A stretch of DNA of 64,000 nt from Candidatus Cloacimonadota bacterium (lineage in GTDB: Bacteria > Cloacimonadota > Cloacimonadia > Cloacimonadales > TCS61): positions 3,499 through 67,498 of the forward strand of contig JAUXIJ010000006.1 of assembly GCA_030621085.1 (NCBI GenBank), in the 5' to 3' direction. Numbering within the stretch: position 1 is the first letter of the stretch; each line of letters opens with the position of its first letter. The position numbers and the translations under genes were made by a program. Shown here piece after piece: positions 1 through 64,000 of the stretch. Below the pieces are notes generated by a model. The model did no database searches. It saw only the letters and a program-made list of their open reading frames with translations, and had not been told where the DNA came from.

Positions 1-630
1 ATCTACTAATTGTCCATCTAAAGCTGCTCTATCGAGCTTTGTTTGATATGGTGGAGCATGAAATAAAAATATCGAATTCGAAAGATTCTCCTCCGCAGTT
101 AATTTCTCAAGATCATTTTTTATAGTTGAATATTCTTTTTCATGATCTGAAATGGAATAAGTTCTATAACCTTCAGAGGGTGAGACACAACCAACATCTA
201 CGAACCTGGAAACATCGTACCGTTCCCAATCTTTTAATAAGAAAGGACTTGGGGGAATATAAGCATATCCATATATTTGAAATTCTTTATAATTTGCTTT
301 CCGATTATGAATATAAGACCATATACCAAGATTTTCTGCTTCCAGAAAAGAAATTTCCTCACTTCTCGGATCATCATTTCCCAGTATTAAATACACTTCC
401 GGGTAACCATCACCAATATTTGCTTTTAAATCCAGAAATTTTTTAACCAAATATTCATTAACGAAATCTTTGGAATGGATATCAGACAAAGCATTAAATG
501 CTGCAATAGAGGGTAACAGGTCACCACCCAGAAAAACAATATCAGGTCGTTCTTTTTCTATTTCATTGAATAGTTTCTCGTATCTATCGATTTTTCCGTG
601 AATATCTGAAACGAAGAAGCATTTAATCAT
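1..630 (-). CDS. metallophosphoesterase (calcineurin-like), C-terminal part beyond window edge
   Basis: Absent from the ORF track because it is open at the window edge. My translation from ATG 630-628: MIKCFFVSDIHGKIDRYEKLF..IVFLGGDLLP..VYLILGNDDPR..IFLFHAPPY. This is the D-x-H-G / GGD / GNDD / H-A-P motif series of the family. Starts 19 nt after the preceding stop. Confidence 0.75.
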   Translation of the reverse strand, partial: MIKCFFVSDIHGKIDRYEKLFNEIEKERPDIVFLGGDLLPSIAAFNALSDIHSKDFVNEYLVKKFLDLKANIGDGYPEVYLILGNDDPRSEEISFLEAENLGIWSYIHNRKANYKEFQIYGYAYIPPSPFLLKDWERYDVSRFVDVGCVSPSEGYRTYSISDHEKEYSTIKNDLEKLTAEENLSNSIFLFHAPPYQTKLDRAALDGQLVD

Positions 631-649
631 TTTATCGATTGTTTTCCAG

Positions 650-3600
650 TTAAGAAATATCCTTCATTTTCAAGGGACGAGCTGCATTGGTTACAGCATC
701 GATCTTAATTGCATAGCTTGTTTTTTTCTTTATGTCATCATCTGTAATGATATGAACATCGAGCAATCCATCACTTTTAAATCCTGTTTTCTGATAATTT
801 ATTTCAGCCAGACACAAACTCCATCCTTCTAACCAATTCAAAAGTTCTTTTTTCTGTTTCTCAGTTCCCCTGAAATGTATTAATATATCTATATCACTTG
901 CAGGACCGGCAACAGCATTTTTGGTGCTTCCAAAAATATAAATTCCTTTAACTCCGAACCTACCGGGATCTAGTTCACCTGCAATTTGTTCTGCCATATT
1001 TGATCTCCATCTCCAGTGATTCTCTGATTGAGGAGATGGTAATAATTCAATTTCTTCTGTAATTTGAACTTCTTCTGTAGGAAAGGAAAGATAAGCCAAA
1101 GCTTCATTCGAGTCTGCATTCATTAAAATTTTAAGAATCTTTCCATCTGTCACTTTTCTTATATCGATAACTTTTATTACATCTTCTAATGAAGAAAATT
1201 CCGGTAAAAGATTTCTTAGAATATTTTCAGATTCCGTAAAAAATTTTTCATTAAATGCAATGCCTTTATCATCTGGATATAGAGGTAAATATTTAATTGA
1301 AGATTCAACCAGATCCTGAAAGAAATGAGTTCCGAAAGACAAATCCGGGGTATAATTTCCTTTTTTCTTTGCTATCTCGATCAGCATTGCAGTGTTATTA
1401 ATGCCCGAATATGTTATATTGACCCCAAGTTTAATATCTCCTCTGCTGCCCCATCTTCCAGGTCCCATTAGAATGAATTTCTTTTTGGGTAATACTTTAT
1501 TAATATTTTCAACTGCTCTTCCAATTGATCTCAATTCTTCAATGGTTTCCAGAGAATTATACATATCCGGATCGACATATACAATATGAGAAATATTCTT
1601 AAGTTTACCGTTTGACACATATTTTTTTGCATTAAAAATGATATTTTCTTCTGCTATATCTCGCGGTATTATGGAAGGAATATTATCTTTAGAATAGCAT
1701 TGAGCTCTGCACTGTAACAGATAAAAATCCTTTCCATCAGAAGCAAATTCAATATCTACCGGCATGTTGGTTTTTTCTTGAAGAATATCTAATACACTTT
1801 TCATTTTTTTCAAAAAAGGTGTTCCGGAAATCAATCCGTTAAATGTAACAATTAAATCATCTTCTTTAAAATTAAGATTAAATAATGGTTTAGATGAAAA
1901 CCGATTCTCTTCATAAACAGATACTATTTTTTCTATCACTGGATATTCATTACCAGATACTTTTAGTAGATCAGTTATTTCAATTGTTTCAAAAGAATTA
2001 TCTTTAAGATTGATAACATCAATTTGACGAGGAGAATATCGCAGGATCTCATCGGAAGTTATATTAACTTTCAGATTAGGTTGTCCCGGTGCAGTTAAAA
2101 TTGGATAATCATCGCTTAATCTGTCTACAGATCTAGTGCCCAATCCCGGAACCATTCGTACCAATCCATCTTCCCTTTTTATTCTGGGAGACCACCTGAA
2201 TTCATTATTACTGAAGGCAACTCCTGCATAAGAAGGCAGGAAGTAATCACCTACTTTTGTTCCTACAACTTCCTGAATTATCAAAGCCATCTCTTCATGA
2301 AAATCAAGTAATCCTCGCTCTTTTCTGTATTCGATCGGATCAGGTCCAAACGTGGAAGCATAGATTTCTGCAACTGCATCCATCAAAGCATTCAAACGTT
2401 CATTTTTGGAGCCCTGATTTGCTAAAAACAGACTTTTATATTTTCCTGAGAAAGCTGCTCCTACTCTATCTTCCAATAAACTGGAACTTCTTACAACTAT
2501 CGGGTTTTCTCCAAAATCGTCTAAAGCAAGTGATAATCCGTTTATCATATCATTAGGAAAATGAGAATTCTTAAAAATCTGAATGATATTACCGTATTCT
2601 TCACGGATCTGTTCTATTGATTTATACTTCTGTTCAAAAGCTTCTTCCAGATTATTATAATGAAGAAAATGCTGCATCGTATCTGAGGTTATACACCAGG
2701 TTTTGGGGATTTTAATGTTCAGGTCTTGATCATTATCTCCTTTTGCGTTTTTCAGGATATTATAGGCAAGAAATATACCAGCGCTTTTCCCGCCTAATTT
2801 TCCATGACTATTCTGCGGAAAAATAATGTGTTGCATAATATAATAAAAGTCTTTAACATTTACGTAATTTTTTGCGATATTAATGAACTCAAGTTGCTCT
2901 GTAAAAAGCCTGTAGATCAATAGAACATTGATATTTATGTTGGTATTTAAAGATAATTCTGTCTTATCAAGACCAAGATGACGATAACGACTTATAGCAT
3001 TCTGGATATCATTGAGAGAAGAAGCCAGGCTTTCAAGTGCTAAAATTAAGAAATCTAATTTATCTTCCTGGATCCATTTTTGAAAATTTTTTAATATATC
3101 TTCATCACTCAGATATTCAGAGGCTATTATAAAAACCTGATCACTAAGATCGGTCATTGATTCTATATCTCTTTTCTTACTTGGAATATTTAAATCAAAA
3201 GTTGAATTTGTGGTTTTTGAATTTTTTTCACCCTCAAAAGAAAGTAGTAATTCCCTTGCTTTATCTATGCCTATCAGGCATAAATAGTTCATCATTTTCC
3301 TAGAGATTCTTAAAAATAAGCTGGAATCGGTTGCTTTTATCAGATCAATAATTATTTTCCAATCCTTTTTTTTATGGCTTTCAATAACATCTTTTACCGT
3401 GTCCAGCTCCATAACAGTTTGTTTCAACTTTTTATGATAAATATAATTACCTACTCTTTCGGTAATTGTCTTTAATAATTTTTTTTCATCAGGTAAGAAC
3501 GGATCTTCCTTACATAATCCGGTTGTATCAATATAAAAAACCTGAATTTTTCCAACAATTTTCTTTTCCACGATAATGTTTGCACTTAGAAAACAGTCTG

Positions 3601-3835
3601 TTTCCTTAAAACCTCCAGATTGAAATACCAGGTTTTTATAATTGATTTTCACCTTACAAATCTTGCTATATTGCCAACCCGGCGGAATTACTTTGATTAA
3701 CTTTTTAAAGATGTCTTCAAGCTCTGCATTATAATTTTTCAGGATTTTTTCAACATTGTATAAACAGTTTAATTCTTTTGCTCTTTCATTGAGATTTTCT
3801 ATTAATAACTCTAAATTCTTACTTTGTTTTTTCAT
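650..3835 (-). CDS. PEP/pyruvate-binding (PPDK_N, ATP-grasp-like) domain protein with C-terminal minimal nucleotidyltransferase domain
   Basis: 1061 aa. Has GGKSAGIFL and VVRSSSLLEDRVGAAFSGKYKS (PPDK_N signature). C-terminal FGS-x10-DIDILIHF ... DVHIITDDD is an MNT/Pol-beta type NTase motif. Shares a GPGRWGS..PDLSFGTHFF module with the upstream paralogue. No phospho-His swivel motif seen. Confidence 0.7.
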   Translation of the reverse strand: MKKQSKNLELLIENLNERAKELNCLYNVEKILKNYNAELEDIFKKLIKVIPPGWQYSKICKVKINYKNLVFQSGGFKETDCFLSANIIVEKKIVGKIQVFYIDTTGLCKEDPFLPDEKKLLKTITERVGNYIYHKKLKQTVMELDTVKDVIESHKKKDWKIIIDLIKATDSSLFLRISRKMMNYLCLIGIDKARELLLSFEGEKNSKTTNSTFDLNIPSKKRDIESMTDLSDQVFIIASEYLSDEDILKNFQKWIQEDKLDFLILALESLASSLNDIQNAISRYRHLGLDKTELSLNTNININVLLIYRLFTEQLEFINIAKNYVNVKDFYYIMQHIIFPQNSHGKLGGKSAGIFLAYNILKNAKGDNDQDLNIKIPKTWCITSDTMQHFLHYNNLEEAFEQKYKSIEQIREEYGNIIQIFKNSHFPNDMINGLSLALDDFGENPIVVRSSSLLEDRVGAAFSGKYKSLFLANQGSKNERLNALMDAVAEIYASTFGPDPIEYRKERGLLDFHEEMALIIQEVVGTKVGDYFLPSYAGVAFSNNEFRWSPRIKREDGLVRMVPGLGTRSVDRLSDDYPILTAPGQPNLKVNITSDEILRYSPRQIDVINLKDNSFETIEITDLLKVSGNEYPVIEKIVSVYEENRFSSKPLFNLNFKEDDLIVTFNGLISGTPFLKKMKSVLDILQEKTNMPVDIEFASDGKDFYLLQCRAQCYSKDNIPSIIPRDIAEENIIFNAKKYVSNGKLKNISHIVYVDPDMYNSLETIEELRSIGRAVENINKVLPKKKFILMGPGRWGSRGDIKLGVNITYSGINNTAMLIEIAKKKGNYTPDLSFGTHFFQDLVESSIKYLPLYPDDKGIAFNEKFFTESENILRNLLPEFSSLEDVIKVIDIRKVTDGKILKILMNADSNEALAYLSFPTEEVQITEEIELLPSPQSENHWRWRSNMAEQIAGELDPGRFGVKGIYIFGSTKNAVAGPASDIDILIHFRGTEKQKKELLNWLEGWSLCLAEINYQKTGFKSDGLLDVHIITDDDIKKKTSYAIKIDAVTNAARPLKMKDIS

Positions 3836-5559
3836 TTTAATATCACTCCTGTTCCGTTGCGACCATCCACCTTTACTTTCAAAGGTGATGATAATTGAAC
3901 ATGCTGCACGAATTTAGTTTCAGTAATAATTTTCTGCTTTAAAAGCCAGCTCCAGTCAATCTTTATTTTTTGAGTATTCTTGCATGAGAAATAAAAAATC
4001 CCAAAACTGGTTATATTATGAAAGAAATGAGAACCTTGGCTATAATCCGGATTCATGTCCGGCAGGCTGGATTCCACGATAACTTTTGCACCGGATATCT
4101 GATTCCAGACAACAGGAATTCCCAACCATGGATCTGAAGATCCCCACCTGCCAAATCCAATTAAAATGTAATTGATATCTTTATCGGTCAGAGAAGAATT
4201 GATCTGCTCAATTTCCTTAGACATCGCTCTTGTATACTCAGCTCTGAAATCGTTTGGTTTGATAAAGACAATGTCTTTGATCGTATCATTGACACCATTA
4301 CCCATAATATGATTGGAATAAATAAATATCTTCTCCTGCTTGTAATCTTCGATATGAACTTCAACAAATCTATTTGAGACAACCATGGGTCTTACCTGTA
4401 AAAAACCAAATCTGGCAGATTGGATATTATCCGGCTTATAAGATATCGCAAATTCAATTTCAACTTCTGTCTGAAATTTTTCTTCTGATACTTCCATTAT
4501 TTTTTTCAAGACCTCATTCAAATGTATGATCTTTGTCTTTAAGATCGGCGCAAATGTAATTACTCTTGGTCCATAACCGGAAATTCCAGAATAGATACGG
4601 TCGGATTGAAGATCATAGGTAGAACAGATGTTTTTGATAATATCGTCTTCTTCTGCTTCTTTAAGCGTGTGCTTCTCGAGGTATTCTGTTTCTTTAATAG
4701 GATCGTATTCAGAAAGTTTCCCCAAATTAACAGACCAAAACTCAGTTTGAGTCATCTTTAACATATCATTTGTAGAATTATAAGGTGGTGGAGCAGCAGG
4801 AAATTCTGGTGAATAATTCCACACTTTTCCTCCATCAACAATTGATTTTCCAAGACCCAAAGCAAGGCTCACAACTCCACCTTCCGGTTTAGATTTTCCT
4901 GTGGGATAAAAATTATACGATCTGGCAACACCGGATATGGCCGGATAAAATCTATCGCTATATTTTTCTCCAACTATTTCCTGGATTACAACAGCCATTT
5001 TTTCTTGCTTAATATCTTTTTTTATTGCTTTAAAATAGTTCTTGGAACTACTGAAAAAAGTGGAAGCATAAACAAATTTTATTGCTTCTACTAATTTATT
5101 GAAACGAGTTTTAGTATCAAATTGATTATTAGGGATCATTTTCGTTTCGAAAATTCCAGCCAGAGGTTCATACATTTTATCTTCGAACAAACTTGAGGAC
5201 CGAATAGCCAGAGGTTTGTGAATTTTAGAAATAAGACTGAATAAGTCACCATCGATGAAAGCCGGTAAACTTGCTTTTTGGAAAGCATTTGCAATAATAT
5301 CATCAGATTGATCGGATAAGGCAAGATTATAAAGGTCATTTTCTTTCATGAAAATATCAAAGATATCTGTTAAAATAACTGTCATTTGTGGAATATCAAC
5401 AGTTATATCATTGAATTTATTGTCTTTAAAAACAGAATCTATTGTATCTTTCATCAAGATCAGGCTGGAAGCTTTACCACCCGGTTCATCATTCCCTATG
5501 AAATTGAAGCTGCTGTTCTTATACATGAGGTTTCTATCAAATATTATTTTTTTATTCAT
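3832..5559 (-). CDS. PEP/pyruvate-binding (PPDK_N) domain protein, paralogue of the downstream gene
   Basis: 575 aa. Has GGKASSLILM, LAIRSSSLFEDKMYEPLAGIF, and C-terminal GFGRWGSSDPWLG..PDYSQGSHFF. ATGA overlap (3832-3835) with the next gene. Confidence 0.7.
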   Translation of the reverse strand: MNKKIIFDRNLMYKNSSFNFIGNDEPGGKASSLILMKDTIDSVFKDNKFNDITVDIPQMTVILTDIFDIFMKENDLYNLALSDQSDDIIANAFQKASLPAFIDGDLFSLISKIHKPLAIRSSSLFEDKMYEPLAGIFETKMIPNNQFDTKTRFNKLVEAIKFVYASTFFSSSKNYFKAIKKDIKQEKMAVVIQEIVGEKYSDRFYPAISGVARSYNFYPTGKSKPEGGVVSLALGLGKSIVDGGKVWNYSPEFPAAPPPYNSTNDMLKMTQTEFWSVNLGKLSEYDPIKETEYLEKHTLKEAEEDDIIKNICSTYDLQSDRIYSGISGYGPRVITFAPILKTKIIHLNEVLKKIMEVSEEKFQTEVEIEFAISYKPDNIQSARFGFLQVRPMVVSNRFVEVHIEDYKQEKIFIYSNHIMGNGVNDTIKDIVFIKPNDFRAEYTRAMSKEIEQINSSLTDKDINYILIGFGRWGSSDPWLGIPVVWNQISGAKVIVESSLPDMNPDYSQGSHFFHNITSFGIFYFSCKNTQKIKIDWSWLLKQKIITETKFVQHVQLSSPLKVKVDGRNGTGVILK

Positions 5560-5598
5560 TTTAGTAAAGTTCCCATCAGATTAATGCATTTGCTTCCA

Positions 5599-5631
5599 AT
5601 AAAAAAAGCAGGGAACTTTAATGTCCCCTGC
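5599..5631 (-). terminator. rho-independent terminator of gdh
   Basis: Minus-strand RNA GCAGGGGAC-AUUAAA-GUUCCCUGC (9 bp), followed by UUUUUUUAUU, 14 nt after the gdh stop. One pair is G-U here and would be a C-A mismatch on the other strand. Confidence 0.8.
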
Positions 5632-5644
5632 CATATAATTTAGA

Positions 5645-6928
5645 CTATATCCAACCTCTATCTCTGGAAGCCTGTGCAACTTTGTTTATCGAGATCACAT
5701 AGGCAGCATCCCTCATATAAAGATTCTTTTCTTTGGCCAGTTTAGAAACATCGAGATATGCAGAAGTCATTTTAACATCCAGCTTTCCAAAGACTTCATC
5801 CTTTTCCCAGTAGTAATTCATATTACATTGAACCTGTTCAAAATAACTGCATGTTACACCACCGGCATTTGCCAGGAAATCCGGGATCATGTGAATTCCT
5901 CTTTCCTTGATAACTGCATCTGCTTCCGGGGTGGTTGGTCCGTTCGCACCTTCAGCAATTATTTTTACTTTAGAACTGATCTTATCAACGTTATCTTTCG
6001 TGATCTGATTTTCAAGAGCAGCAGGAATAAGAATATCAACTTCCTGCTCGATCCATTTATCACCAGATAATACTTCATAACCGAGAGCTTTGGCTTTTTC
6101 TTTGTCGATACCACCAAATCTATCCGTGATAGATAATAGAGCATCAACATCGATCCCATCAGCTTTTGCGAATGTATAAGAAGTATTATCAGCTTGATCC
6201 CAAGAGGAAACACAAACTACTTTTCCACCTAATTGATTGTAAAGTTTTATGGCATATTGAGCAACATTTCCGAAACCTTGAAAAGCAGCAGTAGTATCTG
6301 CCGGTTTGATATTCATTTCCTTCAAAGCTTCTCTAACTGTGAAGATCACACCATAACCGGTTGCTTCTGTTCTTCCCAGCGAACCACCCATTCCAACAGG
6401 TTTTCCAGTGATCATTCCAGGATATTTTGCTCCGCGAATAGCTTCATATTCATCGAGCATCCAAAGCATGTGCTGAGCACTTGTCATAACATCCGGTGCA
6501 GGAACATCCTGCAATGGTCCAACATCACGTGCAATTTTTCTTACCCAGCCTCTGCAGATCTGTTCCTGTTCTCTTTCACTCAAATTATGAGGATCACAGA
6601 TAACTCCTCCTTTACTTCCTCCCAAAGGGATATCAACAACTGCGCATTTCCAGGTCATCCACATAGATAGAGCACGAACAGTATCTATTGTTTCCTGGGG
6701 ATGGAATCTGATTCCACCCTTACCGGGTCCCCTGGCATCGTTGTGCTGACATCTGAATCCCCTGAAAACTTTCGATGTTCCATCATCCATTTTTACTGGA
6801 ATACTGAAATGATATTCCCTTATCGGATTTCTTAATAAATCCTTTGTTGCTTCATCTAAATTTAAGATTTCGGCAACATCATCAAACTGCTTCTGAGCCA
6901 TCTCAAAAGCGTTAAATGTCCTACTCAT
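5645..6928 (-). CDS. gdhA: glutamate dehydrogenase (Glu/Leu/Phe/Val dehydrogenase family)
   Basis: 427 aa. Has GKGGIRFHP, VVDIPLGGSKGG and a GFGNVAQ Rossmann motif. Confidence 0.9.
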   Translation of the reverse strand: MSRTFNAFEMAQKQFDDVAEILNLDEATKDLLRNPIREYHFSIPVKMDDGTSKVFRGFRCQHNDARGPGKGGIRFHPQETIDTVRALSMWMTWKCAVVDIPLGGSKGGVICDPHNLSEREQEQICRGWVRKIARDVGPLQDVPAPDVMTSAQHMLWMLDEYEAIRGAKYPGMITGKPVGMGGSLGRTEATGYGVIFTVREALKEMNIKPADTTAAFQGFGNVAQYAIKLYNQLGGKVVCVSSWDQADNTSYTFAKADGIDVDALLSITDRFGGIDKEKAKALGYEVLSGDKWIEQEVDILIPAALENQITKDNVDKISSKVKIIAEGANGPTTPEADAVIKERGIHMIPDFLANAGGVTCSYFEQVQCNMNYYWEKDEVFGKLDVKMTSAYLDVSKLAKEKNLYMRDAAYVISINKVAQASRDRGWI

Positions 6929-7220
6929 TTTTAACTCCTTTATTTTTTTTTATTATCGATGACTTTTTATTTTTTCCTAAATTTATAGTCAATATGTTTA
7001 TATTGTTTTCAGTATTTTATTTTATTTTAAAAATTTACTTACGTAAGTGTTATATTTTATAATAGATTGAATTGTAATATTTTTTTCAAAAAAGTTTTAC
7101 TTTTAAGACATGAAAGCATGGCATATCCGCTTTATAAAATAGTAATCTGATACCCTTTTACCTTGACATAATATGAGAGTATAAAGTTTATTTTGGCTGT
7201 AATTTAAAAAAGGATTAAAT

Positions 7221-8801
7221 ATGAAAAGATTGGTAGTTCTTATTATGTTGCTTTATGCAATTTCGATTTTTGCACAATATGGAGACATTAGCTGGAATTC
7301 TCCGCAATTAACTTCAAACAATTCCTTTTCCTTTTTAGAAAAAAACCTGGATGAATCTAACTTGTTTTCGTTGAAAAATATACGGGTGTTACGAGATTCT
7401 TCTACCATTAATTTTGCGCTTTTTTCCTGGCAGGATTTCAAACATTCAGTAAGTAATTTCTTTTCGCAGGATGATAATTCTTATTTTCTTTACTACCGAT
7501 CACCGGATAGGCAACCTAATCGATTAGATCCAAGATCTTCCTCAATGTCTTTTCATCCTAACAACATACCGCTAAGATCTCTTCTCAGGTTTAGTTTACA
7601 TACCGGAAGCGACTTCGCAGTAAAAGGTGATAATAATTATTATTTTGTTTTTTATGGTACAAAACTTTCCGGTTATATTAACCGCAGACTGTTTTTTTAC
7701 GGATACTGGTGGGCAGGTCATTTTGCAGGCGATACAGATTATGCAGATTCGACTTCAGCTCTGATTGATAGCTGGACGCAAAGTTCCAGCGATAACGATC
7801 AAATCCATCTTGATAATATTACCGGTAAAATTACCTATATTGGGAAAGGTAATTTTTGGTCAGCTTCTATTGGTAGAGGAAAATACGAGATAGGAAGCAA
7901 TATCGGTGGAAGTATCATCTTGAACAATGACTGCAATGATTATGGATATTTCAGTAATAAGTTCATTTTTAAAGAACTTTATATCTCATTTCTGCATGCC
8001 ACTCTCATACCGGACAGCACCAGCTACCTGGAAGATAAAAAATATACAGATAAATTCCTGGTGATTCATAAGATCGGTTGGACACCGAATAATAAATTTG
8101 AACTTTTCCTGGGCGAAGAAGTTATTTACGGCAACCGGAATATCGAGGTGAGTTACCTGTTACCTATAACATTCTGGCGAGCTACGGAGCATAATATTGC
8201 TGACCGCGATAATGTGCTGATCTTCGCAGGAATGAATTGGAAACCGATAAATAATAATCTTATTTACTCTAATTTTATTCTGGATGAACTGCGAAAAAGT
8301 GAGATTTTTGGAGATTGGTGGGGAAACAAATATGCATTGCAGATGGGAAATTCCTATACTTTTGACCAACAGAGGAATTTGAAGTTAAGCTTGGAATTTA
8401 CAGCGATCCGTCCCTGGCTATATACACATTACATCTTGCATAACAAGTTTTCTCATGACAGGATAGGATTAGGTTTTCCGGAAGGAAGCAACCTGATCCA
8501 GTTCGCAACAGAATTCAATATTGATCTAAGACAAAACTTGAATTTCAACCTGCATTCAGCTTTCACCAGGCAGGGAAGCGTGGGAAACAGTTTCAGCATT
8601 AATTATGAGTCACGTGATAAATCAAAAGATAACGACACACATTGGCTGGAAGGAGAAATTACCAATAAACTTTCTCTTTGCCCTGTGATAACCTGGCAGC
8701 CACTAGCTCATCATCATCTGAAAATTGGACTTTCTTCTACACAGACCGAAGAAGAAGATATGGAAAACGAAATATTCATCAGTTATCAGGCAATTTATTA
8801 A
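7221..8801 (+). CDS. putative outer-membrane beta-barrel protein
   Basis: Signal peptide MKRLVVLIMLLYAISIFAQ. 526 aa with an aromatic C-terminus (..ISYQAIY). Its stop overlaps the GT2 start (TAATG at 8799-8803). Confidence 0.5.
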   Translation: MKRLVVLIMLLYAISIFAQYGDISWNSPQLTSNNSFSFLEKNLDESNLFSLKNIRVLRDSSTINFALFSWQDFKHSVSNFFSQDDNSYFLYYRSPDRQPNRLDPRSSSMSFHPNNIPLRSLLRFSLHTGSDFAVKGDNNYYFVFYGTKLSGYINRRLFFYGYWWAGHFAGDTDYADSTSALIDSWTQSSSDNDQIHLDNITGKITYIGKGNFWSASIGRGKYEIGSNIGGSIILNNDCNDYGYFSNKFIFKELYISFLHATLIPDSTSYLEDKKYTDKFLVIHKIGWTPNNKFELFLGEEVIYGNRNIEVSYLLPITFWRATEHNIADRDNVLIFAGMNWKPINNNLIYSNFILDELRKSEIFGDWWGNKYALQMGNSYTFDQQRNLKLSLEFTAIRPWLYTHYILHNKFSHDRIGLGFPEGSNLIQFATEFNIDLRQNLNFNLHSAFTRQGSVGNSFSINYESRDKSKDNDTHWLEGEITNKLSLCPVITWQPLAHHHLKIGLSSTQTEEEDMENEIFISYQAIY

Positions 8802-9838
8802 TGGATTTAATTATACTGGTTTTCTCTGTTTTCTTGATAATTCTCGGATTGAGTATCTTACGAAACTGGAAGGTTAAATCCCCTGTGCAAAACACTTATT
8901 CCATCCTGATAGCCTGTCGTAATGAAGAAAGTAATTTACCTGAATTATTTCAATCCCTCAGAAAGATCGACTATCCATATGATAAATTCGAGATTATTAT
9001 TGTAGATGATGCATCTGATGATGATTCCTTCAGGCTGATCAGCAATTTCTGTACTGATTTTAAGAATGCGAAATGCTTCCGACTCGAAGAAAAAGACACT
9101 GAATATTTTGGTAAAAAAGCCGCTCTCAAGAAAGCTGCTGATAATGCGATTTTTGATTTTCTGCTCTTCACAGATGCCGATTGCTTTCCGCAACCAGATT
9201 GGCTGAAAAGTTATAATAAAAATATCTCCGATAAAACAGGCATGGTAGTGGGAAATTATGAAGAGAAAAATGCATCGAGTTTCCGAATATTTTCAAACCG
9301 TATATCCTTTGCCATTTTTGCAGGCACCATTGGATTGAATTGTCCTTTCAGCGCTGCTGGTGGCAACTTGGCTGTACGAAAGAAAGCATTTCTGGAAGTT
9401 GGCGGTTACGATAAAATAAGACATCATCTAGCCGGGGATGATAAACTACTTCTTAACCTGATAAGGAAAACAGATTGGCAGATATCCTATAACCCGGAAT
9501 CGGTTGTACAGACAAAAGCAGTTCCCGATAAAACAAGTTCCTATCACCAGCAGAAAAGGCGTTACGGAAAGTTCGGTATGTCATCATTCGGCTTTAAGAT
9601 AATATCGCTTTTAATTGTATTGATATATCTATATATCCCTGTGAGATTCTTTGTTTTCAAAGATTGGGAAAGCGTATTGATTTACTTTTTGGGAACTCTT
9701 TTCTTCTGGGCAATGAACATTGCAAAGCATAAATTTCGATTCAGAATGATCGATCTGATCTTTATTCTGATCTATCCTTATTATCTAATTATATATTCAA
9801 TCTTAGGAACTTTCGGCACCTGGAATTGGAAGAATTAA
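8801..9838 (+). CDS. family-2 glycosyltransferase, membrane-bound
   Basis: Start moved to ATG 8801, because the ORF-track start 8678 lies inside the upstream gene. N-terminal TM helix, then ILIACRNEESNL..FEIIIVDDASDD..FTDADC (GT2 D-x-D signatures), then C-terminal TM helices. Confidence 0.8.
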   Translation: MDLIILVFSVFLIILGLSILRNWKVKSPVQNTYSILIACRNEESNLPELFQSLRKIDYPYDKFEIIIVDDASDDDSFRLISNFCTDFKNAKCFRLEEKDTEYFGKKAALKKAADNAIFDFLLFTDADCFPQPDWLKSYNKNISDKTGMVVGNYEEKNASSFRIFSNRISFAIFAGTIGLNCPFSAAGGNLAVRKKAFLEVGGYDKIRHHLAGDDKLLLNLIRKTDWQISYNPESVVQTKAVPDKTSSYHQQKRRYGKFGMSSFGFKIISLLIVLIYLYIPVRFFVFKDWESVLIYFLGTLFFWAMNIAKHKFRFRMIDLIFILIYPYYLIIYSILGTFGTWNWKN

Positions 9839-10440
9839 TCTATAAGTTCAGAAATTGTGACGAACTTATAACCCATCTCGCGAATATCTTTAACTAATAT
9901 ATTTACAGTTTCCACAGTTACACTGCGATCCCCACCACCATCATGTAATACGATGATCGAGCCGGGTTTAATCTTTTTCAAAACCTTTCCAACAATTTCA
10001 TAGGGATGAGCATATTTATAATCTTTCGGTCCGATATCCCATAAAATCATCTTTTTCTTCATTTTTTTCAATAATGATATTAACAGAAATGAAGTCCTGC
10101 CAAAAGGTGGTCTGAAAGAAATAGGCTGGCAGGCTCCTGCTTGTAGAAGTTGTTCATCAGCTTTTTCGATTTCGGTCCTGAGCCATTTGAGTGGTCTGCA
10201 GCGCATGGTTTTATGAGAATAGGAATGATTTCCAACTTCGTGACCATCGGAGATGATCCTGCGCACAATATCCGGATTTTGTTCAACCTTTTCTCCTGTT
10301 AAAAAGAATGTTGCCTTTATAGAATATTTAGCAAGCAAATCAAGAATCTGACCGGTGTAAGGTTCTTGCGGACCATCATCAAAAGTTAAGGCTATAACCC
10401 ATTTTTTTCTATTGCCATGTCGTATGATCATCCCTTTCAT
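9835..10440 (-). CDS. polysaccharide deacetylase (NodB homology domain)
   Basis: Has LTFDDGP, HEVGNHSYSH and FRPPFG motifs. Its stop overlaps the convergent GT2 stop in TTAA (9835-9838). Confidence 0.85.
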   Translation of the reverse strand: MKGMIIRHGNRKKWVIALTFDDGPQEPYTGQILDLLAKYSIKATFFLTGEKVEQNPDIVRRIISDGHEVGNHSYSHKTMRCRPLKWLRTEIEKADEQLLQAGACQPISFRPPFGRTSFLLISLLKKMKKKMILWDIGPKDYKYAHPYEIVGKVLKKIKPGSIIVLHDGGGDRSVTVETVNILVKDIREMGYKFVTISELID

Positions 10441-10558
10441 TCTCTTCCCTTTCTCTATATATAATCTAATTAGTTGACTGTTTACAGCAACTTCTTAAAT
10501 TCGGGATTGATTAAGAAAGAATATTGGCTGTAAGGTCAAGAATTATTAAGAAAGAAAT

Positions 10559-11437
10559 ATGAATAAAATATTAAAGAATAAGTTAATATATATTGTTAAG
10601 CTTATTATAACATTAACAATTTTGTTTTTCATATTTCGCAAAATAGATTTTCAAATGCTGCTTTCTACCTTTAAACATATCAAGCTTTGGATCGTTGCAG
10701 TAATTATATTAACAGCCAGTATTAAGATCCTGATAGAATACAGAAACTGGGGACATTACCTCAAGATCGATCCACAATATTCACCAAAAAAATCGGAAAT
10801 ATTCAAATCTCTTATGATAGGTCATTCATTACGCTTTCTGCTGCCGGGCGGTCATGGCGTGATCGGTAAGATGTACTTTGTTAATAACAAAAAAATGATG
10901 ACTTTCATGTCGCTGGGAGTAGAAAAATTTTTCCAGATCTGGATCAATTTTGTGTTCGCCAGTTTTGCTTTGATCTTTTATTTCAGGCACAAATCAATTC
11001 TTCCCACAATACTCATTTTTATTTTTATTCTTGCTTTCCCCTTCCTGGTTTATCTAATAAAACATCTACAGCACAACAGCAAAATTGAGGTGTATTTTAA
11101 ACAATATTTAAAAATTGTTCCCCGTATATGTTATATGCAGGGACTTTACATGGCTTTAACGATTCTACAGTATTATCTCATCCTGAACATTTTTTCTGAG
11201 TTTCACCCTTTCTCAGCAATTATATCGATTCCGCTCATTTTGTTTGCAAATGTAATTCCAATAACTTATGCCGGATTAGGATTAAGGGAAAAATTCGCGA
11301 TGGAAGTACTCTCTAAATATGGAATCTCTCCTGAGATAGCTATTACAGCTTCTTTAACTGTGTTTGTTTTTAACTCGGTATTACCAGCTCTGGTTGGTGT
11401 TTATTGCATTTTACGAAGAAAACCAATCAATACTTAA
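10559..11437 (+). CDS. polytopic membrane protein, UPF0104 / MprF-type flippase-like domain (tentative)
   Basis: 292 aa with about 8 hydrophobic helices. The family assignment rests on general resemblance only. Confidence 0.45.
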   Translation: MNKILKNKLIYIVKLIITLTILFFIFRKIDFQMLLSTFKHIKLWIVAVIILTASIKILIEYRNWGHYLKIDPQYSPKKSEIFKSLMIGHSLRFLLPGGHGVIGKMYFVNNKKMMTFMSLGVEKFFQIWINFVFASFALIFYFRHKSILPTILIFIFILAFPFLVYLIKHLQHNSKIEVYFKQYLKIVPRICYMQGLYMALTILQYYLILNIFSEFHPFSAIISIPLILFANVIPITYAGLGLREKFAMEVLSKYGISPEIAITASLTVFVFNSVLPALVGVYCILRRKPINT

Positions 11438-12504
11438 CTTTTTTTGCTCTCGATACGCAACTTCACGCCTTCCCCACAATTTCTACATATGGGGATTTCT
11501 TTTCTGTCTTTTAATATTTGATTTCTTATCTTTTGGATTTCTTCGTTTTTCCAGAGTTTTGAGAGAGGAATTTCTTTGATATTTCCGATTTTATATTCCA
11601 CATCTTTATCAAAACAACAGATTGCAACTTCACCATCCCAGTTTACTACAGCATTCGTCCAGATGCGACGACAGCGGTTATTTATTCCGAATTTAAGTTC
11701 GAAATCATCCCCTTCAATTTTGTATCTTCTATATTTAGGATTTTGGGGAAGGAATTTAAAGATATCATCTTTGGTATAGATCTGCACTGTTTTCAGTTCC
11801 AGGTTATCCACGTTCAGTTCTTTTGCCAGCCTGCGAATTTCATCTATCTCATGTTCATTATGTTTCATTACCAGGAACTGCCAGCGGATGAATGGTGTTT
11901 TTGAGTTTAGTTTCTTTTTAGCTGAAACGATCTTCTTTACGTTTCCTATCACAGTATCAAGTTTGCCATTCACTCTATATTTATTATATGTTTCCTGGGT
12001 TGTTCCATCCAAAGATATTATCATCGAATCCAAGCCGGATTTTATAACTTCTTCTGCATTTAATTCGACATTTCCGTTAGTAGATACCAAAGTGAACAAA
12101 CCGTTATCGGAAGCGTATTTTACCATCCTGGAAAAGTCTTTGTTCAGGTAGGGTTCTCCCTGATTCCATAGTACCACCATAAAAGCTGTATGTTTTATTT
12201 CATCGATCAGTTTCTTGAATGTTTCAAAGTTCATGTATCCTTTTGGTCTTTTCAGGGTTCCGTTCCCGGAAGGACACAATGGGCATTTCAGGTTACAGAT
12301 ATTCGTGGGTTCTATCATTACCACAGGTGGAGCACCCCAGTATATTGCCGTTTTAAATATAAGAGAAATAATATAAGAAGAATATACTTTTACAGCATTG
12401 AACATTCTTCCAATTCTGAAACTTTTCTGTAACAATCTAATATTTTCCTTCAACATATTCCCATACCTTGAAAGACTGAATAAAAAGGTGGATTTCATTG
12501 TCAA
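11434..12504 (-). CDS. radical SAM / SPASM domain protein
   Basis: Has EPTNICNLKCPLCPSG (CxxxCxxC) and C-terminal SPASM-like cysteines CRRIW..GEVAICCFD..CRNCGEG. Its stop overlaps the convergent stop in TTAA (11434-11437). Confidence 0.8.
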   Translation of the reverse strand: MTMKSTFLFSLSRYGNMLKENIRLLQKSFRIGRMFNAVKVYSSYIISLIFKTAIYWGAPPVVMIEPTNICNLKCPLCPSGNGTLKRPKGYMNFETFKKLIDEIKHTAFMVVLWNQGEPYLNKDFSRMVKYASDNGLFTLVSTNGNVELNAEEVIKSGLDSMIISLDGTTQETYNKYRVNGKLDTVIGNVKKIVSAKKKLNSKTPFIRWQFLVMKHNEHEIDEIRRLAKELNVDNLELKTVQIYTKDDIFKFLPQNPKYRRYKIEGDDFELKFGINNRCRRIWTNAVVNWDGEVAICCFDKDVEYKIGNIKEIPLSKLWKNEEIQKIRNQILKDRKEIPICRNCGEGVKLRIESKKS

Positions 12505-12583
12505 TTGATAAAATTGCTTTCACTTCCTTATCCCAGTCTTCTCATACGAGGAGAAGGAGTTTGTTCACCCATCACATTGAAAG

Positions 12584-12609
12584 CGTTCCCAAACAGGGGT
12601 TTAGGAACG
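12584..12609. repeat. hairpin word CGTTCCCAAAC-AGGG-GTTTAGGAACG
   Basis: 10 of 11 positions pair. The same 11-mer CGTTCCCAAAC recurs at 23742-23752, followed by GTTTTGGAAAC. Confidence 0.5.
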
Positions 12610-12633
12610 AGAAAAAGAAACTAACTCTTTGCA

Positions 12634-12660
12634 AAATAAAAAACCCCGCAAAATGCGGGG
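12634..12660 (-). terminator. rho-independent terminator of the Tsx-like gene
   Basis: Minus-strand RNA CCCCGCA-UUU-UGCGGGG followed by UUUUUUAUUU, about 20 nt after the stop. Confidence 0.8.
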
Positions 12661-12680
12661 TTATAAAAAAACCTAAAAGA

Positions 12681-13514
12681 TTAGAATCTGCGATGCAAAC
12701 CGATCCAGGGAGAAATTGCGTCATGCGTTTCAAGGTCTGTATACAGAAAGTTATTATGGAATTTCACACTTGTAGAAAGTGACCATTTGTCGTAATTCCA
12801 GAAGAAACCATTAAACATCTGGAATTCTGTAGCAGTACCGCAAGGTACTGGTATGCCAGTAGACCAATCCATATTATTATCTTCAGCATAAGTATTACTA
12901 AGACCAAAATCAGACCAGCCCTGATAAGAAAGATTAAACTTCTCGCTGAATTTCTTAACAACAGTAAACCAGTTAATAGCAACAACCCAACCGGCATCTT
13001 CGAATTTTACTTCCCAATCACCTGCTGTATTTTGCGAATTGGTATTTTCCATTCTCTTATAGAAGTTTAAAGAGAACATATTGAATAATGGAATATCCAG
13101 ATCAGTTCCAATACCAGCGTAGTAAGTATCTCCTGAGTAACCGCCACTTGCCCAACCGAGATATAAAGTAGCCAAATACCATTCTTTCACAGGACCAATT
13201 GCCAAATTTTTACCAGAAATAGTATTTAAACTAAATCTGGGATTAACTTTCAAGAAATAATCACCCGGTGCTACAGATTCTTTCAATTCATCTCTAACAC
13301 CAAAGACATTATTGATATCAAAAAAGTAATAGAAATTTAAACAACCGGTTCTTCCACCACCCTCAATTTCAAAATAAGTAAGATTGTAAGTCTCACCACC
13401 ATACGGATTAGAAACACCGATTCCTTCATAAAAATTCAATTGTCCCCAGGTAAAGTCTGCGAACATACTTGTAGCCAACAATAATCCTAACAAAATAACT
13501 AAAGTTTTTTTCAT
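12681..13514 (-). CDS. tsx: Tsx/OmpK-family nucleoside-specific outer-membrane channel
   Basis: Signal peptide MKKTLVILLGLLLATSMFA. NPRFSLNTISGKNLAIGPVKEWYLA matches E. coli Tsx (as I recall it) [25 protein letters not shown], and YAGIGTDLDIPL matches YMGLGTDIDTGL. C-terminal F. Confidence 0.7.
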   Translation of the reverse strand: MKKTLVILLGLLLATSMFADFTWGQLNFYEGIGVSNPYGGETYNLTYFEIEGGGRTGCLNFYYFFDINNVFGVRDELKESVAPGDYFLKVNPRFSLNTISGKNLAIGPVKEWYLATLYLGWASGGYSGDTYYAGIGTDLDIPLFNMFSLNFYKRMENTNSQNTAGDWEVKFEDAGWVVAINWFTVVKKFSEKFNLSYQGWSDFGLSNTYAEDNNMDWSTGIPVPCGTATEFQMFNGFFWNYDKWSLSTSVKFHNNFLYTDLETHDAISPWIGLHRRF

Positions 13515-13545
13515 TTTACTCCCCTAAATTAATTTTTTTAAAAAT

Positions 13546-13610
13546 GATTAACATACAAATTCTTATTTACGATATTAACACACATTTTTTTTCTTCGATA
13601 CTAATACAAT
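13546..13610 (-). promoter_or_regulatory. repeated boxes in the 5' leader of the Tsx-like gene (gene-sense TGTGTGTTAATATCG type)
   Basis: Plus-strand boxes: GATTAACATACA (13546-13557), CGATATTAACACACA (13570-13584) and CGATACTAATACAAT (13596-13610). The block TTAACACACATTTTTTTT is shared with the neighbouring porin leader. Confidence 0.35.
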
Positions 13611-13727
13611 ACTACTTTTATACACTAAACAACCTTCAAACATCAGTCTTATTTAGATAATGCGTGTCAAGTTTTTTTGCTACATTCAATATAGTGATTA
13701 TCATATTTGCTAAAAATAATCAATTAT

Positions 13728-13757
13728 AAATAAAAAAGCCCCGCTTCCAGCAGGGCT
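13728..13757 (-). terminator. rho-independent terminator of the porin gene
   Basis: Minus-strand RNA AGCCCUGC-UGGAA-GCGGGGCU followed by UUUUUAUUUAUA. The 8-bp stem has one G-U pair that is valid only on this strand. Confidence 0.75.
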
Positions 13758-13775
13758 TTTCGATCTATTTTGAAA

Positions 13776-14732
13776 TTAGAATGTGAAACCAACTTGAAGA
13801 TCAAGTGTAGCATCGATATCTTCACCAAGAGCATCTTTTGCAGAATCCATGTTGTATTCAATTTTTACGAAGGCACTATCTTTTGGTTTAATATTCAAAC
13901 CTATGATCATGTTGTTTTCACCCATACCTTCATCATCTACATCATCTTTTGTGATGTAACCGAAATAAGGTATTGCTTTACCACATATTGGAATATCAAA
14001 TCCGGGAACATAATGAAGAAGAGCATACAGGTTCATATCACCAGTATCTTCGTTGTCATCATCGATATTTGTGAGCTGGAAAGCAAGATTAGCTTTTTCT
14101 GCTATTGTGTAATCAAAGTCAAATTCCCAATTCATAACGCTTTCAGGATCATCCCAGCTTACTTCAAATGTAACAGTATCAACTATCGCTGCACTTGTCG
14201 CATCCATCATAAAAGCAGCACCAAGGTTTGCACCGGCAACACTGTATGTAAAACGTCCACCCATATCAGCAGCATAGATATACCAAGCAGCATCTCCTGC
14301 ATCATAGTTAGCATAGTAAAATGACCAACCTAAGCCGGAAACATTACCCAGAAGTTTAACCATCATTTCAGCATCAGCTACAGTTAAACCAGCATATTGA
14401 AGATTCTTGGAAGGTTTACCGGATGTAAGTCTGCCAAAAGCATATTGGTCTTTACCCATCCTGATATCAAAGAAATCACAGACTTTAAGTTGTTTCCATG
14501 CTCTGTTGATACCGATAACCCCATCATCATGTAAAATGACTTGAGTAATATTAAAATCAGCGCAATAATCATCTGCTGCGCTCCAGCTTAATCCAACATA
14601 ATCTGCACTCCAACCGCCATCTTCATCAGCCTGACCATCGGGAACGATAATCGGTGCGCTCATAAATACTTCATGAGCAAACATAGATGTTGCTAAAAAT
14701 AATCCTAATAAAATAATTAAGGATCTTTTCAT
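13776..14732 (-). CDS. outer-membrane beta-barrel porin, family unknown
   Basis: Signal peptide MKRSLIILLGLFLATSMFA is nearly identical to that of the Tsx-like gene. Acidic mature part. C-terminal ..LQVGFTF. Confidence 0.55.
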   Translation of the reverse strand: MKRSLIILLGLFLATSMFAHEVFMSAPIIVPDGQADEDGGWSADYVGLSWSAADDYCADFNITQVILHDDGVIGINRAWKQLKVCDFFDIRMGKDQYAFGRLTSGKPSKNLQYAGLTVADAEMMVKLLGNVSGLGWSFYYANYDAGDAAWYIYAADMGGRFTYSVAGANLGAAFMMDATSAAIVDTVTFEVSWDDPESVMNWEFDFDYTIAEKANLAFQLTNIDDDNEDTGDMNLYALLHYVPGFDIPICGKAIPYFGYITKDDVDDEGMGENNMIIGLNIKPKDSAFVKIEYNMDSAKDALGEDIDATLDLQVGFTF

Positions 14733-14766
14733 TTTCTCTCCTCGTTAAATAATAAATTGATTTAAT

Positions 14767-14840
14767 TTTGGTTAACACACATTTTTTTTTAATTTTCGAT
14801 ATTAAACACATAAAAAACTTGCTTGCGATATTCTCACACC
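14767..14840 (-). promoter_or_regulatory. repeated boxes in the 5' leader of the porin gene
   Basis: Plus-strand boxes: GTTAACACACAT (14771-14782), CGATATTAAACACAT (14797-14811) and CGATATTCTCACACC (14826-14840), spaced about 29-30 nt. Confidence 0.35.
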
Positions 14841-15058
14841 ACTATGCAAAACTAAATATCATACACTTCTAGTCGTCAATTGGTTGAATATGATACATAA
14901 TGTCAAGTTATTTAACACCAATTAAGCACATTCTGTTCGTTAATGCTATATGTATCAAATAGTTAAGGTACATCTGAGATGTTGGAGTATTACCTATTAA
15001 AAACTTCAACTTATTAATCTATAAGAAGTTAGTATTTCAGTTTATTATAACTATAAAA

Positions 15059-16336
15059 TTATCTTACAATGGGTATAAAACTGGTTTTAAAAAATTCTTC
15101 AATTTGGTTATCACTTGAATCAGTGACATCTATTTTTAAGGTATAAGAAGAATAATTGGCTAACTTGATCCCAGGTTGTAATCTATAAATATCCGAATGT
15201 CCGGATATTATTTCCAGTGGGATCTGTTCTAAAGTTTCGGAATTTATTAATTGTGCTTCAAAGCAATTCAAGGGAATTATTTCTGAAAATGTAATAGAAA
15301 TAACAGGTTTCAAATTATCTATTGTTGCACCATTTCTTGGATACACAAAGAGCACTTCCGGCGGGATAGAATCTCTTACGGTTAAACCATCGAACAGAAT
15401 AGATAATTCATTACTGACATTCTGTTTATTATCTTCCAGGGAATATATCTTCAGGTAATATTGGAAAGTATCCAATTCGGCAGAAATAATCGAGATCATA
15501 TCTTCTCTGAGGGAATGAGCTTCTACACTAACGGGTATCTCCAGGGAATCAGCAGTTACGATCCTGATATCTGAATAGTCTTTTACAATCTCAGATAATG
15601 TAAGCTCTATCTGTTTATTAGAATACACTTTCACAGATTTTATCTCTGGTTTCAAAGTGTCTGAATATATCATTTCCATATCGACCGAATTAAATTGACC
15701 GACAGTAATATATTCATGAAAATACGGTTCGTTGCCATAATCGTACTTATTATTTTTGTTTTTATCTATGTATGCTTCCAGAATATGATCGGTATTGTTC
15801 AGGTTTTCGAATGAGTAGGTCTTCCCCTTAATTATCTGGTTAAAGATTAATGTTGAATCAGAAGCCTGAACTGTACATTGAATCGGCTGATCGCTGTCTT
15901 CTTCAAGTTCGAAAAGCAAATTACCAGAAATTTTATTTTCATTCAGCTTTCCGTTGGCAAAAACAAATGTATAATTCCTATCGAGTTCATTGCCGTGTTC
16001 ACCTTTTATTCTCTGAGAAAAACTAAAGAAATAATTTATGTTTTCTTCTAATTCTTCCAGGATATTTATGGTTAGGATGCTTTTATCCCATCTGAATTTT
16101 TTCCGATCTACCGAAGGATAAATATATATTCCTGTAAGAATAGTAGTCCTCTCTATGGGTTTGGAAAAAGTAACTTCTATATCTTTATCTTTTATATCAC
16201 TGAATTCATCCGGGAAGATAGATAAAATTTCGGGATTAACAGTATCTTTTTGTCCACCCGTCGGTCTTTTGCGGTGACCACAGGAAATGAGAATGAATGT
16301 AATGAACATCAAACTTAACAAGTTTTTAAATCTCAT
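15059..16336 (-). CDS. lipoprotein with Ig-like repeats
   Basis: Lipobox ..FILISCGH. Ig-like (SbsA/Big-type) segments PEILSIFPDE..VTFSKPI and PPEVLFVYPRNG..ITFSE. Confidence 0.5.
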   Translation of the reverse strand: MRFKNLLSLMFITFILISCGHRKRPTGGQKDTVNPEILSIFPDEFSDIKDKDIEVTFSKPIERTTILTGIYIYPSVDRKKFRWDKSILTINILEELEENINYFFSFSQRIKGEHGNELDRNYTFVFANGKLNENKISGNLLFELEEDSDQPIQCTVQASDSTLIFNQIIKGKTYSFENLNNTDHILEAYIDKNKNNKYDYGNEPYFHEYITVGQFNSVDMEMIYSDTLKPEIKSVKVYSNKQIELTLSEIVKDYSDIRIVTADSLEIPVSVEAHSLREDMISIISAELDTFQYYLKIYSLEDNKQNVSNELSILFDGLTVRDSIPPEVLFVYPRNGATIDNLKPVISITFSEIIPLNCFEAQLINSETLEQIPLEIISGHSDIYRLQPGIKLANYSSYTLKIDVTDSSDNQIEEFFKTSFIPIVR

Positions 16337-16373
16337 TTAAACATCTCCTGAGTAATTTTCTTACTTTGTAGCT

Positions 16374-17261
16374 TTAATCTGATTCGGCTTTTTCCTTTTG
16401 AATTTCCAGAGCAGTTTTCAGATCCTGTTTTGCTCTTTTAGATGCAGGCCAGATCTTTAAAGCCTTTCGAAAATATGAAATCGCTTTTCCCATTTCATCT
16501 TTCATAGCATAAGCAAAACCTACATTATTATAAATATTTGCAAGGTTTTTATCTTTATTAAGCACTGCTTTAAATCTATTCGGATAATAATGTTCCTTAA
16601 CTTCTTTTGAAAAACCTTTTGTTAGCAATTCATTAATAATTTCAGTAATTTCAGGATTATTATAATTGTATAAACTACTTTTTAACATAGTTTCATACGA
16701 TGTTTTTATATCCGGTTTATTTTCAACTGCTTTATTATAAAAATGAATTGCATTGTCCCATTCCTTCCTGCTGAAATACATTTCCCCGATCTTACCATAA
16801 GGATAAAATGCATTTGGTGCTGTTTTAACAGATTTAGTATAATAATTTACTGCTTTTTCAATTTTTCCTGTTTTCTCATAAATTTCTGCCAGATTATAGT
16901 ATAATGCATAAGGATTCTCTGGTTTTTCTTTAAGAAGTTTTTTTAAGATCGAAATCGCTTTATCATGTGCCCCCATTTTAGAATAAGCAACACCTAATCC
17001 TATATATGCTCCTTCCATATTAGGTTGAATCTCAAGAGCTTCCCTGTATGAATCCAGCGCTATCTTATAATTCTTGTTTTTTAAGGCTTCATAACCCTTA
17101 TTTATACTAACTTGAGCTTCCATGCTTTTGCCGGTTTCAGATAGATTTATAAGCCAGACAGGCTTTGTTATTGAAATAAATCCAAAAATAAGGAGTAAAA
17201 TCCAGATAAATATTATGCAATATCTGATGATCTTATCTTCAATTTTTAGATCTTTTTCCAC
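16374..17261 (-). CDS. membrane-anchored TPR-repeat protein
   Basis: N-terminal TM helix followed by several 34-aa TPR-like units (e.g. AYIGLGVAYSKMGAHDKAISILKKLL). Confidence 0.7.
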   Translation of the reverse strand: MEKDLKIEDKIIRYCIIFIWILLLIFGFISITKPVWLINLSETGKSMEAQVSINKGYEALKNKNYKIALDSYREALEIQPNMEGAYIGLGVAYSKMGAHDKAISILKKLLKEKPENPYALYYNLAEIYEKTGKIEKAVNYYTKSVKTAPNAFYPYGKIGEMYFSRKEWDNAIHFYNKAVENKPDIKTSYETMLKSSLYNYNNPEITEIINELLTKGFSKEVKEHYYPNRFKAVLNKDKNLANIYNNVGFAYAMKDEMGKAISYFRKALKIWPASKRAKQDLKTALEIQKEKAESD

Positions 17262-17281
17262 TTTTATTTAATCCCTATATT

Positions 17282-18511
17282 TTAATTATGAATAATGAAC
17301 ATAACATCATAACCTTTACTTTTTAACAAATTGAATTCTTTACATGCTTCAGGAGTTTTTAGAACTATCACCTGAAGAGGAAGTTTTTTTATTGGATTAA
17401 ATACAAACTGGGTTTCTCTTTTTTCGTCGATAAAGCCCATTCCCCCTTCTCCATCTGCACCACTTCCGATCAGCAGAATATCAGTAGCATGCAAATATAT
17501 CCTGTTAAATTTATCTTTTTGATTAAAATAGATTTTTTTGTCTACTAACCTGAATGTACCGTTAGGGAAAATCATAATATCAAAATATGGAATTGGAATA
17601 CCTTTATAAACAACAATTCCCTTCTCATTATAGACAATATTCGATTTATTGTATTTTATAAAAAAAACGCTTTGTAATAATAAAATAAGAACACTAGTAG
17701 AAATAAATATAATACGATAAACTTTTTTCTGGGAATTATGAAAGATGAAAAAGAAAATGAAAAATGCTGTAAAAGTAAACAGAAGTACAGTCACCAGATA
17801 TTCATTATTAGAGAGTATCGAGCTTATCAGAAGTAAAAGATATGCAAGAATCATTTCTAAAAAAAGCAAAGAAAATGAGTTTTTGAAATAATCGCTGACC
17901 TTTTTTTGCCTGAATTTCCAACCATCTCTGATAATCTTCCTTTTTTCAATAATAAAAAAAACTGCCACCATTCCAATTACTGCTCCCCAGATATCTTTTG
18001 CAATATCACAAATATCAAATACCCGGCTCGAAATCAGGATTTGGATCGCTTCATCAAATGTAGAAATGCAAATAGCAGAAATAAATGTACGTTGAATAAT
18101 TCGTTCGGAAGTGTATTTTTTTTGCTTGAGATGCCTGTACATGATGAAAGAAAAAAGAGCATAAGCTATATAATGCCAGTTATGCTGAAGTTCATAGAAT
18201 TTATGATTAAAATAATAATCCGTGGAGTTTTGACCGAGGATCATCATAAAGATAACGACTAACCAAACATAAATATGGGAGATCTTCGTTTTGTGCCGCA
18301 GAACAACAGCGAGGGTAATAACGAAAGTAATAGCAATTGCAACAATATATGGGATATTCATTCCCAGCAATGTGAAAGATAACTGAGATGTCATTCCAAT
18401 CATTTGTTGAAGATAATTCTGCACTATAAGGAAGGGAGTTGCAATAAGCAGCAGAGTATATAAAATCAGATTTGTTCCGGCGTAATAGAATTTCTCTTTA
18501 TTTTTTTTCAT
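17282..18511 (-). CDS. polytopic membrane protein with VanZ-like segment
   Basis: STFDEAIQILISSRVFDICDIAKDIWGAVIGMV resembles the VanZ-like motif. Function of the C-terminal soluble part is unknown. Confidence 0.4.
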   Translation of the reverse strand: MKKNKEKFYYAGTNLILYTLLLIATPFLIVQNYLQQMIGMTSQLSFTLLGMNIPYIVAIAITFVITLAVVLRHKTKISHIYVWLVVIFMMILGQNSTDYYFNHKFYELQHNWHYIAYALFSFIMYRHLKQKKYTSERIIQRTFISAICISTFDEAIQILISSRVFDICDIAKDIWGAVIGMVAVFFIIEKRKIIRDGWKFRQKKVSDYFKNSFSLLFLEMILAYLLLLISSILSNNEYLVTVLLFTFTAFFIFFFIFHNSQKKVYRIIFISTSVLILLLQSVFFIKYNKSNIVYNEKGIVVYKGIPIPYFDIMIFPNGTFRLVDKKIYFNQKDKFNRIYLHATDILLIGSGADGEGGMGFIDEKRETQFVFNPIKKLPLQVIVLKTPEACKEFNLLKSKGYDVMFIIHN

Positions 18512-18593
18512 GAATTAACAATTACTCATATTAATAATTTTCTTTGGTCCTATAAAACCCAATCTGAGTTAGCTTTTACTGATTTTGCTTAAC

Positions 18594-19196
18594 TCAATTA
18601 TCTTTTACGGAATATCTTCTTTTGAGCGCATTTGCCAGAGTAAGAGAGCTGGTATATTCGATATCGCCACCAAAAGGTAACCCGGTAGAAAGCCGGGTGA
18701 TATTTAATTGATGCCCTTCAAATTTCGATGCCAGGAAGCTGATGGTACTCTCACCTTCTGCTGATGGATTTAAGGCTAAAATCAACTCACTGATCTTGTT
18801 TGTTTCAACTAGTTTCAACAGTTTGGGAAAGTTAATATCATCCGGTCCGATACCATCGAGTGGTGATAGCAGATTACCCAGCACAAAATATTTACCGTGA
18901 TACTCATGGGTGTTTTCAATTAAATAAATATCCTGCGTGTTTTCTACAATGCAAAGCAAATTATCCTTACGGTTTGCATCTGCACAGAACAGGCATGGAT
19001 CGGTTTCGGTAAGCATATTACAGATCGAGCAGTTTGTATAGCTTTCCACTGTTTTCCGGATGGATTCAGATAACTCTAAAGCTTTTGCTTTTTCCATACC
19101 AATAAGATACATTGCCAACCGTTGTGCAGATTTAGACCCGATACCGGGTAGCTTCTTTAAATTCTGGACCAGTTCTGCTAATAAACCAGAAAACAC
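18594..19196 (-). CDS. recR: recombination protein RecR
   Basis: LPGIGSKSAQRLAMYL helix-hairpin-helix, zinc finger CSICNMLTETDPCLFC, and a Toprim region. Confidence 0.9.
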   Translation of the reverse strand: MFSGLLAELVQNLKKLPGIGSKSAQRLAMYLIGMEKAKALELSESIRKTVESYTNCSICNMLTETDPCLFCADANRKDNLLCIVENTQDIYLIENTHEYHGKYFVLGNLLSPLDGIGPDDINFPKLLKLVETNKISELILALNPSAEGESTISFLASKFEGHQLNITRLSTGLPFGGDIEYTSSLTLANALKRRYSVKDN

Positions 19197-19522
19197 TAAA
19201 ACATTCCAGGGATATTGATCCCACCCGTTAATTTGCCTAACTCGTCCTGACTGGTTTGAGTAATTTTTTCCTGAGCTTCATTTATAGCAGCAATGATGAG
19301 GTCTTCCAGCATTTCCACATCTTCAGGATCAACCACTTCTTTATCTATCTTCAAAGAAATAATCTGATTTTTGCCATTCATTTCCACTTTTACCATTCCG
19401 CCACCAGCTGAACCTTCCACTATTTTATTAGCAAGTTCTTCCTGAGCTTTGGCAAGATCCTGTTGCATTTTCTGGGCTTTTTTCATCAGGTCTTTCATAC
19501 CTTTATTTCCACCTGGGAACAT
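19196..19522 (-). CDS. ybaB: YbaB/EbfC nucleoid-associated protein
   Basis: 108 aa. MKDLMKKAQKMQQDLAKAQEEL..GGGMVKVEMNG is typical. Lies in the conserved ybaB-recR arrangement. Confidence 0.85.
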   Translation of the reverse strand: MFPGGNKGMKDLMKKAQKMQQDLAKAQEELANKIVEGSAGGGMVKVEMNGKNQIISLKIDKEVVDPEDVEMLEDLIIAAINEAQEKITQTSQDELGKLTGGINIPGMF

Positions 19523-19664
19523 ATTCCCTCCAATTTATTTTCTTTAGCATCGAGAACACCAGCCTTCGCAACGCTTCGGCTTGGCAGGCCGAATACGCTG
19601 AAAAACTATAATCCGTGTATTCCTAATTTTAACAATTCAAGAAAGTTTATCTTCACTCTTAGCG

Positions 19665-20510
19665 TCAAATGTTTTTACTTATTTTTAAACCCAGAGCTAA
19701 ATCATAAATCCGATTTCTCGATTTTCTGGTAATTTCCATTACTTTTTTTATTGCATCTTTTTTAGATTTATCTTTATCGATCTCAGTTTGAAGCATTTCT
19801 GTCAATTCTGCATCTGAATATTCTTTTTCTTGTGCACCTTCCACAATGATCACAAATTCACCTTTCAAGGTTATCATATCCGAGTTTGCTAGAACTTCAT
19901 CAATTGAAGTTCTGTAGTATGTTTCGTATAACTTTGAAAGCTCACGGGCAATGACGATCTTCCGGTTTCCAAATGCTTCTTTCAAGCTGGATATAAATTT
20001 ATGTAATCTGTGCGGAGCTTCATAAAAGATGAGTGGATCTTTGATATTTATCAGCTCTTTTAGAAGGCTATCTTTCTCCGATTTTTTTTCAGGAAGAAAT
20101 CCGGCGAAATAGAATCGTTCTGAGTCTAATCCTGAAGAAACAAGAGCAGGAGTAAAAGCTGTTGCACCGGGAAGTGATTCAACTTTGATATTATTTTCAA
20201 TAGCAGCTTTTATAATGATCGAAGCGGGATCGGAAATACCGGGAGTGCCGGCATCGGAAATGATGGCAATATCTTCCCCATTTTTCAATTTAGTCAGGAA
20301 TTTTTCTACCCGAGAGCGTTCATTGAATTTATGGTAGCTAATCATTGGAGTATTAATCTGATAATGTTTTAGCAATTTAGATGAAGTGCGAGTATCTTCG
20401 GCACCGATCAAAACGACATTCTTTAAAACTTCTACCGCTCGAAAAGTCATATCTGCCAGATTGCCGATAGGCGTGGGAACGATAATAAGCTTGCCATATT
20501 TTTTTTTCAT
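19665..20510 (-). CDS. rsmI: 16S rRNA (cytidine1402-2'-O)-methyltransferase
   Basis: GKLIIVPTPIGNLADMTFRAVEVLKNVVLIGAEDTR, ISDAGTPGISDPA and PGATAF match RsmI. Confidence 0.9.
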   Translation of the reverse strand: MKKKYGKLIIVPTPIGNLADMTFRAVEVLKNVVLIGAEDTRTSSKLLKHYQINTPMISYHKFNERSRVEKFLTKLKNGEDIAIISDAGTPGISDPASIIIKAAIENNIKVESLPGATAFTPALVSSGLDSERFYFAGFLPEKKSEKDSLLKELINIKDPLIFYEAPHRLHKFISSLKEAFGNRKIVIARELSKLYETYYRTSIDEVLANSDMITLKGEFVIIVEGAQEKEYSDAELTEMLQTEIDKDKSKKDAIKKVMEITRKSRNRIYDLALGLKISKNI

Positions 20511-20527
20511 AACATTATTAAAATATT

Positions 20528-23215
20528 CTAATTTATTTCTTTTACAACATCAACTTCAGTATTCGAACTATTATAATTTAAAGTAAATCCTCTTTTTTTG
20601 AAAACTGCGATCATGCGATAATTGTCCATAGTTGTAATTGCTTCGATTTTTTTCATTTTCCATTTTTTTGCAATATCCATACAATAATCAGTTAAAATAC
20701 CACCTAATTCCTTATGTTGCCATTTATCAGCAATTAGAACAGCATATTCCACGGATTCATGGTCAGGATCTGATACTAACCTACCAACACCGATTAATTT
20801 TTTATTATTATTTTCCTGAATTTCCGCAACAATTGCAATCTCTCTATCATAATCAATATAACAGAATTTTGTAGCAACTTCGTGTGTTTCCCAATGAAAG
20901 AAATATCTAAATCTGGAAAAAATAGATTCCTTGGAACAACTTTTGAGCAAATCCAGCCAGAGTGGTTCATCTTCAGGTTTTATTGGTCTTAATAAAATTT
21001 CTCTTCCATCATTCAATTTTGCTTTATTAACATATTCTTCAGGATAAGGTTTAAGAACTAAATGTGAATATGTCTTAATTTGTTTAGTAATAATTTTTTT
21101 ATCAATCACAATTCTGGCATCAAGGGCAATTATTTCTTTTTGATTAACCAGTAATGGATTAATATCAAGCCCTTTAATTTCAGGAAAATCTGCTGCCAGA
21201 TATGATAGTCGTATTATGGTTTGAATGAGGAAATTCATATTTATTGGAGGTTTTCCTCTAAATCCTTTCAATAAAGGATAAATCTTTAATGATTCAAGCA
21301 TAAGTCTGGCAAGTCTTTCATTCAAAGGTGGAAATCCTAATGCTCTATCTGCAAGAATCTCCGTCTGGATTCCACCTGCACCAACCATAATAACAGTTCC
21401 AAAAACCGGATCCTTTTTTATGCCGATAATTAACTCGATGCCGGTTTTCTCATTTATCATTTTTTGAACGGTTACGCCGTTTATCTTCGCTTTCGGTTTA
21501 TTTTTCTTTGCATTAGAAATAATTTTTGCAAAGGATTTTTTAACTATACTTTTATTATTCAGAAACAATGCAACTCCACCAATATCCGATTTATGTGTTA
21601 TCTCCGGTGAATCTATTTTTAATACGACCGGGTATCCAATTTTCTCTGCTATTTCAACAGCTTTTTCTTCAGATGAAGCAGGGAATGGATAAGTTGTCTT
21701 AATACTATAAGATTCCAGTAATTTTTTGGAAATTTCTTCGGATATTATCTCATTTTTCTTAAAATAATTTTTGGTAAAATCAGAGTGAATCTTTTCTCTA
21801 TTAAACTCAAATCCCACTGGAATATTTTTTGGAGTTTCATATAATATTTTTAGATTACGTGAATATTCCACTAACTTCATAAATGCTCGAATAGCCTGTT
21901 CCGGATGCCTGTAAGCTGCAATTCCGGAATTAATTAAAATCTGCAAACCTTCCTGCATGGTTTTTCCACCGAACCAGGCAGCTAAAATTGGTTTACGACT
22001 ACCTTCCGCAATTTTACCTAATTCTTTTGCTGTTGTTGTAGGATTAGTCATAGCTTGAGGAGTTAAAATAACCAAAACAGCATCGACATTCGAATCGTTC
22101 AGGATAATCTTTGTAGCTTTTGAAATCCTTTTTGAACGAGAATCTCCAAGAACATCTACCGGATTTCTATGAGACCAGAATGGTGGAAGATTCTCATTCA
22201 ATTGATTCATAGTATCTTCGGAAAGTTTTGCCAGATGACCATTCAGTGATGCTAATGCGTCTGTTGCCATCACTCCGGGTCCGCCGGCATTTGTGATTAT
22301 TCCCAAATTTGGACCTTCAGGGATTTTTCTTCTTCCAATAAGTTGAGCACAATCAAGAATATCTCCACTATCAAAAACACGACAAATACCGGTTCTTTGA
22401 AATGCAGCATCGTAAACAGAATCTTCCGAAGCCATTGCTCCTGTATGAGAAAAAGCAACTTCAGCAGATTCGGGAAATCTTCCTGCTTTATAAGCCAGAA
22501 TCGGTTTAGAACGAGCAAATGCTCGTGCTGCAGTTGTAAATTTACGAGCATTATTGATCGACTCTATATAAAGAAGAATTGACTCTGTTTCATCATCAAC
22601 ACCCAGATAATCGATCAGATCACCAAAATCGACATCAATCGTATTTCCTATTGAAATAAAATATGAAAATCCTATTTTTTCTTCCATAGCCCAATCAAGG
22701 ACAGAAGTACACAAAGCACCGGATTGTGAGATAAATGCGATATTACCGGGTTTGGGAATTGAATTAGCAAAACTAACATTCAATTTAAATCTGGGAATAA
22801 TAATTCCCAAACAATTAGGACCAATAATTCTCATTCCTTTGAATTTTTTTATTTCATCTTTTATCTGTTCCTCTAATAATATTCCTTTTTCTCCGATTTC
22901 TTTAAATCCCGCTGAAATGATTATTATTCCCAAAATTCCAGATTCTCCACAATTATGAACAATTTGAGGAACTTTTCCCGCCGATGTGCAGATTACTCCT
23001 AAATCCGGTGTATGAGGAAGACTTTTAATATCAGGATAACATTGAATGCCCAATACTGCTTCAAAATCAGGATTTACAGGATAAACAACTCCCCTGAAAC
23101 CACCACCAATCAGATTTTGTAGTACTTTTCCACCGACACTATTTGGATTTGAAGTTACACCAATTAAGGCAATTCTTTTAGGTTTGAAAATTTTATCAAG
23201 ATTGTGAATGTTCAT
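20528..23215 (-). CDS. Pat/PatZ-like protein acetyltransferase (ADP-forming acyl-CoA synthetase-like domains + C-terminal GNAT)
   Basis: 895 aa. N-terminal CoA-binding region (IALIGVTSNPNSVGGKV), succinyl-CoA-synthetase-like and ATP-grasp parts, and a C-terminal GNAT (..QHKELGGILTDYCMDIAKKW..). Confidence 0.8.
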   Translation of the reverse strand: MNIHNLDKIFKPKRIALIGVTSNPNSVGGKVLQNLIGGGFRGVVYPVNPDFEAVLGIQCYPDIKSLPHTPDLGVICTSAGKVPQIVHNCGESGILGIIIISAGFKEIGEKGILLEEQIKDEIKKFKGMRIIGPNCLGIIIPRFKLNVSFANSIPKPGNIAFISQSGALCTSVLDWAMEEKIGFSYFISIGNTIDVDFGDLIDYLGVDDETESILLYIESINNARKFTTAARAFARSKPILAYKAGRFPESAEVAFSHTGAMASEDSVYDAAFQRTGICRVFDSGDILDCAQLIGRRKIPEGPNLGIITNAGGPGVMATDALASLNGHLAKLSEDTMNQLNENLPPFWSHRNPVDVLGDSRSKRISKATKIILNDSNVDAVLVILTPQAMTNPTTTAKELGKIAEGSRKPILAAWFGGKTMQEGLQILINSGIAAYRHPEQAIRAFMKLVEYSRNLKILYETPKNIPVGFEFNREKIHSDFTKNYFKKNEIISEEISKKLLESYSIKTTYPFPASSEEKAVEIAEKIGYPVVLKIDSPEITHKSDIGGVALFLNNKSIVKKSFAKIISNAKKNKPKAKINGVTVQKMINEKTGIELIIGIKKDPVFGTVIMVGAGGIQTEILADRALGFPPLNERLARLMLESLKIYPLLKGFRGKPPINMNFLIQTIIRLSYLAADFPEIKGLDINPLLVNQKEIIALDARIVIDKKIITKQIKTYSHLVLKPYPEEYVNKAKLNDGREILLRPIKPEDEPLWLDLLKSCSKESIFSRFRYFFHWETHEVATKFCYIDYDREIAIVAEIQENNNKKLIGVGRLVSDPDHESVEYAVLIADKWQHKELGGILTDYCMDIAKKWKMKKIEAITTMDNYRMIAVFKKRGFTLNYNSSNTEVDVVKEIN

Positions 23216-23486
23216 ATTAATTTTCCTCGCTTTATTACTGATGAAAATAAGATATTACATCTTCGGCAATAAATAAAAAAGCCCTGGATCGACAATGCTT
23301 TCAGCTTATTTAATATTACCGATTGGAAAAATAATTTTTCCTCCGGCTTCATTCAGAACCTGAGCCATTGCCAGATAAATAGCGGAAAATCCACAGATAA
23401 TCCCTTCCCAGCCTGCGATCTTTCCAGAATCATTTCTAACTTTCTAAGACTCCTATGAAACCAGTTTCTAACTTCCCATAAAATAA

Positions 23487-23700
23487 GGAGATAGAAATTT
23501 GATGGAAATGGACAAGATCGGAATCTTGTTTTACAATCAGGTTTCATCTTAATGGAACTATCAGCTCGCTGATAGCGGAGAGCTTGGCACAAGCCAAAGG
23601 GCTTGTGTTAAGTCGAAACAGGAGCATTATCTTTCTCCAGATGTAGCACGGACAACTTATCACAAGATGATGCATCATAAATGATGAAATCACTTGTGAC
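23487..23700 (+). ncRNA. candidate structured RNA (unclassified); strand assignment tentative
   Basis: Cluster of hand-verified hairpins. The G-U extensions of two stems are valid only on the plus strand. See finding. Confidence 0.2.
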
Positions 23701-23787
23701 AAGTTTAGGATAGCTTTTCATAATCTTTCATAAATTTCTCTCGTTCCCAAACTGAAGTTTTGGAAACTTCGGGAGTTTAATAAATTT

Positions 23788-25035
23788 TTACAATCCATAC
23801 ATCTCAATAATTTCTTGTTTGGATTTCCCGAGAATATCATATTTTTTCCCAACTTTGATAAAGGCAGCGAGAGCTTTATCGAGGTGGTGAATTTCGTGTC
23901 CTGCAGAGATCTGCGTTCTGATCCTGGCTTTGCCGTTGGGAACTACAGGGAAGAAGAATCCGATCGCATAAATTCCTTCGTCATATAAATCTTTTGAGAA
24001 ATCCTGTGAGAGTTTTGCATTAAAAAGCATTACTGGAACTATCGGAGTATCTCCAGGTTGCAGAACAAATCCTGCTTCGGTTAAACCTTTGCGCCAGTAT
24101 TCTGTATTTGCTTCCAGCTTGTCTCGTCTTTCTGTGCTTTGAGATAAAATATCCAGAACTTTAAGAACTCCGGAAACTACAACCGGTGCAATGGTGTTTG
24201 AGAAAAGATAAGGTCTTGCTTTCTGACGGCACATTTCCACGAGTTCTTTCCTGCCTGACACACAACCTCCGGAAGCACCGCCGAGAGCTTTTCCGAATGT
24301 AGTTGTGATAATATCTATCTTTCCAAAAACGCCGCAATGTTCATGAGTTCCACGACCAGTTTTGCCTATAAATCCGGTTGAATGGGAATCATCCACAAAA
24401 AGCATAGCGTCGTATTTATCGCAGAGTGCGACCATCTCATCAAGCTTTGCCGTATCTCCATCCATACTGAATACTCCATCTGTGATTACAACTTTAAGTC
24501 TTTTATCTGCATGAAGAATAAGTTTCTTTTCAAGATGATCCATATTGGAATGTTTGAAAGTATCGTGCATAGCACCACAAAGACGGATTCCATCAATAAT
24601 GGAAGCGTGAACCAGACGGTCTGAGATCATCACATCTTCATCGGTGAGGATAGCTTCAAAAACCCCTGCGTTTGCATCCATACAGCTCGGGAAAAGGATC
24701 GTGTCTTCTGTTCCCAGAAATTCCGTAACTTTCTTTTCCAGTTCATTATGAATATCCTGAGTTCCGCAGATAAACCGAACTGAAGACATTCCATATCCAC
24801 GTGAATCCAGTCCTTCGTGTGCTGCTTTTACCACTTCCGGATGGCTGGAAAGTCCCAGATAATTGTTTGCACACATATTAATAACTTTTTTCAATGAAGA
24901 TCCGGTAGGATATTCAACCTCGATATCGGCAGCCTGGGAAGAATGGATGAATCTTTCCTGTTTGAAGATACCTGCATCATGAATGCCTTTAAGCTGCTCT
25001 TGATACATACTTCTAACTTTATCACTGTAACCCAT
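23788..25035 (-). CDS. kbl: glycine C-acetyltransferase (2-amino-3-ketobutyrate CoA ligase)
   Basis: Long identical runs with E. coli Kbl as I recall it: CANNYLGL, SVRFICGTQD, HASIIDG.RLC, DGVFSMDG, FVDDSH, TTFGKALGGASGG, RPYLFSN. Confidence 0.9.
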   Translation of the reverse strand: MGYSDKVRSMYQEQLKGIHDAGIFKQERFIHSSQAADIEVEYPTGSSLKKVINMCANNYLGLSSHPEVVKAAHEGLDSRGYGMSSVRFICGTQDIHNELEKKVTEFLGTEDTILFPSCMDANAGVFEAILTDEDVMISDRLVHASIIDGIRLCGAMHDTFKHSNMDHLEKKLILHADKRLKVVITDGVFSMDGDTAKLDEMVALCDKYDAMLFVDDSHSTGFIGKTGRGTHEHCGVFGKIDIITTTFGKALGGASGGCVSGRKELVEMCRQKARPYLFSNTIAPVVVSGVLKVLDILSQSTERRDKLEANTEYWRKGLTEAGFVLQPGDTPIVPVMLFNAKLSQDFSKDLYDEGIYAIGFFFPVVPNGKARIRTQISAGHEIHHLDKALAAFIKVGKKYDILGKSKQEIIEMYGL

Positions 25036-25071
25036 AATTTACTCCTTTGTTTTCAGATTTAGTATAATCAA

Positions 25072-25140
25072 TTGTCACCCTGAGCGTAGTCGAAGGGTCA
25101 ATAAAATTACAATATGGTTCGACTCCGCTCACCATGACAA
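25072..25140. repeat. gene-less inverted pair of the TGAGCG-N-AGTCGAA hairpin word
   Basis: Left arm is TTGTCACCCTGAGCGTAGTCGAAGGG (25072-25097). The reverse complement of the right arm (25116-25140) is TTGTCATGGTGAGCGGAGTCGAACC. Same word family as the repeats flanking the GIY-YIG gene. Confidence 0.7.
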
Positions 25141-25154
25141 AAATAACAATTCAA

Positions 25155-25400
25155 TTAACCAACAAATTCTTTTACTAATTCTGTAATCTTATTAACAGAA
25201 TCAAATGCTTCCGGACTGGCTTTTTCATCCGGAATGGAAATCTTGTATTTCGCTTCCAGGAATCTCTTGAGTGAAACCATTGAAAACGAATCCACGATCC
25301 CGCCGGAAATGAGCGGTGTATCGTAGGTTATTTCCTCATCTTCGTCTTCGAGGTATTCCTCGATAACATATTCCAAAATTACATCTTTCATCTCTTCCAT
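25155..25400 (-). CDS. small acyl/peptidyl carrier protein
   Basis: 81 aa, acidic, with GGIVDSFSMVSL (a carrier-protein Ser phosphopantetheine-site pattern). Confidence 0.6.
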   Translation of the reverse strand: MEEMKDVILEYVIEEYLEDEDEEITYDTPLISGGIVDSFSMVSLKRFLEAKYKISIPDEKASPEAFDSVNKITELVKEFVG

Positions 25401-25432
25401 TTTTTTCTCCTATTTTTTTTTTGAAAAACTTA

Positions 25433-25493
25433 ACCACAAAGACACAAAGATATTATAACTTCATTCCACTTCGTGTCTTAGTGACTTGGTGGT
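25433..25493. repeat. inverted pair of CAC-N-RAG words
   Basis: ACCACAAAGACACAAAG (25433-25449) faces the reverse complement of 25469-25493, which reads ACCACCAAGTCACTAAGACACGAAG. Confidence 0.6.
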
Positions 25494-25499
25494 AATATT

Positions 25500-27206
25500 T
25501 TACTCATCATCATCCAAGCCGGAAGTATCACCGATATCTTCTCCCCACTCTTTGGCATGAAGAAGTCTTCTCATAATTTTTCCACTTCTTGTTTTGGGAA
25601 GTGATTTCACATATTCTATTTCCTGTGGCATTGCCAGAGGTGAAAGTTTCTTCCTGATGAAATTCATAATATTGAGTTCCAGCATATCATCTATTTTATA
25701 ACCGGTATTAAGCGTAACAAAAGCTTTTACAACTTCCATATTCACTTCATCCGGTTTTGCCACAACAGCAGATTCGGCAATCGCTTCGTGTTCCAGAAGT
25801 GCAGATTCCACCTCGAACGGACTCACAAGATGTCCGCCGGTATTGATCACATCATCATCACGTCCCACAAACCAGAAATAGCCATCTTTGTCGATAGTTG
25901 ATCTATCACCGGGCAGATACCAGCCATTTTTAAACTTGGATTTATATGTTACTTCATTATTCCAGTAAGTTCTCATCATTGCAGGCCAGCCGGGTTTGAA
26001 ACCGATAAGACCGATCTTTCCTATTTCGGTGATCGGTTCAAAAGTTTTTGAATCGAGAATAGTTGCAGTAATTCCCGGAAATGGTTTTCCCATCGAGCCG
26101 GGTTTGATCTTCATACCGGGAAAATTAGTCAGCATCATCGAGCCGGTTTCCGTCTGCCAGTAAGTATCAAGGAATTCATGACCAAATACTTTTCCAGACC
26201 AGATAACAGCTTCCGCATTAAGTGGTTCTCCCACACTCGCCAGATGCCTGAGAGATGAAAGATCATATTCTTTGATAACATCATCTCCGGCTTTCATTAA
26301 AGAACGGATCGCAGTAGGAGCGGAATACCACATTGTAATTTTGTGTTTTTGAATGAAATTGTACCAGGAAGATGCGGAAAATCCGGTATCCAGAACGCAT
26401 TGAGTAATTCCCATACTCCAGGGACCGATAATTCCATAAGAAGTTCCCGTAACCCAACCCGGATCTGCAGTACACCAGTAAATATCATCTTCCTGAAGAT
26501 CGAGAACCCACTTGGTTGTGAGATATTGCGAGATGAGAGAATAATGAACATGTTTCACGCCTTTTGGCTGTCCGGTAGTTCCCGAAGTATAATGAAGAAC
26601 TGAAGAGGATTCTGCTTTGGTTGGGAGAATCTCAAAATCTTTTGGTTCTTTATAAGTTTCCATATCAAAGGTTAATTCTCTCTCTTTTAATGGTTTCTTT
26701 CCATCATGATCTACGATGATTACATGTTTAAGATAAGGACTTTTTTCAATTAGTTTACGAACTTTCCCCACGTGCTTTCTTTGAGTAATGATTGCAGTTG
26801 TTTCGGCATTATCCAATCTCACGTGGAGCGATTCGTCTCCAAAAGCAGAAAAGAGCGGTTGAGCAATTGCACCGATTTTCAGAACTCCCAGAAATCCAAT
26901 ATAAAGTTCAGGAATTTTATCCATAAAAAGGCAAACCCTGTCTTCTTTCTTTATTCCCAGACTTCGCAGGAAAGCACCGATCTTGTTGCTGTTTATGCGG
27001 ACTTCATCGAAAGTATATTTCTTTTCCACGCCACCAAGACCTTCCCAGATGAGAGCAAGTTTATCTGCCTTTCCCATTTCACAGATACGGTCTGAACAAT
27101 ACCAGCCGATGTTCAGAACATCTCCATCTTTATAGCCAAGTTCCTTTTCAGAAATCGACCAGTCAAAGTTCTTAATTCTTTCTTCGTAAGAGCCAATGTG
27201 TGACAT
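25500..27206 (-). CDS. acsA: AMP-forming acetyl-CoA synthetase (B. subtilis AcsA type)
   Basis: Has YTSGTTGQPKG, DIYWCTADPGWVTGTSYGI, WYSAPTAIR, SVGEPLN, WQTETGS, IKPGSMGKP, and the C-terminal PKTRSGKIMRR lysine motif. Confidence 0.85.
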   Translation of the reverse strand: MSHIGSYEERIKNFDWSISEKELGYKDGDVLNIGWYCSDRICEMGKADKLALIWEGLGGVEKKYTFDEVRINSNKIGAFLRSLGIKKEDRVCLFMDKIPELYIGFLGVLKIGAIAQPLFSAFGDESLHVRLDNAETTAIITQRKHVGKVRKLIEKSPYLKHVIIVDHDGKKPLKERELTFDMETYKEPKDFEILPTKAESSSVLHYTSGTTGQPKGVKHVHYSLISQYLTTKWVLDLQEDDIYWCTADPGWVTGTSYGIIGPWSMGITQCVLDTGFSASSWYNFIQKHKITMWYSAPTAIRSLMKAGDDVIKEYDLSSLRHLASVGEPLNAEAVIWSGKVFGHEFLDTYWQTETGSMMLTNFPGMKIKPGSMGKPFPGITATILDSKTFEPITEIGKIGLIGFKPGWPAMMRTYWNNEVTYKSKFKNGWYLPGDRSTIDKDGYFWFVGRDDDVINTGGHLVSPFEVESALLEHEAIAESAVVAKPDEVNMEVVKAFVTLNTGYKIDDMLELNIMNFIRKKLSPLAMPQEIEYVKSLPKTRSGKIMRRLLHAKEWGEDIGDTSGLDDDE

Positions 27207-27362
27207 TATTTATATTCTCCTTTTCTATCCTTTTTTACGCTGATTTACGCTGATTTTAATAAGATCTAATATGATTCTTTTCATTTAATTTCCAAAAAAA
27301 TATTCCAATATATTTCATAATTTCTCATAGCTCATCTGTGTTTATCTGCGTCTCATTCTTTC

Positions 27363-27737
27363 TTATTTTTCTATGATAACCACTGCTGTGGCATACTCTT
27401 TTAAATGAGAGATCGAAACAAAAATATTTTTCAACCCTTTTTTTTGAAAATATTCTTTTGAAAAACCAGAGAGGTTTATTTCCGGTTTTCCCAGGTCATC
27501 ATTTATAATTTCGATCTCATTAAATTTTATTCCATGACTAATTCCAGTGCCCATTGCTTTGGAAAAAGCTTCTTTTGCTGAAAAACGACCAGCATATTCT
27601 TGTTCTTTTCTTTTAAAATTTTCACAATACTCGATTTCAGTTTCAGTATAAATTCTTTTAAGATATTTATCTTTTTTAGAAATGAGTTTTTTAACTCGCT
27701 CCACTTCTATGATATCGATTCCAATTCCATAGATCAT
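27363..27737 (-). CDS. acpS: holo-ACP synthase (4'-phosphopantetheinyl transferase)
   Basis: 124 aa. Has MIYGIGIDIIEVERV and RFSAKEAFSKAMGTGI. Confidence 0.85.
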   Translation of the reverse strand: MIYGIGIDIIEVERVKKLISKKDKYLKRIYTETEIEYCENFKRKEQEYAGRFSAKEAFSKAMGTGISHGIKFNEIEIINDDLGKPEINLSGFSKEYFQKKGLKNIFVSISHLKEYATAVVIIEK

Positions 27738-27743
27738 TTTTTT

Positions 27744-27768
27744 ACCACAAAGGCACTAAGGCACAAAG
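27744..27768 (+). repeat. CAC-N-RAG word
   Basis: ACCACAAAGGCACTAAGGCACAAAG fills the 32-nt gap between the tdh stop and the acpS start. Confidence 0.6.
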
Positions 27769-27769
27769 T

Positions 27770-28720
27770 TTATTTTTTTAATTTTTCTGAAAGCACATTC
27801 AGCATATCTTCCGTCATTTTGGGAAGGTTGTATTCGTGTTTCCATCCCCATTCTTCAAAAGCTACGGTATCATCCATTTTGTTTGGCCAGCTTTCTGCTA
27901 TTGCCTGACGGATAGGGTCAATATCATAATCCATTGTGAATTCTGGAATATGTTTTTTTATTTCAGCAGCAATCATTTCAGGTTCAAAGCTCATGGCAGC
28001 TACATTAAAAGCATTCCTGTGAATAAGTTTGGCAGGATTTGCTTCCATGATCTCTATACCTGCACGAATGCAATCCGGCATATACATCATATCAAGGTAA
28101 GTTCCGGGTTTCAGATTGCAGGTAAATTTCTTTTCTTGAATAGCTTTATAATAGATATCAACTGCATAATCTGTTGTTCCACCGCCCGGAGGTGTAACAT
28201 TAGAAATAATTCCCGGATAGCGCACTCCGCGTGTATCGATACCATATTTCTGATGATAATAATCGCAAAGAAGTTCGCCGGAAACCTTAGTAACACCATA
28301 CATCGAATTGGGTCTCTGGATCGTATCCTGCGGTGTATTATCGTGTGGTGTGGAAAGCCCGAACGCACCGATCGAGCTGGGAGTGAAAAGGGCAAATTTC
28401 AGTTCACGAGAAAGTTCCAGTAGATTCATCAATCCACCGACATTTATCTTCCAGGAAAGTTGTGGATTTTGTTCTCCAACTGCAGAGAGGAGCGCCACAA
28501 GATTGTATACGGTGTCGATATTATACTTTGTAATTACATCTTTTATTTTTTTTGTATCAAGACAATCTACAATTTCAAAAGGACCTTCTTTTAAAACCTC
28601 TGAAACATCTGTTCTAATATCGGAAGAAATAACATTGGAATTGCCGTAAATCTTGCGCATTGCAGGAACCAGTTCAGAACCGATCTGACCAGCAGCACCC
28701 ATTACTAAAATGTTTTTCAA
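27770..28720 (-). CDS. tdh: L-threonine 3-dehydrogenase, SDR/epimerase type
   Basis: 316 aa. Has GAAGQIGSEL, YGVTKVSGELL (YxxxK) and PGGGTTDYAVDIYY, which are typical of epimerase-fold TDH. Same locus as kbl. Confidence 0.75.
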   Translation of the reverse strand: MKNILVMGAAGQIGSELVPAMRKIYGNSNVISSDIRTDVSEVLKEGPFEIVDCLDTKKIKDVITKYNIDTVYNLVALLSAVGEQNPQLSWKINVGGLMNLLELSRELKFALFTPSSIGAFGLSTPHDNTPQDTIQRPNSMYGVTKVSGELLCDYYHQKYGIDTRGVRYPGIISNVTPPGGGTTDYAVDIYYKAIQEKKFTCNLKPGTYLDMMYMPDCIRAGIEIMEANPAKLIHRNAFNVAAMSFEPEMIAAEIKKHIPEFTMDYDIDPIRQAIAESWPNKMDDTVAFEEWGWKHEYNLPKMTEDMLNVLSEKLKK

Positions 28721-28936
28721 ATTTCACTCCTGAAATATAATTTTTTTTGTTGGAAAAGAAAAACAGAGGTTTATTTTGTCAAATAGAAATTACTTAATAA
28801 ATAAATATATAATAACTAACTAAAAATATATTGTTATTATTCTGCTTATTCTGAAAAGATAGAAAATCAATTGACATAAAATAAGTTAATAATCAGTTTC
28901 GATAATAGATAAACAAAATATTTGTGGAGGAATTAA

Positions 28937-29029
28937 ATGGGCAAAGGTGATAGAAAAAGTAAAAAAGGAAAGATCTGGCGTGGAACACATGGCAAAAGAA
29001 GACCGAAAGGTACAAAGAAAAAGAGGTGA
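28937..29029 (+). CDS. 30S ribosomal protein THX
   Basis: Below the ORF-track size cutoff. My translation is MGKGDRKSKKGKIWRGTHGKRRPKGTKKKR, which resembles Thermus THX ([20 protein letters not shown]..). GGAGG lies 6 nt upstream of the ATG. Confidence 0.8.
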   Translation: MGKGDRKSKKGKIWRGTHGKRRPKGTKKKR

Positions 29030-29031
29030 TC

Positions 29032-29583
29032 ATGAAACATCTGCTAAATTCAATAATAATAACTGCAATTCTTTTTTTTCTGTATTCAAACTTATACTCT
29101 GATATGAAAGAAGATGAAAATGATCATAATTGGGTTAAAAGGTTAAAAGTAGAAAAGTCTAAAAAATTAGGAAGCGGTTATGCACAGAGAAAACCTGATC
29201 CGTTATGTAGTCTTACAGAACAATTAGTACAAAAGGGTAAGAAATATATTGGAAAACTTGGCATTGATAAAACAATTTCTCTTATTAATAAAAAACCGAA
29301 TAAATTCAAGAAATTCAAATCTTACCTGTTTATAATAGACCTAAATGGCAATGTGTTAGCACATTCAGGGAATCCACTTTTTGCAGAGAAGAACATGTTA
29401 ACAACAAAAGATTCCAGAGGTTGCCTTTTTATACAAGAGTATATTCATAATATTCAGCAAATCGATAAAATAAATTATATCAATATTGTTACTATGAAGG
29501 ATTATTCACAGTACATATACAATTTTGTTTATTTGGAAAAGATCGATCAAAACCTGATAATAGGAGCAGTTGCCAGACCATAA
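29032..29583 (+). CDS. secreted single-Cache-like domain protein
   Basis: N-terminal hydrophobic signal/anchor. YLFIIDLNGNVLAHSGNPLFAEKNMLTTKDSRG resembles the sCache_2 pattern. The track start GTG 29026 is the alternative. Confidence 0.45.
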   Translation: MKHLLNSIIITAILFFLYSNLYSDMKEDENDHNWVKRLKVEKSKKLGSGYAQRKPDPLCSLTEQLVQKGKKYIGKLGIDKTISLINKKPNKFKKFKSYLFIIDLNGNVLAHSGNPLFAEKNMLTTKDSRGCLFIQEYIHNIQQIDKINYINIVTMKDYSQYIYNFVYLEKIDQNLIIGAVARP

Positions 29584-29615
29584 GAAAAAAGTTTCATCTG
29601 TAAATTATTTTAGCT

Positions 29616-30791
29616 TTATTTTTTTACAGTAATATTCTGATCTTCAAATTTCCTTATCAAACCCCATTCCACAACAACAAAACCCTTACGATGAAACTTC
29701 GGAATTTCAGGTTCCTGCAAAACAAGATCATTATCCTGTAATTCTTTTATAGTATAGATCAATCGTAGAATGTTATCCGGCTTTTTAGAAAAATTAAGTT
29801 GAATTATTCTATCTAACTGCTCATTATATTGCGGATAAATTACATAATACGGATAGTCTTTTAAAAGAGGTAACCAATAGTCTGTGAAATCAGTTATTTC
29901 CTGTCCTACGAAACCGGTTTCAGCCAGATTTTTTATGAAGAACAATTCCAGATCATCCTGTGCAATCACCCATCCTTTTGTGTATTGGCTTGGATCAGGA
30001 TTCACACTTTCATAAAAGAGATAATTATGTGTTCCATTTATTAGCCCCGAAGGTTCGATCTTCATATTTTCCCACTTCTTACAATATTCAGGGATGGAAG
30101 TAGTTACTTCTCCTCCATGCGGAAAATCTATTGAAACATCAAGCGTGATATCTTCTTCAGGATAAATATAGATATTCGGTTTTTCTGGATGAACTATTGC
30201 CATGGGTAAGAAATAATTTATATAATCACTATTCACGATGAAATCGTATAAATTGCACTCAGGATATAAGCATTTGAAAGCTATCTGATATTCTCCAAAT
30301 GGGATATCTATCGCAAAATATCCATTTACAGTTGTTGTAAGGCTATCTACAATCACACTATCCTGAAGGATATAAAATTCATCCTGTACTGGACCACAAG
30401 GATGACGCAAAATTGAACCACAAACAAGCCCTGGGTTTACCGGTGAGAAAACTCCACTTGCATCAATTAGAATCATTTCTTGTTGACTACACTCATAATA
30501 ATTTGAATAAAATTCATTTTTCCTGGCAAGAACTCTATATTGAAACGTAAAGAGATTATATTCATACTCATACTCAAAAGCATACTTTTCTAAAAAAAAC
30601 TCAGTGCTATTTGGTAGATCAAGTGTTACAGTTTGCCCATCATCAGATTCAGTAAGTGTTTCATCATAGATTAATTCATTGTTATAATATACTCCCAGCT
30701 TTGCGGAATATTCATCTCCAGGTGAAGTACTGTTGTTATCACATCCCAACATTACTATCATAACAACCAAGGTAATAATCCATTTTTTCAT
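29616..30791 (-). CDS. lipoprotein, unknown function
   Basis: Start moved to ATG 30791, which is preceded by GGGAGGAG. Lipobox ..VMLGCDNN. Confidence 0.45.
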   Translation of the reverse strand: MKKWIITLVVMIVMLGCDNNSTSPGDEYSAKLGVYYNNELIYDETLTESDDGQTVTLDLPNSTEFFLEKYAFEYEYEYNLFTFQYRVLARKNEFYSNYYECSQQEMILIDASGVFSPVNPGLVCGSILRHPCGPVQDEFYILQDSVIVDSLTTTVNGYFAIDIPFGEYQIAFKCLYPECNLYDFIVNSDYINYFLPMAIVHPEKPNIYIYPEEDITLDVSIDFPHGGEVTTSIPEYCKKWENMKIEPSGLINGTHNYLFYESVNPDPSQYTKGWVIAQDDLELFFIKNLAETGFVGQEITDFTDYWLPLLKDYPYYVIYPQYNEQLDRIIQLNFSKKPDNILRLIYTIKELQDNDLVLQEPEIPKFHRKGFVVVEWGLIRKFEDQNITVKK

Positions 30792-30954
30792 AATAGTCTC
30801 CTCCCTTATTAAAGAATTGGTAAATATGAAAACCTGGAACAATTAACCTCTTTCTTTTTATAAAATGTGAAATATTTTGTCAAACATTTTATGGAATATT
30901 AAATTTCCATTACTTTGATCAGTTTATTAATTTCTATTTTTAGTTAGGTCTAAA

Positions 30955-32037
30955 TTAATATTCTTTTAACAACTCGTGATTGAATCTATATTGGTCTATC
31001 ATCTGTTTTATCTTAGAAATGGCAGCAACTTTATCGACCTGCATCAGGTTTCTTCTGATTGCATTGATCTTATCAATTTCTTCCGAAGAATGGAGCAGCT
31101 CTTCTTTTCGTGTACCGCTTTCTGTGATATTGATAGCTGGAAATACTCTTTCTTCTGCGATCTCACTGTCCAGGATTATTTCGCAGTTTCCAGTACCTTT
31201 AAATTCCTGGAAAATTACTTCATCCATACGGGAACCGGTATCTTTTAGAATTGTAGCTATGATCGTGCAGGAACCGCCATTCTCAATGTTTCTGGCCATA
31301 CCGAATAATTTGCGTGGCAGTTCCAGTGCTCCCGAGGCTAAACCTCCGGACATGATCCGATTATTTGAATTCCTATCACTAATATTGTAGGCGCGCCCCA
31401 TCCTGGTAAGACTATCAATCAGTATCACGACGTTATTACCGCATTCAACTTCCGTACGTATATGGTTTAAAAGGAAGCTGGATAGCACTATATGCGAAGC
31501 AGTTCCCTTGTCCAGAGAACTATGAAAGACATGAGCTTTTGTATTCATAATGAACGAAGTTACTTCTTCCGGGCGTTCATCGATGAGAAGAATGATAACC
31601 TTGAGATTGAAATCGATGCGATACAGATCGTTGGCAATAGCCTCTAACAACATTGTTTTTCCTGCTCGGGGAGGGGACACGATGAGTCCTCTGGTTCCCT
31701 TACCAATAGGAGCTATCAGATCAACAATCCTGATGGATGCAGATCCGGAGGAGCCAAAATCAAATTTTTCCGTAGGATTTACAGGAAGCAATTTACTAAA
31801 ATCTGCTCTGGAAGCAAATTCTTCCGGTTTCAGATCGCAAACACTAATAATATTGTTAATCTTTCCATCTTCGATCTCGCATTTCACCCGGGCTCCGCTC
31901 TTCAGATGATATTTCAAGATCAGATCTTTCGGGAATTCATAATAATCATGTCTGTTGTCAAAAGGGATCGTCCACAGAACAGGCGGATGATTTCGGGCAA
32001 TATTCAAATAACCTTCAAAAATAATTTTCTTTTTCAT
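30955..32037 (-). CDS. rho: transcription termination factor Rho (short N-terminus)
   Basis: Has VDLIAPIGKGTRGLIVSPPRAGKTMLL (Walker A), a Rho-type ATPase core, and an OB-fold-like N-terminal part. 360 aa versus about 420 in E. coli. Confidence 0.9.
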   Translation of the reverse strand: MKKKIIFEGYLNIARNHPPVLWTIPFDNRHDYYEFPKDLILKYHLKSGARVKCEIEDGKINNIISVCDLKPEEFASRADFSKLLPVNPTEKFDFGSSGSASIRIVDLIAPIGKGTRGLIVSPPRAGKTMLLEAIANDLYRIDFNLKVIILLIDERPEEVTSFIMNTKAHVFHSSLDKGTASHIVLSSFLLNHIRTEVECGNNVVILIDSLTRMGRAYNISDRNSNNRIMSGGLASGALELPRKLFGMARNIENGGSCTIIATILKDTGSRMDEVIFQEFKGTGNCEIILDSEIAEERVFPAINITESGTRKEELLHSSEEIDKINAIRRNLMQVDKVAAISKIKQMIDQYRFNHELLKEY

Positions 32038-32388
32038 ACTGCAGATATTTTCATAATGAGAAATGTGTCAATAATGCTATTGAAAAGAGTAGAGAAATCA
32101 ATCTAAATTGCCTGCTAAATAATGATTCTATTAACGGTTAAACCCTAATATTCTGGAAATTATCTCTTAGCTTGTGAGTTCGAAATCTTGGAAATAACTC
32201 CCCAGAGCATTCGAATGCGGAAAACATTTTCGATCTTGATTTCAAAATTTTTCTTGGACAATAAGCCAGCATAAAATTTATGGTCGCAATAATTAATAAA
32301 TCACATTATTAATTCTATAAATATTTATTTTTCAGTTTGTTAAACTTCAAATGAATAATTTATATTGAAGAAGAAAAGAGGAAATAAA

Positions 32389-34449
32389 ATGGATATTAAA
32401 AAATTTAGAAATATCGGCATCAGTGCTCACATAGATTCCGGTAAAACAACCTTAACAGAACGAATATTATATTATTGTAATAAAATATATAGAATCGGAG
32501 AAGTTCGTGGAAAAGACGGCGTGGGAGCAACAATGGACTCCATGGAGCTTGAAAAGGAACGAGGGATCACTATCGCATCCGCTACCACAAATGTGAGATG
32601 GGATGGGCATAACCTTAACGTTATCGATACCCCGGGTCACGTGGATTTCACGATCGAAGTAGAAAACGCGCTGCGAGTATTAGATGGTGCGATTCTTGTT
32701 CTTTGTGGTGTTAGCGGGGTTCAATCACAATCGATTACAGTCGATAGGCAATTAAAAAGATATAAAGTCCCTCACATCGCATTCATAAATAAATTAGATA
32801 GAGTCGGAGCGGACCCGGAAAAAGTTAAGGATCAACTGTGTGAAAAGTTAGATCATAATGCGGTTTTAATGCAGATCTCAATTGGACTGGAAGAAAATTT
32901 TGAAGGCATTATCGATCTTATTTCCCGAAAAGCAAGATACTTTGTAGGACCCAAAGGCGAGCAGGTAAAGGAAACTGAAATTCCTGATGAATATGTTGAT
33001 AAGACCGAAGAAATGCGCGAAAAAATGATCGATGCTGTTTCTATGTTCAACGATGAACTGGCAGAAGCTTTTTTGGAAGGAAATGAAACTGAAGAGATAA
33101 TCATTGAAGCTGTAAGAAAAGCTACAATTGCCATGGAGATGACTCCTGTTTTTATGGGCTCCGCATTTAAGAACAAAGGTGTTCAATTACTCCTGGATGC
33201 AGTTGTTCGTTATCTTCCCGATCCAACAGAAATTGAGAATATTGCTCATGATAAAAACGATGAAATGAGAAATATAAAACTTGTATCCGATTCCAGGTTA
33301 CCAACTGTTGCACTGGCATTCAAATTGGAAAATCAACAATATGGTCAACTTACATACTTGCGTATCTATCAAGGCACAATATCTAAAGGAACTGATCTGA
33401 GGAATGCCAGAACTGGAAATAAAATAAAAGTAGGTCGACTTGTAAAAATGCATGCTGATAACATGGAAGATATTACAAGTGCAAGTGCAGGTGACATCGT
33501 GGCTCTGTTCGGAGTTGACTGTGCACTGGGAGATACATTTAATGGTGGGAAAAACAACTACACAATGCGCGAATCCTTTGTTCCAAAACCTATTATATCT
33601 CTTGCGTTAAATGTTAAAGATAGTAAGGATCAGGATAATCTTTCCAAAGCCCTGGCAAGATTCACAAAAGAAGATCCCACCTTTAAAACACATGTTGATG
33701 AAGAAACCAACGAAACAATAGTCCTTGGAATGGGAGAATTACATTTAAATGTGTATATAGAAAGGATGAGAAGAGAATATGGTGTTAACCTAGAAGTTTG
33801 TGAACCTCAAGTTTCGTATCGGGAAACCATTACCAAGGCAATTGAATTTGATTATATTCATAAAAAGCAATCCGGTGGACGCGGTCAATTTGCGCGGGTT
33901 AAGGGGATTCTTACTCATTCCGGAAAAGATGAAAATATATTTATAGATAAGGTCCGCGGTGGTAATATTCCCAGTCAATTCATTCCCGGTTGTGAAAAAG
34001 GATTTTTCTCTGTATTACAAAAGGGAGAGCTTGCCGGATTCCCGGTTGTAGGAGTAAAAATGACTTTGGATGATGGCGATTTCCATGCTGTAGATTCCTC
34101 GCAACTTGCCTTCGAGGTCGCAACCAGAGCTGCTTTCAAAAAGAATTACCATAAAGCTAAACCAATTATTCTGGAACCAGTAATGAAAGTTTCGGTGGAA
34201 ACTCCTTCTGAATTCCGTGGAAATATCATGGCAATAATTAACCAGAATAGAGGACTTGTTTCAGATACTGTGATAGACGATAATTTCACACGTATCGATT
34301 CGGAAATACCACTCTCTGAAACCTTTGGACTTGCAACACAATTCAGATCTGTAACTCAGGGTAAAGCAGATTTCACAATGGAATTCAGTGAATATCGATC
34401 ACTTCCCAAAAGTATCGAAGAAGAAATCCTGAAGAAAAGAGAAAAATAA
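32389..34449 (+). CDS. fusA: elongation factor G, stand-alone copy (not in an rpsL-rpsG-fusA-tuf context)
   Basis: Start moved to ATG 32389, after AGAGGA. Has [24 protein letters not shown] and NKLDR, plus EF-G domains II-V. Confidence 0.9.
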
Positions 34450-34517
34450 TAGCTAAGAAGTAATTTGAAATTGGAAATTGGGAATTCTTGACTCGTAAAT
34501 CTTAATTCGTAATTGAA

Positions 34518-36299
34518 TCATTCCCACTCGATCGTTCCCGGTGGTTTGGTGGTAATATCGTAGAAGATGTTGCCAACATTTTCAATTTTCTGAACTTCAG
34601 AAATTATCTCTTTTAAATAATCGAAATCCATTTCATACACGCTGGCTGACATTGCATCCTGCGAGCAAACAGGACGCATAACATAACACAATCTATCATT
34701 CGTGTTTCTAAGAGGTAATTGCACAACAGGCATCTGCCAGATATCTGTAATATCGTCTGTTCTTTTCCGTAAAATTGCATCAACTTTCATCAGTTCATCC
34801 AAGTTTTGTTTTTCCAAAAACAACTTTTCAAGCTGCAAATTCCCGGCAGGTTTCATAGAGAATATAAGCCTGTTAACCGTTTTTAACTTATTTATTACTT
34901 TAGAAGAACATTCATTGATAATTTTCCAAGATTTGCTCGCATCTTCCTTAAACCAAACCACTGCTGGATGATGATAAGTTCTGAAATCTCCCTGAACTCC
35001 CACGCTTTTAATTGGGAGAATTTTACCCTGCATATCGAATTCCGAGAGAATCACGTTCATAAAATTTTCTTCTTTTGTGTAATCAATTTGTAGTTCTGTT
35101 TTATCTGAGCAAATAACTCTGATAGCCAATCCCGGTCCGGGAAAGGGATGGCGATGAACAAGTTTATACGGAAGCCCGAGTTCTTCACCAAGCCTGCGTA
35201 CTTCATCTTTATAAAGCTCTTTTATCGGTTCGATGATCTTTCCTTCGGCAATAAGTTTTTCAATTTCATAAACCCGATTATGATGTGTTTTGATCTTAGC
35301 AGCTTTATCCGTAGAACCGCTCTCGATAGTATCAGGATAAATAGTGCCTTGTACCAACATCCAGTCAGTATTCTGGTCAAGTTTAGAAAGTTCGTCATTG
35401 GCAATATCAACAAATAATTTTCCGATTATTATTCGTTTTTGTTCAGGATCGACGATGCTATTTAATTCTTTTAAATATTGCTCCTCTGCTTCGATAATTT
35501 TAATATTTTTAAAACCAAGCTCGTCAAAATGTTCAAGTATTTCTTTTGATTCGTTCAATCTCATGAATCCGGTATCAATGTGAATCGAGTAAACATTTTC
35601 ATTCCCAATTGCCTGAATGCAAAGTTCAAGAGCAACCAAGGAATCCACACCGCCGGAAAGAAGTAGAACCAATTTCCTGTTTTTTACTTTTTCCCGGATT
35701 TCATTAATAAGCTGCTGTTTAAAATTCTTCACATTCCAATTTCTTTCTTTTGTGCAACAGTTGATGAAATTTTCCAGCATTTTCATCCCATTCTTAGTAT
35801 GCGTAACTTCGGGGTGAAATTGAAATCCAAAATACTTTTCAGATTCATAAGCTGCAATTTTTATGGAATCGCTGGAAGCGGTGATCTTGAAACCTTTTGG
35901 TAATTTACAAACGTGATCTCCGTGGCTCATCCATACTTTTTGTTCTTTTTCTAATCCATCAAAAAGAACAGCATCAGTTTGGCAGATTATGCTAGTGAAA
36001 CCGTATTCCTTGTTCTCACCACTTTCGATTTCGCCACCAACCATTTTTGCCAGAAGTTGATGTCCGTAACAGATTCCCATAATTGGAATATTATTTTTCT
36101 GAATATCCAAATTTATTCTAAATGCATCTTCTGCATTTACGGATTGCGGTCCGCCCGAGAATATTATACCGACAATTTCCTCATTTGTTTTAAAACTTTC
36201 GGGGTGTACGATCTCGCTGAAAACTCCCAGATCACGGATTCTTCGCGCGATGAGATGGGTGTATTGACCACCGAAATCTACTATTGCTATTTTTTTCAT
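34518..36299 (-). CDS. guaA: GMP synthase (glutamine-hydrolysing)
   Basis: N-terminal GATase (GICYGHQL, FHPEV) and ATP-pyrophosphatase P-loop LSGGVDS. C-terminal ..PPGTIEWE. Confidence 0.9.
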   Translation of the reverse strand: MKKIAIVDFGGQYTHLIARRIRDLGVFSEIVHPESFKTNEEIVGIIFSGGPQSVNAEDAFRINLDIQKNNIPIMGICYGHQLLAKMVGGEIESGENKEYGFTSIICQTDAVLFDGLEKEQKVWMSHGDHVCKLPKGFKITASSDSIKIAAYESEKYFGFQFHPEVTHTKNGMKMLENFINCCTKERNWNVKNFKQQLINEIREKVKNRKLVLLLSGGVDSLVALELCIQAIGNENVYSIHIDTGFMRLNESKEILEHFDELGFKNIKIIEAEEQYLKELNSIVDPEQKRIIIGKLFVDIANDELSKLDQNTDWMLVQGTIYPDTIESGSTDKAAKIKTHHNRVYEIEKLIAEGKIIEPIKELYKDEVRRLGEELGLPYKLVHRHPFPGPGLAIRVICSDKTELQIDYTKEENFMNVILSEFDMQGKILPIKSVGVQGDFRTYHHPAVVWFKEDASKSWKIINECSSKVINKLKTVNRLIFSMKPAGNLQLEKLFLEKQNLDELMKVDAILRKRTDDITDIWQMPVVQLPLRNTNDRLCYVMRPVCSQDAMSASVYEMDFDYLKEIISEVQKIENVGNIFYDITTKPPGTIEWE

Positions 36300-36310
36300 A
36301 TAACCCTTTT

Positions 36311-36338
36311 ACCACAGAGCTCACGGAGAGCACAGAGG
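36311..36338 (+). repeat. CAC-N-RAG word
   Basis: ACCACAGAGCTCACGGAGAGCACAGAGG lies directly upstream of the guaA start. Confidence 0.6.
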
Positions 36339-36404
36339 TGATTTGAAATAATTCCAAAATTAAAGAGATGCATTAGTGAGATTATTTCATCCAGAGCAAA
36401 AGTA

Positions 36405-36804
36405 TTGTCATCCTGAGCGAAGTCGAAGGATAAACAATCATTTCCTAATATAATTTTTTGAATGAGAATCATTTTTACATTCTGCCAGTTTGTGCAATAA
36501 ATTAAATTTATCATTAATCAATGCTTCCTTTTTTGCTCTTGTCCAACCCTTTATTTGTCTTTCTGCAGATATTGCATCATAGGCATCTTCGAAATAATCT
36601 GAAAAAATGAGCTTAACTGGTCTTCTATTCTTTGTATAACCTTTGATTGTACCTTGTTGATGCTCTGATATCCTCTTTTCAATATCTGATGTTGATCCAG
36701 TATAATACGATCCATCAGAGCATTTTAAAATATAAACCCAATATGTTTTCATTTCTTTAACCTGATTAAATCATTTGCTCCTTCGACTCCGCTCAGGATG
36801 ACAA
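36405..36804 (-). mobile_element. GIY-YIG gene cassette bracketed by 26-bp inverted repeats (mobility hypothetical)
   Basis: Left IR is TTGTCATCCTGAGCGAAGTCGAAGGA (36405-36430). The reverse complement of the right IR (36779-36804) is TTGTCATCCTGAGCGGAGTCGAAGGA, giving 25/26 identity. The IRs lie 7 and 26 nt from the gene ends. Confidence 0.4.
36438..36752 (-). CDS. GIY-YIG nuclease family protein (small, UPF0213-like)
   Basis: 104 aa starting MKTYWVYILKCSDGSYYTGSTSDIEKRISEHQQG. Confidence 0.85.
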   Translation of the reverse strand: MKTYWVYILKCSDGSYYTGSTSDIEKRISEHQQGTIKGYTKNRRPVKLIFSDYFEDAYDAISAERQIKGWTRAKKEALINDKFNLLHKLAECKNDSHSKNYIRK

Positions 36805-36810
36805 ATGATT

Positions 36811-37410
36811 TTATATATTTCTACAATTCTCCGTGTGCTCTGTGGTTAATATTTTCTTCAAACATTCACTATAAAAAACATGCTCTACAGCCAGTCCTCT
36901 TTGTTCCACTTCTTCCAGAGTTTTGCAATCTGAAATATCTACTTCTTTTTTCGCAATTACCTGTCCGGTATCGAATCCCTCATTCACAAAATGAACAGTG
37001 ACTTTAGTTTTTTCCATCTTATTTTCAAATGCCCATTCATAACCGTGCAAACCTTGATGCAGAGCTGTATCAGCAGGATGGATGTTGATGATCCTGTTTC
37101 TAAACCTCTGAACAACATCAGAACTTAAGATCTTCATATAACCTGCTAAAATAATGTAATCGGGATTCAATTCATCAAGATAATCAAACAGTAATTTATT
37201 GTATGTCGACCGCTTTTTCCCTTTGGATTCTATTACTTTTGTATCGAGCCTAAAACTTTCTGCGATGACCAGCCCAGGAGCATCTTTTTTATTGGAGAAT
37301 ACCACAATAACATCGCAAAGGTCTTTCAGCATTCCGTTTTTTACATTATCCACGATCGCTTTCATATTGCTACCGCGACCGGAAATGAGGATTGCTATTT
37401 TTTTTTTCAT
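36811..37410 (-). CDS. purN: phosphoribosylglycinamide formyltransferase
   Basis: Start moved to ATG 37410 (MKKKIAILISGRGSNM), which is 1 nt after the upstream stop. Has IINIHPA. The last 11 codons read through a CAC-N-RAG word. Confidence 0.85.
   Translation of the reverse strand: MKKKIAILISGRGSNMKAIVDNVKNGMLKDLCDVIVVFSNKKDAPGLVIAESFRLDTKVIESKGKKRSTYNKLLFDYLDELNPDYIILAGYMKILSSDVVQRFRNRIINIHPADTALHQGLHGYEWAFENKMEKTKVTVHFVNEGFDTGQVIAKKEVDISDCKTLEEVEQRGLAVEHVFYSECLKKILTTEHTENCRNI
36829..36846 (-). repeat. CAC-N-RAG word inside the purN 3' end
   Basis: The reverse complement reads ACCACAGAGCACACGGAG, translated as ..TTEHTE.. in purN. Confidence 0.55.
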
Positions 37411-37411
37411 A

Positions 37412-38527
37412 TTAATGAAGATCATCAAGCCAACAGGCTGTTTTGATAAATTTTTTCTTGAAGAATTTACCACTATTTTTTGGATCTTTTGTCTGATGAT
37501 ATTTAAAATAAATTTCATCGTTCATAATCCCAAGTATTTCTATCTTCCCTGTTTTATGCGACATCACATATTTAAACCGTTTTCCGTGACCGCTCAATCT
37601 TGTTTTTGCTTCTTCCACTATCTTAATACCTTTAAATAGGGATACTTGGAAGTTGTATTTAACCCTTTTCACTGGTCTACATTGGAAAATGTAATATGGA
37701 TTTATTCCGATAGAAACCATTTTTTTTTGTAAGTTTGCAATAATTTCCGGATTATCATTTACACCTTTCAATAGAACTGTCTGATTATTTATTATTACTC
37801 CAGCTCGAAGTAGCTTTCTTGCTGCTCTTTTAAGCTCATTTGTAATTTCTTTTGGATGATCAATTTGAGTAACCAGATATATTTGCTTCTTATATTTCGC
37901 ATATCTTCGGAATAATATTAATAATTCCTCATCTTTCAGAATTCTATTTGGTAGGAACACAGGCATTTTTGTTCCAAATCTAACAAAATCGAGATGTTGA
38001 ATATCTTCCAATTCCACCAAAAATTTGCGGATTATTTCGGTTTCCAACATAAGTGGATCTCCGCCAGTAATAAGAACATTATTGATCTCTTTATGCTGCC
38101 GAATATATTCTGTTGCTTTTTTAAAATTTTTGATGACTTCTTTGGTAGATTTTCCCACCATTCTTTTGCGAAAACAGAAGCGACAATAACTTGCACATTG
38201 ATTAGTTGCTAAGATGAGTGCTGTTTGGTTATATTTATGTTGAAATCCCAAGAATTTTGTATTAGATTTCTCGCCGCCGGTATCGTACGAACCGGAAAGA
38301 TTTTTTTCTTCCACAGAAGGTATCACCATTTTTTTTATTGGATCATCAGGATTTTCAAAATCTATCAGTTTTAAATAGTATTGTGTTATACTCATCGGGT
38401 GACGTTTTACTAATTTCTTAAAATGGATTTCTTCCTGCTTAGTTAACCGAATATATTTTTTAAGTTCTTCAATTGTTGTTATGCTCTGTTTTAACTCATT
38501 TCTCCACATAGTTAATTTCACCTTCAT
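37412..38527 (-). CDS. KamA-family radical SAM protein (lysine 2,3-aminomutase-like)
   Basis: Has NQCASYCRFCFRKRMVG (CxxxCxxC) and a general KamA/EpmB-like layout. 371 aa. Confidence 0.75.
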   Translation of the reverse strand: MKVKLTMWRNELKQSITTIEELKKYIRLTKQEEIHFKKLVKRHPMSITQYYLKLIDFENPDDPIKKMVIPSVEEKNLSGSYDTGGEKSNTKFLGFQHKYNQTALILATNQCASYCRFCFRKRMVGKSTKEVIKNFKKATEYIRQHKEINNVLITGGDPLMLETEIIRKFLVELEDIQHLDFVRFGTKMPVFLPNRILKDEELLILFRRYAKYKKQIYLVTQIDHPKEITNELKRAARKLLRAGVIINNQTVLLKGVNDNPEIIANLQKKMVSIGINPYYIFQCRPVKRVKYNFQVSLFKGIKIVEEAKTRLSGHGKRFKYVMSHKTGKIEILGIMNDEIYFKYHQTKDPKNSGKFFKKKFIKTACWLDDLH

Positions 38528-38530
38528 ATT

Positions 38531-39772
38531 CTATGAATTTCGAGTTCCAATATCTCCTCGATAATACTTACCTTCGAATTTAATCAATTCACATTCATTG
38601 TAAACTTTATCTATAGCTTTTCCAAGTGTTTTCTGGTTAACAACAATATTTAACACCCGTCCACCATTTGTAATAATTTTACCATTTGTTTTTTTTGTAC
38701 CTGCGTGGAAAACTAAAGTTTCATCAGATACTTTTTTTAATCCCGATATTTCAATACCCTTTTTATATGCTTTCGGATAACCTTCGGAAGTTAAAACAAC
38801 ATCCACAAAATATCCGTCATTAAATTCCATCTGGAAATCTTTTAAGCTGCCATCAAAACAGGAAAGAACAAGTTCCAGTAAATCTCCTTTAAAAGCAGGT
38901 AACACCACTTCTGTTTCCGGATCTCCGAGCCGAACATTATACTCCAGAACTTTCGGACCGCTCTTCGTAATCATCAAACCGAGATAAATTACACCTTTGT
39001 AATTGAAACTTTCTTCTTTAATTCCTTTAATTGTTTGTATTATGGTTTCTTTCTCTATTCTGTTTTTGATTTCATCAGTATAAAAAGGGACGGGGCAAAA
39101 CGCTCCCATACCACCTGTGTTAGGACCTTTATCTCCATCAAGAAGTTGTTTATGATCTTGTGAAGGAAGAAGAATTTGATAATTTTCACCATCAGTAAAT
39201 GCAAGTATTGAAAGCTCAGAACCGATAAGTTTCTCTTCTATTAGTAATTGAACCTCTTCGCCATATTTTTGTTTCAAATCTAAAAGCGCTTCTTCGGCTT
39301 CCCGGATAGATGAACATACGTAGACACCTTTCCCTGCTGCAAGCCCGTCGTATTTTATGACGCAATTTCCTTTAACTTTTTCGATGAATTTCATAGCAGA
39401 GTTAATGTTATTGAATTGCTCAAAATCTCCTGTTGCCACACCATATTTCTTCATGAAATTCTTGGCGAATATTTTTGAGCCTTCCAGTTGTGCTGCTTTT
39501 TTATCAGGGCCAAACACTTTTATGGATGTATCTGAAAAGTAATCAACAATTCCTCCTACAAGTGGATCTTCCGGTCCCACAATTATTAATTTTATTTTCT
39601 CTGATTCGCAGAAATTTTTAATTCCATCAAAATCATTAACACCTATCGGAACATTTTTTTTCGTTCCCCCATTTCCGGGAATAACATATACTTTTTCTGC
39701 TAATTCACTTTGATTCAGTTTCCAGACAATTGCATGTTCCCTGCCACCTGAACCGATTACGGCAATATTCAT
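38531..39772 (-). CDS. purD: phosphoribosylamine--glycine ligase
   Basis: Starts MNIAVIGSGGREHAIVWKL. Has an ATP-grasp core and GGRVLN. Confidence 0.9.
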   Translation of the reverse strand: MNIAVIGSGGREHAIVWKLNQSELAEKVYVIPGNGGTKKNVPIGVNDFDGIKNFCESEKIKLIIVGPEDPLVGGIVDYFSDTSIKVFGPDKKAAQLEGSKIFAKNFMKKYGVATGDFEQFNNINSAMKFIEKVKGNCVIKYDGLAAGKGVYVCSSIREAEEALLDLKQKYGEEVQLLIEEKLIGSELSILAFTDGENYQILLPSQDHKQLLDGDKGPNTGGMGAFCPVPFYTDEIKNRIEKETIIQTIKGIKEESFNYKGVIYLGLMITKSGPKVLEYNVRLGDPETEVVLPAFKGDLLELVLSCFDGSLKDFQMEFNDGYFVDVVLTSEGYPKAYKKGIEISGLKKVSDETLVFHAGTKKTNGKIITNGGRVLNIVVNQKTLGKAIDKVYNECELIKFEGKYYRGDIGTRNS

Positions 39773-39800
39773 ACTTCTCCTTTCCTACTGCTAATCTTAG

Positions 39801-39913
39801 TTGGTTCAATCGTCCCGATTGAACCATTTCGTTTCTTGAGAATCGTCTCGATCCTATTATCAGAGCGGGACGGTCTGACCCAAACATTTCATTCAATCGG
39901 GACGATTGAACGA
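39801..39913. repeat. 113-bp palindromic REP/MITE-like element, copy 1
   Basis: The termini GTTCAATCGTCCCGATTGAAC and GTTCAATCGGGACGATTGAAC are reverse complements, and each is itself a 9-bp hairpin. 102/113 identical to copy 2 by hand alignment. Confidence 0.8.
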
Positions 39914-39923
39914 GCATCGTTTT

Positions 39924-39942
39924 CCTCCGTGTTCTCTGTGGT
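39924..39942 (-). repeat. CAC-N-RAG word at the purC-purE stop
   Basis: The reverse complement reads ACCACAGAGAACACGGAGG. In the 39946-39924 extension GTTAACCACAGAGAACACGGAGG, the TAA is the purC-purE stop codon. Confidence 0.55.
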
Positions 39943-41327
39943 TAACTATTCCTTATCTCCTTATCTGCTTTGATGAGTGATTCTTTGATGTCTTCTATTT
40001 CATTAATGAATAAATCTTTCAATCTTCTAATATTTAAACTCCTTAGCGCAGCAAGAGCAGCAGAACTAACATCGATTACAGTCATAGCAGGGGTTTTAGA
40101 TGGCATCATTAATGAGGAATTAATATTCACCATCATATCTACTTTATCTTTGAACGGAGGGCAGTTAATAACAGGAATTGCCAGGTTTGCAGCAAGTGCA
40201 CCGCCGAGTCCATTCGATCTTCCGGCAACAGCAATTATACATCCTGGTTCAAGTGAATTATTATAAACTTCAGCTATTTCAGGGATTCGCTCTCCATTCT
40301 TATGTGCCGAAACCACTCTCATATCAACAAAAATATCATATTTATCAAGATGAGATTTAATTTTTTTACTGTGCTCCATATCTTTTGGTGAACCCATAAT
40401 AATTGAAATAAAACCGTCTTTTATCAAGCCTGCCTTCAAGAGTTTATTGTAAATTCGATCTCGAATATCTTCTTCATATACTTCAAACTCTTTTCCAACG
40501 ATCTTTTCATAGATATTTATGTATCGTTTGGAAGCTTCTGCGATCACTTCTTTGGGAAGAACATTAGGTACGATTCCATCCTTTTTATTATTCAGAAGCC
40601 ATTGACGGATATATTCTTTATCCATCGAATCAACTTTCAGAGAGTCTTTATCATAAGCAGATTTATCCCAGAATCTTGATGAATCGGGAGTGTGCATTTC
40701 ATCGATGAGAATTACTTCACCATTAATAATACCGAATTCGTATTTCGTATCGACAAGAATTATTCCTTTTTCAGAAAGCTCCTCTGTTCCGACTTTAAAA
40801 AGTTTTAAAGAAATTTCTTCCATTTTTTGATATATTTCTTTTGTAGTCCAACCCTCTTTTACAATATCTTCCGGAGTTATCTCGCGGTCGTGTTCCTCTT
40901 TTGTTGTGGGAGTTATAATCGGTTTTTCAAATCTTGTATTTTGCGAAAGTCCGTCATTAACTTCAACACCTGAGAAAACTCTCTTTCCCTTTTGATAACC
41001 GCGCCACATCGAGCCAGTTAAGTAGCCTCTCACGATCATCTCTATGCAAATCGGCTTGGCTTCTTTTACCAGACTTATATTAGGATCGATCATCTTGATA
41101 AAATGATTATCTACAATATTTCGCGTTTTCTCAAACCAGTAATTTGTGATTCCGTTGAGAACTGCACCTTTGTTTGGAATCAGATTATTCAGAACATTAT
41201 CGAAACTGGAAATCCTGTCGGAAACGACAATCATCCGCATTTTATCATCGATTCTGAAACTGTCCCGAACTTTACCGGAATGTATTCTTTTAATCTGGGG
41301 TGTAAAGATTTTGTCCAAACAATTCAT
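39942..41327 (-). CDS. purCE: SAICAR synthase fused to PurE-like AIR carboxylase domain (PAICS-like order)
   Basis: The N-terminal ~300 aa are PurC-like (GKVRDSF, VSDRISSFD, LVDTKYEFG). The C-terminal ~150 aa are PurE-like (IIMGSPKDMEH..VVSAHKNGERI..IAVAGRSNGLGGALAANL). Confidence 0.85.
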   Translation of the reverse strand: MNCLDKIFTPQIKRIHSGKVRDSFRIDDKMRMIVVSDRISSFDNVLNNLIPNKGAVLNGITNYWFEKTRNIVDNHFIKMIDPNISLVKEAKPICIEMIVRGYLTGSMWRGYQKGKRVFSGVEVNDGLSQNTRFEKPIITPTTKEEHDREITPEDIVKEGWTTKEIYQKMEEISLKLFKVGTEELSEKGIILVDTKYEFGIINGEVILIDEMHTPDSSRFWDKSAYDKDSLKVDSMDKEYIRQWLLNNKKDGIVPNVLPKEVIAEASKRYINIYEKIVGKEFEVYEEDIRDRIYNKLLKAGLIKDGFISIIMGSPKDMEHSKKIKSHLDKYDIFVDMRVVSAHKNGERIPEIAEVYNNSLEPGCIIAVAGRSNGLGGALAANLAIPVINCPPFKDKVDMMVNINSSLMMPSKTPAMTVIDVSSAALAALRSLNIRRLKDLFINEIEDIKESLIKADKEIRNS

Positions 41328-41365
41328 AATTTTCTCCTTATATTCTTACTAAAAATTCACGTCTG

Positions 41366-41478
41366 TTGGTTCAATCGTCCCGATTGAACCATTTCGTTCC
41401 TTGAGAATCGTCTCGATTCACCTAACAGATCGGGACGATCTGAATCAAACATTTCATTCAATCGAGACGATTGAACGA
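41366..41478. repeat. 113-bp palindromic REP/MITE-like element, copy 2
   Basis: Same element and orientation as copy 1. Lies between purH and purC-purE. Confidence 0.8.
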
Positions 41479-41500
41479 ACGAAGTATTTTGTTCTTAATC

Positions 41501-43114
41501 CTAATGCTTAAAATGCCTGATTCCCGTGAACACCATTGCAATTCCTAACTCATCACATTTTTTTATAACCTTTTTATCCCGAATTGAACCTCCAGGTTGG
41601 ATAATAGTTTTTATCCCTGCTTCTGCAGCGAGTTCAACGTTGTCTGCAAAAGGAAAGAAAGCATCTGACACCAGAATAACATTTCCTAATTCTGTTTTGT
41701 AATAGTCCTGCAAATCTTTTCCAGAAAACTCATTAGTTAAATTTTCTTTAGCTTTTTCAATAGCAAGCTTCGTAGAAACAAGACGATTTGGTTGACCTGC
41801 TCCCATTCCCAGCAGTTGATAGGTTTTATCACTTAATTCTCTAACAATAATGATCGAATTCGATTTCACTTGTCGCATCGCTTTGATGCCAAATTCTATC
41901 AAATCCTTTTTTAAATCAATATCAATTTGCTTTTCTGTTACATTTTCTATCTTTTCATAAAGTTTATTATCACAATCCTGCAACAGCAGAGAACCCGAAA
42001 GGTACTTTACTTCAAACTTTTGTTTGGAATTTTGAGGATCAAATTCAATAACTCTCAAATTCTTATGAAATTGCAGGTATTCCAGCGCTTCATCGGAATA
42101 TTTTGGTGCAATAATTACTTCCACGAACTTTCGAAGCATTTTATTTTCATTATTAAGATTCAGGAATTCTACTGTTTTCAAATCTACAGGTTTATTAAAA
42201 GCAATGATCGAACCGAAAGCCGAGATCGGATCACCTCTCCAAGCATCTTCAAATACTTTGCGCTGGTTATCTCCTTCTGCTAATCCGCAGGGATTGTTGT
42301 GTTTAATAACAGCACAACCAAACCGCTTGAGATTTTTTACTGAATCGACCGCACTCTGAATATCTCCGATGTTATTGTAGGAAAGCTCTTTCCCGTGCAG
42401 AACCTTCATGTCGGCAAGAGAATTTTCTGCACCTGTTTCTTTAAAGAAAAATCCTTCCTGATGAGAATTTTCTCCGTATCGCAATTTCTTTCCATCCGTG
42501 AAAGCAAGTCGCAATGATAGTTCTCCAGCTTGTTCGTCCATTGTTGTGGAAATCAAAGCATCGTAATCCGCTGTGTGATTGAAAGCTTTTCTCATTAGCA
42601 TAAATCTTGTCTCATAAGAAATGCATCCTTCATTTTCCTGCAACTCTTTGATTACTGAATCATAATCATTCACATCTGTAATAGTGGTAACATATTTAAA
42701 GTTCTTTGCAGATGCACGTATCATCGTGGGACCACCAATATCTATATTTTCTATAAGAGTGTCAAAATTAGCTCCTGATCCCTTAACTTTTGCAAAAGGA
42801 TAAAGATTACAAACAACCATGTCTATCGGCTTTATACCCAGTTTTTTGGCTTCCTGTTTATCTTTTTCTCTATCAAAAAGAAGCGCAGATTCGATATTGA
42901 ACGAAATAGTTTTCATTCTTCCACCGAATGCTTCAGGATTTCCTGTGATTTTTAGGATGTCGGTAACGAGAATTCCTGCTTCTTCCAATACTTTTTTTGT
43001 TCCACCAGTAGAGATAATTTCGCAATTGAATTCCTGCAGAACTTTCGCCAATTCCACAATTCCCGTTTTATTAGAAACGCTGATTAGAGCACGGTTGATT
43101 TTGGTATTTTCCAT
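41501..43114 (-). CDS. purH: bifunctional AICAR transformylase / IMP cyclohydrolase
   Basis: Has ALISVSNKTGIVELAK..ISTGGT (MGS-like), the AICARFT core, and C-terminal ..GIRHFKH. Confidence 0.9.
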   Translation of the reverse strand: MENTKINRALISVSNKTGIVELAKVLQEFNCEIISTGGTKKVLEEAGILVTDILKITGNPEAFGGRMKTISFNIESALLFDREKDKQEAKKLGIKPIDMVVCNLYPFAKVKGSGANFDTLIENIDIGGPTMIRASAKNFKYVTTITDVNDYDSVIKELQENEGCISYETRFMLMRKAFNHTADYDALISTTMDEQAGELSLRLAFTDGKKLRYGENSHQEGFFFKETGAENSLADMKVLHGKELSYNNIGDIQSAVDSVKNLKRFGCAVIKHNNPCGLAEGDNQRKVFEDAWRGDPISAFGSIIAFNKPVDLKTVEFLNLNNENKMLRKFVEVIIAPKYSDEALEYLQFHKNLRVIEFDPQNSKQKFEVKYLSGSLLLQDCDNKLYEKIENVTEKQIDIDLKKDLIEFGIKAMRQVKSNSIIIVRELSDKTYQLLGMGAGQPNRLVSTKLAIEKAKENLTNEFSGKDLQDYYKTELGNVILVSDAFFPFADNVELAAEAGIKTIIQPGGSIRDKKVIKKCDELGIAMVFTGIRHFKH

Positions 43115-43122
43115 AATTACCC

Positions 43123-44883
43123 TTAAATTTTGTTCTTATAATTTATCACATAGAAAAGCATTAATTCTTCCAATCTTGTTCCAAAGACCTCAAAATTTAC
43201 AGGTTCTTTGTAATTCTTAACCATCTTTTGTGCTTGAATAAGATTCGATTCGAAAATGTCTTGAATATTCTCAGTTTTTTCCAATTCAAACTTTTTCATA
43301 TTCAGTAATGTGTCGAAATCCAGATTAAGCGGAGTTTGAAATTCCTGCTCATCCAGATGATTCCAATCACCAGTCTGAAAATCTAGTTCATAATACGGAA
43401 GAAAGAGATGACCATTTTCGATGATAAATTTCAACACATTTATGATATAATCAAATTCCTCAATAGAAAGCGTATAATGCAGATTAACCCTGACCCAGCC
43501 AGGTTTGAGTCCTGAATATTTATCCACACCGATAAGACATTGATAATACTTGGAAAGCTCTTCGCTGATACCAAGAAGTGTATGACCATAAGGACCTGCA
43601 CACGAGCAACCCGCACGCGTTTGAATACCGAAGAGATCGTTCATCAATTTTGTTACAAATTTCGGATGAAGAATGCGATCTTTATGTTTGATATTGAATG
43701 GAATTATGTTGATCTTCTTATGAATCTCAGTAGGACCATAGAAAGTAATTCTGTCATTATTTTTGAAATTATCGTAGAATTTTTTTAGAAAATAATGCTC
43801 TACTTCCTCGATATTATTGATCCCGACCTTTTCCTTTAACTGGAAGACCAAAGAAACTTTGATATTCTGCAGAATACCGGGAGTTCCGGGTTTTTCACGG
43901 GTTTCGATATCTTTTACATATTGTTCTCTTTTCTTTGTGACATAATCTACTGTTCCACCAGCAGCGATGGATGGCGGAAGGTCTTTCGGGTAAATATTTT
44001 CGTTAATAATGAGAATTCCGGAAGTTCCGGGACCGCCCAGAAATTTATGTGGTGAAAGAAAAATTGCATCAAAATAACTTTCTTTGTCCTTGTTCATATT
44101 AATCTCGATATAAGGAGCACAGGCAGCAAAATCGAAACAGGCAATTGTATTGTGTTTATGCAGAATTTTGGCAACTTCATAAACGGGAGTTTTAATTCCC
44201 GAAACATTAGAAGCTGCAGAAAAAGAACCGATTTTGGGTCTATTATCATACTTTGGATTAAATACTGTTTTTTCTAGTTTGATAAGATCAAGTTCACCAT
44301 CTTCATTCAAAGGAATTTCAATAACTTCGCAAAGCGTTTGTCTCCACATAATTTCATTGGAATGATGTTCATAAGGTCCTACAAAAACAATAGGTTTTTT
44401 ATTTTCTATATAATCTCTAAGTTCCTTATTGCATTTTGTATTTTGGGGATATCTTTCCAAGCAGCTTTCTAAAAAAGTATTAATACGTTTTTTAGTGGCA
44501 GGAGGCCAGTACACTCCCAGGATTTGCTGAAGTCGAGTAATTCCACCGGTTGTTCCCGATTCTGTAAAGATTATCTTGCCAGTATCACCTGCATTAACAA
44601 TTTTCTTTATAATTCTCTCTGCTTTATGAAGAATTTCCGTCATTGTTTTTCCGGTAAAGTCATCTTCTGTGTGAGTGTTTGCATAATACTGCATCAGGTG
44701 AAGCATATAATTTTCTATCGAAAACAAACACCTTCCACTGGCTGTATAATCCGCATAAATAAGCGGTTTTTCACCGAAAGGTGTTTTGAACATTTTATTA
44801 CGTCCGATGATATCGGATCTGAGCCATTTCAGGTTTTCTACTAATTCTTCAGGTTTCATTATACCTCTATCATTATTTTTCAT
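43123..44883 (-). CDS. class-V aminotransferase / cysteine-desulfurase-fold PLP enzyme, 586 aa
   Basis: Has YADYTASGR, TESGTTGG and FLSPHKFLGGPGTSGIL (PLP lysine). ATGA overlap with the upstream 796-aa ORF. Confidence 0.75.
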   Translation of the reverse strand: MKNNDRGIMKPEELVENLKWLRSDIIGRNKMFKTPFGEKPLIYADYTASGRCLFSIENYMLHLMQYYANTHTEDDFTGKTMTEILHKAERIIKKIVNAGDTGKIIFTESGTTGGITRLQQILGVYWPPATKKRINTFLESCLERYPQNTKCNKELRDYIENKKPIVFVGPYEHHSNEIMWRQTLCEVIEIPLNEDGELDLIKLEKTVFNPKYDNRPKIGSFSAASNVSGIKTPVYEVAKILHKHNTIACFDFAACAPYIEINMNKDKESYFDAIFLSPHKFLGGPGTSGILIINENIYPKDLPPSIAAGGTVDYVTKKREQYVKDIETREKPGTPGILQNIKVSLVFQLKEKVGINNIEEVEHYFLKKFYDNFKNNDRITFYGPTEIHKKINIIPFNIKHKDRILHPKFVTKLMNDLFGIQTRAGCSCAGPYGHTLLGISEELSKYYQCLIGVDKYSGLKPGWVRVNLHYTLSIEEFDYIINVLKFIIENGHLFLPYYELDFQTGDWNHLDEQEFQTPLNLDFDTLLNMKKFELEKTENIQDIFESNLIQAQKMVKNYKEPVNFEVFGTRLEELMLFYVINYKNKI

Positions 44884-47270
44884 AGAAATGGTGTCGATTC
44901 AAAATTATCTTTTCTTAATTGATACCATTTCACCTCAATTTTTAATGTTTCTAAATCTTCATTTAGTTTTTTAATCTTCTCTTTAATATTTTTATTACAG
45001 TTTTTATCTAAAGAAGAAAAAATAACTATATCGGGTTTAATTATTTCTGCCATTTCTTTCATTGTTATAAAATCGTAGTTTCTAAAACCATCAATAGATT
45101 GTTTAATCTCTCCAATAATTAATTTACCATCTTGAATACATACAATATCTAAATCAGTAAAAGGTTCGCTTTTACCTTTCTTAAATATCTCTAATGATGT
45201 ATTATAAATAAATGATGTTCGACTTTCTTCAAGCAATTGACCTAAAACCAAAATAACAGGTGTTAAGCCTTGAAGAGAATATCCTATATGAACAAGACTA
45301 TTTAGCTTATAAAACCAGTTTTCATTTGGTTTGATTGAAAATTTAACTCTACAACCTTTACAGATAATATCTTGTTTAATTTCATCAATATGAAACCATT
45401 GCCCGATCCCGCAACTTGGACAATGAGGTCTAATACCAACTTGGATTATACCTAATTTAATGAATTCTGCTAAAGTTTCCTTCATATTAGAAATAAATTC
45501 TTCTTTTTGATATCCAAGTTTCTCATTATCCTTTATAGAATTAAATTTCTCACAAACCTTTTCAGCTTCTTCTATAAATACATTATATGTTATTTCATTA
45601 TGTAAAGTTACAATATCTCTAGATAATTTCGAAACATAGTCAGTTAGCCAATTCAAACTATCTTTACTCTTTTTGAAGATTTCACTTTTTTTTCTCAATG
45701 CATTCTTAATTTCTTTTCTTTTATTTTTATCTTTCTTAGGATTTACATTCGATAAAATATCGAACATATGACGCCAATAACTAATTTCTAAATACTGTTT
45801 TGCAATAAATAAATCTTTAAAAAGATTTATAAAACCAGACATATATCTTCCTGTGTTCGAAGGCTGAATAAAAGCTAAATTGTCATGTTTTAAGTAACCT
45901 CTTGCATCTGATTTTAATATTGGTTTATCTTCATCTGTTAACAAAAAACGAAATATTTCTGAATCATTTATCAAATTTATCTGAAGATTTTGAAGTTCAC
46001 GTGCTAATAATACTGAAGGAAATCCATTTGAACATATTCTTGATGCAGAATTAAATAAATCATAAGCTAGCCTATTATGTTGAGGTAATTTCCACCACAA
46101 AGTTTTTCCTTGAATATTTGGATAACGTTCAGGACGAAATTGCATATAAATATCAGCGACCCATGATTCACCGCTCATCAAACCTTTTTCAACTTTAGGT
46201 GGATTTAATTTAATCTGAACTTTATCGCCAGTAACTTGGAATGAATCCATTTCACTCGTTATTGAAACAAAATCGCTATTCTCTTTGTATTGTGGCAATC
46301 TGATTTCTTCATATGTACTAATTATTTTTGAAATCGAATTTTTAGTTAACTTCTCAGCAATCTCTTTAAGCTCACTTTCATCAATGCTATAACTAATAAA
46401 TTTTATTCTACAAACTCCAGAAACACTTTGTCTATTTGATAAATTTCTGAACAACTCATACAAACCTTCTTCAAGTTCTTTTGAGGATGCTATTTCTTTG
46501 GGTAACCATATACTATTCAAAGATCTATTTGAATATCTCGTTAATGATAAAATTGAATTCCAGTTGTAAACAATATCTTTTGGTGAATCTCCTATAACAA
46601 CTGTAAAAAATTGATCTGTATCTTCAAATTTAGTTCCTTTTAGGTTGTGCGGAATTGAACAAAATTGAATTGGGAAAACAAAATTATTATTCACACTTAT
46701 TTTTAATAATGCATCGTTTAAAGATTCTCTACTACTTATTTTTATTATATTTTTTCTATTTTTATCCATCTCATAGATGGATATTGTATTTCGAAAAGAT
46801 GAAAAATTTATATAAATAAATTGTTTTAATACAATATCTTCCATTCCATCTGTATCAAGAAGAACAAGTTTGGAATGATATAGCTCATTTAAATTGTATT
46901 CTGATTGCTTAATTGATAAACCATTATAATCACACTTAATATAGTAATCTTCATAATTTTGAATTTCTTGCTCAGGCATTTTTAATGAAATGGGAGAAAG
47001 AAAATTATCAATTTTCTGAATTAAATCCATTTCTAAAGGTAATAAAGATAGAATAATATCTGGATCGAAAGCATTAAGAAACGTCCACCAATCATTTTTA
47101 ACTGTTTTTCCATCAGTAAATATAATAGGATTATAACGTCCTCCCCAAAGATGCAAATTGAAATCAATAACTTTCTGGATTTGGGATAATACATATTTTT
47201 CGGGATTTATTAGAAAAGCTATTCTTAATGGACGTTTTTTAATATATATTGAATAGGGTTCTTGTATCAT
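44880..47270 (-). CDS. 796-aa protein of unknown function with C-terminal zinc ribbon and PD-(D/E)xK-like motif series
   Basis: Uninterrupted ORF, with GGAG 6 nt upstream of the ATG. CPSC-x16-CKGC spans aa 617-640, followed by LLEES (681), FTDLDIV (706/708) and GEIKQS (721-723). I recognised no motif in the first ~600 aa and no Walker A. Confidence 0.6.
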   Translation of the reverse strand: MIQEPYSIYIKKRPLRIAFLINPEKYVLSQIQKVIDFNLHLWGGRYNPIIFTDGKTVKNDWWTFLNAFDPDIILSLLPLEMDLIQKIDNFLSPISLKMPEQEIQNYEDYYIKCDYNGLSIKQSEYNLNELYHSKLVLLDTDGMEDIVLKQFIYINFSSFRNTISIYEMDKNRKNIIKISSRESLNDALLKISVNNNFVFPIQFCSIPHNLKGTKFEDTDQFFTVVIGDSPKDIVYNWNSILSLTRYSNRSLNSIWLPKEIASSKELEEGLYELFRNLSNRQSVSGVCRIKFISYSIDESELKEIAEKLTKNSISKIISTYEEIRLPQYKENSDFVSITSEMDSFQVTGDKVQIKLNPPKVEKGLMSGESWVADIYMQFRPERYPNIQGKTLWWKLPQHNRLAYDLFNSASRICSNGFPSVLLARELQNLQINLINDSEIFRFLLTDEDKPILKSDARGYLKHDNLAFIQPSNTGRYMSGFINLFKDLFIAKQYLEISYWRHMFDILSNVNPKKDKNKRKEIKNALRKKSEIFKKSKDSLNWLTDYVSKLSRDIVTLHNEITYNVFIEEAEKVCEKFNSIKDNEKLGYQKEEFISNMKETLAEFIKLGIIQVGIRPHCPSCGIGQWFHIDEIKQDIICKGCRVKFSIKPNENWFYKLNSLVHIGYSLQGLTPVILVLGQLLEESRTSFIYNTSLEIFKKGKSEPFTDLDIVCIQDGKLIIGEIKQSIDGFRNYDFITMKEMAEIIKPDIVIFSSLDKNCNKNIKEKIKKLNEDLETLKIEVKWYQLRKDNFESTPFL

Positions 47271-47275
47271 TTTTC

Positions 47276-47303
47276 ACTCCGTGTTCTACGTGCGCTCTGT
47301 GGT
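47276..47303 (-). repeat. CAC-N-RAG word forming the purQ / 796-aa gene junction
   Basis: The reverse complement reads ACCACAGAGCGCACGTAGAACACGGAGT. It contains the purQ stop (TAG) and the GGAG Shine-Dalgarno of the next gene. Confidence 0.6.
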
Positions 47304-48113
47304 TATATATTCCACAATATTCATGAATATCTTCAACCCATCTCCATCTTCGGAGATATCAGGATTCTGTCTTTTCATTTGTGACCAATTCGGATGGTTA
47401 TATAAACTGAGAAAAGCTTCGGGATGCGGCATTAAACCGAAAACTTTTCCTGTTTCATTCGTAAGTCCGGCACAATTAAGTTCCGAACCATTGGGATTCA
47501 TTGGATACTTGGAAATCTCTTTACCCTCTTTGTCACAATAAGTTAGACAATTAAGCTTTTTTTCAATTATTTTATTTTTAATTCTTTCATTCTTAATTAT
47601 CAACTTCCCTTCCCCGTGTCGAACCGGAAGAAAGATATTATCAATTCCTTTCAAGAAAGGCGATTTGCTGTTTTCACTCACTTTGCAATAAATCCATCTG
47701 TCCTCAAATTTTCCCGAATTATTTCCCGTAAGCGTAACTTCCTGCTCAAAGTCGGAATTCAAATTCGGAAGAAGTCCCATTTTCACCAAGAATTGGAAGC
47801 CATTACAAACACCCAGAATGAATTTTCCTTCATTTAGAAAATCTTGAATATCATCGAAGAACAATTTTCCGGATTTCAGTTTTTTAAACTTCATTTTATT
47901 GGAAAGAACTTTCCCCGAGCCCAGATCATCTCCGAAAGAGAACCCGCCGGGAAAATTGAGAATATCATAATCGTGGATCGAGCATTTTCCCAGAAAGATA
48001 TCATTTAGATGGACTATTTCTGCTTCAGCACCTGCAAGCTTGTAAGCAGCAGCCATTTCCTCTTCACAGTTTATGCCATAACCGGTAATGATTAATGATT
48101 TAACTTTTTTCAT
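47286..48113 (-). CDS. purQ: FGAM synthase glutaminase subunit
   Basis: Has GVCNGFQFL (nucleophile Cys) and MPHPE. Confidence 0.9.
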   Translation of the reverse strand: MKKVKSLIITGYGINCEEEMAAAYKLAGAEAEIVHLNDIFLGKCSIHDYDILNFPGGFSFGDDLGSGKVLSNKMKFKKLKSGKLFFDDIQDFLNEGKFILGVCNGFQFLVKMGLLPNLNSDFEQEVTLTGNNSGKFEDRWIYCKVSENSKSPFLKGIDNIFLPVRHGEGKLIIKNERIKNKIIEKKLNCLTYCDKEGKEISKYPMNPNGSELNCAGLTNETGKVFGLMPHPEAFLSLYNHPNWSQMKRQNPDISEDGDGLKIFMNIVEYITTERT

Positions 48114-51100
48114 TAATCGAATCCTTTATCCCAGGCTTCCTGCAATTTTTCAATTTCCAATTCAATTAATTTTTTCCCACTTTGATTTACAATCAATTTT
48201 TTCGTTGAATTTACTTTACCAAGAAATAGTGAGTTAGAACTCATTAATTTATCAAACATAGTTTGATTTTCAGATTTTATACTAACCACAAAACGCGAAT
48301 GGGATTCGGAGAAGAGAATTGCATTCAAACTCAAATCTCCCAATTCAGAAACATCCAATTCCGCTCCGAATTCTGTTCCGATCGCACTTTCGCAAACAGC
48401 AACCGTCAATCCACCATCAGAAAGATCATGGCAGGATTCTATCAGATTTTGCTCATTTGCTTTCATAACTTTTTCATACAATCGTTTTGCATTTTCCTTT
48501 CTCACTTTGGGAACATTTGCTCCGAGTTTGTCGAATAATCTATAGAATTCGGAAGCACCAAGCTCATCGTAAGTTTCTCCCAGAATGTAAATCAGGTCAC
48601 CATCTGCTTTGAAGTTGCTCGTAATTGTTTTTCTCACATCAGAAAGCTTAGCAACCATCGAATACAGGATCGTAGGCGGAACTGATATCTTAACTTCTCC
48701 TGCTTTAAAGTCATTCTTCATACTATCTTTGCCGGAAGTCATGGAAATATTATAGAAAACGGACATCTCGAAAAGTGCTTTATTCATCTGTACCAGTTTT
48801 GCAAGTTTCTGTTTTCCATCAGGATTTTTTTCGGGATCAAAAGCGGAATCGGGAACGCAGAAATTATCATTCACAGTCCAGAACCTGTTCGATTTGTCAT
48901 TGATATCAGGAAGCTTTCCGCCGACTGAAATAATTTGACGAATCGCTTCATCGAAGGCTCCAGCACTCATTTCATAAGCATCGATATCCCCGAATTTTGG
49001 GCAGATACCATTTGAGATCGCAATTCCTTCGAAGCTGTTAAAATTCAATCTCATCACAGCCGCATCCTGAGGAGATTTTCCGTCTTCCCCCATCAAAGGT
49101 TTGATGATGGTTTTTCCTTTCACTTCATGATCATATTGACGTATTACATTTTCACGAGAACAGATGTTGTTGCTTCCCATTAGTTTTATTAAAATCTCGT
49201 TGTAATCAAGATTAGAAGGAAGTTCCGGTTCTGAGAGTTCAGGTTTTTTCCATTCGGCTTTCATATATTTTTTTGGAACTCCATTATGCAGAAAATCCAT
49301 TTCCAACAGGATAACTTTTTCATTGTCATATCGTACATCGATAAAACCGGTTGAAGTGAATTCCCCAATATCTGAAAGTTCTACTTCACGCTCTTTTGCA
49401 AGCTTAAAAAGAGCTTCTTTTTTGTCTTCTTCCACCACAAAAGTCATTCTTTCCTGCGATTCTGAAACAAAAATTTCCCAAGGTTTCAGGTTCGCATATT
49501 TCAGCGGAACTTTCTCCAGATGTATTTCCGCTCCACCGGTGATCTCGGCAAGTTCTCCGACGGAGGAAGATAAACCGCCTGCTCCATTATCTGTAGAACA
49601 CTTTATCAAACCTTGTTCAACTGCTTCCTGCATAAAATCTGAAAGCAATTTTTGAGTAATGGGACTTCCAATCTGAACGGCTGATTGCGGAGAATGTTCG
49701 TCTATTTCTGCAGAAGAGAATGTTGCTCCGTGAATTCCGTCTTTGCCAACTCTACCTCCTGCCATAATTATCAGATCACCGTCATCGATAGGTTTTTCCC
49801 AGGAATTAACTCCGGCAAATTTGTATGGCATCACTCCGCCTGTTCCGCAATATACCAGCGGCTTGCCACTGTAGCGATCATCAAAAATGATCGAGCCGTT
49901 CACAGTGGGAATCCCCGATTTATTACCTCCGTCTTCAATCCCGTGACGAACTCCTTCAAAAATTCGTTTGGGATGAAGCTGTCCGGGAAGCAGTTCCTTA
50001 CTATAATCCGGAGGTCCGAAGCAGAGAACATTTGTATTGAAAAGCAGTTTCCCACCACCGATTCCCGTTCCAAGCGGATCGCGATTATTTCCCAGAATTC
50101 CGGTAATCGCTCCACCGTAAGGATCTATCGCAGAAGGCGAATTGTGAGTTTCCACTTTCCACACAAATACCGATTCACCATTGATCTTCACTACTCCAGC
50201 ATTATCTGTAAATATCTTCAAGAGCCAGTTATTACCTGCTTTTTCCAGTCTTTCGCGAATGATCTCGGTAGAACTGCGAATATATGTTTTAAAGAGCGAA
50301 TCGATAGTTTCTTCTTCTCCTGTTTCCAGATTTTTATAATGAATGGAAGCTGAAAATTCTTTGTGTTTGCAATGCTCACTCCAGGTTTGTGCTAGGACTT
50401 CCATTTCACAATCCGTAGGATTTACGGTCAGATTATTTTTCTTACGAATCTTTTTAACTTTCTCATCTGAAAAATAAGACTGGATCGCTTTCATCTCTTC
50501 CAAATTCAGAGACAATAATCTATCCTTGGAAATCTTCAACAATTCATCCTCAGTTACATTCAAATCAACTGTTCCAGTTTTGTTATTTTGTTCAATCCGA
50601 ACTTCGGGAATATAATCTATCTTTCCCGTGAATTTTCCATATTCAAAATGATGAATGAGTTTGTTTCCTAAAAGTTTTTCAGCCAAAGTTTTCAGAATAT
50701 CATCAGATAAATGTTTTTCGATCAGATAAATATCATCAGTAAAAATATGTTGTGTGTTCGTATCCAGATCCAAATCCAGAATATCGTTCGAAGTTTTTTG
50801 AGCTGAAACACCTTCATCATCGGTTACTCCGGGAAGTTTGGAGACAAGAATAAACGATTTGTAGAACGAATCGCTGTAAGAAGAATTTATATAAACATCG
50901 TGGATTATTTCATCTTTTAGTCCAAGATTTGCAAACTTCTGAATATCCTTTTTACTCAAATCGTAGGTGATATTGAAGATCTTTCCCGTTTTTACTTTAC
51001 CAGTTTTTAGATTGAGGAAACTTAATGCGCTTCCCTCTATTTTCTCGCCCTGAACATCGATGATTTTATCTTTTAAAATAAGTTGAATTTGATTTTTCAC
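48113..51100 (-). CDS. purSL: FGAM synthase PurL with N-terminal tandem PurS-like domains
   Basis: Probable GTG start at 51100, after GAGGAA. This gives MKNQIQLILKDKIIDVQGEKIEG.., which aligns with the PurS N-terminus. The track ATG 51172 would overlap the upstream gene by 47 nt. PurL core motifs: SHNHP-like ETHNSPS and DNGAGGLSS. Confidence 0.85.
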   Translation of the reverse strand: MKNQIQLILKDKIIDVQGEKIEGSALSFLNLKTGKVKTGKIFNITYDLSKKDIQKFANLGLKDEIIHDVYINSSYSDSFYKSFILVSKLPGVTDDEGVSAQKTSNDILDLDLDTNTQHIFTDDIYLIEKHLSDDILKTLAEKLLGNKLIHHFEYGKFTGKIDYIPEVRIEQNNKTGTVDLNVTEDELLKISKDRLLSLNLEEMKAIQSYFSDEKVKKIRKKNNLTVNPTDCEMEVLAQTWSEHCKHKEFSASIHYKNLETGEEETIDSLFKTYIRSSTEIIRERLEKAGNNWLLKIFTDNAGVVKINGESVFVWKVETHNSPSAIDPYGGAITGILGNNRDPLGTGIGGGKLLFNTNVLCFGPPDYSKELLPGQLHPKRIFEGVRHGIEDGGNKSGIPTVNGSIIFDDRYSGKPLVYCGTGGVMPYKFAGVNSWEKPIDDGDLIIMAGGRVGKDGIHGATFSSAEIDEHSPQSAVQIGSPITQKLLSDFMQEAVEQGLIKCSTDNGAGGLSSSVGELAEITGGAEIHLEKVPLKYANLKPWEIFVSESQERMTFVVEEDKKEALFKLAKEREVELSDIGEFTSTGFIDVRYDNEKVILLEMDFLHNGVPKKYMKAEWKKPELSEPELPSNLDYNEILIKLMGSNNICSRENVIRQYDHEVKGKTIIKPLMGEDGKSPQDAAVMRLNFNSFEGIAISNGICPKFGDIDAYEMSAGAFDEAIRQIISVGGKLPDINDKSNRFWTVNDNFCVPDSAFDPEKNPDGKQKLAKLVQMNKALFEMSVFYNISMTSGKDSMKNDFKAGEVKISVPPTILYSMVAKLSDVRKTITSNFKADGDLIYILGETYDELGASEFYRLFDKLGANVPKVRKENAKRLYEKVMKANEQNLIESCHDLSDGGLTVAVCESAIGTEFGAELDVSELGDLSLNAILFSESHSRFVVSIKSENQTMFDKLMSSNSLFLGKVNSTKKLIVNQSGKKLIELEIEKLQEAWDKGFD

Positions 51101-51125
51101 TAATTTTACATTCCTCAATTTTTTA

Positions 51126-52244
51126 TCATTTATAGAACAATGAATTACAATTATTACCTTTCGCACAACCATTAATGATATCAGTCAAATCAAAAGGATA
51201 TTTAGCAAAAGGATTTTTTTGAATATTGACATTAACAAGTTGATATAGATTAGCTGGATTATAATCAATTAGCATAAATGCACTAACCTCTTCAAGCTTC
51301 CGTTGTTCATTAATAACGTTTTCTTCGTTTCCAGGAAGAGATGCTGCCCTGATTCCGAAAATTATATCTTCGAAATTTTCAATATTGGCTCTAGCAATGC
51401 AATTTGAAACACATACGATTATAAAAGGTTTTTTTTCTTCATTTATCAAGTTTACATATTTATGATATTTCCCTTCTTTTTCATCTAAAATTGCGTTTAT
51501 AGGTCTATAAGAATGCGCTCCACCACGTAACAATTTCCTATTTAGATGAAATGCTCCTATAGGGAGAACTTCCACAATTAAGTTATAGTTTGTAACAAAT
51601 CTGTTTTCATGATTTCTATTCAAATTGATACTTAACCATGAATCGATATCATTAATAATTACATTTACGCTTTTTATTATCCCATCTTTTACTATTTGCT
51701 TAATTTCAAAATTACTCCTATTGAAATCCAAAGTAATATGATACTTTTTTTCAAGCTTCCTTATCCTTTTAGCAAGTAAAAATATAATAGATTGTTCATA
51801 CTTATAATCATCGTATTTATTCAGTGTAAACACTTCAACAATTGCTTTCTGCTCGTTTTTTTCAATCTCCCAATCTGGGTTATTATTTCCTTTTACTTCA
51901 TACTTTGGTTGAAATTTAACGGAATATCCTAAATTTTGTAAAAAATTTCCCACCAACAGCTCGTGAAAAGAGTTTTGCATATTAAAATCATTTGAGAACA
52001 TATATCCATAGAATTCATGTTTTTTTTCAGAACTTAGATTCACTAAACAATCTGATAAGTTTGAAAAAACTGTTCTGAATAAATTAGAATTTGCTAATAA
52101 ATCTAATTTCATGAACCATTTATTAACATCTTCCACTTCTGATGTATTAATTTTTTCTTCACTTAGTATTGGGTAGGCTAATCTAATCTGATCAACAAGT
52201 TCCAACACTTCACTATGGGATTCTATTTTTTTGTACTTACTCAT
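51126..52244 (-). CDS. 372-aa hypothetical protein, weak PD-(D/E)xK-like spacing
   Basis: SFHELLVG (E95), NNPDWEI (D124) and AIVEVFTLNK (E137) are spaced like a restriction-endonuclease fold. The lysine is not in the canonical E-x-K position. Confidence 0.45.
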   Translation of the reverse strand: MSKYKKIESHSEVLELVDQIRLAYPILSEEKINTSEVEDVNKWFMKLDLLANSNLFRTVFSNLSDCLVNLSSEKKHEFYGYMFSNDFNMQNSFHELLVGNFLQNLGYSVKFQPKYEVKGNNNPDWEIEKNEQKAIVEVFTLNKYDDYKYEQSIIFLLAKRIRKLEKKYHITLDFNRSNFEIKQIVKDGIIKSVNVIINDIDSWLSINLNRNHENRFVTNYNLIVEVLPIGAFHLNRKLLRGGAHSYRPINAILDEKEGKYHKYVNLINEEKKPFIIVCVSNCIARANIENFEDIIFGIRAASLPGNEENVINEQRKLEEVSAFMLIDYNPANLYQLVNVNIQKNPFAKYPFDLTDIINGCAKGNNCNSLFYK

Positions 52245-52300
52245 TTATTACCTATTTTTCTCACATTCATATCGATGAACTCATTTCCCATCGAACTTCA

Positions 52301-52705
52301 TCATTGGAAATTCCGTGTTCGACATTGGATATTCATTTTCCTAGGATCATCCGTTTCTTCCATCCTTTCATATCCAACCTTTGCTAACCAAAGTTTAAAA
52401 GGTTCTGCTTTTGGTGACGGAATGGATTGGATTAATCGTAACAGCGTTTCTGTATCTGCGACATCGGTTAATCGCATTCTGCTGTCTTTTGCTCTCATTT
52501 TCAAAGCGTGACAATTTGTCACGGTTTGACTTCCTTCCTTTATTAATCGTTCTTTCAGCTTTCTCCAATATGCTTGTGGATTTACACTTTGGGTTAATAT
52601 TGAAACAACATCAATAATAGAAAAATACCAAAGCTCCTTGTCTTCATCCCAATGTCTTCTGACATATTTCTTTTTGAAAATTGCTATTGATTTATCTTTT
52701 TTCAA
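52301..52705 (-). CDS. Bro-N domain protein (short)
   Basis: FKKKYVRRHWDEDKELWYFSIIDVVSIL and LLRLIQSIPSPKAEPFKLWLAKVGYERMEE match the Bro-N pattern. The likely start is TTG 52705, after GGGAG. The track ATG 52762 lies in repeat-filled spacer. The last 10 codons lie in a 25-bp repeat, so the protein is possibly truncated. Confidence 0.65.
   Translation of the reverse strand: MKKDKSIAIFKKKYVRRHWDEDKELWYFSIIDVVSILTQSVNPQAYWRKLKERLIKEGSQTVTNCHALKMRAKDSRMRLTDVADTETLLRLIQSIPSPKAEPFKLWLAKVGYERMEETDDPRKMNIQCRTRNFQ
52309..52333. repeat. 25-bp direct repeat, copy 1
   Basis: AATTCCGTGTTCGACATTGGATATT, 24/25 identical to the copy at 52833-52857. Confidence 0.75.
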
Positions 52706-52832
52706 TTTTTCTCCCTTTAGCAATAAAAAATTTAACCATAGAGCACACCCCGATACAGTCATTCTTCCTTACGGGGCAGGCAGAGAGCACAGAGTAAATT
52801 TACAATCTTCAATATTAAATAATCAATTTTTG

Positions 52833-52857
52833 AATTCCTTGTTCGACATTGGATATT
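52833..52857. repeat. 25-bp direct repeat, copy 2
   Basis: AATTCCTTGTTCGACATTGGATATT. With copy 1 it brackets the Bro-N gene. Confidence 0.75.
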
Positions 52858-52971
52858 TATACACCCTTGGTGTATTCATTTCACTATCATTTTGATTGTT
52901 CTCGACTCACACTTCGTAGCAAGTCAAGTCCAATCTGTTTGAATCCATAATATCCGTGTCACCTGCGTTCC

Positions 52972-53016
52972 TTATTATAAAGAAAAGCCTTGCAATGATG
53001 CAATCCATTGCAAGGC
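52972..53016 (-). terminator. terminator of the transglutaminase-like gene
   Basis: Perfect 12-bp stem AGCCTTGCAATG / CATTGCAAGGCT (52985-53016) with an 8-nt loop, followed on the minus strand by UUUCUUAUAAUA. Confidence 0.6.
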
Positions 53017-53026
53017 TATTATCATC

Positions 53027-55267
53027 CTATTTCATTAGGATCATTTTCTTAACTGCAGAGTATTTTCCTGTTTGTAATTTGTAGAAATAAACACCTGAAG
53101 AAACAGCATTCTCATTATCATCTTTCCCGTTCCAAACAATATGATGCAAACCTTCGTTTAATTGATCATTTATAAGAGTTTTTACTTTCTGTCCTTTGAT
53201 GTTAAATATCTCAAGAGTAATAAACGGAGACGTTTGTGTTATAGAAAAAGAAATTGTTGTAGTCGGATTGAATGGATTAGGATAATTTCCAATTAGTTTG
53301 TTCGAGACAATAATTATGTCATCATCAGCATATGTTTCATCATATTCATATAAACTCACACTTCCCTCGATATTCTGAGGATTGTTCAAGCTAAAACCGT
53401 TATCGAAGAATGCATACCATGATTCATCCACCGGGATATCGAATTCAATTGTTCCGCTTCCTGCACATATAATCTCATTGAAAGTATCGAATAACTGCTC
53501 ATTTGAATATAAACCGTAATTCGTTACATCTGTCATAAAACAATTAATTATGCCATCATCGATACCATTATAGAAGTTAGTTCCATCCGTATCATCCATA
53601 ATTATGGCACCGCTGATCACCTGCTTTGGAACAGTGAAATCCACAACCAACCTATAATCATCGACATCATCATTTGGAGCAGGTATAGAAGAGTATTGAA
53701 CTTCCGGCATTGTACCTGCAGCATTCATGGAATACGTGTAAGTTTGCCCGCCAACACTATTCGTTACAATTTCATATACCTGGCTTACATTTATTGGATC
53801 ATTTCCAATTTCGGAATCCATCCTGGCATTATACGTTCTTCCTTCTCCAACAATAAAAGTATATTTTCCTTCTTTATCTGTATATCCCCAGTTATCCCAA
53901 TACGGCCAACTCGGTACTTTAAGTGTAATTTTTGCACCATCGATAGGATCCCCATTATTATCTAATGCGTAAATAATAATAGTTGCAATTGAATCCGAAT
54001 AAGTTTCAGTAACCGGTGTAAGATAACCATTACTTTTAATTTCGAATACAGAAGCAAAACTCCATCCCCATCCATTTTCATAAACCAGCGGATTATTTAT
54101 GGAATTATTTACCGGTTCCCAATGTATCCATTCTTCATCCCAGAATTCGTTCCACGTATGATCGCTGGAAATGGCTAAAATACTTGTGCATGGTATAAGA
54201 GCCGCACGCGCAGCTGCTGCAGTTATATCTGCATGTTCTCCGCATCTTCCTATATGTTTTCTATAGATACGAACAGGTTGATGCGGACGTTCGTTGTTCG
54301 ATGTAAAAGTCATTGAAGCATTGATCCAATCGGTTATAATATGTATCGCTGTATCGGTAGTTCCACCGGATTCATCCCAAACAATAGTACAATTAGCCAG
54401 TTCATCTTCCAGAACAGGATATCCTGCATCGGCAATGCATAAGAGGAATTGTCTCCAAAACTTTCCTGTTGGAGGAAGAGCAATATTATTGTTATGTGTA
54501 TTATTATTCTCAATTATGTCGGGATCTATATATGCCGGAATTTCATCGGTTATTTTAGTATGAACCATGTACATATAGTAAATTTCTTTTGGAACCTCAA
54601 CTTCAACTGTATTTCCCAATTCATCTATCTTCCAATATTTAATTGTAGAATAATAGTTTTCATCTGTTGCAGATGAACCATAATCAATAATTTCGACGTA
54701 TCCAAGACTATTATCTGCTTGATATATCAACACTGCATTAAAGAAAAACAAATCGGGATTACAGTATTGCGAGCTGAGTAATTCCGGTGAACAATGCGCT
54801 ACTACATAAGCTACTTCATCAATATAGGGATCGAACGAATTGTTGATAACATCTCCCCAAACCTGCTGTAGATCTGTTGAAAGTTGAAGGAAAGTGTTTT
54901 CCAGGGCTGGTCGAAGCCATTTTGGAGCTTTGTTAAGAGCTTCCAGAGCTTCCGGTTCTAAAGATTCACAACTTGAGAACAGTGATATTTCTTCTACACT
55001 ATTATCATAAAATACGCCAAGATGAATTCCGGGTTGAATGTATGAATTGAAATTCAATGAATCCACCAGAAGCCAGTTTTCCCTTGTTAGGGTAGTGGTT
55101 TTCTGCTGTTGTCTTGTTAATGATGGTGAATAAGTTCGTGCACTTCCGATAACCTCTAATTTACCTGGAGTGAGAATTTTATTTGTAAGACCTCTCACTT
55201 CCTCTGAATTGAGTGCTGTTGCAGTTAGCACAACGATAAGCATGAAAAAAACAAATTGCTTTTTCAT
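53027..55267 (-). CDS. secreted transglutaminase-like protein with T9SS-type C-terminal sorting domain
   Basis: Signal peptide present. GRCGEHADITAAAARAALIPC..SSDHTWNEFW is the Cys-His-Asp transglutaminase core. C-terminal NYPNPFNPTTTISFSI..SGVYFYKLQTGKYSAVKKMILMK. Confidence 0.75.
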   Translation of the reverse strand: MKKQFVFFMLIVVLTATALNSEEVRGLTNKILTPGKLEVIGSARTYSPSLTRQQQKTTTLTRENWLLVDSLNFNSYIQPGIHLGVFYDNSVEEISLFSSCESLEPEALEALNKAPKWLRPALENTFLQLSTDLQQVWGDVINNSFDPYIDEVAYVVAHCSPELLSSQYCNPDLFFFNAVLIYQADNSLGYVEIIDYGSSATDENYYSTIKYWKIDELGNTVEVEVPKEIYYMYMVHTKITDEIPAYIDPDIIENNNTHNNNIALPPTGKFWRQFLLCIADAGYPVLEDELANCTIVWDESGGTTDTAIHIITDWINASMTFTSNNERPHQPVRIYRKHIGRCGEHADITAAAARAALIPCTSILAISSDHTWNEFWDEEWIHWEPVNNSINNPLVYENGWGWSFASVFEIKSNGYLTPVTETYSDSIATIIIYALDNNGDPIDGAKITLKVPSWPYWDNWGYTDKEGKYTFIVGEGRTYNARMDSEIGNDPINVSQVYEIVTNSVGGQTYTYSMNAAGTMPEVQYSSIPAPNDDVDDYRLVVDFTVPKQVISGAIIMDDTDGTNFYNGIDDGIINCFMTDVTNYGLYSNEQLFDTFNEIICAGSGTIEFDIPVDESWYAFFDNGFSLNNPQNIEGSVSLYEYDETYADDDIIIVSNKLIGNYPNPFNPTTTISFSITQTSPFITLEIFNIKGQKVKTLINDQLNEGLHHIVWNGKDDNENAVSSGVYFYKLQTGKYSAVKKMILMK

Positions 55268-55282
55268 AATTTCCTCCTTTTT

Positions 55283-56353
55283 TTAATCATTATAAATAAT
55301 AGTTTTTTGATTTAGTCCTTTTGAATTCAAGATAATTTTATTTTCTTCGATAATTTCTCCCACAACCTGTGCTTCGATAGATAACAGATCAAGAGTTTTT
55401 TCTACATCCTCGGGAGCTGTAACCAACATCATACCATTACCCATGTTCCATGTTTTATATGCTTCTTCCTCGGTTACTTCACCCATTTCCTGAATCTCCT
55501 TCACTATATCGGAAGGCTCAAACAAGTTGTCAAAACGTGCTCCTAATTCTGTCTGCTTTAAAATCCTTTTAAAATTTCCGGGAATTCCTCCACCGGTAAT
55601 GTGTGCTATCCCCTTGATATCAACTTCTCTTTTCATACCGAACCTGCCCAGGATTTCCAATAAAGCTCCCGAATATATCCTGGAAGGTTCTAAAAGGAGT
55701 TCTCCCCAACTCTTCCCAAATGGTGAAGGTTGGGAATATCCTTTGAAACTAAATTTTTGCTCTATAATATATCGAACTAGTGAAAATCCGTTGGAACGAA
55801 AACCGTTTTCTTTCAAAGCAATAATTTTATCTCCGGGTTTAATATGTTCTCCTGTTATTACTTTCTCTTTTTCTAAAACTCCTACAGCAGTGGCATTCCA
55901 AACGTTGCCATTTACAGTTTTACCCACTTCCGCAATCTCACCGCCGGGAATTACTACTTTTTGCTCGTTACAAGCTTTTGCTAATCCTTTCATCAGATCA
56001 CCAATAATAACCGCATCCACTTTGTTAGTATCCAGAGTATTGGTCACAGAAATCGTTTCGGCTCCCAGGCAAACCACATCATCTGCCACCATAGACAGCA
56101 GATCATAACCGAGAGTATCGAATTTTCCGATTCTTTCTGCGATCTCCATCTTTGTTCCTACACCGTCATCACTTTGAACGATATAGAAATCACCCATATT
56201 AATAAGTCCGGCAAAAGATCCTTCATCAATCACTGGTTCGCCTATCATTCCTTTGCGGGAAGAGAATGTAGATTTTGCATAATTGTATGCAATTTTAGAT
56301 GCATTATCTCCAGCTTGAATATCTACACCCGCCTTTTTATAGTCTACCATCAA
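55283..56353 (-). CDS. purM: phosphoribosylformylglycinamidine cyclo-ligase (AIR synthase)
   Basis: Has DYKKAGVDIQAGD and SDDGVGTK, plus a PurM-type C-terminal domain. Confidence 0.9.
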   Translation of the reverse strand: MMVDYKKAGVDIQAGDNASKIAYNYAKSTFSSRKGMIGEPVIDEGSFAGLINMGDFYIVQSDDGVGTKMEIAERIGKFDTLGYDLLSMVADDVVCLGAETISVTNTLDTNKVDAVIIGDLMKGLAKACNEQKVVIPGGEIAEVGKTVNGNVWNATAVGVLEKEKVITGEHIKPGDKIIALKENGFRSNGFSLVRYIIEQKFSFKGYSQPSPFGKSWGELLLEPSRIYSGALLEILGRFGMKREVDIKGIAHITGGGIPGNFKRILKQTELGARFDNLFEPSDIVKEIQEMGEVTEEEAYKTWNMGNGMMLVTAPEDVEKTLDLLSIEAQVVGEIIEENKIILNSKGLNQKTIIYND

Positions 56354-56362
56354 TGCTTCTCA

Positions 56363-57862
56363 TTAATAATCTGAGGATAGGTATTCCTGTTGTTCTTTAG
56401 ATTCTGTACTTTGATAGATATCATGTACTTTTCCTTCCCTGATGGAAAGAGCAGAAACAAGTTCCAATTCTGCCTTTTCGTGTAATTCACGAATATTTTT
56501 CACTCCGCATGTACTCATTGAAGATCTGATCTTAGCCAGTGTTTCTTCCAGATTATCCCGCAAACGACCGGCATATTCTACCATACCTTCCACACCTTCT
56601 ACAAATTTTGCCTGATTATAACGTTTCATCTTCCAGTCATGTGCTCTTATAGAACCTTCACCCCAATATGATTTCATTACGCGATTATTTACAACGATCT
56701 TATCGGTGGGAGATTCTTCCATCCTGGCAAAATAACGACCCATCATCACATAATCTGCTCCAAGTGCCAGGGCAATTGTAATATCTTTTGTACTGGTAAC
56801 ACCACCATCAGCAACTATCGGAATATATTTTCCTGTTTCCTTAAAATATTTATCACGTGCTTCAGCTACATCTATTACAGTTGTTGCAAGTCCTCGCCCG
56901 GTTCCCTTCTGTTCTTGAGTAATACAAATAGAACCGCCACCCATCCCAACCTTTACAGCTCCTGCTCCGGCTTCAACCAGGAATCTAAACCCTTCCTGTG
57001 TAATAATGTTCCCCCCAATAACAGGGATATCAGGATAACTTTTAGTGATCCACTCTATAGCATTCTTCTGATATACTGTAAATCCGTCTGAAGAATCGAT
57101 TGCCAGTACATCGACTTCTGCTTCTACAAGCGATGTAACTCTTTCTTCATAATCATGAGTATTTATGGATGCAACAGCCAATAAACGTTTTTTTTCGTCA
57201 TGTACTTCCAGGGGATTATCAAGCTGGTCATTGATATCCTTGCGAAAAACAAGATGCAATAATTTACCTTCATTATCCAGGATAGGTAGTACAGATTTAT
57301 GGCTTTCCAATAAGATATTATTTGCTTCTGTTAGATCTGTTATGTTTTTTGCCACCTTCACATTTTCAATAGGAATCATTCTGTCTTTAATAAAGAATTT
57401 TGCATGTAAAGAAATATCATAATCCCACTTGGATATCAATCCCAAGAAGATTCCATTTTCATCTACTACTGGAAAAGTAGAATGACCTGTATCCTTTCTG
57501 ATCTTGTTCATTTCTGAAATCGTCATATCCGGTTTCATAGTTTTGGGCTTAACAAAACCAGCTTTGTGAGTTTTTATTTTCTTAATTATCTTTGTTTGGG
57601 ATTCAATGGTTTGAGAACAATAGATAAAGGCAGTCCCACCCAGTTTTGCCAGTTCGATTCCCATTCTGGATCCGGAAACAGACTGCATAGCAGCAGAAAC
57701 AATAGGAATGTTAAGATAATATTTTTTTTCATCTTTTATGGAATATACGAGGGGGGTTCTAAGGGATATTTCTTTCGGGGAAGATTCCATTTTAGTTAAT
57801 CCTGGTAGTAAACGATATTCCATTAAAGTTCTGGAAGGTTCATGAATAATATTTTTTGCCAT
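56363..57862 (-). CDS. guaB: IMP dehydrogenase with CBS pair
   Basis: Has PIVSAAMQSV, a CBS insert, GMGGGSICITQE (catalytic Cys loop) and GGVTSTKDI. Confidence 0.9.
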   Translation of the reverse strand: MAKNIIHEPSRTLMEYRLLPGLTKMESSPKEISLRTPLVYSIKDEKKYYLNIPIVSAAMQSVSGSRMGIELAKLGGTAFIYCSQTIESQTKIIKKIKTHKAGFVKPKTMKPDMTISEMNKIRKDTGHSTFPVVDENGIFLGLISKWDYDISLHAKFFIKDRMIPIENVKVAKNITDLTEANNILLESHKSVLPILDNEGKLLHLVFRKDINDQLDNPLEVHDEKKRLLAVASINTHDYEERVTSLVEAEVDVLAIDSSDGFTVYQKNAIEWITKSYPDIPVIGGNIITQEGFRFLVEAGAGAVKVGMGGGSICITQEQKGTGRGLATTVIDVAEARDKYFKETGKYIPIVADGGVTSTKDITIALALGADYVMMGRYFARMEESPTDKIVVNNRVMKSYWGEGSIRAHDWKMKRYNQAKFVEGVEGMVEYAGRLRDNLEETLAKIRSSMSTCGVKNIRELHEKAELELVSALSIREGKVHDIYQSTESKEQQEYLSSDY

Positions 57863-57913
57863 TATTACTCCTGATCAATTAACCACAAAACCAGATTGAA
57901 AATAATTCATGGT

Positions 57914-58372
57914 TCATTTCTTTATCTTCACTTCATCAATTAAATATTTCTTCTCACAATAATGACATCTTACTTTCACAGGTTCATCTTTTGTCAAACG
58001 GAATTTTGATTTAATATCCTCAGAATTTGTAATACATTTGGGATTAGGACAAACTATCAGGTTCTCAATATATTCCGGTATTTCTAATGATACTTTTTTT
58101 ACTACCCCGAAATCATTAATTATAGTGAGTGTAGCATTGGGAGCTACAAGGGCAATACTGTTCACTTCATTGTGAGAAAGTTCTTTATTTTCAATTTTTA
58201 CAATATCTTTCCTATTTAATTTCTTGCTTGAAAGATTCATGCCAACCATCACTATTTCCTTACCATCCAATTCAAGAATATCCAATACTTTCCTAACCTT
58301 TCCTGCTGTAATATGGTCGATCACCGTTCCATTTCTGATAGCATTAACTTTGATTTGTTTAATCCGACTCAT
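57914..58372 (-). CDS. pyrI: aspartate carbamoyltransferase regulatory subunit
   Basis: Has VNAIRNGTVIDHI and zinc-domain cysteines CPNPKCITN..CHYCEK. Confidence 0.9.
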   Translation of the reverse strand: MSRIKQIKVNAIRNGTVIDHITAGKVRKVLDILELDGKEIVMVGMNLSSKKLNRKDIVKIENKELSHNEVNSIALVAPNATLTIINDFGVVKKVSLEIPEYIENLIVCPNPKCITNSEDIKSKFRLTKDEPVKVRCHYCEKKYLIDEVKIKK

Positions 58373-59275
58373 TTACACCTCCCCTAATAAAGTAGAAATA
58401 ATAGCCTGTCGTGTATAAACTCCATTTTTTGCCTGCGGAAAATAGTAAGCAAATTCTGTATTATCAACATCTGTATGGATTTCGTCGACCCTGGGCAATG
58501 GATGCATGACCTTGAAATTTTCTTTAACATTAGAAAGCATCGTTTTTTCCAGGATATATGAACCTTTCACTTTTTCATAATCCTCCGGATCAGCAAAACG
58601 TTCCTTCTGAACTCTGGTAACGTAAAGAATATCCAAATCATCTATGTTACCTTCCATATTTTCATACTCTTCAAATTTAACTCCCTGTAATTTCAGGTCA
58701 TCTTTAATGTATTGGGGCATTTTCAAAAAAGAAGGAGATATGAATTTGAATTTGACATTAAATAGAGCCATTGCCTGTGCCAGCGAGTGAACTGTCCTGC
58801 CAAATCTCAGATCACCTGCCAATCCAATCGATAAGTTTTCTAAAGTTCCCTGTGTTTTAACGATAGAATACAAATCGAGAAGCGCCTGGGTTGGATGCTG
58901 GTTAGCTCCATCTCCTGCATTTACAACCGGAATATCTACAATTTCGGAAGCAAAGCGTGCAGAACCTTCGATCGAACTTCTCATGATAATGATATCTGAA
59001 TATTGAGCGATAGTTTGCAAAGTATCTGCAAATGTTTCACCTTTTTTCACAGAAGTTTGACCTGTTCCACTCATAATGATCGTGTCACCATTCATACGTT
59101 TCATAGCCGTATCGAAAGAGAACATTGTTCTAGTGGACGGCTCAAAGAATAAAAGTGCAGCCAGTTTCCTCTGCATATCCGGAACGATTTTTCCTTCCTC
59201 GATCTTGCTGGCAATGTTCATCAAATGTAAAATTTCTTTCTTACTTAAATCTCTCATTGAGATCAGGTTTTTCAT
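58373..59275 (-). CDS. pyrB: aspartate carbamoyltransferase catalytic subunit
   Basis: Has FFEPSTRT, HPTQALLD and HPLPR. Confidence 0.9.
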   Translation of the reverse strand: MKNLISMRDLSKKEILHLMNIASKIEEGKIVPDMQRKLAALLFFEPSTRTMFSFDTAMKRMNGDTIIMSGTGQTSVKKGETFADTLQTIAQYSDIIIMRSSIEGSARFASEIVDIPVVNAGDGANQHPTQALLDLYSIVKTQGTLENLSIGLAGDLRFGRTVHSLAQAMALFNVKFKFISPSFLKMPQYIKDDLKLQGVKFEEYENMEGNIDDLDILYVTRVQKERFADPEDYEKVKGSYILEKTMLSNVKENFKVMHPLPRVDEIHTDVDNTEFAYYFPQAKNGVYTRQAIISTLLGEV

Positions 59276-59290
59276 ATTTGCTCCTTTAAG

Positions 59291-60667
59291 TTAATTTCTT
59301 TTCTCATATTCTTTCCAGGCTCTTTCTCGATATATTTTAGCAATTTCACCCGGATTTTCATTCCCATAGATTCCACGTCCTACAATAATGCAATCTGCAC
59401 CACCCTGAACAGCTTCTTCCACTGTGATGTATTGTTGTCCCATGGAATCCGAACCCTTTTCCAATTTTACACCTGGCATAAGTAACAACATTCCCGATGG
59501 GAATTTTGCTTTGTAACATTTAATATCTTCAACGTTTTTTCCATGCCCTATAAAACCAGATACTAGCATTGGATTTCTTCTAGCAATTTCAAAACATTTA
59601 CGAGAATACGTCTCATTTATCAAATTACCCTTGGAACTCATTCGTGCTAAAATGAACGAACTCCTACCCTCGATCCCGTCAAAAAGACCCTTCAGAATGC
59701 TTTCACCTGCTACCATATGAACTGTAACATATTCTGCCCAATCTGCGATTTTGTATATTCCGCTGCGGAACTGTTTACGGACTGTGTTTCCAATGTCAGC
59801 AAACTTACGGTCTTCAAAGATGAGAAAATCGTACTTGCGTGCATATTCCTGCAGTTTGGAAACAAAATTCTCATCGTAGTCATCCAAAATGTCTACGTGT
59901 GTCTTTAGCATTACAATTTCAGGACCAACTTCATCCAATATTTCAAAAAATTCTTTTTGAGAAGTAACATCCAATGAAAGAACAAGGTTAGATCTTTTCT
60001 CTTTGATTTTTGCCAAAAGTTTTTTTGTTAATGGATTGGAAATTTCTTTTTCCTCTTGTTTTGGTTTTGAAATACTTGCAGTGAAATCATTAACTTCTTT
60101 TACTTTTTCATCTGAAATCAAATTCTTATTTTGCAGTAATTCCAGAATCTCATTCAGATTTATCATACTGTGAAGCTTATAACCTTGCTTTGCTAATTCT
60201 TCTGTTCCGTTTGCACTTCTATCTATCACCACCACGAAATCTTTAATGATAACGCCTTCTTTTTCATAAGACTCCGCAGTTTCAATCTTGCTTGTTCCGG
60301 TTGTTATCAGGTCGTCTATCACCAGACATTTTTCTCCTTCTTTGAACTTGCCAATGATGTTCTTTCCTGTACCGTAAGATTTTTCTTCTTTGCGCATATA
60401 CACCAGAGACTTTTTCAGTTTGAAAGCAACCAGCGATGCTATGGGAAGTGCTGTGTATGGAATTCCCGTTAATACATCGAATTCCATATCTTTGATCTTT
60501 TCAACCAGCAGGTCGGAAACACCATCCAGAAGCTCAGGATAGGAAATCATATCCCGTAAATCAAAATAGAATGGTGAAACTAATCCGCTTTTTAATGTGA
60601 AGCTACCGAATTTTATTGCTCCTATTCTTTGAAGTTCCAGAATAAATTGTTCTTTTGTCATTTTCAC
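59291..60667 (-). CDS. pyrEF: orotate phosphoribosyltransferase fused to OMP decarboxylase (UMPS-like order)
   Basis: The N-terminal part has CLVIDDLITTGTS (PRPP motif). The C-terminal part has NLVLSLDV..LKTHVD..FEDRKFADIGNTV, a eukaryote-type OMPdecase motif. Confidence 0.9.
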   Translation of the reverse strand: MKMTKEQFILELQRIGAIKFGSFTLKSGLVSPFYFDLRDMISYPELLDGVSDLLVEKIKDMEFDVLTGIPYTALPIASLVAFKLKKSLVYMRKEEKSYGTGKNIIGKFKEGEKCLVIDDLITTGTSKIETAESYEKEGVIIKDFVVVIDRSANGTEELAKQGYKLHSMINLNEILELLQNKNLISDEKVKEVNDFTASISKPKQEEKEISNPLTKKLLAKIKEKRSNLVLSLDVTSQKEFFEILDEVGPEIVMLKTHVDILDDYDENFVSKLQEYARKYDFLIFEDRKFADIGNTVRKQFRSGIYKIADWAEYVTVHMVAGESILKGLFDGIEGRSSFILARMSSKGNLINETYSRKCFEIARRNPMLVSGFIGHGKNVEDIKCYKAKFPSGMLLLMPGVKLEKGSDSMGQQYITVEEAVQGGADCIIVGRGIYGNENPGEIAKIYRERAWKEYEKRN

Positions 60668-60687
60668 TCCTGTTTCTATTTATCAGC

Positions 60688-61233
60688 TTATTTTTTTTGA
60701 TTATTTATACTTTTCCCATCTTTCAATTTAAAATTAAGCAATTCTTTTATATTACTTATTAAAATAGTAACCAGAATAATTTGATATATGAATATAATTA
60801 AGAAAACAGTGAATTCAACAAACAAAACTTTATGTATAAGATAAGATAACATCAAACATAAAGTATTTATTATAATTCCTACACCAAGCCAAATCGTAGA
60901 CTTCGTTATTATAGGTTTAAGAATGTTAATTGTTTTCTCTGCATGAATCCAACTTCTTAATAAAGGTTTGCAATAATCATTATAAGTATTGTAATTTTCT
61001 TCTTTTTCATTTAGTTTCATATCTTCAAGTTCTTGAACTTTGAGTGAATTTATACCACCTCGATCTCCTCGACCTCTTGGTTCTAGAAGTCCGCTTTTAA
61101 TGTATTCAATTTTTGATTGCAAATTCTGAATTCTGAAAATCCCAAAAACACCGACGATGGCAATTATCGCAGCATTTGCTTGTAATAATGCTGAAAACAG
61201 ATACAATCCTGTACTATCACTAAATAGTTCCAT
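60688..61233 (-). CDS. 181-aa membrane protein, unknown function
   Basis: One N-terminal and two C-terminal hydrophobic helices. Overlaps the pyrC 3' end by 14 nt. No motif recognised. Confidence 0.45.
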   Translation of the reverse strand: MELFSDSTGLYLFSALLQANAAIIAIVGVFGIFRIQNLQSKIEYIKSGLLEPRGRGDRGGINSLKVQELEDMKLNEKEENYNTYNDYCKPLLRSWIHAEKTINILKPIITKSTIWLGVGIIINTLCLMLSYLIHKVLFVEFTVFLIIFIYQIILVTILISNIKELLNFKLKDGKSINNQKK

Positions 61234-62521
61234 ATATCACCTCCTTCGACACATCCAATATCTTCCCATCCACAAATGTCATCATAACTTTTCCTTTTAC
61301 TTCTATTCCATCAAACGGTGAATATTTAGCTTTTGATCTGAAAGCTGATGCATTGATTTTCCATTTTTTATTTAAATCGATTACAGATAAATCTGCAAAA
61401 TTCCCAACTTTGATTTCTCCTCGTTTTTCCAATTGGAATATCTTTGCCGGATTATTACTCGTAAGCTCTATTAGTTTTTCAAGTTTCAAGTTCCCCTCAT
61501 TTACTTCATTAAGAAGAAGGAGTAAACAAGTTTCCAATCCGGGGAAACCGGATGGAGCTTTTTCATATTCCTGCTGTTTTTCTTCGATTGTATGCGGAGC
61601 GTGATCAGTTCCTATCGTATCGGCAATTCCATTATTTATTGCCTGCCAAAGGGCTGCGTTGTCCTTTTCAGATCGCAATGGAGGATTCACTTTCCCGATA
61701 TTTCCAACTTTTTCTAAAATCGATTCATTCAACAAAAGATGATGTGGAGTCACTTCGCAAAAAACCTGATTATTACATTTATATTTTTTTATTAATTCGA
61801 TCTCTTCAAATGTGGAAACGTGGGCAATATAGATTTTATTTCCAATAACTTCAGATAGTCTCAGAACAAGTTCCGTTCCTTTAATTGCGCATTGCCGGTT
61901 TCGTATTGCATTGTGTTTCAGGATGTTATTATAAGGTAATCTTTGTTGCCATTTATCCAGAAGTTCTTGAAGTTCAGTATGAATAACTACTACTTTATCG
62001 TATTGTTTAGCAAGCTCGAATACCTGCTTCAATATATCTTCATCTGTTACTGTTTCGTTAGAAACTGATCCTGCCAGGAAAACCTTGATTCCTGCAATAT
62101 CCGGAGCATTTTTATCCAGAATTTCCTCAATATCTTTTTGATTGGAATTTGTAGCTCCGATAAAAAACTTATAATTTACTAAACTCATTTCAGCAGCTTT
62201 TCTTTTGATATTCAGGTTTTTCAAATTTATAGTGGCAGGAAGTGTATTCGGCATATCAAAAATAGTTGTAACTCCACCTGCTAAAGCTGCCATTGAGGCT
62301 GTTTCCCAATCTTCTTTATAAGCTTGCTGCAGATCTCGAACGTGGACGTGAGCATCGATAACTCCTGGAATTACAAGATTGCCTTTGATATCGATTGTTT
62401 CATTAACCGTTCCGAAGGTCTCCGACTGTTCGGAAGGTTTGATATCAACGATCTTTCCTTCCTCAATAAGAATATTAGATAGACCTTCAATTAACAGGCA
62501 ATTTTTAAGAATAACACTCAT
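61220..62521 (-). CDS. pyrC: dihydroorotase
   Basis: Has VIDAHVHVRD, an amidohydrolase fold and GTDHAPH. Confidence 0.85.
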   Translation of the reverse strand: MSVILKNCLLIEGLSNILIEEGKIVDIKPSEQSETFGTVNETIDIKGNLVIPGVIDAHVHVRDLQQAYKEDWETASMAALAGGVTTIFDMPNTLPATINLKNLNIKRKAAEMSLVNYKFFIGATNSNQKDIEEILDKNAPDIAGIKVFLAGSVSNETVTDEDILKQVFELAKQYDKVVVIHTELQELLDKWQQRLPYNNILKHNAIRNRQCAIKGTELVLRLSEVIGNKIYIAHVSTFEEIELIKKYKCNNQVFCEVTPHHLLLNESILEKVGNIGKVNPPLRSEKDNAALWQAINNGIADTIGTDHAPHTIEEKQQEYEKAPSGFPGLETCLLLLLNEVNEGNLKLEKLIELTSNNPAKIFQLEKRGEIKVGNFADLSVIDLNKKWKINASAFRSKAKYSPFDGIEVKGKVMMTFVDGKILDVSKEVIYGTI

Positions 62522-63318
62522 TAATATTTTATCCTTTTCCCGCTAGCATCACGATGATATTTTCCAAATTCCGTAAGTTGTTCAACCAGTTTTTTCGGAA
62601 GAACAGGACCTTCCACACAAAGCCTTATACCTAAGGGATCCATTGTACAGTTACCGCAAATTCCAATCGCACATTTCATATAACGTTCTAATAGAAATTC
62701 ATACTCTACATTATCTAAAAGCGGTTGCAAAGCTTTCATCATCATTTCCGGACCTGATGCATAAACAAAGTCGAACATCTTCCCATTCTCTCGTTGATTA
62801 TTTAGCATTCTTTTTGCAACATCAACCGAAGTTCCTTTTTCTCCAAAAGAACCATCATCAGTTGTATTAATCACTTTAATTCCCAGTCCGTTAAATTTTT
62901 TTGAGAATAAGTGCTCATCTTTTGTTCGAGCTCCATTTATCAATGTAACTTCCGTCCCATTTTCCTTTAGAACTTTTGATAAAAAATAAAAAGTAGGAAC
63001 AGCATAACCTCCGCCCACAAGCAGAACTTTCCCTTTGGATATAAAAAAAGAGGAACCGTAAGCTCCTCTTATAGATACATAATCACCCACTCTTTTTTGG
63101 AAAAGGTGGGAAGTAAATTCACCAATTCTTTTTACAGTTATGGAAAATACATCTTCGGTACAATCAGAAATGGAGAATGGTTTTTCACCGCCTTCAAAAT
63201 CGGTGAGCATGATGAACTGACCGGGTTTTGCATTTAGTGAATATTTGAATGAATAAGTTTTTATATCGTCCGTTTCTGTTTCAATCTTGGCAATTTTCAA
63301 GGTTCTTCGATTATTCAT
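62521..63318 (-). CDS. pyrK: dihydroorotate dehydrogenase electron-transfer subunit
   Basis: FAD/NAD-binding ferredoxin-reductase-like fold with a C-terminal 2Fe-2S motif CAIGICGNC..C. Confidence 0.85.
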   Translation of the reverse strand: MNNRRTLKIAKIETETDDIKTYSFKYSLNAKPGQFIMLTDFEGGEKPFSISDCTEDVFSITVKRIGEFTSHLFQKRVGDYVSIRGAYGSSFFISKGKVLLVGGGYAVPTFYFLSKVLKENGTEVTLINGARTKDEHLFSKKFNGLGIKVINTTDDGSFGEKGTSVDVAKRMLNNQRENGKMFDFVYASGPEMMMKALQPLLDNVEYEFLLERYMKCAIGICGNCTMDPLGIRLCVEGPVLPKKLVEQLTEFGKYHRDASGKRIKY

Positions 63319-64000
63319 TCAACTTCTCCAGCTTCGGAATATCTTCAAGACTATCATAATTGCTCTTATTCATAAATTCGATGATCTCATCATTGATCTT
63401 ATTGAAAACTTCTACTCCACGATAATAAACGGCAGTACCAACTCCAACCAGTGTTGCACCTGCCATAATCATTTCAATTGCATCCTCTCCTATAGTCACT
63501 CCACCCATGCCAATTATTGGAATGTTTACAGCAGAATAGGTTTGATAGATCAGTTTAAGTGCTACCGGTTTAATACAGGGTCCGGAAAGTCCTCCAAATT
63601 TGTTGAACAATACTGGTTTCACCATTTTTGTATTAATTAACATTCCTGGTCCCACTGTATTTATCAGACAAAGCACATCTGCTCCGGCTTTTTCTGCAGC
63701 AAGAGCAATTTCAACAATATCATATACATTCGGAGATAATTTGACAATAATAGGAAGCCTAGAAATTTCTTTTACTGTTTTCACTATTTTAAAGACTTCA
63801 TCCTTTGATGCTGCCAGCGGTATTCCGAATTCATCAAATACATTCGGGCAGGAAAGATTTAATTCCAAGAAGTCACCTCTGGATTTATTAACATGTTTTG
63901 TCAGTTCGGAAAAGTCATCTGTATTGGTAGCAAAAACGCTCACAATAACAGGTGTATCGGAGCGTTCTTTGAACTGGTTTATCTCTGTAAGCCCATCCAT
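63311..64000 (-). CDS. pyrD: dihydroorotate dehydrogenase 1B catalytic subunit, N-terminus beyond window edge
   Basis: Has LELNLSCPNV, KLSPNV, GGLSGPCIKPVALK and IIGMGGV. About 85 aa are missing relative to B. subtilis PyrD as I recall it. Confidence 0.85.
   Translation of the reverse strand: MDGLTEINQFKERSDTPVIVSVFATNTDDFSELTKHVNKSRGDFLELNLSCPNVFDEFGIPLAASKDEVFKIVKTVKEISRLPIIVKLSPNVYDIVEIALAAEKAGADVLCLINTVGPGMLINTKMVKPVLFNKFGGLSGPCIKPVALKLIYQTYSAVNIPIIGMGGVTIGEDAIEMIMAGATLVGVGTAVYYRGVEVFNKINDEIIEFMNKSNYDSLEDIPKLEKLNE

Follow-up and report, generated by a model that had tools for sequence, protein, structure and literature searches.

Gene content and conserved neighbourhood

Three minus-strand genes were found at positions 1-5559 of the window, which is the whole 64,000-nucleotide stretch of DNA that was analysed. 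P575 (3832-5559, minus strand) encoded a protein of 575 aa with a PPDK_N ATP-grasp domain and a C-terminal module (C-module). P1061 (650-3835, minus strand) encoded a protein of 1061 aa, composed of a sensor, a helical domain, PPDK_N, a C-module and a nucleotidyltransferase (NTase), and its start shared ATGA (3832-3835) with the stop of P575. The third gene encoded a truncated metallophosphoesterase (MPE, 1-630, minus strand), which started at 630, 19 nt beyond P1061, and whose reading frame left the window at its first letter; the N-terminal 210 of about 283 aa were present (Pfam Metallophos). This co-directional trio, with the overlap and then the 19-nt gap, had been described in the initial annotation and was found as claimed, and the domain types named there (two PPDK_N, NTP_transf_2 and Metallophos) were all matched in Pfam.

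The gene gdh (5645-6928, minus strand), encoding a hexameric-type glutamate dehydrogenase (GDH) of 427 aa, was the first gene of the conserved neighbourhood. The GDH matched the NCBIfam model GdhA_Arch (3e-146, 488 bits, under the equivalog cut-off of 750) and PDB 1euz and 1gtm (E about 1e-127). It was of ordinary length and fold, and a candidate receptor domain was not seen in it. A terminator-like hairpin with a 10-bp stem and a T-run (5607-5632, minus strand) lay between gdh and P575. The initial annotation had placed the upstream boundary at this terminator, which could not be upheld, since gdh was the most constant partner: in 70 of 75 species loci, covering at least 10 phyla, a GDH with 67-81% identity was located on the same strand and immediately 5' of the P575 homologue. 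A GDH-family gene was present within 10 kb in three of the other five loci, and absent within that distance in two of the 75.

Homologues of P575 formed more than 8000 clusters with about 55% identity across phyla, and the neighbourhood was spread over hundreds of bacterial species, largely metagenome-assembled genomes labelled, for example, Cloacimonadota, Ignavibacteriota and Calditrichota. P575 was followed by P1061 in 65 of 66 loci, with an overlap of 4 or 8 nt in 47 of 73, and natural P575-P1061 fusion proteins of about 1630 aa were found among the homologues. MPE adjoined the P1061 homologue in 52 loci, and all four look-ups centred on MPE fell beside the cluster (4/4). The linkage of the trio was thus strongly conserved in relatives, and the objection that it might be lacking there did not apply. 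The proposed operon of three genes held in that MPE was a conserved neighbour, while its co-directional order was the minority arrangement (9 loci, against 43 convergent ones).

A hairpin with a T-tail comparable to that of the window was present in 19 of 72 related loci, hence it was not universal, and it may possibly act as a partial terminator which reduces expression of the downstream genes. With such a hairpin in about a quarter of the loci and MPE mostly on the opposite strand, strict co-transcription of the four genes was not the rule.

A metabolic gene as neighbour is the classic context of a pathway, and lineages of the Cloacimonadota, Ignavibacteriota and Calditrichota type are thought to break down peptides and amino acids. 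P575 and P1061 could then be dikinase-type enzymes of amino-acid catabolism, phosphorylating or activating a small molecule that GDH produces or consumes (glutamate, 2-oxoglutarate or a derivative), with MPE as a downstream hydrolase. However, no further conserved gene families, pathway genes and transporters included, were found around the cluster, which argues against a longer metabolic pathway, and the terminator-like hairpin that follows gdh suggests that the genes behind it are expressed less.

Domain architecture of P575, P1061 and MPE

The two large proteins were paralogous, as had been proposed, and could be aligned through the C-module with 27% identity (about 535 aa, E 5e-41). The PPDK_N domain of P575 (4336-5481, minus strand; aa 27-408; Pfam 5.2e-32) was delimited by Pfam, invariant columns and alignment with E. 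coli PpsA, and GGK29, R120-SSS-x2-ED, E367-I-E369-F and Q388-x-R390 were invariant in the homologue alignment. In P1061 (1676-2800, minus strand; aa 346-720; Pfam 1.8e-57) the corresponding invariant residues were GGK350, R449-SSS-LLED, D694-I-E696-F and Q708-x-R710. The signature RSSS..ED..AG given in the initial annotation was right for the RSSS and ED motifs of both proteins; its spacing was approximate, and P1061 reads FSG instead of AG. With these invariant ATP/Mg motifs of PEP synthase, both PPDK_N domains should be catalytically competent.

The C-module followed directly in both proteins. It was an alpha/beta region in P575 (3835-4335, minus strand; aa 409-575), where the protein ended, and its paralogous counterpart in P1061 (1121-1675, minus strand; aa about 721-905) ran on into the NTase. 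The shared motif noticed earlier was seen as GFGRWGS...PDYSQGSHFF and GPGRWGS...PDLSFGTHFF, and the invariant residues in P575 were GxGRWG, a D, an E, SxGxHFF and a Y. Among 2270 representative clusters, the C-module was seen only C-terminal to PPDK_N. The AF2 model of the P575 C-module had a pLDDT of 91 and a pTM of 0.89, and in the modelled fragment the invariant His opened helix 113-121 behind a lower-confidence loop. This His (His511 in P575, codon 4027-4029; His837 in P1061, codon 1325-1327) is the best candidate for a phospho-carrier, as its conservation and predicted position suggest.

A swivel phospho-His domain (motif GG-x-T/S-H-A-A), which would have made the two proteins ordinary PEP-utilising enzymes, was detected by none of four tests. 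PEP-utilizers and PEP-utilizers_C (PF02896) were not matched in P575 or P1061 in Pfam, and PEP-utilizers (PF00391) was not matched in 24 C-modules at E up to 10. When the C-module was aligned by hhalign with the swivel domains of PpsA, PtsI and PPDK, the probability was 0.1-0.2%. Sequence and profile searches of Pfam and PDB with the C-module matched nothing, dikinases included, and Foldseek against PDB gave a best E of 0.03 and a TM of at most 0.30, without a fold match. As modelled, the C-module is a fold without known relative in PDB or Pfam.

Some database names of these proteins are 'pyruvate, water dikinase' or 'pyruvate, phosphate dikinase', and PPDK_N is present. However, the NCBIfam models of PEP synthase and PPDK gave 14-62 bits against cut-offs of 456-1063 (best 61.8 bits against 598, PRK06464), and the C-module was unrelated to swivel domains. 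Genes for an ordinary PEP synthase or pyruvate phosphate dikinase are hardly credible here, and this reading was refuted by the missing swivel domain and PEP-utilizers_C TIM barrel. The initial annotation had denied that the proteins are complete enzymes of the PPDK, PEP synthase or rifampicin phosphotransferase kind, and NCBIfam scores of 12-62 bits against cut-offs of 456-1350 agreed with this.

The N-terminal extension of P1061, described before as about 330 aa long, was present and could be further resolved into a GAF-like sensor and a helical domain. A coiled helix and the GAF-like region (3386-3835, minus strand; aa about 1-150) were assigned from the AF2 model and Foldseek. The motif ELNCLYNVEKIL reported near the start was located at aa 21-32, and the invariant residues of the sensor region include E17, R18, E21, L22, C24, Y26 and P51. 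The AF2 model of aa 1-345 had a pLDDT of 79. Foldseek gave E values of only 0.05-0.5 for the N-terminus, with matches that were consistently GAF domains, among them the KdpD GAF 4y2f (TM(target) 0.60, probability 0.97), 3ibj (probability 0.99), and domains of PDE2A, PDE6 and phytochromes. In the Pfam search of this region neither GAF nor another domain was matched. The domain is described as GAF-like, a fold assignment of weak to moderate strength that comes from the model. An all-helical linker came next (2831-3364, minus strand; aa about 158-335; AF2 secondary structure), for which Foldseek found no specific fold match.

At the C-terminus of P1061 a pol-beta/MNT-type NTase was identified from Pfam and invariant residues (653-1030, minus strand; aa about 936-1061), confirming the GS-x10-DIDIL motif that had been pointed out. 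NTP_transf_2 (PF01909) matched aa 960-997 above its cut-off (3.3e-07, 31 bits against 21), and the Polbeta and MTPAP-like models of Pfam matched too. GS969-970, followed by 10 residues and D981-I-D983, and D1026 were invariant in 30 homologues; GS-x(9-13)-DxD, the third carboxylate and the Pfam score place the domain within pol-beta/MNT. It was present in 59 of 63 loci.

An MNT-type NTase may also point to a toxin-antitoxin or phage-defence element, and weak matches to PADLOC PDC-S09 (E 5e-08) and NCBIfam MntA (E 4e-04) were obtained, both confined to the NTase core at aa 959-1001. But of the 1061 residues of the protein only about 40 were matched, P575 had no PADLOC match and MPE one of only E 0.024. 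Synteny with housekeeping gdh across phyla and the high sequence conservation also differ from the behaviour of defence islands, and a defence element is very improbable. A HEPN partner gene was not found at the locus, where the neighbours were gdh, P575 and MPE. The HEPN-MNT type VII toxin-antitoxin was rejected, as the NTase does not stand alone but forms the C-terminal part of a large protein, and MntA scored 20 bits, below its cut-off of 60.

For MPE, Pfam Metallophos gave 1.7e-11 and, at 45 bits, exceeded its cut-off of 21.5. All five metal-binding motifs (D8-x-H10, GGD36, G80-N-D-D83, H187 and GH233-x-H235) were kept in 20 homologues. Motif III was GNDD, which we take to be closer to the GNCD of the YfcE/MJ0936 phosphodiesterase type than to the GNHE of PPP protein phosphatases, and a weak N-terminal match to a YfcE-like phosphodiesterase model was found in NCBIfam. 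The calcineurin-like motifs were shared with the YfcE/MJ0936 type and with aq_1956 (PDB 2yvt), which likewise lack the PPP-type His in motif III, while the similarity to them in NCBIfam and PDB was marginal (E 0.0035 and 0.064). MPE is a distinct subfamily linked specifically to the gdh cluster.

The phosphodiesterase-like GNDD and an NTase within the pol-beta superfamily would suit a second-messenger system, in which PPDK_N with the C-module, the NTase, or both, controlled by the GAF or receiver domains, convert ATP into a diffusible signal of phosphorylated or nucleotide-derived nature, MPE degrades it and GDH responds allosterically. Metallophosphoesterases include class III cNMP phosphodiesterases such as CpdA and Rv0805, MPE is often transcribed apart from the cluster, and gene adjacency agrees equally well with a diffusible product acting on GDH. 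On the other hand, this NTase belongs to the minimal MNT type and not to the cyclase or CD-NTase type, and no candidate receptor domain for such a signal was seen in the GDH.

Receiver-domain paralogues with other GDH classes

A third class of paralogues had the architecture REC-PPDK_N-C-module, with receiver domains at the N-terminus, as recognised from Response_reg matches and, in the alignment, the canonical receiver signature D/E-D...D...S...K. In 35 of 58 metagenome loci the receiver-type paralogue lay directly behind a different GDH class, which had about 450 aa and shared 33% identity with the window GDH; adjacent GDH was absent in the other 23 loci, and some paralogues were followed by a third GDH class. 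Separate regulators for each GDH isoenzyme fit protein-level specificity. The receiver-type paralogues were without the NTase and usually without MPE, thus write-and-erase pairing of NTase and MPE cannot be the core chemistry.

These paralogues bear on both alternatives introduced above. GAF-like and REC-like domains precede PPDK_N, and a sensor or receiver joined to an enzymatic output is the usual layout of messenger synthases. A diffusible signal, however, would not need its own adjacent PPDK_N paralogue for each GDH paralogue, and the NTase and, in most cases, MPE are the parts that the receiver-type paralogues lack, so that a second-messenger module seems rather unlikely. For pathway enzymes, all characterised PPDK_N enzymes known to us (PEP synthase, PPDK, rifampicin phosphotransferase, PigC/RedH and glucan water dikinase) have small-molecule or glycan substrates, and weak NCBIfam similarity to such families was present. 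Against this, receiver and GAF-like inputs are seldom found on pathway enzymes, the PPDK_N-C-module unit pairs with GDH classes only 33% identical to each other, and a substrate-binding TIM barrel or rifampicin-binding-type domain was not matched in the Pfam search. A catabolic role is distinctly unlikely.

The fusions and the receiver-domain paralogues paired with other GDH classes were missed by the initial annotation. Together with the gdh linkage, the convergent MPE and the GAF-like sensor, they shift the picture from a nucleotide-transfer module with no assigned role to one that is dedicated to GDH and controlled by signals.

Proposed mechanism and comparison with known systems

The reading that we prefer, and hold tentatively, is that gdh, P575, P1061 and MPE form one signal-controlled, ATP-consuming unit, whose most plausible role would be to control GDH post-translationally; gene context and domain architecture suggest it. 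P575 and P1061 would form an equimolar hetero-complex, since their stop and start overlap, giving translational coupling, and natural fusions exist. The GAF-like domain of P1061 may sense a metabolite, and in the receiver paralogues a two-component system would supply the input in its place. Both PPDK_N domains would bind and use ATP through the retained motifs. In dikinase-like manner, ATP may be split and a phosphoryl or pyrophosphoryl group passed to a carrier residue, for which H511/H837 is the best candidate, and the C-module would substitute for the swivel domain, with the carrier His at a helix start behind a flexible loop. The carried group could then be transferred to GDH or to a GDH-bound ligand, altering GDH activity. 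The NTase of P1061 might put a nucleotidyl mark on GDH or on the complex itself, and the phosphodiesterase-type MPE might strip it and reset the system.

A broader proposal, possible though doubtful, is a hitherto unrecognised system of wide phylogenetic range for post-translational GDH control, in which a dikinase-type ATP-grasp pair with a new phospho-His carrier domain instead of the swivel, an NTase, or both phosphorylate or nucleotidylylate GDH on a metabolite (GAF) or two-component (REC) signal, with MPE as the dedicated eraser. In a literature search, no published description of this GDH-linked module was found.

Compared with PpsA, pyruvate phosphate dikinase and rifampicin phosphotransferase, PPDK_N and the motifs GGK, RSSxxxED, D/E-I-E-F/W and LQxRP are in common. 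However, P575 and P1061 lack the swivel phospho-His domain, the PEP/pyruvate TIM barrel and the rifampicin-binding domain, and have in their place a new alpha/beta module of 170 aa that carries an invariant His; sensor domains (GAF-like or REC) and an NTase come in addition, and the proteins act as a paralogue pair that is linked to gdh.

A mechanistic precedent is offered by succinyl-CoA synthetase and ADP-forming acetyl-CoA synthetase, where a His on a loop at a helix start is phosphorylated by an ATP-grasp domain; the His belongs to a separate alpha/beta domain, and this domain subsequently swings to another site. The C-module had no homology to the SCS-alpha domain detectable by Foldseek or profile searches, the ATP-grasp is of another subtype, and CoA-binding domains are absent here.

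With GlnE (glutamine synthetase adenylyltransferase) and GlnD (PII uridylyltransferase/uridylyl-removing enzyme) there is a functional analogy only: large multidomain proteins with a pol-beta NTase, a sensor and a removing activity act on a central target of nitrogen assimilation, the modification of GDH being putative. The sequence relationship is limited to the NTase superfamily, neither GlnE nor GlnD has anything that corresponds to the ATP-grasp pair, the putative mark would be removed by a separate metallophosphoesterase instead of an NTase or HD domain, and the proposed target is GDH, not GS or PII. If the proposal is true, the module would, with GDH as its target, be a counterpart of the GlnE/GlnD cascade; to our knowledge, the carrier lineages are generally without GlnE and GlnD.

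The layout also resembles response regulators and GAF proteins with GGDEF, PP2C or CheB outputs, which likewise have a receiver or GAF-like input at the N-terminus and a catalytic output behind it. We know of no description of PPDK_N with a C-module as an output type of these proteins, and the unit would, if the proposal holds, represent a signalling output domain of a new class.

Gene neighbourhood around gdh

Four genes were arranged one after another on the minus strand. The glutamate dehydrogenase gene gdh (5645-6928, 427 aa), whose product (GDH) was of the ordinary hexameric type (PDB 1euz, E 1e-127), was followed by P575 (3832-5559), which encoded a PPDK_N ATP-grasp domain and a C-terminal module (C-module), then by its 1061-aa paralogue P1061 (650-3835) and by the metallophosphoesterase gene MPE, which started at 630 and was truncated at the window edge. 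An ATGA overlap joined P575 and P1061, and 19 nt lay between the P1061 stop and the MPE start. Between gdh and P575 there was a hairpin of 10 bp followed by a T-run (5607-5632). No RNA family was found by an Rfam scan of the entire 64,000-nt window at the gathering thresholds. Divergent from gdh, two ORFs were read by eye on the plus strand (7221-9838), one of 526 aa that begins like a signal peptide and has a beta-rich composition resembling that of outer-membrane proteins, and one of 386 aa resembling a family-2 glycosyltransferase with a DDASDD motif. Beyond about 10.5 kb, nearly all large ORFs were on the minus strand.

Homologous loci were collected from one genome per species, giving at least 591 confirmed loci, and the neighbour census was done by tblastn over the best 80 of them and five found earlier. 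The best 80 loci spanned Ignavibacteriota, Calditrichota, Zixibacteria, Gemmatimonadota, Acidobacteriota/Aminicenantes, Eisenbacteria, Krumholzibacteriota, Cloacimonadota, Bacteroidota, Planctomycetota and others. P575 had more than 8000 homologue clusters and kept about 55% identity across phyla, and P1061 was conserved likewise over its full length, N-terminal extension included.

A GDH 67-81% identical to that of the window was encoded directly upstream of P575, on the same strand and at a distance of 21-531 nt, in 70 of the 75 loci with enough flank; in three of the other five, a gene of the GDH family lay farther off but within 10 kb. A P1061 homologue came directly after P575 in 65 of 66 loci, and its nucleotidyltransferase (NTase) end was kept in 59 of 63. 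The end of P575 overlapped the beginning of P1061 by 4 or 8 nt (47 of 73 loci), and fusions of about 1620-1650 aa were known, such as P0126, in which a half resembling P575 (51% identity) was joined head to tail to one resembling P1061. P575 and P1061 are translationally coupled and naturally fused.

In 52 loci, P1061 was adjoined at its 3' end by a homologue of MPE (283 aa, about 50% identity), which was convergent in 43 and on the same strand in only nine. The co-directional MPE of the window is the minority arrangement. In a reciprocal look-up, all four MPE homologues, picked solely for their long contigs, lay beside gdh-P575-P1061. No further gene family recurred near the cluster in the neighbour census. 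Thus gdh, P575, P1061 and MPE constitute a four-gene neighbourhood conserved across phyla; the trio first described was truly linked, but its most constant partner, gdh, had been left out. A terminator-like hairpin 3' of gdh was found in only 19 of 72 loci and was rejected as a conserved feature; where present, it is compatible with lower downstream expression.

Domains and catalytic motifs

The domains first called by eye were recovered with Pfam: PPDK_N in P575 (aa 27-408, 5.2e-32) and P1061 (aa 346-720, 1.8e-57), NTP_transf_2 in P1061 (aa 960-997, 31 bits against a cut-off of 21) and Metallophos in MPE (1.7e-11). Neither PEP-utilizers (the swivel domain) nor PEP-utilizers_C matched P575 or P1061 in Pfam. 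The two proteins aligned as paralogues, with 27% identity across some 535 residues (E 5e-41), and the alignment spanned the common C-module.

The ATP-grasp motifs GGK, RSSxxxED, (E/D)-I-E-F and LQxRP were invariant in both families and aligned with E. coli PpsA. The NTase residues G969-S970, D981-x-D983 and D1026 were invariant in the P1061 family. All five metallophosphoesterase motifs were kept in the MPE family; motif III was GNDD and lacked the His found in PPP protein phosphatases, and we take it to resemble the YfcE/MJ0936 phosphodiesterase type. The nearest matches of MPE were marginal (PRK09453, E 0.0035; PDB 2yvt, E 0.064). The catalytic motifs of the ATP-grasp domains, the NTase and the MPE are intact.

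With the NCBIfam models of PEP synthase, PPDK, rifampicin phosphotransferase and PigC/RedH, P575 and P1061 scored 12-62 bits against cut-offs of 456-1350, which places them outside every characterised dikinase family. An ordinary PEP synthase or PPDK is effectively excluded by these scores and by the missing swivel domain and TIM barrel. A toxin-antitoxin or defence role is effectively excluded as well, since PADLOC models covered only about 40 residues in the NTase core.

The C-module (P575 aa 398-575) was modelled from a 72-sequence alignment of both paralogue families as an alpha/beta domain (pLDDT 91, pTM 0.89), with the invariant GxGRWG after strand 67-72 and the invariant SxG(S/T)HFF opening helix 113-121 behind a lower-confidence loop. 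The parallels GNG.., LIGFGRWGS.DPW, SQGSHFF and VDGR.G.GVI, with a similar order of secondary structure, had prompted the idea of a diverged swivel phospho-His domain, which four tests left unsupported. Foldseek against PDB gave at best E 0.03 and TM <=0.30, the profile was negative against PDB sequences, no swivel match was given by Pfam at E <=10 on 24 members, and hhalign gave a probability of 0.1-0.2% against the swivel domains of E. coli PpsA, PtsI and a PPDK of the homologous locus L021. Among 1.84 billion representative proteins searched by profile, the C-module occurred in 2270 clusters, always C-terminal to PPDK_N in the architectures checked. The C-module is a new domain, its fold predicted with confidence, that has an invariant His (H511 in P575, H837 in P1061) and stands in place of the swivel domain.

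The N-terminus of P1061 (aa 1-345, pLDDT 79) was modelled as two long helices on either side of a small alpha/beta core (aa ~35-110), followed by an all-helical domain. Its Foldseek matches were weak (E 0.05-0.5), yet they were consistently GAF domains, including that of KdpD (4y2f, TM(target) 0.60, probability 0.97) and those of PDE2A, PDE6, phytochromes and CodY. The N-terminus is probably a GAF-like sensor.

Receiver-type paralogues and further GDH classes

Receiver-type paralogues of about 990-1000 aa formed a third, widespread class, composed of a pseudo-receiver, a receiver (REC), a DUF5752-like linker, PPDK_N and the same C-module, without the NTase, as at L004:15214-18210 and L017:4482-7430 (minus strand). 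The receiver signature (IILIEDN, ILGIISD, PILLQS, FLLKDSP) lay at about aa 180-315 of the alignment of this class. At L007, L017 and L068 the receiver-type gene stood directly behind another GDH (about 450 aa, 33-44% identical to that of the window), taken here as a second class. A metagenome scan with the alignment gave 80 receiver-type loci (L088-L167). Of these, 58 extended far enough upstream, and in 35 of the 58 a second-class GDH immediately preceded the receiver-type gene on the same strand. A further GDH, with 46-49% identity to the one in the window, came downstream in 8 of 54 loci. Pfam assigned these GDHs to the ELFV dehydrogenases.

The PPDK_N-C-module unit carries input-type domains, and its family is paired with the GDH family in at least two ways, each with its own kind of input domain. 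Nothing else argues as strongly for a functional link, and for one specific to the GDH protein. That P575 and P1061 would instead be enzymes of a small-molecule pathway is improbable.

Several copies of GDH and receiver-type genes were interleaved at L088-L093, L097, L104 and L106, which look like dense GDH/regulator arrays; in L090:1-10357 the order was REC-PPDK_N, GDH2, REC-PPDK_N, a GDH 47% identical to that of the window, and an opposite-strand GDH. An alanine dehydrogenase gene (AlaDh_PNT, L004:18751-19884) directly 3' of the REC-PPDK_N paralogue was not seen at the other loci searched and may be incidental. An MPE homologue followed the NTase-less paralogue at two loci (L109:9065-9931, L130:3500-3892), so MPE may relate to the PPDK_N-C-module chemistry and not to the NTase.

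Short, very divergent PPDK_N-like ORFs, about 23-25% identical to the ATP-grasp part of the receiver type, were found on the minus strand at L026:4966-6621 (about 551 aa, adjoining a second GDH-class gene), L032:7145-8455, L038:7066-8376 and L041:18476-19747; the one scanned, from L026, had no Pfam match at 1e-3. In the longer homologues P0307 (1524 aa), P0318 (1557 aa) and P0310 (1145 aa), PPDK_N and the C-module came after 600-1000 unassigned residues; one of the three had an OKR_DC_1_N-like (receiver-fold) match and another had REC and DUF5752.

Possible control of GDH and comparison with dikinases

GDH stands where carbon and nitrogen metabolism meet, and in many anaerobes and Fibrobacterota-Chlorobiota-Bacteroidota (FCB) bacteria it is a main route of ammonia assimilation or glutamate breakdown. 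We infer, tentatively and at somewhat short of even chances, that GDH is controlled post-translationally, in which case the PPDK_N-C-module unit would be a signal-gated, ATP-consuming regulator, and the NTase may add a nucleotidyl mark that the MPE removes. Against this detailed mechanism stand the receiver-type paralogues, which are without NTase and mostly without MPE, the usually convergent MPE, and the minority of loci without an adjacent GDH. A version in which control passes through a diffusible messenger is unlikely, if less so than the pathway-enzyme reading; the rest of the probability goes to something else.

Should modification of GDH be shown, the cluster would represent a new system for regulating a central enzyme. 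The gdh-linked family is broad, with at least 591 species matches and thousands of metagenomic protein clusters, and two or three GDH classes each have a sensor-equipped PPDK_N paralogue of their own, which makes the family a testable candidate for the control of GDH. No paper on this cluster was found in a full-text literature search. Homologues are publicly named "hypothetical", "PEP/pyruvate-binding domain-containing protein" or "nucleotidyltransferase domain-containing protein", and others "pyruvate, water dikinase" or "pyruvate, phosphate dikinase"; these dikinase names are incorrect and skew the metabolism reconstructed from MAGs.

The superfamilies of the parts are known; here a dikinase-type ATP-grasp enzyme is joined to a new candidate carrier or acceptor module and to signalling inputs. 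PPDK_N is common to the dikinases and to P575 and P1061, but the latter have neither the swivel domain nor the TIM barrel. The invariant His of the C-module may carry a phosphoryl group, as the swivel His does in dikinases. A precedent is succinyl-CoA synthetase, in which an ATP-grasp domain phosphorylates the His of a separate alpha/beta domain. A PPDK_N domain working without the swivel domain, with a new invariant-His domain instead, would widen the repertoire of dikinase-type chemistry.

Follow-up and report, generated by a model that had tools for sequence, protein, structure and literature searches.

The purine biosynthesis operon of a Candidatus Cloacimonadota bacterium (contig JAUXIJ010000006.1) carries two adjacent genes of uncertain purpose, one encoding a 796-residue protein and the other, as annotated by its longest open reading frame (ORF), a 586-residue PLP enzyme. 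We asked whether these genes form a functional pair, and what the larger protein does in a housekeeping operon. The initial annotation of the window, i.e. the whole 64,000-nucleotide stretch of DNA analysed here, described the two as translationally coupled and compared them to phage-defence and DNA-sulfur-modification systems. The features examined are listed in Table 1.

Table 1. Features of the locus, given as window positions.
Feature	Position	Strand	Basis
796-residue gene, accessory, with zinc ribbon and predicted PD-(D/E)xK nuclease	44880..47270	-	ORF, homologues, AF2 model, GC
Residues 1-470, three domains	45861..47270	-	conservation and secondary structure of model
Residues 472-606, all-helical linker domain	45453..45857	-	model secondary structure; alignment insertions
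Residues 609-656, C4 zinc ribbon	45303..45446	-	Cys conservation, weak profile matches
Residues 658-796, predicted PD-(D/E)xK nuclease domain	44883..45299	-	invariant triad, Foldseek
SufS-like class-V PLP enzyme, resident gene	43123..44859 (longest ORF to 44883)	-	Aminotran_5, homologue N-termini
AGAGG, Shine-Dalgarno-like, 4 nt upstream of M9 of the PLP enzyme	44864..44868	-	sequence, junction comparison
Junction word, three tandem 9-mers CCACAGAG-CGCACGTAG-AACACGGAG	47277..47301	-	repeat search
Sister copies of the junction word	39925-39940(-), 36829-36844(-), 36313-36337(+)		repeat search

ORF coordinates place the two genes between purQ (47286..48113) and purH (41501..43114), as originally described, and the genes flanking them are purL, purQ, purH, purC/E, purD, a radical SAM gene and purN. 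The initial description of the operon as otherwise tight does not hold throughout: two intergenic regions of ~170 nt bear a duplicated hairpin element. Only 15 nt, including a GGAG, separate the 796-residue gene from its upstream neighbour. The gene is AT-skewed (GC 0.269, GC3 0.168, compared to a GC3 of 0.25-0.37 for the flanking genes) and is atypical in codon composition for the pur operon.

The smaller gene does encode a PLP enzyme of the cysteine desulfurase fold. It is SufS-like, matches Aminotran_5 (E 2e-40), and its translation shows the PLP lysine in FLSPHKF and a cysteine loop, TRAGCSCAGP. It thus shares the class-V fold, the SxHK lysine and the RAGxxCA-type cysteine loop of the SufS/CsdB group II desulfurases. 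Unlike them, it scores below the curated cutoff for SufS (127.1 bits vs. 475.1), has a C-terminal extension of ~150 residues and lies beside purH instead of suf genes. Its closest PDB entries are SufS structures (E 1e-27), matched over residues 166-435 only. Assignment as DndA or SspA was considered and rejected, as the PADLOC matches (E ~1e-12) cover residues 182-310 only and reflect generic class-V similarity.

One explanation of the locus is that both genes constitute a translationally coupled system, e.g. for Dnd/Ssp-like sulfur-based DNA modification or restriction. The genes are adjacent, they occur side by side in five Cloacimonadota genomes, and the PLP enzyme has weak DndA and SspA matches. 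However, the PLP gene is retained in the purQ-purH region whether or not the 796-residue gene is present: in four relatives that lack the latter (L009, L013, L090 and L091), it lies directly upstream of purH, and the slot between purQ and the PLP gene holds other cargo. Since it is kept beside purH in these relatives, the PLP gene is a resident of the operon and not a partner. Of the ~70 homologue loci outside the phylum, none has a PLP neighbour, and linkage is limited to 5 Cloacimonadota loci of ~75. In one of the related loci, L017, an intact nuclease gene adjoins only a 138-residue PLP fragment, away from any pur gene. The analogy to Dnd and Ssp also fails, as the enzyme scores 24.9 bits against an NCBIfam DndA cutoff of 480, no DndBCDE or SspBCD genes are found near the locus, and desulfurase and nuclease do not consistently co-occur across genomes. 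The coupled system is therefore largely refuted, and we regard it as extremely unlikely.

The overlap between the two ORFs, which had suggested coupling, is physically present as ATGA (44880-44883) and is shared with two relatives, L015 and L016, but it is unlikely to be a conserved coupling device. Homologues of the PLP enzyme begin at the position equivalent to M9 (ATG 44859-44857). In three of the five related loci (L017, L018 and L019), a TAA stop closes the nuclease gene 18-22 nt ahead of a PLP start that has its own Shine-Dalgarno sequence. Judging from these sequences, the overlap is most likely a product of the longest-ORF rule, and the true start of the PLP gene is probably M9, giving a protein of 578 residues.

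At the other end of the 796-residue gene, the junction word encodes the C-terminus and TAG stop of purQ and also supplies the GGAG (47277-47280) that lies 6 nt before the ATG of the 796-residue gene at 47270, in agreement with the initial reading. The window contains 4 sites with the pattern CACRGAGNNCACRGAG, all of them in the pur operon, against a chance expectation of 0.01. Inverted copies of the word bracket a GIY-YIG gene, and small nuclease genes (GIY-YIG and PDDEXK_3) are found at junctions of the same pur operons. The proposal that the 796-residue gene was spliced in at a junction cassette is partly right, in that a repeated word edges a variable slot, but the word is not specific to this gene; it is an intergenic repeat general to this lineage.

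In order to place the 796-residue protein, we collected its homologues, of which 115 were found by word index, and 4174 as cluster representatives at 50% identity. None of the models in Pfam, NCBIfam, PADLOC or PHROG describes the family. Its representatives share a fixed architecture, and its distribution is patchy over more than 15 phyla. Within Cloacimonadota, the gene occupies one operon position in six genomes and is absent from the majority of close relatives; when genomes are ranked by PLP enzyme identity, its presence and absence interleave. Between the window and L004, identity is 59% for the nuclease but 85% for the PLP enzyme. A conjugative Burkholderia plasmid carries a distant homologue as cargo, beside a tandem of three tyrosine recombinases. 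Based on its GC3, the patchy phyla, the plasmid cargo, the interleaving and the disparity in identity, the gene is accessory and horizontally acquired. A defence gene would not usually persist at a single operon position, as this one does in the six Cloacimonadota genomes.

The AF2 model of the protein (pLDDT 86.9, pTM 0.83) and the family alignment divide it into the segments shown in Table 1. By secondary structure of the model, residues 1-470 comprise two alpha/beta domains (1-100 and 120-320) and a beta-rich domain (340-470). The invariant motifs of this region include LWGGRYNP (42-48), DPD (69-71), NFG (155-157) and WN (237-238). Residues 1-470 match nothing in Pfam, NCBIfam, PADLOC or PHROG and no PDB profile, and a Foldseek search with the N-terminal model (1-606) returned nothing credible, namely: only ANL enzymes at a probability of 0.1-0.4 and a TM of 0.11-0.19. 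The statement that the first ~600 residues resemble nothing recognizable thus holds for every profile and structure method applied. We presume that residues 1-470 form a sensing or recognition module. The strong conservation of the N-terminus, with its invariant N, R and D residues, could also reflect an enzymatic function that has nothing to do with sensing. The helical linker that follows varies more in length across the family than any other part and contains alignment insertions in a Poribacteria subfamily of ~900 residues.

The zinc ribbon, CPSC-x16-CKGC, lies at nt 45351-45422 as initially noted and corresponds to C617, C620, C637 and C640. These four cysteines, together with D708, E721 and K723 (nt 45102-45149), are invariant in an alignment of 33 homologues. 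Among 132 full-length family representatives, the CxxC...CxxC pattern is found in 131 and the D708/E721/K723 motif in 129. Weak matches to Zn_ribbon_IS1595 are seen in 24 of 33 family members. When the AlphaFold model was searched with Foldseek, nuclease folds were matched at the C-terminus: VC1899/Card1, Can2, Cdn1 and EcoT38I at probabilities of 0.89-0.99, with VC1899 and Can2 at 0.99, and EcoT38I at 0.99 over 129 columns with an rmsd of 5.5. These matches are abolished by the removal of residues 607-796. Together with the invariant motif, this bears out the earlier suggestion of a PD-(D/E)xK-like C-terminus, and residues 658-796 of the model have the alpha-beta-beta-beta-alpha-beta core fold of this superfamily, with the catalytic D...(D/E)xK residues on consecutive strands. 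Profile searches of the C-terminus gave no PDB match and no significant match to a named PD-(D/E)xK family, the best being YraN (E 0.48, residues 676-746) and NERD in 1 of 33 members. From its motif and modelled fold, we infer that the protein would carry out metal-dependent cleavage of nucleic acid.

A housekeeping or metabolic role, in which the N-terminal region is an enzyme, as hinted by ANL, or regulates purine or sulfur metabolism, and the nuclease fold has been repurposed, would agree with the stable pur-operon position in six genomes, the highly conserved N-terminal motifs and the recurrence of ANL adenylate-forming enzymes as the only N-terminal structural matches. Those matches, however, have the low scores given above and are not accompanied by ANL signature motifs. 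Furthermore, the catalytic triad is invariant, the gene differs from the rest of the operon in codon composition, it is missing from most close relatives, and homologues outside Cloacimonadota are never in a pur operon, apart from incidental pur matches in L044 and L082. We therefore consider such a role very unlikely.

The genomic contexts of distant homologues fit the analogy to phage defence drawn initially. The most recurrent neighbours are type I and type ISP restriction-modification genes, integrases and recombinases. Over 77 loci that carry a homologue, the most populous neighbour clusters are HsdM (10 loci), HsdS (9), type ISP enzymes (8) and HsdR (6), and other clusters include YgjP, serine recombinase, integrases, Fic, Schlafen/AlbA_2 and terminase; these are raw counts, many loci lie on short contigs, and those from Poribacteria are not mutually independent. 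For 132 immediate neighbours, the top Pfam and PADLOC families are all restriction-modification families. Within six genes of the homologue, 10 loci from six phylum-level groups have type I restriction-modification genes and 8 loci have type ISP genes, although a restriction-modification gene is found within this distance in only about one quarter to one third of homologue loci. In candidate-phyla-radiation (CPR) bacteria, Bacteroidales and Gammaproteobacteria, the homologue (X) is co-oriented in the layout HsdM-HsdS-HsdR-YgjP-X, while in Poribacteria it is co-oriented inside the type I operon as HsdS-x-X-HsdM. By guilt-by-association, the family is thus linked to defence systems in unrelated taxa.

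The same neighbourhoods could also arise if the gene were a selfish nuclease that maintains mobile elements, of the homing, addiction or element-transfer type, whose neighbours merely share mobile islands with it. Serine recombinases, integrases, terminase, transposases and the tyrosine recombinase trio are all found near homologues, GIY-YIG and PDDEXK_3 genes sit at junctions of the same operons, with the GIY-YIG gene lying between inverted junction words, and a block of ATPase_2, nuclease and PLP fragment appears translocated in L017. On the other hand, the junctions of 15 nt and ~20 nt around the 796-residue gene are too short for terminal repeats, the protein has no recombinase or transposase domain, and co-orientation inside type I operons in several phyla is the pattern of an immunity gene. 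On balance, this explanation is unlikely.

We favour, as fairly probable, the reading that the gene is a horizontally acquired accessory nuclease, an autonomous DNase with a restriction-like or abortive immunity role, lodged in a hypervariable slot between purQ and the lineage-conserved SufS-like PLP gene, with the adjacent PLP enzyme lying outside the mechanism. Its product would be a single-chain DNase of a large unnamed family, and would presumably be expressed from transcripts that read through from the promoter of the pur operon. The N-terminal module of ~600 residues would gate activity upon recognition of a signal or DNA feature, the C4 zinc ribbon would grip nucleic acid, and the C-terminal domain, with D708, E721 and K723, would cut DNA. 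Given that its relatives accompany restriction-modification operons and mobile elements, the likeliest role is immunity to invading DNA, phages included. Without a methyltransferase partner, the nuclease should be either modification-dependent (type IV-like) or latent until triggered. A more elaborate version of this proposal, improbable in its entirety, is that the protein represents a new single-chain immunity nuclease with an unseen sensor fold of ~600 residues, which would ancestrally have served within type I operons (HsdS-x-X-HsdM, HsdR-YgjP-X) as a back-up effector, firing once the restriction complex has been put out of action or overwhelmed. It would have become free-standing in Cloacimonadota and be expressed from a housekeeping operon, with the purQ/PLP slot and its bordering 9-mer repeat arrays being a new type of cargo hotspot in a biosynthetic operon.

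In terms of known systems, the protein matches no described defence family in PADLOC (0 matches). Its best structural matches, Card1, Can2, VC1899 and Cdn1, are ancillary nucleases of type III CRISPR that combine CARF with PD-(D/E)xK, and they likewise have an N-terminal regulatory module followed by a C-terminal effector with a D...ExK motif. The 796-residue protein differs in being twice as long, with the helical domain and zinc ribbon inserted before the nuclease; no CARF protein is among the top 50 PDB matches of its N-terminal model (1-606), and no CRISPR or cyclase genes recur near homologues.

Immunity genes are known to lodge in type I restriction-modification loci, e.g. prrC, and mrr/mcrBC beside hsd in E. 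coli. Like these genes and the Mrr-type type IV enzymes, the family comprises stand-alone nucleases without a methyltransferase, repeatedly located beside or inside hsdRMS operons or type ISP genes. Most of its members, including that of the window, nevertheless have no adjacent restriction-modification system, and the Pfam and PADLOC profiles for Mrr_cat, McrB/C, HEPN and anticodon nucleases do not match the protein. Finally, Shedu (SduA, DUF4263) and other single-gene sensor-nucleases also join a non-catalytic N-terminus to a C-terminal PD-(D/E)xK domain in one polypeptide and occur in defence islands. The 796-residue protein has no PADLOC match to Shedu (0 families at E<=1) and no Pfam DUF4263 match. 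Shedu N-termini are variable, whereas the whole architecture of the present family is fixed.

The position between purQ and the PLP gene in the Cloacimonadota purine operon appears to be a hypervariable slot, in which the 796-aa gene would be one among several alternative cargos. The window matches JGI metagenome contigs, with Candidatus Cloacimonadota MAGs as nearest named relatives. In four related genomes (loci L009, L013, L090 and L091), which lack the 796-aa gene, the PLP gene lies immediately upstream of purH, and the purQ/PLP interval holds other genes, namely: RidA and an ATPase_2 gene in L009; a Pat-like acyl-CoA synthetase/GNAT protein gene in L013 and L091; and ATPase_2, CorA, DUF432 and MscS genes in L090. 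The initial annotation had read the two genes as a coupled nuclease-desulfurase system. This is wrong, since the PLP gene is conserved beside purH without its supposed partner, an arrangement that the annotation had itself held incompatible with such a system.

Coordinates of features in the window, in related or homologue-bearing loci, and along the 796-aa protein
Feature	Locus	Coordinates	Strand	Position or basis
purL	window	48113..51172	-	ORF call
purQ	window	47286..48113	-	ORF call
796-aa ORF	window	44880..47270	-	between purQ and PLP ORF
586-aa ORF (PLP)	window	43123..44883	-	between 796-aa ORF and purH
PLP gene from M9	window	43123..44859	-	
purH	window	41501..43114	-	downstream of PLP ORF
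purC/purE fusion, purD, KamA-like radical SAM gene, purN	window		-	downstream of purH
KamA-like radical SAM gene	window	37412..38527	-	purD/purN interval
GIY-YIG gene, 104 aa	window	36438..36752	-	between purN and guaA
GIY-YIG gene	L090	14041-14355		
372-aa ORF	window	51126..52244	-	overlaps start of longest purL ORF
Bro-N gene	window	52301..52762	-	adjoins 372-aa ORF
Intergenic regions with ~130-nt element	window	41328-41500, 39773-39941	-	purH/purCE, purCE/purD
9-mer arrays	window	47277-47301(-), 39925-39940(-), 36829-36844(-), 36313-36337(+)		pattern search
9-mer arrays	L004/L016	8617(+), 14242(-)		
9-mer arrays	L090	1467(-), 13239(+), 14481(-)		
9-mer arrays	L019	3262(-), 19072(-)		
PDDEXK_3 gene, 128 aa	L004	17711-18097		between purCE and purD
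PDDEXK_3 gene, 128 aa	L009	15650-16036		between radical SAM gene and purN
ATPase_2 gene, 791-aa homologue, PLP fragment	L017	8853-12783		
Burkholderia glumae homologue with recombinase trio	L092 (NZ_CP052134.1)	1702-9779		
Alpha/beta domains	796-aa protein	residues 1-100, 120-320		AlphaFold2 model
Beta-rich domain	796-aa protein	residues 340-470		AlphaFold2 model
Helical domain	796-aa protein	residues 472-606		AlphaFold2 model
Zinc ribbon	796-aa protein	residues 609-656		AlphaFold2 model
Alpha-beta-beta-beta-alpha-beta domain	796-aa protein	residues 658-796		AlphaFold2 model

Co-occurrence of the two genes is restricted. In a homologue scan taking one genome per species, 75 loci encode homologues of the 796-aa protein, and the PLP gene is adjacent in only five, all from Cloacimonadota. 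Close relatives of the 796-aa protein are few, whereas homologues of the PLP protein number in the thousands, with 60-89% identity across Cloacimonadota; between the window and the related locus L004, the former is 59% and the latter 85% identical. In locus L017, an ATPase_2 gene and an intact 791-aa homologue are followed by only the N-terminal ~138 residues of the PLP protein, with a frame break, and no pur gene occurs within the 22-kb locus; the block looks like translocated slot contents carrying the scar of a PLP gene. We hold with high confidence that the 796-aa gene is accessory and PLP-independent. The adjacency of the two genes notwithstanding, a PLP-nuclease system is hardly credible, and it is very unlikely that the protein serves metabolism or regulation in connection with the pur operon, as its location might suggest. 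ATPase_2 was also considered as a partner and rejected: it precedes the gene in four Cloacimonadota loci, stands alone in L009 and L090, and is absent in the window and outside the phylum.

The ATGA overlap of the two ORFs (44880-44883), on which coupling had been based, is physically present, the TGA stop of the 796-aa gene (44882-44880) overlapping the first ATG of the PLP ORF, but it is not conserved. When the junction was compared across five related genomes (L015-L019), ATGA was retained in L015 and L016, while in L017, L018 and L019 the nuclease gene stop is TAA and the PLP start follows 18-22 nt later, preceded by AAGGA or GAAGAGG. In addition, PLP homologues in other genomes have their first residue at the alignment position of M9 (MKPEEL/MKAKEL...NLEWLR), and in the window a separate AGAGG precedes the M9 ATG (44859-44857) by 4 nt. 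Thus, the true PLP start is probably M9, giving a protein of 578 aa. Judging from their spacing, the two genes would be near enough for co-transcription. A scan for promoters and terminators was uninformative, giving 49 promoter-like sites vs. 49.8 in shuffles, and an Rfam scan of the operon gave no match. Accessory defence-like genes can lodge in a core biosynthetic operon with almost zero intergenic space; close packing of two genes, an ATGA overlap included, then says little about whether they function together.

The assignment of the PLP ORF to class V is borne out by an Aminotran_5 match (E 2e-40). The enzyme is closest to SufS, at a score far under the cutoff (127 vs. 475 bits), and SufS entries head its PDB matches (E 1e-27, residues 166-435 only). 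The suggested link to DndA and SspA amounts to generic class-V similarity. It should be noted that this ~580-aa SufS-like enzyme carries a C-terminal extension of ~150 aa, that its place directly before purH is conserved across Cloacimonadota, and that in the more distant genome L011 its gene lies outside the pur operon.

The 796-aa protein belongs to a large undescribed family. It matches no model in Pfam (2025), NCBIfam (2026), PADLOC (2023) or PHROGs, and the family profile has no match among PDB sequences; a weak Zn_ribbon_IS1595 match in 24 of 33 homologues is the sole recurrent profile signal. An exhaustive profile search recovered 4174 representatives (clusters at 50% identity, hence at least this many for the family) at E<=1e-3 and 794 at E<=1e-30, nearly all of ~800 aa and matching end to end. 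Among 132 full-length representatives, CxxC...CxxC is kept in 131 and D...(E/D)xK in 129. The ~800-aa architecture is thus a fixed one, not modular. Variable C-terminal effectors were considered and rejected, as members matching in two stretches retain both the D..ExK motif and the zinc ribbon. In the window, CPSC-x16-CKGC of the ribbon (nt 45351-45422) and the LLEES, FTDLDIV and GEIKQS series (nt 45102-45230) lie exactly where first described. In the 33-sequence alignment, the invariant residues include the four Cys, D708, E721 and K723, and N38, W42, G43, G44, W62, P70, D71, N155, F156, G227, W237, N238, R411 and R500 in the N-terminal part.

A confident AlphaFold2 model was built from the 33-sequence alignment (pLDDT 86.9, pTM 0.83). 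Searched against the PDB with Foldseek, the full model matches the PD-(D/E)xK nucleases VC1899/Card1, Can2, Cdn1 and EcoT38I (probability 0.89-0.99). With residues 1-606 alone, all nuclease matches are lost and ANL enzymes only are returned (probability 0.1-0.4). Because of this loss, the PD-(D/E)xK fold is assigned to the C-terminal domain, where it is well supported by the model. As the residues 1-606 search has no CARF protein among its best 50 PDB matches, a CARF domain was rejected for the N-terminus, and an ANL adenylate-forming enzyme was likewise rejected (probability <=0.41, TM 0.11-0.19, rmsd about 19 Å). The first ~600 aa, which the initial annotation could not recognise, lack any credible structural counterpart in the PDB. 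A BFVD search gave weak 'restriction endonuclease' and primase zinc-finger matches only.

Homologues are distributed broadly and patchily over more than 15 phyla, including Cloacimonadota, Bacteroidota, several candidate-phyla-radiation (CPR) lineages, Poribacteria, Acidobacteriota, Bdellovibrionota, Gammaproteobacteria, Firmicutes, Nitrospirota and Cyanobacteria, and are present in cultured Flavobacterium, Pedobacter and Mucilaginibacter; none was found in phage genomes. Two copies occur within one MAG, CAZURU01 (L040 and L041). We called ORFs in all loci (n=77), clustered the neighbours within six genes and annotated them with Pfam. The largest clusters are HsdM (10 loci), HsdS (9), type ISP restriction-modification enzymes (8) and HsdR (6), followed by YgjP, serine recombinase, integrases, Fic, Schlafen/AlbA_2, terminase and DNA methylase; among 132 immediate neighbours, every one of the commonest families in Pfam and PADLOC belongs to restriction-modification. 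Three layouts recur, in all of which the homologue (X) and its neighbours share one orientation: SerRecombinase-HsdM-HsdS-HsdR-YgjP-X in Saccharibacteria, Parcubacteria, Bacteroidales and one gammaproteobacterium; HsdR-Fic-HsdS-x-X-HsdM in Poribacteria; and TypeISP-x-HNH-like-X in other Poribacteria. A family-wide conserved partner gene was rejected, the best neighbour cluster reaching only 10/77 loci.

Other copies adjoin a phage integrase and an nSTAND NTPase (in Dehalobacter) or PIN and Fic genes. A distant homologue, annotated 'hypothetical protein', is found on conjugative Burkholderia glumae plasmids (L092; 834 aa, 21% identity over 67% of the query). Its gene immediately follows three tyrosine recombinase genes in tandem, has a MazEF pair nearby, and appears to be cargo of a recombinase-trio element. 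In the window, the 796-aa gene is foreign in composition (GC 0.269; GC3 0.168 vs. 0.25-0.37 in neighbours). A selfish mobile-element nuclease is an alternative that we consider unlikely; recurrence within type I and next to type ISP loci makes the protein a concrete candidate for a new immunity protein. We favour placing it in an unnamed family whose members would be autonomous zinc-ribbon/PD-(D/E)xK nucleases, moving horizontally with restriction-modification and mobile-element genes. The 796-aa protein would then be an immunity-type DNase whose conserved N-terminal module may gate or direct cleavage. As the gene comes without a methyltransferase, the nuclease would be either modification-dependent (type IV-like) or latent until triggered.

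Our confidence in a defence role is moderate, and the combined statement, an accessory PLP-independent gene that encodes a defence nuclease, is on balance probable. By analogy, the mode of working may be likened to that of Card1, Can2 and Shedu, which likewise join a sensor to a PD-(D/E)xK domain; unlike these, the 796-aa protein has neither a CARF domain (Card1/Can2) nor a DUF4263 match (Shedu). Mrr, McrBC and PrrC are stand-alone nucleases lodged in hsd loci, and the family resembles them in this genomic habit, but neither Mrr_cat nor HEPN is matched. Since none of the four domains was found, the protein is not assigned to any described family. The literature, through which alone post-2023 defence catalogues were covered, yielded no named system of this composition; the family may have been named recently elsewhere. 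A widespread candidate immunity nuclease in an unusual location is a credible description.

The purQ junction does contain the reported repeat word, as tandem 9-mers CCACAGAG-CGCACGTAG-AACACGGAG, with the purQ stop TAG at 47288-47286, GGAG at 47277-47280 and the ATG of the 796-aa gene at 47270. The 16-mer CGTAGAACACGGAGTG has a single match in the window, and the repeat emerges with shorter and degenerate patterns: CACRGAGNNCACRGAG has four sites in the 64 kb, all within the pur operon, vs. 0.01 expected. The arrays consist of 2-3 tandem NNCACRGAG units, mostly abut TAA/TTAA at gene ends and flank accessory insertions at their borders; one copy directly follows the purCE stop and one the purN stop, with a further, inverted copy in the GIY-YIG/guaA interval. 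The arrays may mark the ends of elements or serve in recombination; the related loci L009, L013 and L091 lack them. The GIY-YIG gene, flanked by inverted arrays, looks like a small mobile cassette, and L090 has a like arrangement. The PDDEXK_3 gene, found at differing pur operon junctions among genomes, is another small mobile nuclease gene.

Two intergenic regions carry copies, 85% identical, of a MITE- or REP-like element of ~130 nt, consisting of the paired palindromes TTCAATCG-NNN-CGATTGAA 87 nt apart; it folds as a single long hairpin (-52.9 kcal/mol, z -5.4) and has no Rfam match. The KamA-like radical SAM gene (CxxxCxxC motif CASYCRFC) is kept between purD and purN in most related operons and is missing in L090. 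Finally, the 372-aa ORF (GC 0.28, GC3 0.22; no match in Pfam, NCBIfam, PADLOC or PHROG) and the Bro-N gene (phrog_15286, E 2e-47) make up another foreign insertion, the second after the 796-aa gene in this part of the operon; they lie between purL and a transglutaminase/Por_Secre_tail gene, which are adjacent in L004, L009 and L091.

Follow-up and report, generated by a model that had tools for sequence, protein, structure and literature searches.

A T9SS cargo gene and the purS-purL fusion gene (purSL) of a Candidatus Cloacimonadota bacterium are separated by what is probably an old, vertically inherited and unstable slot that holds two unrelated accessory genes: a Bro-N gene truncated from a longer DinD-like gene, and a 372-aa gene with a predicted nuclease fold. 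The slot lies within a purine biosynthesis cluster on a stretch of 64,000 nt (GCA_030621085.1, contig JAUXIJ010000006.1, positions 3,499 to 67,498), which was analysed as a whole and is referred to here as the window. Handles beginning with L denote the related genomes and metagenome loci with which it was compared.

All genes of the locus are carried on the minus strand (Table 1). A sequence-only reading of this DNA had placed the T9SS gene and its terminator, the Bro-N gene, the 372-aa gene and, after 25 nt, the GTG of purSL in this order, and the coordinates bear it out, including the 25 nt between the stop of the 372-aa gene and the start of purSL. The GTG at 51100 was set by homology, and the resulting 995-aa start agrees with the gene calls in L001, L003, L008, and L009. 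The terminator hairpin of the T9SS gene is kept in L009 and L220. The roughly 260 bp of repeat words described between the terminator and the Bro-N gene do contain lineage-typical intergenic words, but these form a patchwork and not a tandem array. The word TTTACTCTGTGCTCTC...TGTGCTCTATGGTTAAA is split by a small CCCCG...CGGGG hairpin (52748–52776), and related CTCYGTG...GTGGTTAA words occur in the window at 36308, 36829, and 39925. Elsewhere in this purine cluster, small GIY-YIG and PDDEXK_3 genes are wedged in between neighbouring genes. No integrase or transposase was seen in the gene tables of the locus, and no prophage or ICE genes in those around it.

Table 1. Features of the T9SS-purSL spacer and its flanking genes, in window coordinates.
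Feature	Position	Strand	Description
T9SS cargo gene	53027-55267	-	Transglut_core + Por_Secre_tail
Intrinsic terminator hairpin of the T9SS transglutaminase cargo gene, then T-run	52986-53017	-	13-pair stem, 6 GC pairs
Upstream copy of the generic word (part A: AAATATCCAATGTCGAACAAGGAATT)	52833-52858	-	Upstream 25-mer of the sequence-only reading
Lineage-typical words 3' of part A: AAAATTGATTATTTAATATTGAAG, then TTTACTCTGTGCTCTC...TGTGCTCTATGGTTAAA	52731-52832	-	Aligned to the L008, L009, and L210/L220 copies
Bro-N ORF as listed	52301-52762	-	PF02498
Bro-N, family-homologous part (5' half of a DinD-like / PDC-S13 gene)	52336-52705	-	TTG start 52705, ~124 codons, complete domain
Downstream copy of the generic word (parts A + B1: GAATATCCAATGTCGAACACGGAATTTCCAATGATGAAG)	52296-52334	-	In place of the Bro-N 3' half
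372-aa gene	51126-52244	-	Rare family, predicted PD-(D/E)xK-like core
purS-purL fusion gene (purSL)	48113-51100	-	PurS, FGAR-AT_linker, AIRS, AIRS_C; GTG start 51100

The Bro-N ORF matches the PF02498 domain over positions 4–92 of the 96 in the profile (E = 2.6e-9; 38 bits against a cut-off of 25.6 bits). Two longer profiles are matched by their first parts only, namely the PADLOC candidate PDC-S13 (E = 1e-61, positions 2–124 of 286) and phrog_15286 (1.6e-47, positions 2–123 of 274). Its N-terminal ~124 residues are 63–80% identical to thousands of homologues across phyla, and 70 of the 80 homologues from genomes are 262–294 aa long. The alignment of the ORF to them ends at ...EETDDP, without the C-terminal half (KGYS..WINQRLK..NLRDNMT.LELVLNMLAE..), which in intact relatives matches the NCBIfam family DinD PRK11525 (~5e-7). 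The window stump thus shares the N-terminal ~124 residues with the DinD PRK11525 / PDC-S13 / phrog_15286 proteins (~280 aa, Bro-N + DinD-C) and, in contrast to them, has no DinD-like C-terminal half, its last 10 codons being repeat word.

An intact gene of ~279 aa is found at the same position in L219 and L220/L221. Up to GATGATCCTGARAAA, the window and the intact genes of L220 and L219 are collinear; at ~52335 the word takes over in the window, and the coding sequence goes on in L220 and L219. The downstream word copy supplies the last 10 codons (MNIQCRTRNFQ) and the stop (ORF end 52301), as had been noticed from the sequence, and the suspected truncation at the repeat proved to be precise, with the break falling exactly at the downstream copy and the profiles stopping at ~124 of ~280 positions. 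The junction is identical in the window and L009, with the tail in a different frame in L009; L008 has another junction, at about codon 98, and an even shorter stump. Judged by these alignments, the Bro-N gene is a remnant of the ~280-aa DinD-like family, cut at a word copy. Family homology does not extend to the 19 codons at the beginning of the listed ORF, and the likeliest true start is the TTG at 52705, preceded by a conserved GGGAG ribosome-binding site, which L008, L009, and L220 share. A truncated Bro-N gene in L020 was considered as a parallel case and set aside; it has an internal deletion and no relation to the word.

E. coli DinD itself is a remote relative of this Bro-N family as a whole (29 bits against a cut-off of 242 bits). 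With the phage and ICE antirepressors (BRO, KilAC/Ant-like) the family has the Pfam Bro-N domain in common, but the partner domain there is KilAC/ANT, whereas it is DinD-like in this subfamily. Among 50,697 phage records, only 4 contain a relative, each a short fragment without annotation, and the subfamily is essentially cellular rather than phage. Literature searches on PDC-S13 and on DinD with Bro-N returned nothing relevant, and no paper that mentions PDC-S13.

The direct repeat on either side of the stump was recovered as described (24/25 between 52309–52333 and 52833–52857) and extends to 26/28 between 52309–52336 and 52833–52860. It is part of a ~40-nt word, GAATATCCAATRTCGAACA-nGGAATnTCCAATnATGAAG, built of the heptads GAATATC-CAATATC-GAACAAG-GAATGTC-CAATGAT-GAAG. 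At up to three mismatches, the window contains neither a further copy beyond the two (100 shuffles gave 0) nor an inverted partner. Both copies are solo arms in direct orientation, whose folding is no more stable than that of shuffled sequence (z = -1.0 and -0.6). Within the T9SS-to-Bro-N spacer, ATATCCAATGTCGAAC is the sole fully conserved mid-spacer block in the window, L220, and L009. The purSL start of L009 is likewise immediately preceded by the word and, after it, a CTCCGTG...GTGGTTAAA word, in the same order as 5' of Bro-N. The word is absent from the T9SS-to-Bro-N and Bro-N-to-363-aa spacers of L219.

Outside the window, the 19-nt core of the word is present in at least 120 metagenome stretches, which makes the 25-mer a generic sequence and not a signature of this locus. 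A Bro-N relative is encoded in none of the 80 such stretches examined (G+C 33–63%); conversely, the core is found in none of 80 Bro-N loci from other phyla, and the word in no viral contig. In these other settings the word occurs mostly as inverted pairs that form hairpins, giving an imperfect palindrome of ~100–150 nt. Inverted arms able to pair into a long hairpin are present in L149 and L122; in L149 the word forms a long, near-perfect hairpin (-72 kcal/mol, z = -13). In the metagenome locus L133, inverted word copies stand 6–7 nt from either end of a gene for a four-helix-bundle protein (PF05635). The arrangement in L133 and the hairpins of L149 resemble the 23S rRNA intervening sequences (IVS), in which a PF05635 gene lies between inverted repeats, and REP/MITE-like palindromes; the window copies differ in being solo, direct, and not rRNA-associated, and in having no Rfam match. 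Rfam had no match on the locus or the whole window, and on the hairpin-bearing metagenome loci only sub-threshold miRNA-precursor matches, which we regard as spurious. Searches of the literature for the word as a sequence string found nothing, and those on IVS and four-helix-bundle flanks nothing relevant.

Candidate identities for the 25-mer among known elements were also compared. By eye, it fits the purine regulator boxes (B. subtilis PurBox, E. coli PurR box) poorly. The two direct copies bracketing a gene, and the palindrome formed elsewhere, are superficially like an integron attC site, but a comparison by eye gave a poor match and this candidate was dropped. The attC core sequences R''/R' are RYYYAAC / GTTRRRY; the word has ATCGAAC / GTTCGAT instead, and the arms of attC are much shorter and less well paired than those of the word.

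The T9SS-to-purL interval, which the sequence-only reading had proposed to compare with related genomes in case it is empty there, holds one or both genes in the relatives compared. L001 and L002 have the 372-aa gene and no Bro-N, and L008 and L009 have the Bro-N stump and no 372-aa gene. Both genes, with Bro-N intact, occupy the same position in L219 and L220/L221, so that the pair is conserved here across the lineage, even where the purSL of relatives is only 83% identical. Because both are in place in these more distant relatives, they are old residents rather than a recent arrival. Since either gene can be lost alone, the two are also functionally independent: a toxin-antitoxin-like or sensor-effector system of Bro-N and the 372-aa protein would predict co-loss, whereas each gene stands alone in some sister genomes, and the 4-kb surroundings of 80 Bro-N loci contain no 372-family gene. 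Between the window and L220, the 372-aa gene is only 38% identical, against 88% for purSL and 90% for the T9SS gene. This comparison indicates two allele types of the 372-aa gene, ~40% identical to each other, and allele replacement between flanks that are 88–90% identical.

The 372-aa protein had been described as having no recognisable family, and searches of Pfam, NCBIfam, PADLOC, and PHROGs indeed gave no significant match. PADLOC matched no other member of its family either, two family alignment profiles retrieved only noise from the PDB sequences, and neither the phage collection nor the viral contigs contained a match to the family. The family is rare, with 19 representatives in 1.84 billion (1.84e9) proteins, one of which has a weak Cas4 match (E = 0.008). 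P123, D124, V138, K259, and N344 are invariant and E95 nearly so; Y263 is, with K259 and N344, among the invariant residues of the C-terminal alpha/beta region. All 19 members have an acidic residue, E or D, at position 137. The E95/D124/E137 arrangement recognised in the sequence as PD-(D/E)xK-like is therefore correctly placed and conserved, and the canonical (D/E)xK lysine, already missed there, is absent family-wide, position 139 being F, L, V, or T.

An AlphaFold2 (AF2) model from three sequences was unusable (pLDDT 41.8), and the model from 19 sequences was taken instead (pLDDT 81.2, pTM 0.83). Its core consists of a helix (87–104, with E95), three strands (108–111; 125–129, with P123-D124; 132–140, with E137) and a second helix (147–162), elements that follow one another as expected for the alpha-beta-beta-beta-alpha-beta core of PD-(D/E)xK nucleases. 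A helical region lies on the N-terminal side of this core and an alpha/beta region on its C-terminal side. A Foldseek search with this model returned nothing at E ≤ 1e-3; the best matches had E values of 0.004–0.02 and a global TM-score of ~0.15, with local superpositions of 54–77 columns at probabilities up to 0.9. We take the majority of the top 50 PDB matches to be PD-(D/E)xK nucleases, including PspGI, Cdn1, the arenavirus L endonuclease, the R2 restriction-like endonuclease, McrBC, Bax1, Hjc, HincII, and SSO0001 (Cas4). A viral structure library gave the same theme, its weak matches including a Pithovirus 'Group I intron putative endonuclease'.

The structure prediction called for by the sequence-only reading thus yielded a confident model with a weak PD-(D/E)xK resemblance. 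With members of that superfamily such as Hjc, Cas4, PspGI, Cdn1, the arenavirus cap-snatching endonuclease, and R2, the protein may share a predicted alpha-beta-beta-beta-alpha core, with a glutamate on the first helix (E95), P123-D124 at the start of the second strand and E137 on the third. It differs from them in that the Foldseek matches are non-significant, the lysine is replaced, and there are extra N- and C-terminal regions with invariant residues of their own. The model suggests a divergent PD-(D/E)xK fold and, in our reading, the protein is most likely a Mg-dependent nuclease with an accessory role, defence-like or selfish. The invariant K259 may substitute for the missing lysine; alternatively, the protein could be catalytically inert, because a hydrophobic residue replaces that lysine throughout the family. 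The gene has a G+C content of 26–30%, against 33–45% in its neighbours, and a dN/dS of 0.32–0.37, against 0.09–0.11 for purSL. In the three contexts inspected, distant homologues adjoin CBASS, Schlafen/AlbA-type, and PDC-S35-like genes; the upstream neighbours of the distant members in L212 (220 aa) and L216 (249 aa) have no similarity to Bro-N or to each other.

How the two genes should be read depends on four alternatives to the slot described above. A compact mobile or defence cassette of Bro-N and the 372-aa gene, recently integrated at the head of purSL with the 25-bp repeat as an att-like or target-site duplication, was the conclusion of the sequence-only reading. It would account for the match of the Bro-N N-terminus to a PADLOC defence candidate, for the absence of the segment from some relatives and for the low G+C of the 372-aa gene. 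However, the repeat brackets the stump only and not both genes, its arms are solo and direct, and L001 and L002, related genomes without the Bro-N segment, have no copy of it where an empty site should retain one. The word is generic and unlinked to Bro-N, both genes are already in place where purSL is only 83% identical, each has been lost without the other, and the gene tables of the locus contain no recognisable integrase or transposase. Nor did a validated anti-phage defence system match; the PDC-S13 candidate concerns the stump alone, nothing was found for the 372-aa protein, and the context is a purine cluster. Of the three outcomes that the sequence-only reading had named in advance as refuting it, two were thus observed, the generic nature of the 25-mer and the conservation of the genes at their position in the lineage. 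We regard a recent cassette as largely refuted and very improbable. A functional explanation of the repeat fares somewhat better and is still unlikely: the two word copies could be cis-elements (promoter, operator, or RNA-processing) for Bro-N and for 372-aa/purSL, and their duplication would therefore have been selected rather than accidental. After the T9SS terminator transcription must restart, ATATCCAATGTCGAAC is invariant mid-spacer in three genomes whose synonymous divergence is 0.4–1.0, and in L009 the word with CTCCGTG...GTGGTTAAA precedes purSL as well as Bro-N. Against this, no excess of sigma-70-type promoters was found, the L219 spacers and L001/L002 retain the genes without the word, the solo arms fold like shuffles, and elsewhere the word occurs mostly in inverted, hairpin-forming pairs. 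Whatever the role of the word, no terminator was found between the spacer and purSL 3' of the one at 52986–53017. Because the gaps are short and no later terminator follows, it is plausible that Bro-N and the 372-aa gene are transcribed together with purSL from the spacer upstream of Bro-N.

The other two alternatives concern the genes one at a time. The stump might be a non-functional pseudogene fragment that has yet to decay, and gene conversion by intact paralogues would then have given it a false signature of purifying selection. Nothing is left of the DinD-like C-terminal half, the junk tail is in different frames in the window and L009, L008 is cut shorter still, and L001/L002 have lost the gene entirely. 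The central segment, moreover, is a mosaic between the window and L009 alleles, and conversion by intact paralogues elsewhere in the genome could by itself produce a low dN/dS. On the other hand, dN/dS is 0.034 against L008 (18 synonymous and 3 non-synonymous differences, the latter against ~70 expected neutrally; dS 0.39) and 0.18 against L009 (dS ~0.96), values that are low but computed from few sites; four genomes have kept the ribosome-binding site and TTG start, and the full Pfam Bro-N domain is retained. We therefore infer from the purifying selection that the stump makes a small Bro-N-domain protein, which is probably DNA-binding or regulatory, and in our view it is not a dead pseudogene, a state that we consider rather unlikely for this gene. 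For the 372-aa protein, the competing possibility is a free-standing, homing-type selfish endonuclease that holds its slot by cutting empty alleles and is not a defence effector. Presence/absence polymorphism at one fixed intergenic position, alleles discordant with their flanks, the predicted nuclease-type fold, the PDDEXK_3 and GIY-YIG genes in other polymorphic slots of the purine cluster as a parallel, and the Pithovirus intron endonuclease among the weak fold matches all speak for it. Yet the protein has no significant similarity to any homing endonuclease family, the pattern comes from one locus family, and distant homologues adjoin defence genes, so that homing appears quite unlikely.

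Under the preferred reading of an old, unstable slot, the ancestral state would have been that of L219 and L220/L221, with an intact ~279-aa DinD-like gene. The word, as seen in L220, would already have stood upstream of Bro-N before the truncation. In the common ancestor of the window and L009, a ~40-nt word copy would then have been placed after about codon 124, with loss of the 3' half of the gene; this second copy may have arrived by insertion, duplication, or recombination. The outcome would be an ORF with the Bro-N domain only, running 10 junk codons into the word, and the 25-bp direct repeat would simply be the two word copies. The AT-rich, fast-evolving 372-aa gene would have followed a course of its own, diverging into two allele types and being lost in some sister genomes.

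A bolder reading joins both halves of the locus, and we offer it as a long shot: the word would be an arm of an undescribed, widespread palindromic element, and the 372-aa family would belong, with the GIY-YIG and PDDEXK_3 genes, to a set of slot-colonising selfish or defence nucleases. The element may be an IVS-like hairpin, sometimes with a four-helix-bundle gene, that is very widely distributed; it may be mobile or recombine into intergenic and even coding DNA, here cutting a DinD-like gene. The nuclease genes, for their part, may be free-standing and may colonise, and swap alleles at, fixed intergenic slots in essential operons of Cloacimonadota.

Taken alone, the locus is modest: at the head of a purine operon stand the decayed rest of a DinD-like gene and an uncharacterised ORFan with a predicted nuclease fold. 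The locus nevertheless offers a clean, dated case of gene truncation by a generic intergenic word, in which the junction is defined and sister genomes preserve the intact ancestral gene. It also draws attention to a 40-nt palindromic word of wide distribution, for which neither an Rfam family nor a report in the literature was found. The 372-aa proteins form a rare, defined family, with 19 representatives, a confident AF2 model, and a conserved E/D/E triad without the canonical lysine, and lend themselves to assays of nuclease or defence activity. This family behaves like an arms-race gene in that its alleles are replaced while the flanks stay conserved, and in that it has defence genes as neighbours elsewhere.

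All genes of the region lie on the minus strand and are transcribed in the order IMP dehydrogenase, purM, T9SS cargo gene, spacer, Bro-N ORF, 372-aa ORF, purS-purL and purQ. The IMP dehydrogenase clusters at >=90% identity with MBC8416169.1, a protein of a 'Candidatus Cloacimonetes/Cloacimonadota bacterium', in keeping with a Cloacimonadota host. The earlier observation of a Bro-N gene and a 372-aa gene in front of purSL was confirmed as a whole, and its interpretation found support in part. Searches of Pfam, NCBIfam and PADLOC with the 372-aa ORF gave no match. A T9SS-secreted transglutaminase-like cargo gene lies within the purine cluster, in the interval between purM and purSL; the related locus L219 has another T9SS cargo gene at this place, with CarboxypepD_reg, Laminin_G_3 and Por_Secre_tail domains.

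Coordinates of the features discussed (window positions unless a locus is named)
Feature	Position	Strand	Details
T9SS cargo gene	53027-55267	minus	Transglut_core, FlgD_ig, Por_Secre_tail
Terminator hairpin	52986-53017	minus	strong; 3' of T9SS cargo gene
Spacer, T9SS terminator to Bro-N ORF			~280 nt
Bro-N ORF	52301-52762	minus	PF02498, E=2.6e-9
372-aa ORF	51126-52244	minus
372-aa gene homologue	L220 16474-17532
purS-purL fusion	GTG start 51100	minus	25 nt after 372-aa ORF; then purQ
Word copies	52296-52334; 52833-52858	same strand
Direct repeat	52309-52336; 52833-52860		26/28 match
Hairpins or inverted core pairs	L149 1495-1640; L122 1610-1710; L133 1679-2114
Central Bro-N forms	52450-52600 (codons ~35-80); L009 2830-2960; L220		QSVNPQAYWRKLKERLIKEGSQTVTNCHALKMRAKDSRM and DSNRPRRYWNDLKTKLKQEGSELSDKIGHLKMKAQDGRM
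CTCYGTG(n)CTCTGTGGTTAA word	36308-36328; 36829-36849; 39925-39945; L009 3135-3170; L008 405-435	window copies -, +, +	intergenic
GIY-YIG gene	36438-36752	minus	104 aa; PF01541, E=2.9e-20
Inverted GTCATCCTGAGCGAAGTCGAAGGA copies	about 36408-36435 and 36781-36806		bracket GIY-YIG gene
CCCCG...CGGGG hairpins	52748-52776; L009 about 2607-2640		inside repeat words
Inverted CAATCGTCCCGATTGAAC copies	39780-39925		spacer, 413-aa ORF (38531-39772) / 461-aa ORF (39942-41327)
796-aa ORF	44880-47270		purQ/aminotransferase slot; no Pfam or PADLOC match

The sequence-only reading took the Bro-N gene for a possible remnant, and this holds. Both PDC-S13, a PADLOC candidate (E=1e-61), and phrog_15286 (E=1.6e-47) align with the ORF, though over no more than profile positions 2-124 of ~280; the 3' half is missing. 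A word-indexed search revealed a very large family, with more than 8000 proteins above threshold (63-80% identity). It occurs in at least 591 genome loci of Patescibacteria, Bacteroidota, Firmicutes, Proteobacteria, Elusimicrobia, Cloacimonadota and others; of 80 loci kept, 70 have a gene of 262-294 aa. NCBIfam PRK11525 (DinD) recognises the C-terminal half, absent from the window copy, at ~5e-7. This is far under the equivalog cut-off, and the family is accordingly called DinD-like, not DinD. Relatives are rare among phage records (4 of 50,697, all short unannotated fragments). Translation most likely begins at the TTG at 52705, with a conserved GGGAG in front of it; the 19 codons with which the listed ORF opens have no homology to the family.

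Same-lineage contigs showed five states of the interval between the T9SS gene and purSL. L219 and L210 (purSL 83% identical to the window at the amino acid level) carry a different T9SS cargo gene, an intact 279-aa Bro-N/DinD-like gene and a 363-aa homologue of the 372-aa gene. L220 and L221 (purSL 88%, T9SS gene 90%) have the upstream copy of a ~40-nt repeat word, an intact 279-aa Bro-N gene and a 352-aa homologue. The window state, shared by L003-L007, consists of word, Bro-N stump, word and 372-aa gene. In L009 and L008 (purSL 90%), purSL directly follows the stump and the 372-aa gene is absent, and in L001 and L002 (purSL 88.5% for L001), the terminator is followed after ~30 nt by the 372-aa homologue, without Bro-N or the word.

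DNA alignment across the break showed that the window, L009, L220 and L219 are collinear up to GATGATCCTGARAAA, at codon ~124 of Bro-N. Past this point, the window and L009 change to GAATATCCAATRTCGAACACGRAATTTCCAATRATGAAG, while L220 and L219 keep the reading frame. The identical junction signifies one truncation event, older than the split between the window and L009. The word-derived codons of the Bro-N tail are read in different frames in these two, which marks the tail as junk. In L008, a related combination of words cuts the gene elsewhere, at codon ~98. In the most economical reading, an ancestor would have had both genes; a second word copy would then have arrived inside the Bro-N gene, with deletion of its 3' half, and later separate deletions would have taken away the stump in L001 and L002 and the 372-aa gene in L008 and L009. 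Because each has been lost separately, neither gene depends on the other, and the proposed compact cassette was not borne out. Nor were the genes recently parked here, as both also stand upstream of purSL in L219 and L220.

Nei-Gojobori estimates of dN/dS for the stump were 0.034 between the window and L008 (dS 0.39; 18 synonymous and 3 non-synonymous differences) and 0.18 between the window and L009 (dS about 0.96). The 372-aa gene gave 0.32-0.37 among the window, L001 and L002, and purSL 0.09-0.11 for the window against L001 and L009. By these ratios, both genes are under selection, and the stump behaves like an expressed Bro-N-only protein. Gene conversion could mimic such constraint, since the central ~40 codons of the stump occur in two forms shuffled among genomes, the window resembling L008 and L009 resembling L220. 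The two forms are distributed independently of truncation state, which indicates a mosaic or recombining gene, and both are found in the wider family too (members P0086 and P0028).

Relatives of the 372-aa protein are few. A word-indexed search returned three proteins only, and an exhaustive HMMER search of 1.84 billion proteins gave 19 representatives at E<=1e-3. In the alignment of these 19, P123, D124, V138, K259 and N344 are invariant, and E95, G99, Y263 and A347 nearly so; position 137 is E or D throughout. An AF2 model built from this alignment (pLDDT 81.2, pTM 0.83) has the element order helix 87-104, strands 108-111, 125-129 and 132-140, and helix 147-162, by which E95, D124 and E137 are predicted to be placed as in a PD-(D/E)xK core. 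The protein is predicted to share this acidic arrangement with PD-(D/E)xK nucleases but lacks their lysine, position 139 being hydrophobic or Thr throughout the family; the earlier description as PD-(D/E)xK-like without the canonical Lys stands. Foldseek searches of the model against PDB and BFVD gave nothing at E<=1e-3. Above this threshold, most of the top 50 PDB matches are what we take to be PD-(D/E)xK nucleases, among them PspGI, Cdn1, arenavirus L endonucleases, R2 restriction-like endonucleases, McrBC, Bax1, Hjc, HincII, SSO0001 (Cas4) and AF1548. Viral matches, likewise all at E>1e-3, are similar in kind (DUF2726, Holliday junction resolvase, endonuclease I, Cas4, orthomyxovirus PA and bunyavirus L proteins), and the Pfam Cas4 model matches one family member weakly (E=0.008). 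We conclude that the protein probably adds a new and divergent family to the PD-(D/E)xK fold, and that it may plausibly be catalytic: BamHI and BglII are likewise without the Lys, so its absence is compatible with activity.

The 372-aa gene has a G+C content of 26-30%, against 33-45% in its surroundings. Two allele types, 38-44% identical to each other, occur at the purSL locus: type 1 in the window, L001 and L002 (74-81% identical among themselves) and type 2 in L219 and L220 (64%). The flanks of L220 are as near to the window as those of L001, yet its allele is only 38% identical to that of the window, despite flanks at 88-90%, and groups with the allele of L219, which is more distant. Gene and flank trees thus conflict, which indicates either allele replacement or a long-lived (trans-species) polymorphism. 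Distant homologues adjoin a CBASS operon (SMODS + Cap15; L213) or a Schlafen/AlbA_2-HATPase gene (L212), or follow a PDC-S35-like gene upstream of DUF3467 and secDF (L216); these homologues themselves had no PADLOC match, and no phage relatives were found in the phage collection or viral contigs. An accessory, conflict-type gene, whether defence effector or selfish nuclease, fits these observations, which prove neither.

The direct repeat around the Bro-N gene is real, with two window copies only at <=3 mismatches and 0 in 100 shuffles. It had been read as a possible att-like duplication, with a search for the 25-mer proposed to distinguish this from a generic intergenic word; the search showed the latter, the outcome that the sequence-only reading itself had named as refuting it. 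Copies of the word's 19-nt core, GAATATCCAATRTCGAACA, lie in at least 120 metagenome stretches, mostly outside long ORFs, and tblastn found no Bro-N relative in the 80 core-bearing loci examined (33-63% G+C). No copy of the core turned up in 80 Bro-N loci from other phyla, nor in 2.9 million viral contigs. Being a generic word unlinked to Bro-N, the repeat is neither an att site nor a target duplication. AGGAATnTCsAATnnTGAAG comes after the core in nearly every copy, and the consensus, which ends by ~40 nt, is built of 7-nt units (GAATATC CAATATC GAACAAG GAATGTC CAATGAT GAAG). A second core copy was present in 26 of 80 loci, often inverted and 20-100 nt away, and inverted pairs form long, near-perfect hairpins (-72 kcal/mol, z = -13 in L149; -37 kcal/mol, z = -7 in L122). 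In L133 and L135, inverted copies lie 6-7 nt from both ends of a 23S_rRNA_IVP gene (PF05635, four-helix-bundle). The window copies are solo arms on one strand that fold no better than shuffles. The word matched no Rfam family, and a literature search by sequence string found no paper. Within this lineage, ATATCCAATGTCGAAC is the sole invariant block mid-spacer, which points to constraint or homogenisation.

Other words and slots were observed nearby. The CTCYGTG...GTGGTTAA word beside the repeat word recurs in the window at 36308, 36829 and 39925, and frequently sits directly before start codons. CTCYGTG(n)CTCTGTGGTTAA lies 10-40 nt upstream of the starts of Bro-N, of purSL in L009 and L008, and of the window gene at 36299, and is possibly a leader or promoter module. 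The GIY-YIG gene stands between two larger genes (patch 36296-36850); outside its GTCATCCTGAGCGAAGTCGAAGGA brackets lie inverted CTCCGTG.GCTCTGTGGTTAA words at 36308 and 36829, an arrangement that resembles a nested small-gene insertion. The spaced CAATCGTCCCGATTGAAC pair adjoins a CTCCGTG...GTGGTTAA word, forming a repeat-word patch without a gene inside. The CCCCG...CGGGG small hairpins vary in site by genome and resemble yet another level of minute insertions. Across the purine cluster (window 34500-58000; L001, L009, L219, L220-L222), several slots between genes are polymorphic: IMPDH/purM holds a PDDEXK_3 gene in L220-L222 and is empty in the window; purSL/purQ holds a 505-aa unknown gene in L009; purQ/aminotransferase holds the 796-aa ORF in the window and an ATPase_2 gene in L001 and L219; and purH/purCE and purD/purN hold PDDEXK_3 genes in L001 and L219.

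The 40-nt word is the most interesting loose end. The description that best suits the locus is that of an old and unstable slot for accessory genes heading purSL in one Cloacimonadota lineage; it contains a DinD-like gene that a generic repeat word has cut short, and a rare gene, evolving fast, for a protein of predicted nuclease fold.
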